This document shows, one piece after another, positions 1-19,198 of a stretch of 19,198 nucleotides of DNA. How positions within the stretch are numbered: position 1 is the first letter of the stretch; every line of letters begins with the position of its first letter. The stretch is from a virus (taxonomy: Duplodnaviria > Heunggongvirae > Uroviricota > Caudoviricetes). The DNA lies in the IMG/VR virus record IMGVR_UViG_2585427781_000003; one strand, written 5' to 3'. A model generated the notes under the pieces. That model made no database searches and was not told where the DNA came from. It saw only the letters and a program-made list of their open reading frames with translations. The translations under genes were made by a program, and so were the position numbers.

Positions 1-447
1 CGATTTTGAGAACGACAGCGACTTCCGTCCCAGCCGTGCCAGGTGCTGCCTCAGATTCAGGTTATGCCGCTCAATTCGCTGCGTATATCGCTTGCTGATT
101 ACGTGCAGCTTTCCCTTCAGGCGGGATTCATACAGCGGCCAGCCATCCGTCATCCATATCACCACGTCAAAGGGTGACAGCAGGCTCATAAGACGCCCCA
201 GCGTCGCCATAGTGCGTTCACCGAATACGTGCGCAACAACCGTCTTCCGGAGACTGTCATACGCGTAAAACAGCCAGCGCTGGCGCGATTTAGCCCCGAC
301 ATAGCCCCACTGTTCGTCCATTTCCGCGCAGACGATGACGTCACTGCCCGGCTGTATGCGCGAGGTTACCGACTGCGGCCTGAGTTTTTTAAGTGACGTA
401 AAATCGTGTTGAGGCCAACGCCCATAATGCGGGCAGTTGCCCGGCAT
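1..447 (-). CDS. insB: IS1 transposase InsB, 3' end truncated by the window edge
   Basis: ATG at 447-445 opens a frame reading [27 protein letters not shown]..., running to the window start where it reads ...[10 protein letters not shown]. Not in the ORF track because it runs off the window. Confidence 0.9.
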
Positions 448-641
448 CCAACGCCATTCATGGCCATATCAATGATTTTCTGGTGCGTACCGGGTTGAGA
501 AGCGGTGTAAGTGAACTGCAGTTGCCATGTTTTACGGCAGTGAGAGCAGAGATAGCGCTGATGTCCGGCGGTGCTTTTGCCGTTACGCACCACCCCGTCA
601 GTAGCTGAACAGGAGGGACAGCTGATAGAAACAGAAGCCAC
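366..641 (-). CDS. insA: IS1 InsA (DNA-binding N-terminal transposase component)
   Basis: 91-aa [43 protein letters not shown]... with a Cys-rich zinc-finger-like N-terminus; TAA stop directly after the A6C motif. Confidence 0.95.
384..392 (-). promoter_or_regulatory. IS1 programmed -1 frameshift motif (TTAAAAAAC) giving the InsAB' fusion transposase
   Basis: Minus-strand TTAAAAAAC at the end of insA, overlapping the insB frame. Confidence 0.85.
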
Positions 642-696
642 TGGAGCACCTCAAAAACACCATCATACACTAAATCAGTAAGTTGGCAGCATCACC

Positions 697-2174
697 GAGG
701 ATGAGTATTCTTCTGTCGCAATGCGGGCGGCCTCCTGCTGGTTCCCTTCATCCTGTAGCGCCTTAATCTGGTTATAAGTCGCAAGTGTCAGAAAATGGTA
801 CTGATCATTAAGTTTTGATATGGCACTGACAGGATCCTTTGCAATTTCATTGAAGTCATTAACCAGTTGTTCGGTTGATATTCCTGTTACTTCGCTCGTT
901 TTTACTATCGCTGTCGTCACTTGCTCCAGCGAACTGCTCGCTACCTTTCCCGAACGCACAAGCTGATTTAATACTGCCGCCGCAGCACCAGTTGTCGAAT
1001 CAGCCGCATTCCCGGCACGTTGAGCTATATCGCCCAATTGCCCGCTGGTTGTCCCCAACTGATTTCCGGTAAGAATAAGAGATTTATTAAATTCGTCCTG
1101 CTCCTGAGAGCCTTTATAGTAAGCCAGTCCTAAGACCCCAACGGCTGCTGCGGCCAGGGTAAAAGGATTAATTAATCCCAGCACATAAGAACCTACACCT
1201 TTGATCGCCGGGCCAATCCCACCGAACATATCTTTTAGCTGGCCGCCCTGCTGCATTAACACCATAAATGGCGACTGACCAGTGGACAACCCAACAACAA
1301 TATCCGTCATTTGTGCAGGCAACATGCGCATAGCAAAAGCCGTTTGTTTTGCCGACATTCCGGTTTTGCTTAATTGTGATTGAGTAACCTCAAGCTCACT
1401 CCGCATAGCACGAAGTTTTCCAGAAAGCTCCTCATACATTTCAGGAGAAAGCATCCCCTTAGCTTTTGCTTCATTGAGCTGTTTCTGTTGTTCTACCAGA
1501 CGATTAAAAGCAGTTCCGACAGGATCAAGTTGAGCAATCAGACGTTGCAAAGCAACAACCTGTTCATCATGCGCTTTTGCTGCTTCTCGCTCTGCCTGAG
1601 CCTCTCCGGTAAGCTCTCGCCGTGTTTCCTGTATTTTTCGGCTATAATTCTCAAACTGAGAACCATTTATTTTCCCGGATGCAAACGCAGCATTAAGTTC
1701 ATCATGCTGTTGTTCAAGATTTCTTAGCGCCGCAGCCAGAGGGTCGATCTTGTCCAGCATTCTTTGAAAGGCCTGAGCCTGCGCTTCCTGCTGGGCGGCA
1801 GCAAGTTTTCCGGCCTTCTCGGCTTCTCTCTGCGCTTGCGCAACCCCGCTCAATTCCTCTGTGGTTTCATTAAGTTTACGGACAAGAAATTCATATTCTT
1901 CTTTATCAATAAGCCCTTTATCGAAAAATTTCTTTAATTCAGAATAGCGTCGACCGACAGTATCAATTGCGGCACCAACTGGATCAATAGCTGCTTTTAA
2001 TTTTGCGAGCGCGTTCTTCTCATCTTCTGTTGCCTTAGTCACTTTCCCTGCGCTATTTGCAGCAGTTTCCCCAGCCTGCGTCATTTTGACTAATGAGGAG
2101 GTCAGATTGTCAGCATTATTTTTCGCTCCAGTGCTATCAATAATTATTGCGAGACGCGAGGTTTGCTCTGCCAT
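697..2174 (-). pseudogene. Tail tape measure protein, lambda H-like, 3' end truncated by the IS1 insertion
   Basis: ATG at 2174 preceded by an AGGAG RBS. Long coiled-coil N-terminus, then a motif [39 protein letters not shown]...LILTGNQ that closely resembles the lambda gpH motif as I recall it. The frame runs into IS1 at 696 and stops at 675; only about 490 native residues remain. Confidence 0.85.
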
Positions 2175-2190
2175 TTATTAAAACTCCTGA

Positions 2191-2220
2191 CAACAAAAAA
2201 CCCACCGCGAAGTGGGTTTC
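2191..2220 (-). terminator. Terminator-like hairpin plus T-run just upstream of the tape measure start
   Basis: Minus strand reads CCCAC TTCGCG GTGGG followed by TTTTTTGTTG. It lies in a 165-nt non-coding gap between the G-T stop (2340) and the tape measure RBS. Confidence 0.5.
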
Positions 2221-2339
2221 AGGCGACATAATAGTAGATATAGCGATTACGAGGCCACGCAATGCTTTTCTCCAGGAGCATCATCGATTTAATTAAAGAC
2301 ACCATCACATCTCTGTAACAGAGTGTACGTAATTAACAA

Positions 2340-3109
2340 CTACACACACTGCTCCTGAAAATACTGGTCATCCAGTGCAAAGATCACTGCTTCAAATTCA
2401 TCGCGCTCAATCAATACCGGATGAGTGGCTAAATATTCATTTATCTCTGTCAGAGATAAAGGCAAAGGCACCCCAGCCATTCCAGCATAACGTCGGGCAC
2501 GGGATATTACCGAATAGGCGTACAACAACTCCTTAAGCACCGGGTCTATTTCTGGTTCCGGTATCGGTGGCAACCTGAGTTTTTCTCGCTTCCATCTTGC
2601 CTTTTCCCCCCTTTCTCCCCCGAACTCCGATAACCACCGCTGGGCAGCTATGGCTTTTTTATCGTATCCTGCTTCTGCTGCTCTTTACCCTGGGCGATGC
2701 TGGCTGCTTCTGCAAGGATCTGCCAGTACAACTCTGGATTCTGCTTAAGCAGCGCGATCCCTCGTTCTGCCGTATATTCCAGTGCAACCTCAACACCATT
2801 AACCAGTTCACCAACCCCTTTCCAGTCTTTCAGCAGATAACGAGCGGCATTATCAATGAGTAAATCATCAACAGAATCCACCTCGGAAACCTTTGAAATA
2901 TCAAACTCCTTCGTTCCGACGTGCAAACTGGCATCCATTTTCTCAATGTGGCGACGGATTAATGCATTACGGGAGCGATACTGATCGTTATCGCTGCTTG
3001 CCACCAACAGTTTTAACCCGTCTACAGGTTTTAAGTCCTTCATTGGCGTAAACCAGCGTTCTCCACCAATGATAATTTTCTGATTAAGAATAAACATCCA
3101 TAACCTCAT
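2340..3109 (-). CDS. G-T tail assembly chaperone fusion product (via -1 frameshift at 2654-2660)
   Basis: The 2340-2573 ORF has no ATG (its first start-like codon is TTG), is in the -1 frame relative to G, and is contiguous and stop-free with the slip site. This is the architecture of lambda G/GT. Confidence 0.7.
2648..3109 (-). CDS. Tail assembly chaperone, lambda G-like
   Basis: 153-aa ORF directly downstream of the major tail gene. Ends ...DTIKKP-TAG, with the slippery heptamer in its last codons. Start may be ATG 3109 or ATG 3097. Confidence 0.8.
   Translation of the reverse strand: MRLWMFILNQKIIIGGERWFTPMKDLKPVDGLKLLVASSDNDQYRSRNALIRRHIEKMDASLHVGTKEFDISKVSEVDSVDDLLIDNAARYLLKDWKGVGELVNGVEVALEYTAERGIALLKQNPELYWQILAEAASIAQGKEQQKQDTIKKP
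2654..2660 (-). promoter_or_regulatory. Programmed -1 ribosomal frameshift site (A AAA AAG) for the G-T fusion
   Basis: Zero-frame codons ATA AAA AAG CCA TAG; the -1 frame is open from here (GCC ATA GCT GCC CAG CGG ...) with no stop until 2340. Confidence 0.75.
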
Positions 3110-3157
3110 TCAATGCGTCCCCCTGTAGGGCAGTACCACAGGAGGATTAACGGAAAA

Positions 3158-4120
3158 TCAACTAATCGCCTCAGCACTGGCTTTTGCGATCACGGCAGCC
3201 GGGGAATTTTTTTTTCTGGTTATCGTAGGTGCTTCATCTGCTGCGGTAATGCTCAATTGAACCTGGATAATGTCGCTATTACCCCCATCAGGCCATTCAC
3301 CTGACACCTGAACCTTCAGGAAACTGAAAGTGTATGCCCCCTCTCCATTCGAAAGCGTGAAGCTGAACGGAACTGTTTCTCCAGTCAGTGTTTTACTCCA
3401 GATTTCCCACGCGGCTTTAGACCATGAAAGCGTCACCGTACCGGACGGTGTAAAAGTAGTCGGAATATTTGCTCCTGCATAAGGCGAGCCAGTCCCGATA
3501 CAACGCTGTGTCTGGAGTTTGTTATCGAACTGAATATCAAAACTGTCGATACAAAAACCGTTACCTCCGGCAACACCATTCAGGCTTACTGCTGAAACCT
3601 CCTTAAACGAATAACGTAGCTTTCCTGCACTATCCACAGGTTCGCCTTTGATAAAATTCGTATCATCGGCCTTTGATTCCCAGTCCAGTCCGGCAAAGGT
3701 TACGGTCGCTGTAATATCGCCGTCGTTAGGGATCTGCATTTTCCATGAGCCAACCTGCGCTCCTCTGACGACAGAGGCAATTCCGACATCGGACGCATAG
3801 GTCGCCAGAGAAAATGTTATTCGCTCATTCCCCATTGTCAGAGAATCGCCTGACCATTCCGCGCCGAAACAGGATGCAAGAAAATCATCATGTTGACCCC
3901 AGCGAAATTTGGTACCAACATCACCGCCGACATCCACAGTGCCAGGCGTCGCCCCCTGAGCCATCCGGGAGCCACCAATCTCATTATTTTCGCCTTTATT
4001 CTGGGTGGGTTTTACTCCCCAGCTTGTGCGTTTTAATAAACTCCAGTCACCACTTGCTGGCGTAGTGCCTGCAACCGTCTCCCGGATAAATGCCGAGATA
4101 ACCTTTGCACCTGAACTCAC
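3158..4120 (-). CDS. Major tail (tube) protein
   Basis: 320-aa ORF, GTG start at 4120 preceded by AGGAGG (ATAGGAGGCTCCTGTG). Sits between the tail terminator-like gene and the G/GT chaperone. Confidence 0.75.
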   Translation of the reverse strand: MSSGAKVISAFIRETVAGTTPASGDWSLLKRTSWGVKPTQNKGENNEIGGSRMAQGATPGTVDVGGDVGTKFRWGQHDDFLASCFGAEWSGDSLTMGNERITFSLATYASDVGIASVVRGAQVGSWKMQIPNDGDITATVTFAGLDWESKADDTNFIKGEPVDSAGKLRYSFKEVSAVSLNGVAGGNGFCIDSFDIQFDNKLQTQRCIGTGSPYAGANIPTTFTPSGTVTLSWSKAAWEIWSKTLTGETVPFSFTLSNGEGAYTFSFLKVQVSGEWPDGGNSDIIQVQLSITAADEAPTITRKKNSPAAVIAKASAEAIS

Positions 4121-4146
4121 AGGAGCCTCCTATGTCATTAATTGCG

Positions 4147-4539
4147 CTAGAGCGCGCGATATGGAATTTGAAGATTAAGCTGGAACCAGCCATTCTTTTC
4201 GCCAACGGCTATTGAGGAAACAGCCTGGTAACTGAGACGATCGTCATCCTGAAACTCAAACAGTTCCCGCAATTTATCGGCTGTCTCAGTAATGAGTTTT
4301 GAACCAGAACCTGCGGGGACAAATAACTGAATAATGATTATCCCCGTGCGATAAACAATCGGCCCCGCGCCAATTTCATTAACTCCAGCCTGCCCGGGAA
4401 TATTACTTAACCGCGCCCAGATTAACTTACCGGAAGGATCGAACGTTGGCGCGTTCGGATACAATACGTCTTTTCCATCAATAATCGTCTGTGCCGTCAT
4501 TCTGGAAATAACCGTATTTCTGATTTCAGTAAACGTCAT
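4147..4539 (-). CDS. Tail terminator / tail-tube completion protein (putative)
   Basis: 130-aa ORF; start ATG overlaps the upstream stop as ATGA (translational coupling). Assignment is by position immediately before the major tail gene. Confidence 0.6.
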   Translation of the reverse strand: MTFTEIRNTVISRMTAQTIIDGKDVLYPNAPTFDPSGKLIWARLSNIPGQAGVNEIGAGPIVYRTGIIIIQLFVPAGSGSKLITETADKLRELFEFQDDDRLSYQAVSSIAVGEKNGWFQLNLQIPYRAL

Positions 4540-4916
4540 TTGTAAGCCTGTAAAACACCATGAAAAGCGTTGGCATACACGCCAGTTGGCGCTTGTTGTG
4601 AATGACCGTTTTCAAGAGCCTCTGCATAAGGAAGGTTATTCTGGATATAAATAACTCCGTAATTTGCAGCTTTCGAAATAACCCCGATCCCACGCTGAAC
4701 AGCAATCGTACCGTTCGGATCCACGTTATCAGATATACCAAAATCGGGATGCTGTAACGACACCAGGTTGTTATTTCTGAAACGTCCGGTATCAACCGGA
4801 GCAGCAATATCAATAGCAGTAAGAATCTGAATAGCGATGTAGCGAATCTTCAGCCCTACATCTTCCTCAATCATCCCGGCAAATATTGACGGTTCTATAT
4901 CCCATGCCTTTGCCAT
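4536..4916 (-). CDS. Head-tail joining protein, HK97 gp10-like
   Basis: 126-aa ORF with a VDTGRFRNN...NLPYAEALENG pattern reminiscent of the HK97 gp10 family; start abuts the upstream stop (TAAATG). Confidence 0.65.
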   Translation of the reverse strand: MAKAWDIEPSIFAGMIEEDVGLKIRYIAIQILTAIDIAAPVDTGRFRNNNLVSLQHPDFGISDNVDPNGTIAVQRGIGVISKAANYGVIYIQNNLPYAEALENGHSQQAPTGVYANAFHGVLQAYK

Positions 4917-5300
4917 TTACGCTCTCCTTAACTGGATAGAGTAAACTGATGCGGAAGGATCTACACTTGCTGTAATTACCTCGTATCGTTGTAACTGCCT
5001 TGATACAGGATCATAAATCTCAATAATATGGTCGACAGCTGGTTTATCCGTAACCTCGCATACCAGAGCGGTTAATTTAAGGTCACCATGCAAAATATTA
5101 ATCCCATCAATTCTGCCCAGCTTATAACGTGTCAACACGCCTCGCCCGGTATAGATTGCGGTGGATTCGCCGCCAGTTTCCGTCACAGGATCCCAGTGCC
5201 GGTGCGTAACGTAAGAACCAGAAAAATCACTCACGGCGTCCGCTAAATCCTCATCAAAAGCAGCGGCAACCTCTGACTGAATCTCTTCACGAAGCCCCAT
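4917..5300 (-). CDS. Head-tail joining / head closure protein (putative)
   Basis: 127-aa ORF in the neck gene block; start overlaps the upstream stop as TAATG. Confidence 0.55.
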   Translation of the reverse strand: MGLREEIQSEVAAAFDEDLADAVSDFSGSYVTHRHWDPVTETGGESTAIYTGRGVLTRYKLGRIDGINILHGDLKLTALVCEVTDKPAVDHIIEIYDPVSRQLQRYEVITASVDPSASVYSIQLRRA

Positions 5301-5302
5301 TA

Positions 5303-5694
5303 TCCCCCCCTCACAACCCTGACTTGTGAGCGACTAAGTCCGTACGGTTTCAGCAGTGCTATCGCAAGCTGTAAATCGGGTTCAAGCAATGCAGTGCTGT
5401 TTGCTGGCAACTCAGAAAATGATTTCGATACACTGACCCCGTCAGCCGACACGGCTTTACTGATAACAACGCCAGAATCATTTTTCTGCTGAAACAACTT
5501 ACCGAATGAGGCAATTCTGGCTGCATATGCTCCCGCAAGTTTTACCTCTTCCGGAATACGGGATGGGTTAATTTTCAGGTTGAGCCATTAAGCCAGGCAT
5601 TAGCCATTAAAACAGCTTTATTTTTAGCGTTCTCACTCGTCCAGGCGTTCCCAAACGCATTATCAACGTCATCACAGGTCACGTAAGTGATCAT
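5303..5694 (-). pseudogene. Head-tail adaptor-like gene split by a frameshift
   Basis: ATG at 5694 gives a 39-aa frame ending TGA at 5575. A second frame is open from 5587 to 5303 (the 65-aa track ORF is its TTG-initiated tail). The break coincides with a tandem 8-mer, minus-strand TGGCTTAA TGGCTCAA. Confidence 0.6.
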
Positions 5695-5697
5695 GTG

Positions 5698-5874
5698 TTA
5701 CTCCTGAGTTTTCCAGCCCATAGCCTTCCAGTTGTCAACTTCATCAGGATGAACATTAGCGATAGTTGGTGCGCCGGGAAACATCTGATAATCGGTCACC
5801 ATAACCACTAACTCAATTTGCGTTTTTTGTGCGGCTTCACGCTGTGCTCTTTGCTCTTTAGTTAATCCGGCCAT
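5698..5874 (-). CDS. Small hypothetical protein (58 aa) downstream of the major capsid gene
   Basis: ATG at 5874; translation MAGLTKEQRAQREAAQKTQIELVVMVTDYQMFPGAPTIANVHPDEVDNWKAMGWKTQE. Below the ORF track size cutoff; function unknown. Confidence 0.45.
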   Translation of the reverse strand: MAGLTKEQRAQREAAQKTQIELVVMVTDYQMFPGAPTIANVHPDEVDNWKAMGWKTQE

Positions 5875-5885
5875 ATGCCCCCCAT

Positions 5886-5906
5886 TAAAAATGGGGCCGA
5901 AGCCCC
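5886..5906 (-). terminator. Rho-independent terminator-like hairpin just after the major capsid gene
   Basis: Minus strand GGGGC TTCG GCCCC followed by ATTTTTAAT, starting about 10 nt after the capsid stop (5917). Confidence 0.6.
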
Positions 5907-5916
5907 GTTTGAATGT

Positions 5917-7056
5917 TTAACCAAGAATCAGACAACCATGTGCCGGCTTCACTGATGAAACACCCCATGCCAGTCCAACTTCATAGCGCACCTGGCGATA
6001 CTGACGATACAGTGCAATCTGGAACGTAATCCCTGAAATCGGGTCCGTAACATTCATTACATCATCAGCATTATCGCCACCTTCCGGCATTGCCGGAGTA
6101 CGGGATGCCAGCAGAAACGCGTTGCGATCAAACGCCATATTTGCCGTAAAGGCCCCAACAACTGTGATGGCAGTATCATCGGCCAGATCCTGACGCAGTC
6201 CGGGCGCTGCAAGAGTAATCAGATTGCTGGTCGCTGCTGCCACAACATACTGATTCGGATCACCAGCGAACGTAACAATCTGACCTGCAGAAATACTCCC
6301 CGAACCAGTATCAATGGAAATAAGAACATCGCCTTCTTTTTTCTCTCCATTCACGAGATAACCAGTTGCAGCAACCTTTGGCGCTCGTTTCACACCTGCC
6401 GAACTGTGAATATTGAATCCCTCCAGACACCCCAACACGCCCTCACGCAGTAGCTGTTCAGTGCCGGATTCATTCACTTTAAACAATACAGACTGTTTTC
6501 CGCGCAAATTAGCAATGGCAGTGGAGCCAAGCACCATCTGCAGATCGGTTGTCGGTGCGCCGTTATCCTCCAGAACCTGACGAGCCAGAGCAGCATCAGA
6601 AAGATCATCTTTAACACCAAACGGCGTTGTCCCTGCGGTTCCCACGGCGCGGGAAGCACCGAAATACAACGCACCAAGATCAGCCTCAACCTCGTTTGCA
6701 AGGGCGCGAAAAGCCTGCTTGAACTGATCAGCCAGAATGGTGTTGTAAGTCCCTGAAGGGCCAAGAGCCAGTTGTTCTTCACCATTCCATTTAACCGGTG
6801 CCATTTTGGATTTAGTAATTTTTACATCAACAGTGCCAATATTTTGATCACCGGTATTCGGAGCTGACGGCCCCGGTACGATATCTTCGGTTTTCGCCTC
6901 AGGCGCAACTGGCGCGGTTACCGTCTGATCTTTTGCTGCGGCGTCAGCTTTTGCGTTTTTTGCTACCGCAGGGATAAAACCTACCTGCTCACGGGATACA
7001 ACATCCAGGGCGGTATAAATAGTCGGGATCAACCCGGTCAGGGTATTTCCAGCCAT
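5917..7056 (-). CDS. Major capsid protein
   Basis: ATG at 7056 with an AAGGAA RBS (TTTTAAGGAATATTTAATTATGGCT), about 379 aa, following the scaffold gene. The track ORF extends further upstream but has no RBS there. Confidence 0.8.
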   Translation of the reverse strand: MAGNTLTGLIPTIYTALDVVSREQVGFIPAVAKNAKADAAAKDQTVTAPVAPEAKTEDIVPGPSAPNTGDQNIGTVDVKITKSKMAPVKWNGEEQLALGPSGTYNTILADQFKQAFRALANEVEADLGALYFGASRAVGTAGTTPFGVKDDLSDAALARQVLEDNGAPTTDLQMVLGSTAIANLRGKQSVLFKVNESGTEQLLREGVLGCLEGFNIHSSAGVKRAPKVAATGYLVNGEKKEGDVLISIDTGSGSISAGQIVTFAGDPNQYVVAAATSNLITLAAPGLRQDLADDTAITVVGAFTANMAFDRNAFLLASRTPAMPEGGDNADDVMNVTDPISGITFQIALYRQYRQVRYEVGLAWGVSSVKPAHGCLILG

Positions 7057-7154
7057 AATTAAATATTCCTTAAAAATTTGCGTAATTGTGAATAGATGGA
7101 GTAATGAGCTATCCAGCCCTGACACCAGCTCCCATCCGGAAGCTGACAAATGTG

Positions 7155-7919
7155 TTAATCAACGATTGTGATACCGTCTTTCAATGCGTTTTGCTTACCT
7201 GCAACATCCAGTGCATCAAAAGCAGAGCGTTTCATCGTTTTCTGACCAATATCATGCTGTGTCGGACGGGAGCCGCCGCCATTGTTGCCACTGGCTTTCA
7301 GGATGTAGTCTTTCTGAGGGTAATTTTCGACAAGGAACTCCAGCGCCTCATCAAACTGCGCCAGTTCGCCAGGCTTCGCGCGGGAATAAATTTTGTTGCC
7401 GGAAGCGTCATAAGCAACGATCCTCCCTTCTTCCACTTTGAATGCCTGCCCGAAGCGGGCTTGTAATAAATCTGCCGGGATCGCAATTTTATCGGCAATA
7501 TATTTTGAACCCGCAAAACTACCGCCAATCATAGAATCGTAAAGCTGCTTCTCCAGCATCTGAGAGCGTTGCTTTTCTTCATCTAATTGCTGCTGAAAAT
7601 TTTTCGTAATTTCTGCCTTAACCTGGTCAACCTGTCCCGCATCGAGCAGCTTTTTCTGGTCGATTTTTGACAGCATTTCCAGTGCCTCGATCGCCTTCTT
7701 CGGGTCTTCGATAGCGGCAAACTTAGCCAGTTTTTCCTCTGCAGCTTCTTTAGCCAGGCGATGATTTTTTGCCTCGCCATTAAGCTCTGTAATTTTTTTT
7801 GTCGCCAGCGGTGCATCGAAGCCAATTTCTTTACCATCGTCGTGCACATAAACTGGCAGGCCAGCAGTATCAATTTCTGCGTATTGTTTTCCGTTAATCT
7901 CGACCGTTTTCAGTTTCAT
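7155..7919 (-). CDS. Capsid scaffolding protein (putative)
   Basis: ATG at 7919 (MKLKTVEINGKQYAEID...); the track ORF begins at an upstream GTG. Coiled-coil-like, charged middle region; located between the Mu F-like and capsid genes. Confidence 0.65.
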   Translation of the reverse strand: MKLKTVEINGKQYAEIDTAGLPVYVHDDGKEIGFDAPLATKKITELNGEAKNHRLAKEAAEEKLAKFAAIEDPKKAIEALEMLSKIDQKKLLDAGQVDQVKAEITKNFQQQLDEEKQRSQMLEKQLYDSMIGGSFAGSKYIADKIAIPADLLQARFGQAFKVEEGRIVAYDASGNKIYSRAKPGELAQFDEALEFLVENYPQKDYILKASGNNGGGSRPTQHDIGQKTMKRSAFDALDVAGKQNALKDGITIVD

Positions 7920-8023
7920 ATTAGTACCTGGTTTAAGTCTTCCGACAGTTACGCTGCTCACCATCCGGATCGCAGCAATAAAAAAGGCCACCCGAAGGTA
8001 GCCTGTTGTAATAAATGATTTAT

Positions 8024-9139
8024 TTAAATCCCTGCTTTTCTGAATACCTGTGCATCACGCTCACGGAGCTGCTTCAGCGTCAGCCATTCGCCTTTATCGG
8101 TGTAAAATTCATCTGGCGACATACCACCATCCCGAATCAGCTTTGCTCGGGTTTCCCCCACAATCTGTTTTTGTCTGGTGTAAGGCTGACGCAAAAACCA
8201 TTCCCTGTAGGTTGTATCTCCGGCCACCACGCCATCCATGCTGGCCCGCTCAGCCGGGGAAATATCGCGAACATCAATACCCAGTTCCTTCGCTGATTTC
8301 AGAATGAACGTTTCCGTTGAGCGGCAGCAGAAATGAATTTTTCCCGGCCCCTGCAAATAAGGCACGCTGTGACCTACAGGTTTATTATTCAGCGTATATT
8401 TGAGGCGATCCCTGATTCGACATTGTGGCGTAGTACGATTATCAAGCGTTGATAACCATTGCTTACCCTTAATCAAATCATTATTCGCGCTGGCAAAACT
8501 CTCACGGGCAGTAGCAGCAAGATGTCCAACCGCTGTTTTTGCAATGCTGGCCGCATTAGCCCGGCTCATCTGCAATGCACCATCCTGAAATCCCTTACTG
8601 ACATGTCCCCGAATTTTTCTTGCGATCTGCTCATTGGTATCCCCCAGCAAAAAACCCTGACGCACTGTATTTGTTATGCGTCTGAGCCGATCCGCCTCAA
8701 GATCTGAGGCCCACTCACTGAGCAGTCGTCCCTGGAATGGTCGCGCCATTGCAGCGGCATAAAGTGCATCAGGAGAGATACCAACCAGAGGGTGAACATC
8801 AGCAACAAAATCAGGTAGCATAGAATCAAACAGACTTAACTGATAACCAGCCTCATAAATTGCCAGCTCGTTCAGCTCTCCGGAGAGACTGGTAAACATG
8901 CTGTTAATAGCAGTGCGGTTAACCTTTCTGACGCTCGCCAGAAGTGACTCCAGGCGCTTAACGGTAAAATTACCTGGATCGAGGCTGTCCAGTGCTATCA
9001 GCAGGCGAGCAGTAAGTTCCGCATCGCTGTCATTCAGTATTTTCACCATTCTGGCAGCCACGCCAGTGCTATAGCGGGATATCCAGACTGCATGAGCAAT
9101 TGATTCATCACGCAGCCGTTCATTCACGGTTTGCATCAT
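8024..9139 (-). CDS. Head morphogenesis protein, SPP1 gp7 / Mu F-like
   Basis: 371-aa ORF containing WLSTLDNRTTPQCR, the hallmark TTPxC motif of this family; immediately downstream of the portal gene. Confidence 0.85.
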   Translation of the reverse strand: MMQTVNERLRDESIAHAVWISRYSTGVAARMVKILNDSDAELTARLLIALDSLDPGNFTVKRLESLLASVRKVNRTAINSMFTSLSGELNELAIYEAGYQLSLFDSMLPDFVADVHPLVGISPDALYAAAMARPFQGRLLSEWASDLEADRLRRITNTVRQGFLLGDTNEQIARKIRGHVSKGFQDGALQMSRANAASIAKTAVGHLAATARESFASANNDLIKGKQWLSTLDNRTTPQCRIRDRLKYTLNNKPVGHSVPYLQGPGKIHFCCRSTETFILKSAKELGIDVRDISPAERASMDGVVAGDTTYREWFLRQPYTRQKQIVGETRAKLIRDGGMSPDEFYTDKGEWLTLKQLRERDAQVFRKAGI

Positions 9140-10526
9140 TGATTTCCATCAGCATTACACTCTGATTTTTTAATTCATCGATCACTTCCTCTGGACGGGA
9201 ATCCTGATCGATAAATTTCAACGCCTGCAACACCCGAACCGCATCAATCTGACGTATATCACCGCCCTGACGCAATGACTGAACAGCCAGCGCGGAGGAT
9301 GAGTCAAACACCTGGGCAGATACATCCAGTTCAGTGCGCACATCCACATTGCCACCGCAACTCTCTCCGATCCATTCCGCCATTATCTGGAGAATATTAT
9401 CGAGGGCATCTTCGAGGGAGTTCGCCATTGTATAAAGCGGCGAGTTTTCCTGCATTCGCTCTTCATTAGTCTGATCAACAGATTTGGTGGATGTATTTTC
9501 AGCACGCAGAAGTTTAGCGCCGGCATGACGCATCTGATTTTCCAGCTTCTCAAGTGATGTTTCGCCAGATTCTATCGCTGCGCCACTATGTTCAACATAT
9601 TCGAGGCCATTTTTTGTTCTGTCCTCAAAAATCGTAGCGGTGGATGCACCAACCGTCAGTTCTTCATTCCTGTCCAGCCCGTAGGCCACCAGCAATGGAA
9701 CGCGGGTAACATAAAGAATATTGTCCTGCTCGCTCTGGCTTTGCCAGTGCTTGATATTCAGCAAGCCAAGATTAAGCAATGGCGGTGTACCACGCATAAA
9801 TCCTGTTTTCTTCGTGTACAGTGTTACCAGAGGAATATCATCACGGCTGGTATTCCATGACTCATGAAGCGTCCAGACAGATTCGCCATTAGTGCCTTCG
9901 CTACGTCGATAAATTTCAACTCGACGGGGCATAATATGGCGGATCTGCTCCACCTTCTTCTGCCCGAAATCATCACCATCAATAATGATGACCTCTTTTA
10001 TACGCAAATCAGTGAGAACAACTTTCCCTTTTTCAACTTTCGATTTCCATCCAATAACCTGGCGTGGATTCAGCATCGTAACGTACGGACGACCACCGGT
10101 CGCGTTTTCATCGGCTTTTGTACGAATCTCTTTCATATCCGTTCGTGGATAGTCCACCAGCGCATGTGCCACACCATACTGAAATGCGAGGCTGAAAAAT
10201 TGCTGCGCCCACACATCCAGTCGGCTCCCCTCCATGTCGATATTTTCTGCATATTCCCTGATTTTTGCCGGCGTTTCCTCACTCAATACTGTCGGCTCTG
10301 CAAATATGCGCCCAATATTTTGCTTGATGCTTTCTTCATACACAGGAAGTAGCGTAGCCACAGACAGGCGTTTTTTATAAGCGTCTTCATCTTCGTTAGG
10401 CCATTTTGGGAGATAATTTTCCCCCTGCCTGCGCATTTCAAGCGTACCGCCCATCAGTGCGTCGTTAATATCCCACGCCTCCAGCATATCGTTATAGTCG
10501 AGGTTGGGTGTTGATATATCAGCCAT
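9120..10526 (-). CDS. Portal protein (putative)
   Basis: 468-aa ORF immediately downstream of the terminase large subunit (stop TAA then TT then ATG). Assignment is by position and size; I did not recognise a specific portal family. Confidence 0.7.
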   Translation of the reverse strand: MADISTPNLDYNDMLEAWDINDALMGGTLEMRRQGENYLPKWPNEDEDAYKKRLSVATLLPVYEESIKQNIGRIFAEPTVLSEETPAKIREYAENIDMEGSRLDVWAQQFFSLAFQYGVAHALVDYPRTDMKEIRTKADENATGGRPYVTMLNPRQVIGWKSKVEKGKVVLTDLRIKEVIIIDGDDFGQKKVEQIRHIMPRRVEIYRRSEGTNGESVWTLHESWNTSRDDIPLVTLYTKKTGFMRGTPPLLNLGLLNIKHWQSQSEQDNILYVTRVPLLVAYGLDRNEELTVGASTATIFEDRTKNGLEYVEHSGAAIESGETSLEKLENQMRHAGAKLLRAENTSTKSVDQTNEERMQENSPLYTMANSLEDALDNILQIMAEWIGESCGGNVDVRTELDVSAQVFDSSSALAVQSLRQGGDIRQIDAVRVLQALKFIDQDSRPEEVIDELKNQSVMLMEINDANRE

Positions 10527-10528
10527 AA

Positions 10529-11830
10529 TTAAATCCGAAGTGATGTGACTCTTCCGGTCGGTTTGACAATAGGGAATTGCTTAACGATGAAATAACCTCC
10601 GGCATCATTCGGGTGATCATTGCCAGATTTTTTATCAGGCTCCCCCTTCTCATCCCAGACCTGTTGCTCCAGAGATTCGGCATATAACGGGCAACGCTTC
10701 ACATTAACTTTATAGCGACGCTCACCATTGGCATTGCAGAACATTGCATTCATTGAGTTAACGCGATCTTTTACTGGCGGGGTCGAGCTGTTCACCACAA
10801 CGTTAAAACCAGCCTGCTTAAGCTGGGCTATATCCGTCGTACTTGCGTTACTTGATTTTCTGGAATCCCCGGAAGCATCTGGATAAATATAAATTTCCCT
10901 CACTTTCCGGTAATCATTCCCATCATACAGCCAGAAGCGTTCTTTAATGATGCGGATCATATCCGGCGTATCGTAGGCATTGATGATTTCAGTTACCGCA
11001 CATGGAAGCCCCAAACGCAGCACATGGACGATTCCCGCCATCTTTCCAACGTTAAAATCCATCCCAATATAAATCGGCTCCCCTGGCTGCTCCACTTCTT
11101 CGCAATTATTCAGTTTCCGGTCAAACTGATGGTAAACAGTACCACTTGTCAGGTTAGTAAACTGTCCTCGAAGATAGGCTTTAATCAGCTCTGGAGGGTA
11201 TGATTCAAGAAGCGAAGGAATGTAATCTGCTGGCAGGTTCTTTTCATTATCGAAAGTAGATGCCTGCACCAGACCATACAGTGAGGCCAGCTCTGTTTTT
11301 TCACGCACGGCTTTAACAAACTGCTCGTAGACAAATTTGAATCCTTCCGGCGTGGTTGTAACGTCAATACCGTTGCGAAGTCCATCAATCTTATAACGCA
11401 TACGTGCAATTATCTTGCGCCACGCCGTTCTGGCTTTTTCCTTCGGCAAAATGTCCAGTTCATCCACCAACGCATTACCAATTTTGAAATCGACGATCGT
11501 TTGTGGCTTCTCCATCGATCTGCAGATAGTGGTTCCCCGATACTGGCGTCCGTAATAAAAGTGAACCTCTTTATTTCCCTCATTAATTTTTACGTTCAAT
11601 CCCCAGTCAGCAGCAACTTCTTCCACTGTAGGGTAAAAAATATCGCGAATTTGGGGATACGTTGGCGCAAAATATCCCTGATTTATACCTGGATGCTCCC
11701 AAATCCCCTTGCATATGCCGCCACACCCAACCCATGTTTTGCCCGAGCCAAAACCAGCAATATAGGCTTTAAATTTATGGGGCATTGAAAGAAATCGCGC
11801 CTGAGGCACATTAAGCGTCGGAGAGATCAT
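10529..11830 (-). CDS. Terminase large subunit
   Basis: Walker A-like AGFGSGKT near the N-terminus and a nuclease-type C-terminal half. Start chosen at ATG 11830 (AAGGAG 8 nt upstream); the track ORF begins at GTG 11839. Confidence 0.88.
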   Translation of the reverse strand: MISPTLNVPQARFLSMPHKFKAYIAGFGSGKTWVGCGGICKGIWEHPGINQGYFAPTYPQIRDIFYPTVEEVAADWGLNVKINEGNKEVHFYYGRQYRGTTICRSMEKPQTIVDFKIGNALVDELDILPKEKARTAWRKIIARMRYKIDGLRNGIDVTTTPEGFKFVYEQFVKAVREKTELASLYGLVQASTFDNEKNLPADYIPSLLESYPPELIKAYLRGQFTNLTSGTVYHQFDRKLNNCEEVEQPGEPIYIGMDFNVGKMAGIVHVLRLGLPCAVTEIINAYDTPDMIRIIKERFWLYDGNDYRKVREIYIYPDASGDSRKSSNASTTDIAQLKQAGFNVVVNSSTPPVKDRVNSMNAMFCNANGERRYKVNVKRCPLYAESLEQQVWDEKGEPDKKSGNDHPNDAGGYFIVKQFPIVKPTGRVTSLRI

Positions 11831-12905
11831 CTTCATCACTCCTTACTCTGGCATCAACCACATTAATATTGATCGCCACAGGCTGGGGATGTTCATTATC
11901 TTCCACCGTTTCGATCTCTTTGCGCAGCTTCTGGTTTTCCATTCTGCGCCGTTCAATTTCCAGTTCCTGTAGCCGTTTATCTGCACATAAAGCCCCGCCA
12001 GCAGAAAACAAACGCAACAATTCACGCCGGGCGGCAGCCTTATCCTCCAGCAGGATCTCAACGCCGAATTTTCCGAATTTTGCCCCTGCATATAATTGCC
12101 GCGCATCCCCATCAAGCAGAGTGGTATCAGCCATATAAAGCTGTCCCGTTCCCTCACCGCAGCACTTCGGGCAGTCCGGATTGGGTATGGCGTTATCAAC
12201 AAAGCCGAGGCCTCCATATTCCGGTTCGGGTTTGCCATCTCTGGAAGCCTGCGCCGCTGCCTTGTCGAATTCTGCTATATCGCGCCACTGGTAGAGATGA
12301 TTCTCGCCCCAGCAATAACGGCAGTTAACACGGCGAAATTGTGCAAGCTGATTGGGGTCGGCCAGGACAATAGCCATCAACTGACTCACTAGTAAATCCA
12401 GGTCTGCGGTATAGCGTTTCTGGTACTGATTGCGGAAGTAGCTGATAGCGCGAAAAACCCTGGCATTTCTAAGCATACGACTGGCGTTGCTGTTAGCTGT
12501 CGCACCTTGCCCCTCATAACCGGCTAGTCGGTACGCCTCTGTCGGCTTTTTACCCTGAGCAACAAGCATCGCAAACTTAGCCTGCTGGTCAGAAATGCCG
12601 AATTCATCGGGACAGAACGAAAATTCCTCCGCGTCGCCCTCATTCAGGCCCGCATCGAATACTGGCTTTTTTTCCTGAGATTTTTCGTTCCGCTTTTGTG
12701 CAGTCTGCGCAGATTTTTTCTGCGCACTTTTTTGCGCAGTTTTGCACATTTCTGTCTGCGCATTTTTCGGAGTTTTTTTGATGTAACGACGGGCTGTTGC
12801 GTAATTCAGTCCCCTTGCTTCACACCATGCCACCGGAGATATACCGGAGCGGGTGTATTCAGCAATATACTCCTGCTGCAACGCCCCCCAGTCCGGTCTG
12901 CTCAT
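11811..12905 (-). CDS. Terminase small subunit (unusually long, 364 aa)
   Basis: N-terminal HTH-like segment, an AMLVAQGKKPTEAYRLAGY motif typical of small terminase subunits, and a 20-nt overlap with the terminase large subunit start. Confidence 0.8.
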   Translation of the reverse strand: MSRPDWGALQQEYIAEYTRSGISPVAWCEARGLNYATARRYIKKTPKNAQTEMCKTAQKSAQKKSAQTAQKRNEKSQEKKPVFDAGLNEGDAEEFSFCPDEFGISDQQAKFAMLVAQGKKPTEAYRLAGYEGQGATANSNASRMLRNARVFRAISYFRNQYQKRYTADLDLLVSQLMAIVLADPNQLAQFRRVNCRYCWGENHLYQWRDIAEFDKAAAQASRDGKPEPEYGGLGFVDNAIPNPDCPKCCGEGTGQLYMADTTLLDGDARQLYAGAKFGKFGVEILLEDKAAARRELLRLFSAGGALCADKRLQELEIERRRMENQKLRKEIETVEDNEHPQPVAININVVDARVRSDEDDLSDA

Positions 12906-12908
12906 CAG

Positions 12909-13160
12909 TTAGTCCTGATTTTTATCCACCCTGAGTAGTTCGCGCAGAGCAAAGGCATCCCCTTTTCTGGCAAGCTTAAACAATGCCGCTCGTAACTCGG
13001 CTTCACCTTTCGCTCTGCCCTTACGGATGGCCGCATAAAAATCTGTCATTGCTTCCCGATTTTCTTTCAGTCGGTTCAGATCAACATCCAGAACGTCAGC
13101 GATTTGTTGTGCAGTCATCCGGCACGCTGCCAGAGACTCGACTTTCGAATACGGAATCAT
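12909..13160 (-). CDS. Small HTH-type DNA-binding protein (function unknown)
   Basis: 83-aa ORF; ATG at 13160 preceded by GGGGGTGA; HTH-like segment MTAQQIADVLDVD; sits immediately upstream of the terminase small subunit. Confidence 0.6.
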   Translation of the reverse strand: MIPYSKVESLAACRMTAQQIADVLDVDLNRLKENREAMTDFYAAIRKGRAKGEAELRAALFKLARKGDAFALRELLRVDKNQD

Positions 13161-14028
13161 TTGTCACCCCCATTGATATGCAGGGTGTCTTCTTCCTGTA
13201 TTTTTCGTGAAGGATTTTTACTGCAGCGTTGTTCCAGGTGACCTGATGGTGAATGCGTTTATGGCTGGCACCCATCAGTGAGATTTTTACGCACGACGGC
13301 GCATACATGACGGAGTAAAAACTTTTAACGTAGGTTCCGGAATCCAGATACAGCTCGGTCATTCCGCCGCTGTTTTTCTGCGTCTGTTTCTGCCCTAACT
13401 GGACAGCACCGATCGTCATAAACAATTCACCACAGCGACCGAGATTCGTGTACGTATTCACATCCTCGTTAATGCGCCCCATGAATGAGAACGGTCGATC
13501 AACCGAACAGATAAAGCTGTTCATTGCCTTGCGTTTCACCCACGAAGCATGGCCGCCATTGTCACCAAGAAAATCCCCGCCCTGCGACATAGCGATGGAA
13601 AGAGCAGGTATTGATTCGTAGTACGCCAGCATTTCAGAAAGGATCGCATCCAGTTTCCTTATCGGAAAATAGGCCTGGTCATAGTTGCGATCCACCCGAA
13701 ACTGGAACTCGTGATAATCATCATCGAGCTGAATGAAGTATTTACACCCGACCAGTTTTGCCAGGTCGAAACAGGCATTACGGGCGTAAAAAATTGAGCG
13801 GCGGTCACAGAAATTATCGGCTTCGTCAAAACGACTGGCGATATCGGCTTTGGAAAACACCAGCACCTGTTCACCAAATTCAGCCATGTACTGATTTCGT
13901 GTCTTATCTTCATCATCAACAACGATAAAAATTTTCCCGGTATAGCCAGCACGACGCAACGTCCGGTAAGTCAGAACTTTGTCCGGTCGCCCGTGAGTCA
14001 GAATAAAGGCGCAAAAATCATCACGCAT
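13096..14028 (-). CDS. GT-A-fold-like nucleotide-sugar transferase candidate (hypothetical)
   Basis: ATG at 14028 preceded by GAGGAGGAGGAAT and overlapping the ParB-like stop (ATGCGTGA). Pattern FILTHGRP...IFIVVDDED...YFIQLDDDY is beta-alpha-beta followed by a DxD-type acidic motif. No transmembrane segments. Function is inferred from these motifs only. Confidence 0.55.
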   Translation of the reverse strand: MRDDFCAFILTHGRPDKVLTYRTLRRAGYTGKIFIVVDDEDKTRNQYMAEFGEQVLVFSKADIASRFDEADNFCDRRSIFYARNACFDLAKLVGCKYFIQLDDDYHEFQFRVDRNYDQAYFPIRKLDAILSEMLAYYESIPALSIAMSQGGDFLGDNGGHASWVKRKAMNSFICSVDRPFSFMGRINEDVNTYTNLGRCGELFMTIGAVQLGQKQTQKNSGGMTELYLDSGTYVKSFYSVMYAPSCVKISLMGASHKRIHHQVTWNNAAVKILHEKYRKKTPCISMGVTNDSVFESRVSGSVPDDCTTNR

Positions 14029-14812
14029 ATTCCTCCTCCTCACCACCATGCATGATCTCCACCATGCGCTGCGTCATCCGGACAAATCCATTTTCAATAG
14101 CCTGCTGATAATCAATGATCACCAGCGCCGACTCCTCGAAAAAACACTGAATTTCAGAGGGGGCGTGAGCGTAATAGTCCGCAATTCTGCTGAAATTAAA
14201 CACCGTGTGACGTTCTGCCGCACACAGGAGGAATTTCTCAATATCAGGCTCAAGGGACGCCGAACGTATCCGGCTGATCAGCTCCTGAGTTTTCGTATCG
14301 TCGTACAGTTCACTGATATCCGGTTTACCGCCCGACGGCTCATAAACAGGCGTATCAATTTTCGTCGTATACGGCTCCTCCTCATTTCCTGTACCGGGCA
14401 AAACATCCGTCAACAGTTCATCAATTTCTGTCGGGATGAAGCCTGTCAGGGAGACATCAAAATCAGCATTGATTAGGTCCGACAGCTCCATCCGCAACAG
14501 ATCTTCATCCCAGCCAGCATTCATCGGCAGGCGATTATCTGCCAGGCGGTACGCCTTTTTCTGCTCATCCGTCAGGCCAGACAGAACAATGACCGGAACA
14601 GAATCCATTTTGAGCATTTCAGCCGCCATAACACGACCGTGACCCGCAATAATTTCGCCCTTTTCGTCAATCAGCACCGGATTAGTCCAGCCGAATTGCT
14701 TAATACTTTCTACCAGTTGTGCCACCTGCTCAGGGCTGTGCGTCCTGGCGTTGTGCGCATACGGTGACAATTCTTGTAATGGGCGATAGACTATCTTTAA
14801 TTTCTCGCTCAT
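14021..14812 (-). CDS. ParB-like nuclease domain protein
   Basis: 263 aa; the N-terminal ~100 aa (YRPLQELSPYAHNARTHSPEQVAQLVESIKQFGWTNPVLIDEKGEIIAGHGR) matches the ParB/sulfiredoxin-type N-domain pattern; acidic C-terminus. ATG at 14812 with an AAGG RBS. Confidence 0.78.
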   Translation of the reverse strand: MSEKLKIVYRPLQELSPYAHNARTHSPEQVAQLVESIKQFGWTNPVLIDEKGEIIAGHGRVMAAEMLKMDSVPVIVLSGLTDEQKKAYRLADNRLPMNAGWDEDLLRMELSDLINADFDVSLTGFIPTEIDELLTDVLPGTGNEEEPYTTKIDTPVYEPSGGKPDISELYDDTKTQELISRIRSASLEPDIEKFLLCAAERHTVFNFSRIADYYAHAPSEIQCFFEESALVIIDYQQAIENGFVRMTQRMVEIMHGGEEEEYA

Positions 14813-14825
14813 ACAGCCTTGCTTT

Positions 14826-14863
14826 ATGAATAAAACGCACCCCAGCAGCCAGTGCTACTGGGG
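14826..14863 (-). terminator. Possible terminator downstream of trkG
   Basis: Minus strand CCCCAG (12-nt loop) CTGGGG then TGCGTTTTATTCAT, between the trkG stop (14950) and the ParB-like start. The large loop and spacer make it weak. Confidence 0.35.
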
Positions 14864-14949
14864 ACGGAGGGGTTGCTGGTAAAGTTAGGTATTGGATCAA
14901 TGAGTGAGTCAACATAATATTAAACTCACAATTATAAATCAGCCATATA

Positions 14950-16407
14950 TTAGGAGCGCCAAAAAAAACCTGAAAACAATATAATAACAGGATAAATTTC
15001 AAGGCGACCAAGAATCATAGCTATGCACATTAAACATTTTGCAATGTCATTAAGCACTCCGAATGACGATGCAGTAGCCCCAAAACCTAATCCCATATTA
15101 TTAATACATGCAGCCACTGTTGCAAATGATGTAAGAAAATCATATCCCATACCATTTAACACCAGTATAAAAAACACCGTGAAGAGAGTATAAAGAAAAA
15201 AGAAACTCCATACAGACCTCATTACACGATCTGTAACTATCTTCCCTCCTACATTTACACTCAACAACGCTCTGGGATGAGAAAGCTGATTTATCTCGTG
15301 TTTGCTTTGTTTGAAAAGTATAAGAAATCGAAGTGACTTAATTCCACCACAAGTTGAACCTATACATCCCCCAAAGAAACTTGACAACAGCAAAAACACT
15401 ATCGTGTGCGTGGGCCAACTTGCATAATCCTGCGTAGCTAAACCATTATCAGTGAGCATGGAGCTGGCAAGAAAAAACGAATGAATAAAACTTCCATGCA
15501 AGTCATACATACCTATATGCCAGACCTGGAAAGAGGTAACAATGATCACCCCTAAGGCTATTAACAGAAAGAAACGAAGTTCAATATCTCTGATTAAAGG
15601 TTTTATCGTTTTCCTGCTAATAACAATATACCAAAGAGTGAAGTTGAAAGCCGATAGCAGGGAAAAAGAACCAGCCACCAGCTCAACCAAATAGTTATTA
15701 AAATATCCGATACTCTCGCTATGAGTTGAGAAACCACCAAGCGAAACTGTGGAAATCCCGTGACAAATAGCATCAAACAAAGGCATTCCTGCAAGTCTAT
15801 AACAGACAATACAAGCAATACCTAATAAAGAATAAGTTATCCACAGTGTCCGTGACGTATCGGCCAGGCGGGGAGTGAGTTTGTCATCCTTAAATGGCCC
15901 CGGCATTTCTGACTGATAAAGCTTTGCACCACCAATACCCAATAATGGCAATACAGCAACCGCCAGAACAATAACTCCTAAACCACCTATAAAATTTAAC
16001 TGTGACCGATAGTACAAATATGCCCGAGGTAATGAACTAACATCATCAATTACAGTTGCTCCTGTTGTTGTTATTCCAGAAACCCCTTCAAACAGAGCAT
16101 CAATGAACGTTAAATTAAGTTCTGAGTCAATCCATAAAGGGAATGCACTAATAACAGAAAACAAAATCCAAAACATTACAATTATAATAAACCCATCACG
16201 GGTACGTAATTGAATGCCAGATTTCTTAGTTGTATACCACGCTCCGCCACCAATGCAAAAAAATATAACGAAAGTTATAAAGAAAACGAACAGGCTTTTT
16301 TCTTTATAAAACAATGCTACAACCATTGGTGGCAACATTGAAAGACTATAGAGCCAAACCAGGAACCCACACATATGAGTAACAACTCTTACATGAGATG
16401 TATTCAT
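14950..16407 (-). CDS. trkG: TrkH/TrkG-family potassium uptake membrane protein
   Basis: 485 aa from ATG 16407 (MNTSHVRVVTHMCGFLVWLYSL...); polytopic membrane protein with repeated GxG-type selectivity-filter-like loops. The sequence matches what I recall of TrkG from the E. coli K-12 Rac prophage. Visibly AT-rich relative to its neighbours. Confidence 0.93.
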   Translation of the reverse strand: MNTSHVRVVTHMCGFLVWLYSLSMLPPMVVALFYKEKSLFVFFITFVIFFCIGGGAWYTTKKSGIQLRTRDGFIIIVMFWILFSVISAFPLWIDSELNLTFIDALFEGVSGITTTGATVIDDVSSLPRAYLYYRSQLNFIGGLGVIVLAVAVLPLLGIGGAKLYQSEMPGPFKDDKLTPRLADTSRTLWITYSLLGIACIVCYRLAGMPLFDAICHGISTVSLGGFSTHSESIGYFNNYLVELVAGSFSLLSAFNFTLWYIVISRKTIKPLIRDIELRFFLLIALGVIIVTSFQVWHIGMYDLHGSFIHSFFLASSMLTDNGLATQDYASWPTHTIVFLLLSSFFGGCIGSTCGGIKSLRFLILFKQSKHEINQLSHPRALLSVNVGGKIVTDRVMRSVWSFFFLYTLFTVFFILVLNGMGYDFLTSFATVAACINNMGLGFGATASSFGVLNDIAKCLMCIAMILGRLEIYPVIILFSGFFWRS

Positions 16408-16544
16408 ATCTAAATATTCTTTCAATTATAACCACCTTGCTGCAATATTATGATTATACTGTATAAAATTTAACTCCTCTTAGATCTTACTTCACTGTTC
16501 CTTATGAAACAATCATCAAAATGAATCATATTGTAGTTAAGATT

Positions 16545-17009
16545 TTACTTTAAACACTGCTCGGTTATGTATTGCTGAGCACCTTCAAGTTGGGCCTGCA
16601 TCATTACCAGTCGTTCCCGGAGGGTGAAATAATCCCGTTCAGCGGTGTCTGCCAGTCGGGGGGAGGCTGCATTATCCACGCCGGAGGCGGTGGTGGCTTC
16701 ACGCACTGACTGACAGACTGCTTTGATGTGCAACCGACGACGACCAGCGGCAACATCATCACGCAGAACATCATTTTCAGCTTTCGCATCAGCTAACTCC
16801 TTCGTGTATTTTGCATCGAGCGCAGCAACATCACGCTGACGCATCTGCATGTCAGTAATTGCCGCGTTCGCCAGCTTCAGTTCTCTGGCATTTTTGTCGC
16901 GCTGTTCTTTGTAGGCGATGGCGTTATCACGGTAATGATTAACACCCCATGACAGGCAGACGACGATGCAGATAACCAGAGCGGAGATAATCGCGGTTAC
17001 TCTGTTCAT
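16545..17009 (-). CDS. Rz i-spanin
   Basis: ATG at 17009 overlaps the endolysin stop (ATGA). N-terminal TM segment ([16 protein letters not shown]) followed by a coiled-coil periplasmic domain. Confidence 0.9.
16604..16789 (-). CDS. Rz1 o-spanin lipoprotein, embedded in Rz in the +1 frame
   Basis: 61 aa, [20 protein letters not shown] lipobox, proline-rich ([16 protein letters not shown]), lying entirely inside Rz. Confidence 0.9.
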
Positions 17010-17503
17010 TGCTGACCCCACAAACAGATTTCACGCTCAATCTCACGACGAGTCATGAGACCTTTCCATTGCTTACCGCCAGCATATGTCCAGCGACGTA
17101 GCTGATCACATGCGCCTTTGATATCGCCCTGGTTTATTTTGCGAAGAAGCGTCGATGTTCTGAAATTGCCAGCACCCACGTTGTAAACGAATGAGTAAAG
17201 AGCGCCGCGCGTTGTTTCCGGTATATCGACTTTGATGTACGGGTTAATTTGTCTGGCGACCGTGGCAAGGTCTTTATTCAGGAGGGCTTTGCATTCTGCT
17301 TTGGTATACGTTTTACCGAGCATGATGTCTTTTCCTGTATGCCCGTGACATACAGTCCATACACCAACAATATCTTTGTATGGTATGTAGCTGACACCTT
17401 CCAGACCATCGTTACCACTTGGGCCAGTGATTAACACTGATGCTATAGCAATTGCTCCGCCACCAATAGCAGCAGCAACGACTTTTCGTAATGATGGAGG
17501 CAT
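17006..17503 (-). CDS. SAR endolysin (T4 lysozyme-type, phage 21 R-like)
   Basis: 165 aa with a Gly/Ala-rich N-terminal signal-arrest-release segment ([20 protein letters not shown]) and catalytic E...D...T spacing ([16 protein letters not shown]). RBS GAGGTGA; start overlaps the holin stop (TAATG). Confidence 0.93.
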
Positions 17504-17718
17504 TATTCACCTCTCGCAGCCTTGCGCTTATCTTCTTTAATCTTGAAATAAAGGTTTGTCAGGTACGTCAGCAGGCCAAATACCAGACTACCCAGCACAC
17601 CGATTGCAGCCCACTGTGACGGAGTTACTCTATCGAGCAACTGTAAAAACCAGTAGCCAGCACTGCCTGCGGAGGTGCCGTAGGCAATGCCTGTTGAAAT
17701 TTTGTCCATGGATTTCAT
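17503..17718 (-). CDS. Pinholin, phage 21 S-like
   Basis: 71 aa from ATG 17718 with a dual-start MKSM motif and GGAGGTGAGGCT RBS; two TM segments. The track ORF begins at an upstream ATG that lacks an RBS. Confidence 0.92.
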
Positions 17719-17820
17719 AGCCTCACCTCCGCACGGAACGGATGGCATAGTTATTATGTGTAGGCTTTCAGACACATCAATCAGAGCCTTAATTGATATA
17801 TATGCTGGAGACGATGCAAT

Positions 17821-17844
17821 ATAAAAAGCTCGCCGTAGCGAGCT
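17821..17844 (-). terminator. Rho-independent terminator-like hairpin between lipoprotein gene 1 and the lysis cassette
   Basis: Minus strand AGCTCGC TACG GCGAGCT followed by TTTTTAT. Confidence 0.55.
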
Positions 17845-17969
17845 AATAAAATGTATTTCTCTGATATTATGTTTATTTGTATTAGCTCAGACTTGACATC
17901 ACAGGTTTCGTATATAGAACATCATCAAATCTGTCAGTTTGCTATGAATGAGATATAGTAATTGAAGAG

Positions 17970-18365
17970 CTAACCTCGCATGTCAAAGCCAGATTTCTGA
18001 AAATCTCTGTAGACTTCCGGATTGTTGAAGGCCGGAAATTTGGCTTTATGAGCTGCGGACTTTATCGCTTCGCAATAGGCTTTATCACCGTTACTGGTAG
18101 ATATTTTTAACGCCGTGCCATCCTGAGAGAATTCCATATGCAACCTGCATTTTTTCCCTTTCCAGTTATGCGGCTCATCAAGTTTGGCATTAATTGCAGC
18201 TCTGATTCCCCGCGCTTGCGCCCCCCATTCATCCTGATCATCCCAGCGTCCTGAACTGCAACTACCTGTAGCAGTAGTTTTGTGGCAATCTGAAGGGTGT
18301 AAAGGTGTGCATCCCGCAACAAAACCGACCCAAAAAGTCAACATAACGATTTTCTTTAATCCCAC
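17970..18365 (-). CDS. Lipoprotein with a TolA C-terminal-domain-like fold (paralog 1)
   Basis: GTG start at 18365 with a GAGGAG RBS; signal peptide and lipobox MGLKKIVMLTFWVGFVAGC; C-terminal region KKCRLHMEFSQDGTALKI...YCEAIKSAAHKAKFPAFNNPEVYRDFQ has the same Cys/Gly/Pro spacing as the TolA C-terminal domain. Confidence 0.8.
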   Translation of the reverse strand: MGLKKIVMLTFWVGFVAGCTPLHPSDCHKTTATGSCSSGRWDDQDEWGAQARGIRAAINAKLDEPHNWKGKKCRLHMEFSQDGTALKISTSNGDKAYCEAIKSAAHKAKFPAFNNPEVYRDFQKSGFDMRG

Positions 18366-18444
18366 TTCTTGCTCCTCAATCCATTAAAATCTCAGCAATA
18401 GTAGTTGTTACGTCCGCCACTGGCTCAGAGCTGACTATCCGCTA

Positions 18445-18473
18445 AATTTAGCTCAGTGCCGTAGCTGTGTCAG
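18445..18473 (-). promoter_or_regulatory. Candidate sigma70-type promoter with an overlapping palindrome, upstream of lipoprotein gene 1
   Basis: Minus strand CTGACA, 17-nt spacer, TAAATT; a perfect 12-bp palindrome GCTAAATTTAGC (18441-18452) overlaps the -10 element. Confidence 0.3.
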
Positions 18474-18515
18474 AACAAACCTAAGCCGAAACCGTTTATT
18501 ACAAAACAATAAATA

Positions 18516-18937
18516 TCAGGGTTTAAAATCCAGCACCCCATTTTGAAATACTTTATATACTTCCGGCGAAGGGGGGGCAGGTATATCAGCATTCTTTATC
18601 GCATTCATCGCTTCACGACATAAATCGAGGTCTCCACTTTCTCTTTTAACCTCCAGTAGAAGGCCATTCGGGGCCATATGCATTCTCAGTGTACACTCTT
18701 TTCCTGAATACTTACTCGCATCCCCGAACTGTTTTTCGATGGCGCTCTTGATTTGATGGGCATACAGACGGATATCCTCACTAACATCAGAAGTACGTTC
18801 AGATGAACTCACATACTGTGTCTCTATTGCTTTATCGGAGTAATATGATGTACGGTCATGATAATTTGTCGATACAGCATCAGTGCACCCGATAATAATC
18901 CCACTAATAATCAACGTAAGAATTGATGCGCTACGAA
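18516..18937 (-). pseudogene. Lipoprotein with a TolA C-terminal-domain-like fold (paralog 2), 5' end truncated by IS2
   Basis: Native sequence resumes inside the signal peptide (..IRSASILTLIISGIIIGC) at the IS2 junction. The first 12 codons of the track ORF (from 18974) are IS2 sequence. The C-terminal 90 aa resemble TolA domain III closely. Confidence 0.8.
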
Positions 18938-19198
18938 TGGATTTGCCCCTATATTTCCAGACACCTGTTATCACTTAATCCATTACTGGCCTGCTGCCGC
19001 AGATATTCCCGTGGCGAGCGATAACCCAGTGCACTATGCGGATGCCATTCGTTATAATGCTCGAACGCCTCTGCAAGGTTCTTTGCTGCCGTTAACCCGT
19101 CTGGTTTAGGCATGATACTGATGTAGTCACGCTTTATCGTTTTCACGAAGCTCTCTGCTATGCCGTTACTCTCCGGACTCCGCACCGCCGTGTTCTTC
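18938..19198 (-). mobile_element. IS2 insertion sequence, partial (transposase-proximal end)
   Basis: 18938-18965 TGGATTTGCCCCTATATTTCCAGACACC matches the IS2 terminal inverted repeat as I recall it; the adjacent ORF is the InsD C-terminus. Confidence 0.92.
18949..19198 (-). CDS. insD: IS2 (IS3-family) transposase OrfB/InsD, C-terminal part (5' end beyond the window)
   Basis: Track ORF ...[76 protein letters not shown] is the characteristic IS2 transposase C-terminus; the frame stays open to the window edge. Confidence 0.9.

Follow-up and report, generated by a model that had tools for sequence, protein, structure and literature searches.

IS1 truncation of the tape measure gene in a Rac-family prophage of Escherichia coli

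The tape measure protein (TMP) gene at the beginning of the DNA analysed here, hereafter called the window (19,198 nucleotides, contig JORS01000054.1 of assembly GCA_000713255.1), is truncated by an IS1 element. The explanation that accounts best for the sequence, and that is very probably correct as a whole, is a simple IS1 insertion which split the TMP gene of a Rac-family prophage when this element was already defective. Both the kind of event and the prophage family are known, public records already carry the annotation, and the case belongs to ordinary prophage decay. The value of describing it lies mostly in annotation, one decay step of a widespread Rac-type prophage being documented. 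The features of the window that are referred to below are:

1-392, minus strand: insB' frame of IS1, the InsAB' fusion frame being open to the window start (214 of 232 amino acids)
366-641, minus strand: insA of IS1, 91 amino acids, GTG start; Pfam Zn_ribbon_InsA (1.3e-21) and HTH_Tnp_IS1 (4.7e-31)
674-696, minus strand: left terminal inverted repeat of IS1, the last 23 bases of the element, reverse complement of GGTGATGCTGCCAACTTACTGAT
675-2174, minus strand: truncated TMP gene, 499 amino acids, consisting of 493 native codons followed by VMLPTY and a stop from IS1
697-705, minus strand: left copy of the 9-bp target duplication, CTCATCCTC in gene sense, TMP nucleotides 1470-1478
2340-3109, minus strand: tail assembly chaperone pair upstream of the TMP gene; phrog_313 (4e-46) and phrog_1189
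5300-5694, minus strand: head-tail adaptor Ad1 pseudogene with a 1-bp deletion at 5583, 39 amino acids instead of 131
18938-19198, unstranded: end of an IS2 element, TGGATTTGCCCCTATATTTCC... (TGGATTTGCCCC...), cut by the contig end

The element at the start of the window is an IS1 family insertion sequence. Positions 1-696 (minus strand) are IS1A-like and contain 696 of the 768 bp of such an element, the 72 bp of the right end being missing because the contig begins inside IS1. The sequence aligns end to end with the complete 768-bp IS1A of E. coli EEC_W5 (L012), with 2 mismatches in 696 positions (99.7 % identity), and the matching complete genomes annotate the element as 'IS1-like element IS1A family transposase'. 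The programmed -1 frameshift motif A AAA AAC (A6C) is located at 382-392, and the Pfam domain DDE_Tnp_IS1 is listed for the gene call corresponding to the 214 amino acids of InsAB'. Elements of the IS1 family have imperfect terminal inverted repeats of approximately 23 bp. The left repeat, GGTGATGCTGCCAACTTACTGAT, encodes the last six codons and the stop of the chimeric open reading frame, and the right repeat, GGTAATGACTCCAACTTATTGAT, is found at the junction in two other contigs, L025 and L022. Compared with simple insertions of IS1A or IS1R in E. coli genes, the copy in the window has the same canonical left repeat, insA, A6C motif and InsAB' frame, and a sister assembly, GCA_013404415.1, has a 9-bp target duplication which begins and ends in C/G. 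Nothing of substance differs from such insertions in the 696 of 768 bp which the window holds.

Native prophage DNA starts exactly at position 697, as determined by alignment to the uninterrupted gene of E. coli L73; upstream of this position there are just four chance matches to the L73 sequence (691-694). Residues 1-493 of the truncated protein are 100 % identical to the 1077 amino acid TMP of L73 (WP_000840618), and residues 494-499 (VMLPTY), together with the TGA codon at 677-675, come from the IS1 repeat. The protein encoded in the window matches Pfam TMP_2 (3.2e-82) and phrog_24, tail length tape measure protein (6.5e-160). TMP_2 is thus the domain that has been retained, whereas TMP_4 and Tape_meas_lam_C, which are present in the intact 1077 amino acid relative, are absent. 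At the junction the TMP frame is open, the native gene reading on as ...SSS-MIQRTNQ... for 584 further codons. Inside IS1 this frame runs into a series of stops, the first of them being codons 500, 504 and 508, so that the full-length protein cannot be made.

The sequence-only reading had proposed that IS1 truncates the TMP gene, and this was borne out, the identity of IS1, the junction and the chimeric open reading frame all being seen. The positions it gave for the end of the IS1 repeat (696) and the stop of the reading frame (675) were right to the base. Its estimate that about 490 native amino acids of the TMP were left agrees with the 493 of 1077 (46 %) found here, and the frame was, as it had stated, still open at the junction, where the L73 gene runs on. 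A TMP frame restored beyond IS1, which would have spoken against that reading, was not observed; the frame meets the series of stops beginning at codon 500.

Hundreds of complete E. coli genomes contain prophage DNA with 99.9-100 % identity to the native part of the window, 697-18937, and in 681 genomes at least 80 % of this part is covered. The window carries trkG and ydaY, and the N-terminus of its TMP is identical to YnaA of strain K-12 in 311 of 312 positions. In relatives, one flank of the prophage consists of pinR-tfaR ... uspF-ompN (2017.03.02CC, L016) and the other contains the Rac repressor gene (racR), racC, recE/recT, ralR, the integrase gene and ttcA (ON470595.1). Judged by these sequence comparisons the prophage is a long form of Rac, the ttcA and uspF/ompN integration context being taken from the relatives. 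Rac has been described as ancient and as widespread in E. coli, Shigella and Salmonella (PMC4632033). The cryptic Rac of K-12 (trkG-ynaK-ydaY-ynaA-lomR::IS5-stfR-tfaR-pinR) is of the same family as the window prophage and is affected in the same gene. It has lost the whole head and tail-shaft region, and 312 native TMP codons are left through deletion, whereas the window prophage has kept the genes from terminase to tail tube and has its TMP gene split at codon 493 by IS1.

A cargo gene, trkG (14950-16425, minus strand), which encodes a K+ transporter, separates the lysis cassette (16545-17775) from the ParB-like and terminase genes, an arrangement which is a hallmark of Rac-type prophages. 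The 'phage' records ON4705xx, which match the window, are partial prophage predictions with the host genes ttcA and dbpA included; they do not show that virions are made by intact relatives, and should not be regarded as viable phage isolates. One of these, ON470595.1 ('Escherichia phage vB_EcoS-683R6'), is a partial prophage region in which the TMP gene is annotated in two pieces.

The gene directly upstream of the TMP gene, ydaY (2648-3109), encodes a G-like chaperone and has a -1 frame extension which is open to 2340. Frame analysis identified a slippery sequence, A AAA AAG, at 2660-2654, just before the ydaY stop, and the region looks like a conserved G/GT programmed frameshift. The presence of a G/GT-type chaperone pair in this position confirms the gene order expected for a tape measure gene. 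The order is the same as for gpH with gpG/gpGT of phage lambda, i.e. tail tube, G/GT-type chaperone, TMP, M, L, K, I and J, the last five genes being read in relatives and in contig L025, and, like the lambda gpH system, the intact relative has Pfam TMP_2 and a lambda-type C-terminal domain. The TMP of the intact relative has 1077 amino acids and lambda gpH has 853, the likeness between them being drawn here from sequence.

In tape measure proteins of the lambda type, protein length sets the length of the tail. In lambda, the tape measure reportedly must be a single polypeptide; the C-terminal part of gpH is said to join the tail-tip initiator, and the tube to polymerise around gpH. By analogy, an N-terminal fragment corresponding to 46 % of the TMP should not support tail assembly, and from lambda gpH biology, a sound basis for the argument, we infer that the prophage is unable to build its own tail. 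IS1 is also classically polar on downstream genes.

A second lesion is present in the head-tail adaptor gene Ad1, in which the deletion at 5583 changes GTTGAAGCC to GTTGAGCC; the intact version of Ad1 matches phrog_493 at 1.5e-48. The same frameshift is found in the IS1-free complete genomes of 2017.03.02CC and Z1323CEC0004 (L016 and L033), which are nearly identical to the window and have the gene annotated as 'frameshifted'. Since the frameshift is common to these IS1-free relatives, it is older than the IS1 insertion in this lineage. IS1 was probably not the first disabling lesion, and most probably hit a prophage in which virion formation was already blocked. The Ad1 frameshift is absent from some other contigs with IS1 at the same site (L007, L027-L030).

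The suggestion that the head genes look intact was consequently wrong for one gene, Ad1, which is cut to 39 amino acids by the 1-bp deletion; the terminase, portal, capsid and lysis open reading frames in the window are open. The related proposal, that the IS1 insertion has made the prophage defective, stands in so far as the truncation stops production of full-length TMP, and is incomplete in that the Ad1 frameshift predates IS1.

It is unlikely that the prophage spreads despite IS1, either because another lambdoid prophage supplies tail proteins, including the tape measure, in trans, or because recombination repairs the gene. The open terminase, portal, capsid and lysis genes are consistent with such spread, as are observations from E. 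coli O157 Sakai, in which prophages with morphogenesis defects are still packaged and some defective prophages are still transferred, apparently via complementation by co-resident lambdoid prophages (PMC2669165). In the window, however, the head-tail adaptor gene is frameshifted too, and the regulatory side of the prophage is broken by IS2 at 18938. The lambdoid prophages of O157 Sakai (Asadulghani et al. 2009, PMC2669165) likewise gather IS insertions and frameshifts in morphogenesis genes, the prominent IS family being a different one there, in contrast to IS1 here. One of them, Sp10, is Rac-like, yet has kept all of its morphogenesis genes (PMC2669165).

At the other end of the window, identity to IS-free relatives ends at 18937, and the IS2 element at 18938 breaks into the prophage at a point upstream of the tolA-like and lysis genes. 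The window ends inside IS1 and IS2 because short-read assemblies break at repeated elements, and a contig ending in IS1 and IS2 shows only that these elements are repeated in the genome. A Shigella-like, IS-rich genome, as had been suggested from the two elements, was not supported. The source is E. coli, the NCBI names for the chimeric protein being E. coli 4-203-08_S3_C2 and _C3, and queries which include the IS1 end have matches in approximately 93 % of the 5,426 complete E. coli genomes, with a median of approximately 10 places per genome, counts to which the TMP part of these queries contributes as well. A draft contig that ends in IS elements should not be read as a Shigella-like sign.

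In the native gene an ATG codon (M494) directly follows the junction, and a remnant open reading frame of 584 amino acids was therefore predicted for the far side of IS1. The exact sequence of this remnant is present in public data (P0136, exact-sequence look-up). A variant of 592 amino acids, with a TTG start inside IS1, was not in the collection searched by the same exact-sequence look-up. A homology search with the 584 amino acid remnant found no cluster representative of this size, since clustering at 90 % places fragments together with larger sequences. Two contigs, L025 and L022, begin with ...ATCAATAAGTTGGAGTCATTACC/CTCATCCTC/AATGATCCAG..., that is, with the right end of IS1, the 9 bp found at 697-705 of the window and the continuation of the gene. 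In both contigs the TMP remnant of 584 codons is followed by homologues of lambda tail genes from M to J, L025 running through M, L, K and I into the start of J.

Contig L025 is part of the sister assembly GCA_013404415.1, as is L010, which encodes the identical 499 amino acid chimera and differs from the window by one SNP over 3.8 kb. When either the window or L010 is combined with L025, CTCATCCTC flanks IS1 on both sides. Looking for the remainder of IS1 and for a 3' TMP remnant with a 9-bp duplication, the check which the sequence-only reading had proposed, thus gave a positive result in the sister assembly. As judged from these contigs, IS1 in the sister assembly arrived by simple transposition and duplicated 9 bp of its target; since the junction is shared by descent, we infer that the far side is the same in the genome of the window. 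The exact junction in one piece was absent from 5,426 complete RefSeq E. coli genomes, both orientations being searched, so that no closed genome could show both sides together.

The possibility that IS1 in the window's genome instead marks the endpoint of a deletion or rearrangement, the 3' half of the TMP gene and perhaps further tail genes being gone, is quite improbable. The far side is known from the sister assembly, beyond the window's own contig, and an example of such an arrangement is found in E. coli CUVM53, in which IS1 at TMP nucleotide 1800 is joined, with no target duplication, to a fragment of a tail fibre assembly gene; this junction reads as an IS1-associated deletion or rearrangement. 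The sister assembly, however, with its identical left junction and a single SNP in 3.8 kb, has a right junction with a perfect 9-bp duplication and downstream tail genes, and a secondary deletion in the strain of the window would require an extra event. In CUVM53 (locus L001, 7761-10496), the Rac-type prophage fragment adjoins a GGDEF gene, ybhB and the bio operon.

Mis-joins do occur at contig ends in repeats, but an assembly chimera of an unrelated IS1 copy with the prophage contig is scarcely credible, since independent NCBI assemblies and raw-read (Logan) assemblies yield the exact 499 amino acid chimera on at least 24 contigs, all of which break inside IS1, and the complementary junction with the target duplication exists in L025 and L022. 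The same chimera, and hence the same junction, in independent assemblies means that the junction is not an assembly accident. The IS1 junction at TMP nucleotide 1478 is a clonal marker for an E. coli lineage.

According to the preferred explanation, a simple insertion, a 768-bp element of the IS1A type would have transposed into codon 493/494 (nucleotides 1470-1478) of the 1077-codon TMP gene that a lambdoid prophage of the Rac family carries in an E. coli lineage, and the 9-bp target CTCATCCTC would have been duplicated. Such an insertion predicts the junctions ...CTCATCCTC/GGTGATG... and ...CATTACC/CTCATCCTC/AATGATCC. The TMP gene would be split into a 5' open reading frame (675-2174), which runs for six codons into the left repeat of IS1 before the stop, and a 3' open reading frame of 584 codons, expected beyond the contig edge and followed by the tail genes M, L, K, I and J. 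The prophage would already have carried the frameshifted head-tail adaptor gene when IS1 landed.

A second chimera of 499 amino acids (P0134), ending in VMTPTY, was found on 17 contigs from other samples. In these contigs IS1 again begins after the same native base, but with its right repeat and right-end sequence, as seen at the contig ends of L027-L032; the element is thus in the opposite orientation. Inversion of IS1 by recombination with another IS1 was considered as the origin of this orientation and rejected: at a given junction such recombination leaves the terminal repeat as it was, and the opposite-orientation allele is therefore an independent insertion. Between them, the two orientations lie on at least four prophage backgrounds, which differ from the window at 0-2, 4, 36-38 and 52 positions per 9 kb.

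Whether TMP nucleotides 1470-1478 (CTCATCCTC) of Rac-family prophages form a genuine IS1 hot spot, struck by two or more independent insertions in natural E. coli, is evenly balanced. If they do, IS1 may be drawn there by some local property of the DNA; selection to silence the tail module of a widespread prophage is a less likely cause. The IHF consensus, with up to one mismatch allowed, was not found within 80 bp of the target, and the AT content at the target, approximately 50 %, is not above the gene mean of 55 %. A search of the literature on IS1 in tape measure genes or in Rac gave background papers only. The repeated use of the same 9-bp target in both orientations is the sole mildly interesting point of this insertion.

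IS1 is also found at other sites in the TMP gene. In complete genomes it is present at nucleotides 1800, 1920 and 2038, and L015 has it at another site. Duplications of 8 or 9 bp accompany the copies at 1920 and 2038. The IS1 elements located elsewhere in the TMP gene in L012, L013 and L014 are simple insertions with duplications of 8 or 9 bp, and both halves of the gene are present.

What the first reader, a model, noticed from the sequence alone, without database searches (positions are those of the whole stretch)
2340..3109. G / G-T tail chaperone with a canonical A AAA AAG -1 slippery site
Seen in sequence: the chaperone ORF ends ATA AAA AAG CCA TAG, and the -1 frame is open from the heptamer for about 105 codons to the stop at 2340 with no ATG. 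The slip site is followed by a G-rich tract (GGGGGAGAAAGGGGGGAAAAGG) that could act as a stimulatory element. Established knowledge: lambda G/GT and many siphovirus chaperones use this mechanism. The heptamer is the same class as the dnaX slippery sequence rather than lambda's G GGA AAG.
Basis: partly seen in the sequence, partly recalled or inferred. Interest (0 to 1): 0.45.

Follow-up and report, generated by a model that had tools for sequence, protein, structure and literature searches.

The report
Rac prophage tail chaperone frameshift (ydaY)
This is the ordinary two-for-one tail assembly chaperone gene of a Rac-type E. coli/Shigella prophage (gene ydaY), where a few ribosomes slip back one base at A AAA AAG to make a longer protein; the class is textbook, and this site was, as far as I recall, proposed in 2003.

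Summary
On the minus strand a chaperone ORF (3109/3097..2648) ends GAT ACG ATA AAA AAG CCA TAG. A AAA AAG (2660..2654) is in the correct X XXY YYZ phase. The -1 frame is open for 106 codons to TAG 2342..2340 (chance about 1e-4).

The pair lies between the tail tube gene and the tape-measure gene of a Rac-family prophage. The upstream ORF is ydaY.

Across 182 related loci from more than 12 genera, the downstream ORF is in the -1 frame in all but one disrupted draft contig. The homologous site carries A AAA AAG or lambda's G GGA AAG. The zero-frame stop moves about, and the -1 frame is under purifying selection from the heptamer onward. The conceptual fusion matches a phage "tail assembly chaperone" family in one stretch across the junction.

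The G-rich tract is not a supported stimulator. It encodes a conserved FGGE.GEK motif, lies 32 nt downstream, and no conserved RNA structure exists.

This copy is defective: IS1 interrupts the tape-measure gene. Public annotations miss the frameshift. From memory, Gurvich et al. 2003 named ydaY as a candidate, and Xu et al. 2004 described the class.

Ordinary; low interest.

The parts
2648..3109 (-). G-type tail assembly chaperone ORF (= ydaY of Rac-family prophages). It is 153 aa from ATG 3109, but the likely true start is ATG 3097 (149 aa). Zero-frame stop TAG at 2650..2648.
   Evidence: sequence. (annotated ydaY / YdaY in E. coli genomes and phages). (homologues start at the Met aligned with 3097). 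(model with pLDDT 74; best named BFVD matches are tape-measure / tail assembly chaperones, E 3e-4 to 1e-2, TM about 0.4-0.5).
2654..2660 (-). Slippery heptamer A AAA AAG in X XXY YYZ phase, 3 nt before the zero-frame stop codon.
   Evidence: The homologous site carries A AAA AAG or G GGA AAG in 111 of 112 distinct related sequences.
2340..2660 (-). T segment: the -1 frame from the heptamer, 106 codons, stop TAG 2342..2340. It has no start-type codon before TTG 2573. The predicted fusion G-T is 255 aa from ATG 3109, or 251 aa from ATG 3097.
   Evidence: T-frame column entropy by codon position is 0.67 / 0.51 / 1.27. dN/dS is 0.07 (L082) and dS is saturated in the other comparisons; the other two frames give dN/dS above 1. 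phrog_313 spans the junction, and phrog_1189 and Pfam Phage_TAC_18 (18 bits, below cut-off) match the T part.
2627..2653 (-). Local hairpin immediately 3' of the heptamer (11 pairs, several G-U, about -11.5 kcal/mol). It is not unusually stable and not conserved.
   Evidence: z = -0.45. The consensus fold of 17 lineages is -2.9 kcal/mol with no covariation.
2600..2621 (-). It is coding sequence for the FGGERGEK motif of the T frame, not a supported stimulator.
   Evidence: the amino-acid motif is conserved while the G runs are replaced by GGC GGC GAG CAG GGC and similar in other genera. The tract starts 32 nt after the heptamer.
3158..4120 (-). Tail tube (major tail) protein gene, immediately upstream of G.
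   Evidence: Pfam Phage_tube_2, E 9e-32. PGAP name 'phage tail tube protein'.
675..2174 (-). Tape-measure protein gene, immediately downstream of T. It is truncated here at about codon 493 by an IS1 insertion at 696/697; intact relatives encode 1077 aa.
   Evidence: Pfam TMP_2, E 3e-82..
2197..2220 (-). Terminator-like hairpin plus U run in the 165-nt gap between the T stop and the tape-measure ATG.
   Evidence: Analogous hairpins of different sequence follow the T stop in three other genera.

Best explanation
The region encodes the tail assembly chaperone pair of a Rac-family siphovirus prophage of E. coli/Shigella.

Most ribosomes translate G (YdaY, 149-153 aa) and stop at TAG 2650..2648.

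A minority slip. With tRNA-Lys on AAA in the P site and on AAG in the A site, both tRNAs move back one base on A AAA AAG (2660..2654). Translation then continues in the -1 frame for another 104 codons to TAG 2342..2340. The product is a 251-255 aa G-T fusion (...QDTIKK|AIAAQRWLSEF...).

By analogy with lambda gpG/gpGT, the G part binds the tape-measure protein encoded just downstream. The T part recruits the tube protein encoded just upstream. A low fixed G-T:G ratio is what the slip delivers. Neither protein ends up in the virion.

The slip appears to rely on the heptamer alone. No conserved stimulatory RNA structure or correctly spaced upstream Shine-Dalgarno sequence was found, so a low efficiency of a few percent is expected.

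Shown here: the anatomy, the synteny, family membership of the fusion, conservation of slipperiness, and coding selection on the -1 frame.

Inferred: that the fusion protein is actually made, its ratio, and its binding partners.

In this particular copy the tail module is dead, because IS1 sits in the tape-measure gene. The site is therefore a preserved relic of a functional phage signal.
For: Anatomy and chance:
- Heptamer phase, stop positions and the open -1 frame were read directly.
- P(open for 106 codons or more) is about 1.3e-4.
- It is the only one of 23 in-phase heptamers followed by a long -1 ORF.

Synteny:
- Tail terminator 4539..4147, tube 4120..3158, G/T, then tape measure 2174..675.

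Family:
- The conceptual fusion matches phrog_313 'tail assembly chaperone' over residues 5-253 in one stretch across the junction (E 6e-51).
- Distant relatives in Acinetobacter and Pseudomonas phages are annotated as tail assembly chaperones.
- The G model's best named fold matches are tape-measure / tail assembly chaperones.

Conservation:
- 182 loci give 112 distinct T ORFs, and T lies in the -1 frame in 111 of them; the exception is L060.
- 111 of the 112 have a canonical in-phase heptamer at the same position. 110 also keep the -1 frame continuous with T.
- A AAA AAG occurs in Escherichia, Shigella, Citrobacter, Klebsiella-type contigs, Siccibacter, Providencia, Dryocola, Scandinavium and Entomohabitans.
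- G GGA AAG occurs in Raoultella, Serratia, Pantoea and Rosenbergiella. Acinetobacter phage TCUAN1 (L185), a distant relative outside the 182-locus set, also has it.
- The amino acid changes (KK to GK) but the slipperiness is kept.
- The zero-frame stop varies (3, 21, 75 or 105 nt after the heptamer), while the -1 ORF stays 93-121 codons.

Coding selection:
- It begins at the heptamer, 29 codons before the first possible start codon.
- TTG 2573, the start used by PGAP for its 77-aa 'hypothetical protein', is CTC/CTA/CTT/CTG in other genera (alignment).

General mechanism:
- The lambda gpG/gpGT role and the shiftiness of A_AAA_AAG in E. coli are described in PMC5009743.
Against: - No experimental evidence for the fusion product was obtainable here.
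- There is no detectable sequence similarity to lambda gpG or gpT themselves. Pfam's Phage_TAC_18 match is below its cut-off (18 versus 27 bits). There are no PDB relatives by sequence or fold.
- No conserved stimulator was found, so the efficiency is unknown.
- One relative (Pectobacterium, L014) has a non-canonical G GGG AAG. Erwinia phage Gungnir39 has only C GCA AAG TAA. A perfect heptamer is therefore not absolutely kept.
- This copy of the prophage is defective: IS1 in the tape-measure gene and a 1-nt deletion in a connector-like gene. Any product made here has no tail to build.
Confidence: 0.9

Rival explanations
1. Two independent genes. The downstream ORF is translated on its own from TTG 2573, as PGAP annotates it (77-aa 'hypothetical protein'), and the heptamer is incidental.
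For: PGAP and GenBank phage records annotate two separate CDSs and no slippage. phrog_1189 is a family of such T-only ORF calls.
Against: - The 29 codons between the heptamer and TTG 2573 are under clear purifying selection in the -1 frame.
- These codons align as protein across genera (KALEAQKWLSEFGGE.GEKAKW).
- TTG 2573 is a non-start Leu codon (CTC/CTA/CTT/CTG) in other genera.
- No start-type codon exists in the -1 frame between its opening at 2684 and 2573.
- No Shine-Dalgarno sequence precedes TTG 2573 (sequence).
- phrog_313 holds colinear fused proteins.
Confidence: 0.03
2. The fusion is made by transcriptional slippage. RNA polymerase adds an extra A in the A6 run, and ribosomes do not slip.
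For: The site contains a run of six A residues. Polymerase slippage on A runs is a known route to -1 products in some bacterial genes and IS elements (PMC5009743).
Against: - Six A residues is short for efficient polymerase slippage (general knowledge).
- Several lineages replace the run with G GGA AAG, which has no long homopolymer but is a classic ribosomal heptamer.
- The heptamer keeps its codon phase in all lineages. Phase matters for tRNA re-pairing but not for polymerase slippage.
Confidence: 0.04
3. A decayed gene. A single ancestral G-T ORF was broken by a frameshift mutation in a dying prophage.
For: This prophage copy is defective (IS1 in the tape-measure gene; 1-nt deletion in a neighbouring gene). 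One E. coli contig encodes an in-frame G-T fusion (P0001).
Against: - The two-frame arrangement with an in-phase slippery heptamer is found in 110 of 112 distinct sequences from more than 12 genera. These include isolated phages (SPF_0923, the vB_EcoS series, Klebsiella phages).
- P0001 is a one-off internal deletion that removes part of G.
- The zero-frame stop position varies while the heptamer position does not.
Confidence: 0.01

Closest known systems
Phage lambda gpG / gpGT tail assembly chaperones (Levin, Hendrix & Casjens 1993; Xu, Hendrix & Duda 2004, 2013, 2014; summarised in PMC5009743)
   Same: - Position between the major tail/tube gene and the tape-measure gene.
- A short upstream ORF, with a downstream ORF in the -1 frame that has no start codon of its own.
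- A canonical slippery heptamer a few codons before the stop of the upstream ORF.
- Some members of this very family use lambda's own heptamer, G GGA AAG.
   Different: - No detectable sequence similarity to lambda G or T.
- The E. coli/Shigella lineage uses A AAA AAG.
- A 165-nt gap with a terminator-like hairpin separates T from the tape-measure gene, whereas in lambda T and H overlap.
ydaY of the E. coli K-12 Rac cryptic prophage
   Same: It is the same gene. K-12 carries window 2999..1240 at 99.9% identity (the 2999..2200 stretch that holds the heptamer and T ORF is 100% identical). From memory (the paper is not held in the library), Gurvich et al. 2003, EMBO J 22:5941, named ydaY as a candidate for utilised A_AAA_AAG -1 frameshifting.
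   Different: K-12 ydaY is a 5'-truncated remnant. An 11.5-kb deletion joins ynaK (window 14559) to window 2999 and removes the head and most tail genes. The window holds the full-length gene in its native structural operon.
E. coli dnaX frameshift cassette
   Same: An identical heptamer, A AAA AAG, read by the single tRNA-Lys of E. coli (PMC5009743).
   Different: dnaX combines the heptamer with an internal Shine-Dalgarno sequence about 10 nt upstream and a strong stem-loop a few nt downstream, and reaches about 50% efficiency (general knowledge). Here the only SD-like element (AGGA) is 6 nt upstream and is missing in 6 of 17 lineages. There is no conserved or unusually stable downstream structure and no Rfam match.
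IS1 insA-insAB' frameshift
   Same: A second -1 slippery run, A AAA AAC, lies in the same window at 390..384 (-), inside the IS1 copy that interrupts the tape-measure gene.
   Different: It belongs to an unrelated element with an unrelated function (transposase production), and its heptamer ends in C.

Membership tests
Frameshift-expressed tail assembly chaperone pair (lambda G/GT type) | Lies between the major tail (tube) gene and the tape-measure gene, on the same strand | tested here: met
   Tube gene 4120..3158 (Phage_tube_2, E 9e-32) and tape-measure gene 2174..675 (TMP_2, E 3e-82) flank the pair.
Frameshift-expressed tail assembly chaperone pair (lambda G/GT type) | Two overlapping ORFs, with the second in the -1 frame and without its own start codon or ribosome-binding site | tested here: met
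   The -1 frame opens at 2684. The first start-type codon is TTG 2573, 29 codons after the heptamer, and it is not conserved as a start in other genera.
Frameshift-expressed tail assembly chaperone pair (lambda G/GT type) | A canonical X XXY YYZ heptamer in phase within the overlap, conserved among homologues | tested here: met
   A AAA AAG or G GGA AAG sits at the homologous site in 111 of 112 distinct related sequences. The zero-frame stop position varies.
Frameshift-expressed tail assembly chaperone pair (lambda G/GT type) | The downstream frame is protein-coding from the slip site onward | tested here: met
   Third-position entropy is 1.27 against 0.67 and 0.51. dN/dS is 0.07 or dS is saturated in the T frame, and dN/dS is above 1 in the other two frames.
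Frameshift-expressed tail assembly chaperone pair (lambda G/GT type) | The protein belongs to a recognised tail assembly chaperone family | tested here: met
   phrog_313 'tail assembly chaperone', E 6e-51, residues 5-253 of the fusion in one stretch. BFVD fold matches to tape-measure / tail assembly chaperones, E 3e-4 to 1e-2, TM about 0.4-0.5.
Frameshift-expressed tail assembly chaperone pair (lambda G/GT type) | The fusion protein is actually produced at a low ratio and is needed for tail assembly | not testable with these tools
   This needs a reporter assay, mass spectrometry or phage genetics.
Sequence homologues of lambda gpG and gpT | Detectable sequence or profile similarity to lambda G and T | tested here: not met
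   hhalign of the G alignment against lambda G gives probability 0.1%. BLASTP of T against lambda T gives no alignment. No lambda-type Pfam family appears.
Pfam Phage_TAC_18 (PF23812) | Score at or above the gathering cut-off of 27 bits | tested here: not met
   18 bits, E 0.003, on residues 183-251 (the T part). Homologues carry a precomputed PF27119 that is not in the local Pfam copy.
dnaX-type frameshift cassette | A AAA AAG heptamer | tested here: met
   2660..2654.
dnaX-type frameshift cassette | An upstream Shine-Dalgarno stimulator at about 10-14 nt and a stable downstream stem-loop at about 5-8 nt | tested here: not met
   AGGA lies only 6 nt upstream and is absent in 6 of 17 lineages. 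Downstream folding gives z = 0.07 and -0.45 and no consensus structure. There is no Rfam hit.

The most novel reading that the evidence does not exclude
The E. coli/Shigella lineage may have acquired lineage-specific tuning elements that change the G-T:G ratio relative to sister lineages. Candidates are the hairpin that starts right after the heptamer (2653..2627) and the G5/G6 runs at 2621..2600, acting for example through a two-tier G-quadruplex or ribosome queuing. Alternatively, the slip site kept intact in the truncated K-12 ydaY remnant may serve a host function. Nothing found here supports either idea. The elements are not conserved, not unusually stable, and badly spaced.
Probability: 0.04. 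Interest if true: 0.35.

Novelty: already known. Interest (0 to 1): 0.1.

Why it matters
The practical value is for annotation. NCBI's pipeline and the GenBank phage records call this locus 'YdaY' (from an internal TTG) plus a 77-aa 'hypothetical protein', with no ribosomal slippage. This applies to more than 1000 E. coli genomes and to several isolated phages. The comparative data here justify annotating a tail assembly chaperone with a joined -1 frameshift product.

The swap between A AAA AAG and G GGA AAG within one orthologous family is a clean natural illustration of selection for slipperiness rather than for the encoded amino acids.

It adds nothing conceptually new to phage tail assembly or to recoding.

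Tried and rejected
1. G-rich tract as stimulator: rejected. It is coding sequence for a conserved motif, its G runs are not conserved, and it lies 32 nt from the heptamer.
2. Conserved downstream RNA structure: not found.
   - The single-sequence fold of 101 nt gives z = 0.07, and 50-nt folds of 16 lineages mostly give |z| below 1.
   - Only the two Rosenbergiella copies are stable.
   - RNAalifold gives -2.9 kcal/mol and no covariation.
3. Rfam: no family matches at gathering score over the whole window. Only a spurious hit (E = 6.4) appears at the permissive threshold around the site.
4. Homology to lambda G/T: none found.
5. PDB: no relatives by sequence profile or by Foldseek.
6. NCBIfam: no match for the fusion.
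7. Literature check of the ydaY frameshift report.
   - Gurvich et al. 2003 could not be retrieved by DOI or by my recollected PMC id.
   - No held paper links ydaY with frameshifting.
   - The prior-art statement therefore rests on my memory plus the review's summary of that study (B464 in PMC5009743).
8. Pseudomonas phage Aurca01 (L183): the slip site could not be placed with the annotated G frame. I did not pursue it.
9. A9 run at the end of the tube gene (3215..3207) as a second recoding site: rejected. It is lineage-specific, and the -1 ORF after it is only 14 codons.

Full report
**What is in the sequence**

All genes in the window run on the minus strand.
- The ORF 3109..2648 (153 aa from ATG 3109) ends GAT ACG ATA AAA AAG CCA TAG.
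- The heptamer A AAA AAG occupies 2660..2654, in the X XXY YYZ phase needed for tandem tRNA slippage.
- The -1 frame opens at 2684, only 8 codons before the heptamer. It stays open for 106 codons to TAG 2342..2340.
- The first codon in that frame that could serve as a start is TTG 2573, 29 codons after the heptamer. The only ATG is an internal Met at 2480..2478.
- The likely real start of the upstream ORF is ATG 3097, not 3109. Every homologue aligns its first Met there, and GAGG lies 6 nt upstream.

**Is it more than chance?**

Stop codons make up 8.1% of -1-frame codons in the other genes of the window. An open run of 106 codons therefore has a probability of about 1.3e-4, and the longest other -1 run is 73 codons. 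There are 23 in-phase X XXY YYZ heptamers in the minus-strand ORFs. Only this one sits at the end of its ORF and is followed by a long -1 ORF (106 codons against 35, 30, 23 or fewer).

**Context and identity**

- The gene order is tail terminator (4539..4147), tail tube (4120..3158, Pfam Phage_tube_2, E 9e-32), the G/T pair, then tape measure (2174..675, TMP_2, E 3e-82).
- The region is 97.8-99.9% identical to ten GenBank phage records: nine induced E. coli phages of the vB_EcoS series and Salmonella phage SPF_0923.
- It also matches prophages in 1074 of 5426 complete E. coli genomes. There the upstream ORF is named ydaY.
- It is the structural module of a Rac-family prophage. E. coli K-12 carries window 2999..1240 and 16989..14559 at more than 99.7% identity, joined by an 11.5-kb deletion. 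K-12 ydaY is therefore a 5'-truncated remnant of this gene.
- NCBI's annotation gives 'YdaY' (119 aa from an internal TTG) plus a 77-aa 'hypothetical protein' from TTG 2573, with no slippage. The phage records do likewise.

**Evidence that the two frames make one product**

*Family match.* The conceptual fusion (...QDTIKK|AIAAQRW...) matches PHROG 313, 'tail assembly chaperone'. The match covers residues 5-253 against profile positions 13-246 in a single stretch, E 6e-51. That family therefore contains colinear fused proteins.

*Conservation.* I collected 182 related loci, which give 112 distinct T ORFs.
- T lies in the -1 frame relative to G in 111 of the 112. The exception, draft contig L060, has two 1-nt deletions downstream that shift T into the G frame.
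- A canonical in-phase heptamer sits at the homologous position in 111 of the 112.
- It is A AAA AAG in Escherichia, Shigella, Citrobacter, Klebsiella-type contigs, Siccibacter, Providencia, Dryocola, Scandinavium and Entomohabitans.
- It is G GGA AAG, lambda's heptamer, in Raoultella, Serratia, Pantoea and Rosenbergiella. Acinetobacter phage TCUAN1, a distant relative outside this set, also has it.
- The encoded residues change (KK to GK), but the slipperiness is kept.
- The zero-frame stop wanders (3, 21, 75 or 105 nt after the heptamer), while the -1 ORF stays 93-121 codons.
- The one sequence without a canonical heptamer is Pectobacterium L014, which has G GGG AAG.
- Erwinia phage Gungnir39, a relative outside the 182-locus set, has only C GCA AAG TAA at the homologous site.

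*Coding selection.* In the 35 codons that follow the heptamer, column entropy by T-frame codon position is 0.67 / 0.51 / 1.27. dN/dS is 0.07 for the closest informative pair, and dS is saturated for the rest. The other two frames give dN/dS above 1. This stretch lies upstream of any start codon. TTG 2573 is an ordinary CTN Leu codon in other genera. Independent initiation therefore cannot explain the conservation.

**Stimulators**

- The 101 nt from the heptamer fold no better than shuffles (z = 0.07).
- A hairpin begins immediately after the heptamer (2653..2627, about -11.5 kcal/mol), but it is unexceptional (z = -0.45). It is not reproduced in most lineages.
- RNAalifold over 17 lineages gives -2.9 kcal/mol with essentially no covariation.
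- The G-rich tract starts 32 nt after the heptamer and encodes the conserved T-frame motif FGGE.GEK. Its G runs become GGC GGC GAG CAG GGC and similar elsewhere.
- An AGGA lies 6 nt upstream. This is closer than the 10-14 nt at which SD-like elements stimulate -1 shifts in dnaX (general knowledge), and 6 of 17 lineages lack it.
- Rfam has no match.

The site therefore looks like a bare heptamer, as in lambda. A low efficiency is expected. That suits a chaperone pair whose long form is needed in small amounts (PMC5009743).

**Relation to known families**

- In function and architecture this is a lambda G/GT-type chaperone pair. By sequence it is not a detectable homologue of lambda G or T.
- Pfam's Phage_TAC_18 matches only below its cut-off.
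- There is no PDB relative by sequence or by fold.
- An AlphaFold model of G has mean pLDDT 74 and pTM 0.73. Its best named matches in BFVD are tape-measure / tail assembly chaperones from Caulobacter, Salmonella 9NA, Stenotrophomonas and E. coli K1H/Seurat phages. Scores are modest (E 3e-4 to 6e-2, TM 0.4-0.5).
- The heptamer is the dnaX heptamer, but the dnaX stimulators are absent.

**Prior knowledge**

The class was established for lambda and generalised by Xu, Hendrix & Duda 2004. That paper is listed in the reference list of PMC5009743 and its survey of 28 phages is summarised in PMC10274946. The gpG/gpGT roles are described in PMC5009743.

From memory, Gurvich et al. 2003 (EMBO J 22:5941) surveyed A_AAA_AAG in E. 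coli K-12 and named ydaY, with pheL, as a new candidate for utilised frameshifting. The review summarises that survey (B464). I could not retrieve the paper itself, and no held paper links ydaY to frameshifting. I therefore rate the finding as already known, with that caveat. If my recollection were wrong, it would be a new member of a known kind.

**State of this copy**

Window 1..696 is an IS1A element inserted into the tape-measure gene at about codon 493 of 1077. A neighbouring connector-like gene carries a 1-nt deletion relative to phage SPF_0923. The frameshift signal is thus intact in a prophage that can no longer build tails.

**Verdict**

The suggested G-tract stimulator is not supported. 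The finding is ordinary and, I believe, already described, so its interest is low. Its main use is to correct a widespread annotation gap.

Noticed in passing
window 1-696 (junction at 696/697); IS1 slippery run at 390..384 (-): An IS1A copy is inserted into the tape-measure gene and truncates it at about codon 493 of 1077. The IS1 carries its own well-known -1 frameshift run, A AAA AAC (insA-insAB'), so the window holds two unrelated -1 slip sites.
   Followed up: partly
window about 5584 (-), in the gene at 5300..5695: There is a 1-nt deletion (GGCTTCA to GGC-TCA) relative to Salmonella phage SPF_0923. It splits a 131-aa head-tail connector-like gene that PGAP calls 'protein singed, frameshifted' in strain SLK172. 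This is a second lesion showing that this prophage copy is defective.
   Followed up: partly
window 2220..2197 (-): A terminator-like hairpin (GAAACCCAC TTCG CGGTGGGTTT) followed by a U run lies in the 165-nt gap between the T stop and the tape-measure start, within what should be one late operon. Hairpins of different sequence plus U runs follow the T stop in Citrobacter (L006), Pectobacterium (L014) and Scandinavium (L020). It may act as an attenuator or an RNA-stability element.
   Followed up: partly
window 14559 and 2999: These are the end points of the E. coli K-12 Rac deletion. K-12 sequence matches window 16989..14559 (trkG, ynaK) and 2999..1240 (3' ydaY, T ORF, 5' tape measure), so K-12 has lost the 11.5 kb in between (terminase, head and most tail genes).
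   Followed up: yes
window 3215..3207 (-): A run of nine A residues lies 17 codons before the end of the tail tube gene. The -1 ORF after it is only 14 codons. The run is A7 or absent in other lineages, so it is probably incidental, although A9 is long enough for polymerase slippage.
   Followed up: partly
window 12672..12666 (-), in ORF 11811..12905: This is a second in-phase A AAA AAG. The -1 frame closes after 10 codons, so it looks like an incidental shifty site of the kind reported to be common in E. coli genes.
   Followed up: partly
L014:2920-2926; L184 around 2985-2995; protein P0001: Three variants occur at the homologous slip site. Pectobacterium odoriferum has G GGG AAG. Erwinia phage Gungnir39 has C GCA AAG TAA, where only the A-site tRNA can re-pair and a stop codon follows directly. 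One E. coli contig encodes a permanent in-frame G-T fusion created by an internal deletion (...AEAGYDKKAIAAQRW...).
   Followed up: partly
window 3097 versus 3109 (-); PGAP start at 3007: Three different starts are in use for the chaperone gene. The longest ORF starts at ATG 3109. ATG 3097 is supported by homologues and by a GAGG 6 nt upstream, and is the start used in phage SPF_0923. PGAP uses an internal TTG at 3007, which gives a 119-aa YdaY of the same length as the truncated K-12 protein.
   Followed up: partly

Follow-up and report, generated by a model that had tools for sequence, protein, structure and literature searches.

A TAGT-family glycosyltransferase and its conserved partner module ahead of the packaging genes of an E. 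coli Rac-type prophage

The window, a stretch of 19,198 nucleotides of viral DNA (Caudoviricetes; IMG/VR record IMGVR_UViG_2585427781_000003), belongs to an E. coli Rac-type prophage in which a ParB-like gene and a glycosyltransferase gene stand just ahead of the DNA-packaging genes. We propose, with about even confidence, that the products of these genes form a single phage glycosyltransferase system of two subunits, which is expressed late and has DNA as its most likely target, a putative DNA modification module. The catalytic subunit is a basic TAGT-family enzyme of the GT-A type and the second subunit its obligate acidic partner, which may activate the enzyme or target it to DNA as the presumed acceptor.

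Results

Organization and expression of the locus

All genes of the locus are located on the minus strand according to their open reading frames, a detail that the earlier note on this DNA had not given. The full-length ynaK gene (14021–14812) encodes the 263-aa ParB-like protein, and it is followed by the gene of the 310-aa glycosyltransferase (13096–14028), in which the stretches AFILTHGRP, IFIVVDDED and FIQLDDDY read exactly as they had been quoted. Likewise, the overlap of start and stop and the ribosome-binding site were found at the locus. The glycosyltransferase ATG (14028–14026) and the ParB-like stop codon (14023–14021) lie within 8 nt that are shared by both genes (ATGCGTGA), and the Shine-Dalgarno sequence GAGGAGGAGG (14041–14032, minus strand), which was read from the sequence, is located within the ParB-like coding region and ends 3 nt short of the ATG. 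These letters are Glu codons, from the stretch that encodes the Glu-rich (EEEE) tail of the ParB-like protein. This translational coupling fits a complex that is assembled in fixed proportion. An alternative in-frame ATG at 14049 would yield a 317-aa glycosyltransferase, but the shorter version is favored because MRDDFC forms the N-terminus of 35 aligned homologs; the RefSeq call also comprises 310 aa. The last ~21 aa of the enzyme are an E. coli-specific extension that shares 65 nt with the next gene. Some RefSeq records flag ynaK as “partial”; this flag sits on DNA that is 100% identical to the window, where the reading frame spans 263 aa.

The next gene (12909–13160, minus strand) encodes a small protein of 83 aa and stops 3 nt ahead of the ATG (12905) of the terminase small subunit TerS (11811–12905), which is followed by the large subunit TerL (10529–11839; both on the minus strand and assigned by profile searches). 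The RefSeq version of the small gene comprises 69 aa; the 83-aa start is preceded by the Shine-Dalgarno sequence GGGGGTG, and homologs from Pantoea and Serratia match this version end to end. The gene and its position in front of TerS are thus as described before, but the putative HTH found no Pfam match and no other profile support. The sole profile match is phrog_309 “terminase small subunit” (E=8e-23, profile positions 145–218). The gene co-varies with the enterobacterial TerS/TerL type and not with the pair; judging from these comparisons it is part of the packaging (terminase) module.

An intrinsic terminator-like hairpin (14840–14863, minus strand; 10-bp stem with 7 GC pairs and a T-rich tail) is found 27 nt ahead of the ParB-like ATG, on the downstream side of the trkG moron. 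In the lysogen it probably shields the pair from transcription of trkG. No convincing sigma-70 promoter was found between the hairpin and position 14812. The upstream terminator, together with the missing promoter behind it, leaves read-through of the late operon as the only inferred route of expression. Modification of progeny phage DNA would then take place during packaging or shortly ahead of it, and the sugars would probably serve to evade host nucleases.

The glycosyltransferase is a member of the TAGT family

The TAGT (TET-Associated Glycosyltransferase) family was reportedly defined by Iyer et al. in 2013. On profile evidence it is the family of the GT-A-like protein, to which the earlier note could not give a name: the protein matches Pfam PF20691, a family tied to DNA modification, with 121.1 bits (cut-off 27.5; residues 8–222, E=7.6e-35) and phrog_842 with E=1e-103. 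The current RefSeq annotation of the TAGT protein already reads “GREB1-related protein”, and neither this protein nor the 83-aa protein has a match in the PADLOC or NCBIfam profile libraries. The GT-A interpretation of the DxD protein was borne out by the fold comparison. Its top Foldseek matches in the PDB are all GT-A or related nucleotide-sugar enzymes, and the best ones in BFVD are phage TAGT-domain proteins (TM 0.71–0.78). The AF2 model has a pLDDT >90 over residues 1–150 and low confidence in the C-terminal half.

Profile membership thus coincides with a GT-A fold that contains the DxD motif and the acidic catalytic residues. D102-D103-D104, the predicted metal/nucleotide-sugar motif, is encoded by GAT GAT GAT (13717–13725, minus strand), and it is invariant in 35 homologs together with G13-R14, D38/D41 and E188-D189. 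These invariant R, DDD and ED residues fit the R...DDD...ED motif that has been described for JGT and for those phage GT-A enzymes which glycosylate DNA (bioRxiv 10.1101/2023.12.21.572611). The TAGT family takes in phage GT-A enzymes that were shown to glycosylate 5hmC in DNA as well as the trypanosome base-J glucosyltransferase. Moreover, TAGT is associated with putative glycan-tailoring partners: fusions with SAM methyltransferases, a sulfotransferase and another copy of TAGT were found, and further neighbors are UDP-galactopyranose mutase and extra glycosyltransferases. With a pI of 8.0 (the median of diverse homologs is 8.9) the enzyme is basic, whereas its partner has a pI of 4.5.

A ParB-type N-domain joined to an unannotated partner module

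With a pI of 4.49 and a net charge of about -25, the ParB-like protein is very acidic. It consists of three parts. The presence of a ParB/Srx-like N-domain, as claimed before, is corroborated by the alignment with phrog_620 (E=8.5e-91) and by a marginal pass of the Pfam family ParB_N (PF02195; 28.9 bits versus a cut-off of 26.3). This NTP-binding domain (aa 1–135; 14408–14812, minus strand) matches Spo0J/ParB in PDB sequence searches and CDP/CTP-bound ParB, Noc and KorB in Foldseek (E about 1e-6). Its invariant residues are N21, H25, G57-x-G59-R60 with the Box II arginine, and D92-N93; in the alignment of the ParB-like proteins G57-H-G59-R60 is invariant. Sequence profile, PDB matches, fold and invariant residues jointly place it in the ParB-CTPase fold. 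The N-domain also matches the N-terminus of ParB-methyltransferase fusions (PADLOC MTase_II, E=2e-38; phrog_498, E=1e-50), but Pfam profile searches detected no methyltransferase domain in the protein.

The protein does not fit a partition ParB of a ParABS system. The protein shares the N-domain fold and the nucleotide-pocket residues with Spo0J, KorB and Noc, but no HTH family was matched in Pfam profile searches for the parS-binding domain, its sequence contains no ParA-binding motif of the LG[KR]G[LFI] type and the whole prophage lacks a ParA gene. The score against TIGR00180 (38.5 bits) falls below the cut-off (58.45), and no recognizable DNA-binding domain is present in the highly acidic protein, which is encoded in a late phage operon.

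The N-domain is followed by a predicted disordered, acidic linker (residues 136–169; AF2 pLDDT <50) with the conserved linear motif Y148-T-T-K151-I-D-T-P155-V-Y157-E-P159 (14336–14371, minus strand) and by an unannotated C-terminal helical domain (aa 170–263; 14024–14305, minus strand), which is an obligate neighbor of TAGT in the genomes. In the consensus Y-T-x-K-I-x-x-P-x-Y both tyrosines and the proline are invariant across phyla and the lysine is nearly so. The helical domain, whose AF2 model is of low confidence, contains the invariant residues F194, L195, R201, H202, I210, A211, Y214, Q222, E226, S228, L230, I232, D234, A238 and G242. No significant Pfam match was found for this C-module (best E=0.003–0.04, under thresholds), and PDB sequence searches returned only designed armadillo repeats (E=0.002–0.004). 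An armadillo-repeat identity was dropped; the matches were read as compositional because no single stretch is significant.

The earlier note had regarded the ParB/Srx N-domain protein as the companion of the glycosyltransferase. The loci selected by the C-module correct this view: as judged from them, the constant partner of TAGT is the ~110-aa module that comprises motif and helical domain, and not the ParB N-domain. Stand-alone C-modules, which also retain the motif, account for 64 of the 80 relatives, and the ParB N-domain is accordingly dispensable in most of them. Here, as in other pre-terminase pairs, the partner module is fused to an NTP-binding switch domain of the ParB type. No fusion of TAGT with either ParB-N or the C-module was detected among 150 representatives, and in the literature on related systems, as far as it was covered, we found no description of the module.

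Conservation of the pair in packaging and replication operons

The pairing was tested in both directions, i.e. in loci selected by TAGT and in loci selected by the C-module, and informative loci were counted. The partner gene is located upstream of TAGT and overlaps with it in all 86 TAGT-selected loci, and the same arrangement was found in 55 species genomes from many phyla wherever the locus is complete. Conversely, TAGT is adjacent or at most about 2.4 kb away in 79 of the 79 informative loci that were picked by the C-module alone. The pair is also present in an archaeal virus. The expected co-occurrence in related genomes was hence observed at every informative locus, with overlapping starts and stops, and the recurrence of the same overlapping pair across phyla is far beyond chance. 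In E. coli, about 16–29% of the complete genomes contain the pair.

The genomic setting depends on the type of the partner. Pairs with a ParB-N-containing partner are always located ahead of TerS/TerL. C-only partners are found between family-A DNA polymerase (25 loci) and the DNA polymerase III beta clamp (26 loci), or amid primase, exonuclease and helicase genes.

No source of a hydroxylated base was found

On present understanding, the glycosylation of phage DNA depends on a hydroxyl group that has been installed beforehand, namely on 5hmC, 5hmU or 5-hydroxycytosine. Neither a TET/JBP (5mYOX) enzyme nor a hydroxymethylase was found in the whole Rac-type prophage or in the complete cultured phages phi jlb1 and c5. 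The recurrent neighbor clusters and nine Pfam-annotated neighborhoods likewise yielded no enzyme for a base with a hydroxyl group. The candidates for a hidden hydroxylase among the recurrent neighbors turned out to be SSB, VRR-NUC, an SNF2-methylase, PcfJ/K and a C5 methylase; the C5 cytosine methylase is located about 7.5 kb upstream in five Bacteroidota loci. The association of TAGT with TET/JBP or another source of 5-hydroxymethylpyrimidines, a contextual and not a sequence-defining trait of the family, was thus not recovered. A literature search for DNA modification in the carrier phages, including HHTV-2, returned nothing. To our knowledge, all experimentally characterized DNA glycosyltransferases require a base that bears a hydroxyl group.

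Discussion

The acceptor of the glycosyltransferase

Several points count against DNA as the acceptor, namely the failure to find an enzyme for a hydroxylated base, the acidic partner without a recognizable DNA-binding domain, the reported protein target of GREB1, the lack of a reported modification and the lower likelihood that Pyle et al. assign to glycosyltransferase contigs of this type. The rival that fares best is glycosylation of a protein, which we nevertheless regard as rather unlikely. Its acceptor problem would be gone, since a hydroxylated base is unneeded, and GREB1, a TAGT family member, has been reported to be a protein O-GlcNAc transferase (PMC7968844). In its most specific version the enzyme modifies its own partner on an invariant Tyr or a Thr of the Y-T-x-K-I-x-x-P-x-Y motif, in a glycogenin-like or peptide-glycosyltransferase-like manner, and the resulting acidic glycoprotein joins the machinery of replication or packaging, or is injected as a factor against host defences. 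Y148 and Y157 are indeed invariant, flanked by nearby Thr/Ser in a predicted disordered region and kept in stand-alone partners across phyla, and the strict one-to-one pairing of the genes suits an enzyme with its substrate as well as a complex. However, a conserved linker motif is more commonly a docking peptide. SunS/ThuS, glycogenin and ColGalT1, GT-A enzymes that modify proteins or peptides, are among the top PDB fold neighbors, but fold matches to GT-A enzymes have little specificity (E of about 1e-3 to 1e-4, TM 0.3–0.45), and the closest functionally tested relatives work on DNA. The replisome and terminase operons and the kinship of the ParB N-domain to DNA-methylase fusions also suggest DNA.

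If DNA is the acceptor, two routes can be considered, each of which we judge to be more doubtful still than a protein target. TAGT and its partner might place sugars directly on canonical bases, e.g. on an exocyclic amine or some other nucleophile of native DNA; we know of no DNA for which such an attachment to unhydroxylated bases has been described. A hydroxylase-independent system of this kind would have a wide distribution among temperate and lytic phages, both bacterial and archaeal. The equally doubtful second route is conventional glycosylation of 5hmC or 5hmU, supplied by an unrecognized or highly divergent hydroxylase encoded elsewhere or by the hydroxymethylated DNA of superinfecting phages, which the prophage would exclude or interfere with. 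It agrees with the TAGT family membership, with the cytosine methylase upstream of the five Bacteroidota loci and with the thousands of 5mYOX-like sequences that are missed by the TET_JBP Pfam model (O’Toole et al., PMC13229309); the modification of invading genomes by prophage glycosyltransferases has been suggested by Pyle et al. However, neither the prophage nor the two complete small cultured phages encode a candidate of fitting size or type, and no unknown neighbor recurs with the pair. Exclusion requires expression in the lysogen, against which the terminator and the late-operon site argue. Furthermore, T4 glucosylation protects T-even DNA, and glucosylated T-even DNA would gain protection and not suffer harm.

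Finally, it is very improbable that the genes are unrelated neighbors or decayed cargo, i.e. a partition protein or packaging nuclease next to an independent moron or cryptic-prophage remnant: degradation is common among Rac-type prophages (of the 1580 E. coli genomes with a match, only 867 carry 80% or more of the region) and ynaK is marked as partial in some records, but the pairing holds in both directions in bacterial phyla and an archaeal virus, both reading frames are intact with every invariant residue, including the one flagged as partial, and the partition machinery is missing.

Relation to known systems

We return to the favored interpretation, a glycosyltransferase of two subunits with DNA as its most likely target, and compare it with its closest counterparts. 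The GT-A enzymes of phage 5mYOX/TET clusters and the kinetoplastid base-J glucosyltransferase JGT share with the enzyme the Pfam family TAGT, the GT-A fold and the R/DDD/ED pattern, and the cluster enzymes are phage-encoded as well. Like the pair, the cluster enzymes are sometimes accompanied by further glycosyltransferases and sugar-tailoring enzymes, and ParB and terminase genes have been noted as frequent neighbors in the surveys. In contrast, the present locus and most of the relatives examined lack TET/JBP, a thymidylate-synthase-type hydroxymethylase and a cytosine methylase, and they possess the obligate ~110-aa partner module. Pyle et al. (2023/2024) judged glycosyltransferase contigs without a 5mYOX or ThyS neighbor “less likely” to represent DNA hypermodification; ~65% of the phage glycosyltransferase contigs in their survey are without any such pathway.

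One class of phage thymine dioxygenase requires a ParB-like protein for its activation on double-stranded DNA (O’Toole et al., PNAS 2026, PMC13229309). This 5mYOX176/ParB176 system resembles the pair in the location of a ParB-like protein without DNA-binding domain beside an enzyme of a DNA-modification family, in the similar order of NTP-binding domain, short helices, unstructured linker and C-terminal domain, and in the conserved Box II residues. It differs in that the enzyme is a dioxygenase and not a glycosyltransferase, and in the ParB N-domain, which most relatives of the pair dispense with. The architecture is thus similar, but the prophage contains no 5mYOX and the protein was not assigned to the 5mYOX-activating ParBs. 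Fusions of the ParB-CTPase fold with N6_N4 DNA methyltransferases are enriched in prophages (Kaljevic et al., PNAS 2025, PMC12704722). Their N-terminal ~140 residues are matched by the N-domain, and both prophage-enriched systems join ParB-N with an enzyme of the DNA-modification type. In the pair, however, catalysis falls to a separate protein of another enzyme class and the ParB-like protein carries an extra C-terminal module; its N-domain accordingly resembles this family without belonging to it. M.EcoGII was dropped as an analogous ParB-fused prophage methylase, as the published protein shows no extra domain.

Biological significance

DNA glycosylation is a major escape route of phages from restriction, CRISPR and other nucleases. 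The locus provides a clean and very common case of glycosyltransferases without a hydroxylation pathway, with intact catalytic residues, a conserved partner and a location in packaging or replisome operons, and it resides in an E. coli prophage that is amenable to genetics. If DNA is modified, the acceptor chemistry would be new; if the partner or another protein is modified, a large “DNA-modification” family would need re-annotation. In either case a context is provided for the ~110-aa partner module, which is represented by thousands of “hypothetical proteins”, and the pair adds to a theme that is now emerging, in which ParB-fold proteins serve as accessory subunits of enzymes that modify nucleic acids.

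Locus organization and annotation

The window corresponds to the late region of a Rac-type E. coli prophage, and all genes of interest are encoded on its minus strand. The gene order runs from the lysis genes (holin, lysozyme, Rz/Rz1) via trkG (14950-16425(-)) and a strong terminator-like hairpin (14863-14840(-)) to the genes for the ParB-like protein (263 aa; 14021-14812(-)), the glycosyltransferase (GT, 310 aa; 13096-14028(-)), an 83-aa protein (12909-13160(-)), TerS (11811-12905(-)) and TerL (10529-11839(-)). The 1904-bp region, whose first gene is named ynaK by RefSeq, was matched in 1580 of 5426 complete E. coli genomes, with at least 80% of its length present in 867 of these. The feature described in the earlier note is real, the peptide motifs quoted there are present in the sequence, and its interpretation is supported by our analysis.

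The stop of the ParB-like gene and the ATG of the GT gene share the overlapping sequence ATGCGTGA. The Shine-Dalgarno sequence GAGGAGGAGG (14032-14041(-)), located 3 nt before this ATG, is made by Glu codons of the ParB-like tail (EEEE), and since the tail doubles as ribosome-binding site, the conservation of acidic tails among the homologs may partly reflect the Shine-Dalgarno sequence rather than protein function. The 310-aa GT start is backed by the N-termini of homologs and by the RefSeq call. In E. coli the GT ends in an extension of some 21 aa (13096-13160(-)) that is poorly conserved and absent in other genera. It causes a 65-nt overlap with the 83-aa gene, which RefSeq handles with a shorter 69-aa product. 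The start of the 83-aa gene is backed by a Shine-Dalgarno sequence and full-length homologs. Its product resembles one segment of the phrog_309 TerS family. Among diverse species loci the gene was seen beside TerS/TerL in those of the enterobacteria Pantoea and Serratia, and otherwise only as one weak match in a Cellulosilyticum MAG (31% identity); it is part of the packaging module. TerS and TerL overlap by 29 nt (11811-11839(-)), and the N-terminal segment of TerS (364 aa) shows a weak, sub-threshold similarity (NCBIfam E=4e-4) to HTH proteins of the IS66 TnpA type.

For a compared locus (L001 21647-21904) whose matched DNA is 100% identical to the window, RefSeq/PGAP flags ynaK as "incomplete; missing C-terminus"; in the window the ORF is intact at 263 aa. 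The likely reason is that naming follows the truncated K-12 YnaK, and the annotation masks the conserved C-terminal module.

Upstream of the pair, trkG encodes a TrkH-family K+ transporter (Pfam TrkH, E=5e-145) and, as a moron, separates the lysis cassette from the packaging module, with a GC content of 0.34-0.40 versus 0.45-0.52 in its neighbours. In a Yersinia enterocolitica prophage (L007 2180-3332), genes for heat-labile enterotoxin-like A and B subunits (Pfam Enterotoxin_a/Scabin-like, and LT-IIB) are located immediately upstream of the ParB-TAGT pair, where E. coli has trkG; this slot is a moron hotspot. The Rz/Rz1-type pair comprises a 158-aa Rz-like gene (16545-17021(-)) and, inside it in another frame, a proline-rich 61-aa ORF (16604-16789(-)) with a lipoprotein-like signal (…VVGC…). 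A small protein upstream of the lysis genes (17970-18365(-); L001 25062-25436) is annotated by RefSeq with a TolA C-terminal domain.

The glycosyltransferase and its ParB-like partner

The GT, currently named "GREB1-related protein" in RefSeq, matches Pfam PF20691 (TET-Associated Glycosyltransferase, TAGT) with E=7.6e-35 and 121 bits against a cut-off of 27.5, as well as phrog_842. Its AF2 model is confident across the N-terminal Rossmann-like half; its top Foldseek matches are exclusively GT-A enzymes and related nucleotide-sugar enzymes when searched against the PDB, and TAGT-domain proteins of phages when searched against BFVD (TM 0.71-0.78). Invariant among 35 homologs (59-82% identity) are G13-R14, D38/D41, D102-D103-D104-Y105, E188-D189 and R258/H260/H261, in agreement with the R...DDD...ED signature of phage GT-A DNA glycosyltransferases and the kinetoplastid base-J enzyme JGT (bioRxiv 10.1101/2023.12.21.572611). 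The clade comprises 1498 representative clusters at 50% identity.

The partner consists of an N-terminal ParB/Srx nucleotide-binding domain, an acidic linker predicted to be disordered, and a helical C-domain. Its N-domain passes Pfam ParB_N marginally, retrieves CDP/CTP-bound ParB, Noc and KorB with Foldseek, and contains the invariant Box II G-x-G-R60. The linker carries the invariant Y148-T-x-K-I-x-x-P155-x-Y157, and the C-domain many invariant polar residues (R201-H202, Q222, E226, S228, D234); this module of about 110 aa (C-module) has no significant match in Pfam or PDB. Neither an HTH domain nor a ParA-binding motif was found in the protein, nor a ParA gene nearby. It belongs to the ParB/Srx fold and is not a partition ParB. 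The N-domain aligns with the N-terminal part of two profiles of ParB-methyltransferase fusions, PADLOC MTase_II (E=2e-38) and phrog_498 (E=1e-50), and the protein resembles both these fusions and the ParBs that activate 5mYOX dioxygenases, yet is a member of neither group. With a pI of 4.49 and a net charge of about -25 the partner is strongly acidic, and the GT is basic, properties kept across phyla.

Co-occurrence and genomic setting

Co-occurrence of the pair, which the earlier note proposed to check, was found from both directions. Among loci picked by TAGT, the order ParB_N, TAGT, TerS/TerL is present in all six Pfam-annotated neighbourhoods (64-74% identity), from phages whose terminase, portal and capsid families are unrelated, in 80 of 80 IMG/VR loci, and in 55 GTDB species genomes where the locus is not truncated (42-100% identity). 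GTDB carriers include Proteobacteria, Bacteroidota, Clostridia, Veillonella, a Virgibacillus plasmid, Acidobacteriota, Actinomycetota and CPR bacteria; cultured ones include the archaeal virus HHTV-2, Lactobacillus phages phi jlb1 and c5, Vibrio phages of ~191 kb and Nocardia phage NTR1. Among 80 IMG/VR loci picked by the C-module, TAGT is adjacent or overlapping in 75 and within about 1-2.4 kb in four, the last being cut by the contig end. The partner lacks the ParB N-domain in 64 of these 80 loci and is a stand-alone protein of ~130-150 aa; a profile search retrieved 4943 clusters, the best 120 of which are all stand-alone "hypothetical proteins" without Pfam domain. What stays invariant is therefore the C-module together with TAGT, the ParB N-domain being an accessory.

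ParB-N-containing partners directly precede TerS/TerL; one example is phage c5, where partner and GT are ORF1 and ORF2, immediately after cos. Stand-alone partners are located in replication modules: 25 loci have a DNA polymerase of family A upstream and 26 have a beta clamp of DNA pol III downstream, or the neighbours are genes for primase, exonuclease, helicase or Prim-Pol. Links to sugar tailoring are seen repeatedly: TAGT is fused to SAM methyltransferases, a sulfotransferase or a second TAGT, and a gene for UDP-galactopyranose mutase is a neighbour.

Directly upstream of the terminase in the viral contig L231 (8065-11895), the C-module-TAGT pair is followed by three more glycosyltransferases (GT-B-like, GT2, GT_PLOD) and a methyltransferase, which looks like a candidate multi-sugar glycan cluster. 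Two TAGT copies, as tandem genes or tandem fusion, were observed in some loci and representative sequences (L113 2970-3845, L134 3581 onward; P0261, P0273); in L113 one is far more divergent (E=3e-43 vs 3e-118), which suggests sequential sugar additions.

Proposed function

The best-supported reading, to which we give roughly an even chance, is that the pair represents a two-subunit, late-expressed DNA glycosyltransferase. Late expression is suggested by the terminator with no convincing promoter after it, from which we infer transcription only upon late antitermination. Protein glycosylation is an unlikely alternative, in its most specific form with the Tyr/Thr motif of the partner itself as acceptor. 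Somewhat more doubtful still is a conventional GT for hydroxymethylated bases that relies on an unrecognised supplier or acts on a foreign target. The recurrent neighbours of the pair are SSB, VRR-NUC, SNF2-methylase and PcfJ/K, with a C5 methylase in five loci, and neither TET_JBP nor a thymidylate-synthase family was present in nine Pfam-annotated neighbourhoods. Across the entire prophage, intR through tail genes, no TET/JBP, hydroxymethylase or DNA methylase was found, and none is annotated in the complete phi jlb1 and c5 genomes. The GT is a TAGT member by sequence and fold, but without the context that gave the family its name. In the survey by Pyle et al., such partners were missing from about 65% of GT contigs, and these were left uninterpreted. 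That the genes are unrelated or decayed is highly improbable and contradicted by the co-occurrence data.

The TAGT family, present in Pfam and RefSeq, and its general ParB link were known before (Iyer et al. 2013, through later papers). In the literature consulted we found no description of the obligate, unannotated partner module, of ParB-N being dispensable, of the split between replisome and terminase settings, or of the consistent lack of a hydroxylase. In the proposed two-subunit DNA glycosyltransferase, the basic TAGT would be the catalytic subunit and the acidic partner an obligate second subunit produced in coupled amounts, which in packaging-linked versions would carry an NTP switch of the ParB type, the analogy being with ParB-activated 5mYOX (PMC13229309) and ParB-methylase fusions (PMC12704722).

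Follow-up and report, generated by a model that had tools for sequence, protein, structure and literature searches.

An E. coli prophage encodes, just 5' of its lysis genes, two small predicted lipoproteins that are each a copy of the tip of TolA, a host protein. Colicins and filamentous phages use TolA as a handle in the periplasm by which to enter the cell. We propose that the two proteins, P1 and P2, may act as periplasmic decoys, that is, motor-less copies of TolA domain III (TolA-III), probably tethered to the outer membrane, that would intercept group A colicins and the g3p protein of filamentous phages. We give this reading slightly less than an even chance. The window that we analysed is the whole stretch of 19,198 nucleotides. 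A preliminary description of this DNA had placed a pair of lipoprotein genes immediately upstream of a lysis cassette, and both the genes and their location were borne out. Both ORFs lie on the minus strand and encode a lipoprotein signal with a lipobox, followed by a single TolA C-terminal domain, and the genes that come next are those of an S21-type pinholin, a SAR lysozyme, Rz and Rz1. The features of the locus are as follows:

18938 to 19198, minus strand: right end of IS2 (IS3 family), with the terminal inverted repeat and the transposase 3' end (rve_3 domain)
18516 to 18937, minus strand: P2, a TolA-III lipoprotein gene truncated at its 5' end (ORF and Pfam)
18366 to 18515, minus strand: P2-P1 intergenic region, with a promoter-like site, a palindrome and a Shine-Dalgarno sequence
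17970-18365, minus strand: P1, an intact TolA-III lipoprotein gene of 131 aa (ORF and Pfam)
17817 to 17844, minus strand: terminator-like hairpin between P1 and the holin gene
16545 to 17718, minus strand: lysis cassette, directly downstream of P1 (ORF and profile matches), with the four members below
17503-17718, minus strand: S21-type pinholin with the dual start MKSM
17006-17503, minus strand: SAR-type lysozyme
16545-17021, minus strand: Rz
16604-16789, minus strand: Rz1 lipoprotein, embedded

The neighbours of P1 and P2 are IS2 or a Q-like gene on the 5' side and the phage lysis cassette on the 3' side, with no tolQRA-tolB-pal operon. In the intact element both genes lie downstream of the Q-like gene and upstream of the holin gene, in the late transcript, and the order P2-P1-holin is kept in all 77 IMG/VR loci that have enough downstream DNA. 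Rfam and tRNA scans of the window gave no match.

Profile, sequence and predicted fold agree that both proteins carry the TolA-III module that had been claimed for them. Both match the Pfam family PF06519 (TolA C-terminal) above its gathering score of 25 (P1, 54.6 bits, E 1.3e-14; P2, 82.4 bits, E 2.7e-23). Residues 65-152 of the P2 ORF (nucleotides 18519-18782) align without gaps with residues 334-421 of E. coli TolA at 59% identity (52 of 88), which confirms the alignment given in the preliminary description. P1 had been called more diverged but conservative in its Cys spacing, and this also held: residues 51-129 align ungapped with TolA at 34% identity and both Cys are kept. The pair in question (TolA C363/C388) aligns ungapped in P1 and P2 and is invariant across both families. 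The suggested comparison of structure predictions with TolA-III structures gave the same answer. AF2 models of the two domains have pLDDT values of about 90 or above, and their best Foldseek matches are all TolA-III structures: P1 superposes on 3QDP (rmsd 1.1 Å, TM 0.92) and P2 on 2X9A_B (rmsd 0.6 Å, TM 0.96). The common fold is a three-stranded sheet packed on helices, and the helix-strand order predicted for P1 and P2 is that of TolA-III.

The likeness ends with this domain. P1 and P2 are members of the PF06519 family and not full-length, motor-coupled TolA: both lack TolA domains I and II, and their match to full-length TolA models is limited to the last ~80-100 positions, within model positions ~265-387. 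Scores against the full-length profile NF007065 (53.7 for P1 and 107.6 for P2) lie well below its cut-off of 213; against TIGR02794 (cut-off 59.45), P1 falls below (47.2) and P2 scores above (75.3) through its C-terminal part alone. The two genes had been described as paralogues, of which the common TolA-III module stands and close kinship does not. We rejected a recent tandem duplication, since P1 and P2 share only 32% identity and differ widely in host range. We found no match for either protein among the PADLOC-DB defence profiles (E <= 0.1) and none in the viral structure library BFVD (E <= 0.001); a match to PHROG 5772 carries the label 'unknown function'. A literature search found no functional study of the family, and databases carry homology-derived "TolA" names only. 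The RefSeq label 'tolA: cell envelope integrity protein TolA' over-names P2.

P1 starts with GTG behind a GAGGAG Shine-Dalgarno sequence (18372-18377). Its signal peptide, MGLKKIVMLTFWVGFVAGC, has the parts of a lipoprotein signal (positively charged n-region MGLKK, hydrophobic core IVMLTFWVGF, lipobox VAGC of the pattern [LVI][ASTVI][GAS]C) with Thr at +2 and hence no Asp there. Signal and lipobox take up residues 1-19; a linker (20-40) joins them to the TolA-III domain (41-131, nucleotides 17973-18245). The linker holds a conserved, invariant Cys-x8-Cys loop and also the sequence SSGRWDDQDEWG, which resembles the ColE9 epitope. We rejected this motif as a TolB-box mimic: the second of its Trp residues corresponds in the alignment to TolA Y340, where helix 1 begins; the spacing between the Trp residues is off by one; and more distant family members lack the motif.

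An independent, moron-like expression of P1 had also been suggested, and the terminator half of this was confirmed. The hairpin AGCTCGCTACGGCGAGCT (17844-17827), followed by a T run to 17817, is the sole terminator-like site in 17400-19198 and is kept in an intact Shigella locus (L003). The promoter-like site upstream of P1 (CTGACA-17-TAAATT, 18473-18445) is weak; it matches the consensus at 9 of 12 positions, and the region holds no more such matches than shuffled controls do. A unique 12-bp palindrome, GCTAAATTTAGC (18441-18452), overlaps its -10 element.

P2 is best described from loci in which it is intact. The native protein has 142 aa and begins MGFRSAS in phage mEp460_ev081 and in the Shigella locus. 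Its signal, MGFR-SASILTLIISGI-IIGC-T, is again that of a lipoprotein, with Thr and not Asp at +2 of the lipobox IIGC (Cys codon 18885-18887). A promoter-like site, TTGAGC-18-TATAAT, matches the consensus at 10 of 12 positions and lies ~30 nt upstream of the ATG. In the window, homology to the phage and Shigella loci ends at 18937 and the IS2 inverted repeat begins at 18938, 7 nt into P2, with the 3' end of the transposase ORF at 18949-19185. Native codons 3/4 to 142 and the stop are retained, and the ORF (18516-18974) extends in frame into IS2 up to a GTG at 18974, upstream of which no ribosome-binding site is obvious. Because the IS2 end has replaced the promoter-like site and the first codons, this copy of P2 is probably inactive.

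The damage to P2 bears on whether these genes do anything at present. They could be captured gene fragments in decay, as the lost start and promoter, a PGAP pseudogene call on the equivalent P2 copy in another locus (L002) and the many truncated family entries in databases might suggest. We regard this as very improbable. P1 is under strong purifying selection, linker included (dN/dS 0.03-0.16 at dS 0.5-2 against 26 diverged homologues); the value for the P2 domain is 0.29. Signal peptides and lipoboxes are maintained over 61 diverged clusters: a lipobox is present in 61 of 79 short family representatives (100-170 aa), and Asp at +2 in none. Among 5,426 complete E. coli genomes the intact P2 start occurs in 787 and the IS2 junction in 1, and on plasmid pO157 a P1-like gene has stayed intact while the nikB gene that it adjoins has decayed.

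The family is carried by several kinds of mobile element. Records that match at least 80% of P1 number 604 among plasmids and 1 among 50,697 phages. P1 alleles that are ~88% identical lie beside the relaxase gene nikB on IncI-type conjugative plasmids, directly after it, and on pO157. Homologues that are ~65-89% identical are found in the chromosomes of many Enterobacterales, including many non-prophage sites with no lysis genes nearby. DNA homology to P1 across these contexts is confined to the ORF and ~30 nt; only the last ~30-35 nt of the P2-P1 intergenic region accompany the gene. On these comparisons P1 is not specific to phages and appears to travel on its own, as one gene, among prophages, plasmids and chromosomes. 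In an Stx-like prophage, a P2 variant lies after the Ile/Arg tRNA genes, in the cargo position that stx takes in Stx phages. Other TolA-III lipoproteins occur on Klebsiella plasmids, and on one of these, which is 94% CloDF13-like, such a lipoprotein has as its partner, beside the cloacin operon, a TonB C-domain protein with a signal peptide. The CloDF13 proteins K and L were considered as homologues of this pair and rejected, as tblastn found no similarity; they have in common only the slot in a 94%-identical backbone. A transcriptome lead, EDL933_2012 (32-fold up with ciprofloxacin and linked by its authors to TolA), was set aside; the supplement gives it as a tail fibre protein, with no mapping to a TolA-III gene.

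Chromosomal carriage raises the question of whether the mobile elements are mere carriers of an accessory factor in envelope homeostasis. As a dock anchored in the outer membrane for host partners of TolA-III, for example the TolB N-terminus or CpoB, such a factor would adjust the mobilisation of Pal or the lipid balance of the outer membrane. Chromosomal copies have upstream neighbours common to five Leclercia and four Enterobacter genomes, and the strongly purifying selection, which extends to the Cys-x8-Cys loop, would also fit. The synteny is one-sided, however, with a downstream flank that differs in nearly every genome, and homology limited to the ORF and its short leader is what one sees with mobile accessory genes. 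Most E. coli genomes lack the gene (1,339 of 5,426 carry any copy), and pairing with a secreted TonB C-domain protein by a bacteriocin operon points to the blocking of import. We consider a homeostatic role unlikely.

Comparison of the binding surfaces separates the two proteins. Both g3p and TolB bind TolA at its β3 edge, and ColN reportedly does so too (PMC7391070, PMC3365938). P2 closely follows TolA at this edge (VLDFKP versus PLDFKP), and P1 differs (GFDMRG); for g3p and TolB the comparison rests on the β3 strand only. P2 also keeps most ColA contacts (L375, L376, K379 and K396, with changes K368H, D377E, I378V and P380R), and P1 has lost most of them (K368E, D377K, K379S, K396H). We propose from these alignments that P2 may be a broad mimic with an E. 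coli-like binding surface and P1 a diverged, older version.

The near identity of P2 to TolA at the TolB site could also be read as sabotage of Tol-Pal during lysis. A tethered TolA-III made late would capture the TolB N-terminus, TolA would no longer strip TolB from Pal, and the link between outer membrane and wall would weaken, which would aid the spanin step, vesiculation or virion release. Periplasmic TolA-III does cause a leaky tol phenotype, and in E. coli prophages the genes, set between the Q-like gene and the holin gene, are always linked to the S21 holin. Against this, the P1 family resides mainly outside phages and at chromosomal sites without lysis genes; a terminator separates P1 from the holin gene and a promoter-like site precedes each gene, which is the design of a moron; and the cassette is already complete with holin, endolysin and spanin set. 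The affinity of TolA for TolB is, moreover, weak (PMC7066135). We judge a helper role in lysis improbable, and less likely than that of a decoy.

In the decoy reading, P1 and P2 would receive their lipid at the lipobox Cys after export, and Lol would then carry them to the outer membrane, into its inner leaflet; this destination is predicted by the +2 rule only, since neither protein has Asp at +2. A folded TolA domain III would be held there on a short tether of ~20 residues in P1 and ~35-45 in P2. Because the proteins have no transmembrane helix and no domain II, they would be uncoupled from the TolQR motor, and a captured ligand would thus not be pulled in. Such ligands could be the g3p N1 domain of filamentous phages or the epitopes with which group A colicins and cloacins bind TolA; the I-pilus phage IF1 also uses TolA-III (PDB 2X9A). 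Trapped just beneath the outer membrane, the ligand would leave the lysogen or plasmid host tolerant. The apparent promoters of the two genes and the terminator ahead of the holin gene would permit expression in the lysogen.

Complexes of colicins and g3p with TolA-III are reportedly micromolar or tighter, and the TolA-TolB affinity is weak, so a modestly expressed decoy should be a better competitor for invaders than for TolB. TolA is present at 500-2000 copies per cell, and its Kd for TolB is 40-250 µM (PMC7066135). Carriage on IncI-type plasmids, on pO157 and on a cloacin-type plasmid with a secreted TonB C-domain protein fits the decoy idea, and the carriers (conjugative plasmids, pO157, a bacteriocin plasmid and an Stx-like prophage) face exactly such enemies. 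Several points weigh on the other side. Neither protein matches a PADLOC profile, and the P1 promoter-like site scores at chance level. Binding of the TolB N-terminus could harm the host envelope, the one-sided synteny across Leclercia and Enterobacter appears compatible with a housekeeping role too, and P1 lacks most ColA contacts and differs in its β3 strand.

Beyond this locus, we tentatively suggest, as a plausible rather than a probable extension, that Enterobacterales mobile elements carry a widespread and unrecognized class of co-receptor decoys. Outer-membrane-tethered TolA-III, sometimes with a secreted TonB C-domain, would confer broad tolerance, independent of immunity proteins, to bacteriocins that depend on Tol or Ton and to filamentous phages specific for pili. 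Such a class would explain why these genes occur in the stx slot of lambdoid prophages, on pO157, on bacteriocin plasmids and, beside the relaxase, on conjugative plasmids. Should P1 and P2 indeed be decoys, roughly one in four sequenced E. coli genomes would possess a gene that dampens the effect of Tol-dependent colicins and of filamentous phages with no mutation in a receptor; pO157 of O157:H7 is among the carriers, as are many IncI-type resistance plasmids. A decoy would add a new layer to bacteriocin and phage warfare in the gut, perhaps explain how conjugative plasmids bear the cost of displaying pili, and present a practical confounder for colicin- or phage-based therapeutics and for phage display hosts. 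The genes would also supply natural, diverged TolA-III variants with which to dissect the TolA surface that serves TolB from the one that serves parasites.

The closest known relative is TolA-III of the Tol-Pal system itself (E. coli TolA 325-421; PDB 1TOL, 1S62, 2X9A, 3QDP/3QDR), with which P1 and P2 have family and fold in common. Only TolA has an N-terminal membrane helix, a long helical domain II and a place in the tol-pal operon; P1 and P2 have a lipoprotein signal and a short tether instead and, without the helix and domain II, could not be energized by TolQR. The direct experimental precedent for a decoy effect is the dominant-negative TolA-III of the laboratory, likewise an isolated periplasmic domain uncoupled from the motor. 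When overproduced in the periplasm, it reportedly made cells leaky, tolerant of colicins and less readily infected by Ff phages (Levengood-Freyermuth, Click and Webster, 1993). That domain was artificial, overproduced and soluble, whereas P1 and P2 are natural, lipid-anchored, diverged and carried on mobile elements. Lambdoid morons in the Q-to-S interval (stxAB and the lc/nmpC porin genes), together with bor/lom, have the cargo slot and a terminator after the cargo in common with P1 and P2; the cargo differs, and the promoters of P1 and P2 are candidate sites only. In their proposed function, P1 and P2 resemble the exclusion lipoproteins (T5 Llp, Cor of phi80, N15 and HK022, and F TraT), which are also small envelope proteins of mobile elements that block the entry of competitors, and Ff g3p-mediated exclusion, which also acts at the TolA step; none of these is related to them in sequence. 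Llp and Cor act by masking a receptor in the outer membrane, and g3p by occupying the host TolA, whereas P1 and P2 would work in reverse, as copies of a host co-receptor that soak up the invader.

Both genes upstream of the lysis cassette, P1 (131 aa) and P2, encode lipoproteins with a module matching the C-terminal domain III of Escherichia coli TolA (TolA-III), as the preliminary description had proposed; lipoprotein signals, profile match, ungapped alignment and fold match were all found. P1 starts with a GTG six bases past GAGGAG and has a textbook signal (MGLKK-IVMLTFWVGF-VAGC, with Thr at +2), and the P2 lipobox is IIGC, followed by Thr-Asp. The Pfam TolA C-terminal profile (PF06519; gathering score 25) gave 54.6 bits for P1 and 82.4 bits for P2. 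When PDB sequences were searched, P2 residues 65-152 aligned without gaps to TolA 334-421 (E 6e-28; 52 of 88 positions identical, 59%), as did P1 residues 51-129 to TolA (E 5e-9; 34% identity), and the TolA-III cysteine pair, C363 and C388, is present in both proteins. AF2 models had a pLDDT of about 90 or above for both domains and below 50 for signal and linker. Foldseek placed P1 on 3QDP (rmsd 1.1 Å, TM 0.92) and P2 on 2X9A_B, the TolA-III of an IF1 g3p complex (rmsd 0.6 Å, TM 0.96), with TonB C-domains ranked far lower than TolA-III structures. All three features examined for membership of the TolA C-terminal domain family are thus present. The two genes had also been described as paralogs; they are not close ones, their products being only 32% identical to each other.

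Start calls for P1 vary by record (window 18342-18365, L002 and L034, the latter two being comparison loci), giving 124, 131 or 143 aa. The 124-aa call uses an internal ATG, the 131-aa call the GTG with its strong Shine-Dalgarno sequence, and the 143-aa call occurs on plasmids; only the 131-aa form has a normal signal-peptide n-region (KK). The P1 linker (residues 20-40, window 18246-18308), for which AF2 confidence was low, hardly varies from genus to genus (C-[AT]PLHPSxCHKTTAxGxCxSG), and its Cys-x8-Cys pair would form a small disulfide loop just after the lipid anchor.

Every gene in the region lies on the minus strand, and transcription runs from the IS2 end through P2, P1, a hairpin and a complete lysis cassette (pinholin, lysozyme, Rz/Rz1):

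18938-19198, minus strand, IS2 right end (transposase 3' end, rve_3 domain)
18516-18937, minus strand, P2 (open reading frame continues to a GTG at 18974 within IS2)
P2-P1 spacer, 150 nt
17970-18365, minus strand, P1
P1-holin spacer, 194 nt, holding a terminator-like hairpin (17844-17827) and a T run
17503-17718, minus strand, S21-type pinholin (MKSM dual start)
17006-17503, minus strand, SAR-type lysozyme
16545-17021, minus strand, Rz
16604-16789, minus strand, Rz1, embedded

Downstream of the cassette lie trkG, a ParB-like gene, a TAGT-family glycosyltransferase gene and terminase genes, which identify the window as a piece of a Rac-like lambdoid E. coli prophage. The trkG gene (14950-16425), encoding a TrkH-family potassium transporter, is cargo directly downstream of Rz/Rz1, as in the K-12 Rac prophage, and the window appears to be related to Rac and more complete than it. 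A TAGT (TET-associated glycosyltransferase; Pfam E 8e-35) gene at 13096-14812, located between trkG and the terminase genes, overlaps a ParB_N-domain gene, and the pair may be a phage DNA-modification module.

The P2 copy in the window is damaged. The last position with similarity to phage mEp460_ev081 and a Shigella flexneri prophage is 18937; at 18938 the IS2 terminal repeat begins. The right end of IS2 sits 7 nt into P2, its transposase reading in the same direction as P2, and has removed the P2 start codon and promoter-like site. Intact copies begin MGFRSASIL and have a 10/12 promoter-like site (TTGAGC-18-TATAAT) about 30 nt upstream, both missing from the window copy; PGAP labels the equivalent copy a pseudogene. 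Of the 5426 complete E. coli genomes, 787 matched an 80-nt probe spanning the intact start, whereas the IS2 junction matched one (FDAARGOS_1279, with a small length difference), so the disruption is a private event.

P1 had been viewed as a moron-like unit with its own terminator and a candidate promoter. The terminator-like hairpin is present, but the promoter is a 9/12 match and as such weak evidence: matches of this type are no more numerous in the region than in shuffled controls. The site overlaps a 12-bp perfect palindrome that occurs nowhere else in the window. At an intact Shigella prophage locus (L003 4750-4826), a 10/12 promoter-like site downstream of a Q-like DUF1133 gene lies within ~30 nt upstream of a strong terminator hairpin; this arrangement resembles pR'/tR' and would place P2 and P1 in a Q-antiterminated late transcript.

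When TolA-III is made artificially in the periplasm, E. coli tolerates colicins, resists Ff phages in part and becomes leaky. By the +2 rule, P1 and P2 are predicted to end up on the inner side of the outer membrane, where a motor-less TolA-III would be displayed near the point at which colicin translocation domains and g3p emerge; P1 and P2 would then bind these ligands in TolA's stead, and import would stall. The N1 domain of g3p and the TolB N-terminus each add a strand to β3 of TolA-III, and colicin A adds to β2 through L375-P380, K368, K379 and K396 (PMC7391070, PMC3365938). P2 retains β3 (VLDFKP versus PLDFKP in TolA) and most colicin A contacts, and is therefore expected to mimic E. coli TolA broadly. 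In P1, colicin A contacts are altered (K368E, D377K, K379S, K396H), as is part of β3 (GFDMRG). A cell has only 500-2000 copies of TolA, and the TolA-TolB complex is weak (Kd 40-250 µM; PMC7066135). The analysis establishes the TolA-III identity of the domains, the lipoprotein signals, the lack of TolA domains I and II, the positions of the genes and their purifying selection. That P1 and P2 act as decoys stalling colicin and g3p import is a proposal we favour tentatively, a well-founded hypothesis and not a demonstrated mechanism.

P1 and/or P2 DNA was found in 1339 of the 5426 E. coli genomes and the whole tandem in 776, nearly always with at least 99% identity; plasmids account for 525 of the places where such DNA was located. 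The module is encoded by 149 IMG/VR viral contigs, and the order P2, P1, S21-type holin holds in all 77 loci with sufficient downstream sequence. It is present in a single one of the 50,697 deposited phage genomes, and a viral structure library yielded no P1/P2-like fold. At 90% identity the P2 family comprises 46 clusters and hardly extends beyond Escherichia and Shigella; the P1 family (370 clusters) occurs in Citrobacter, Enterobacter, Klebsiella, Raoultella, Serratia and others. The two genes lie next to the holin and could help lysis or release by disabling Tol-Pal, but P1 is found mostly outside phages, a terminator precedes the holin, and the cassette already has a full lysis set, all of which makes this quite improbable.

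A P1 allele of ~88% identity is carried by more than 600 plasmids, directly downstream of the relaxase gene nikB on IncI1/B/O plasmids such as pHUSEC41-1. On pO157 of EDL933 (L038 6003-6434), an intact P1-type gene (WP_001453090.1) adjoins a truncated nikB pseudogene and IS debris, which suggests that the small gene was kept while the neighbouring transfer gene decayed. Chromosomal homologues of P1 occur in 28 other Enterobacterales species representatives; both loci read closely have non-phage neighbours (DMSO-reductase and SulP genes in Enterobacter, hyc genes in Leclercia), and synteny, where found, is one-sided only. A host role in envelope homeostasis would account for chromosomal copies, but it is unlikely given this patchy, one-sided synteny and carriage by mobile elements. 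DNA similarity of P1 across contexts covers only the open reading frame and a ~30-nt leader; P1 therefore travels as single-gene cargo, borrowing local promoters.

Against 26 diverged homologues, P1 gave dN/dS of 0.03-0.16 at dS 0.5-2, and its conservation extends to the invariant Cys-x8-Cys loop of the linker; P2 compared with a Stx-phage variant gave 0.29 (domain) and 0.41 (linker). P1 and P2 are therefore maintained proteins and not debris, save the IS2-hit P2 copy in the window, and pure decay, contradicted by these values, is highly improbable.

In a Stx-like prophage of E. coli JNE170426 (L039 5001-5429), a P2 variant (66% identical) without a P1 partner holds the cargo position in the order Q, tRNA-Ile, tRNA-Arg, cargo, nanS-p; Stx phages carry stxAB in this slot. 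More TolA-III lipoproteins, scoring 86 bits in Pfam and with the lipoboxes LTAC and ITAC, are encoded on Klebsiella plasmids. One, 35% identical to P1, directly follows a thioredoxin-like (DsbA/TraF-like) gene on a K. pneumoniae IncR plasmid (L037 5217-6246); the thioredoxin-like protein could have a role in oxidising the TolA-III cysteine pair. On the 10-kb K. pneumoniae plasmid p2_020003 (L036; 94% identical to CloDF13), the genes for a TolA-III lipoprotein and for a TonB C-domain protein with a signal peptide stand in tandem (1512-2245) beside the cloacin-immunity-lysis operon. In CloDF13 this slot is instead filled by the unrelated proteins K and L, K itself being a lipoprotein with Asp at +2. 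As a measure of family size, 1.84 billion cluster representatives were searched with a profile, which gave 586 matches; among the best 150, 79 were 100-170 aa long, of which 61 had a lipobox, none with Asp at +2.

The carriers fit the decoy reading: conjugative plasmids display pili that expose hosts to filamentous phages, all of which, to our knowledge, need TolA (PDB 2X9A shows IF1 with TolA); a TolA-III decoy is paired with a TonB C-domain on a bacteriocin plasmid; and prophages hold P1 and P2 in a classical conversion slot.

TolA orthologues have a membrane helix, domain II and tol-pal operon context. P1 and P2 lack all three and score under the NF007065 cut-off, so they were rejected as orthologues and RefSeq over-annotates P2 in naming its gene 'tolA'. 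Neither matches a PADLOC family, PHROG 5772 is labelled 'unknown function', and source-database names of the exact sequences are homology-derived throughout; a full-text literature search found no functional study of such genes. The exclusion lipoproteins Llp, Cor and TraT have no sequence in common with P1 and P2. The domain assignment was thus already in databases, and the biology of P1 and P2 had not been described in the literature searched.
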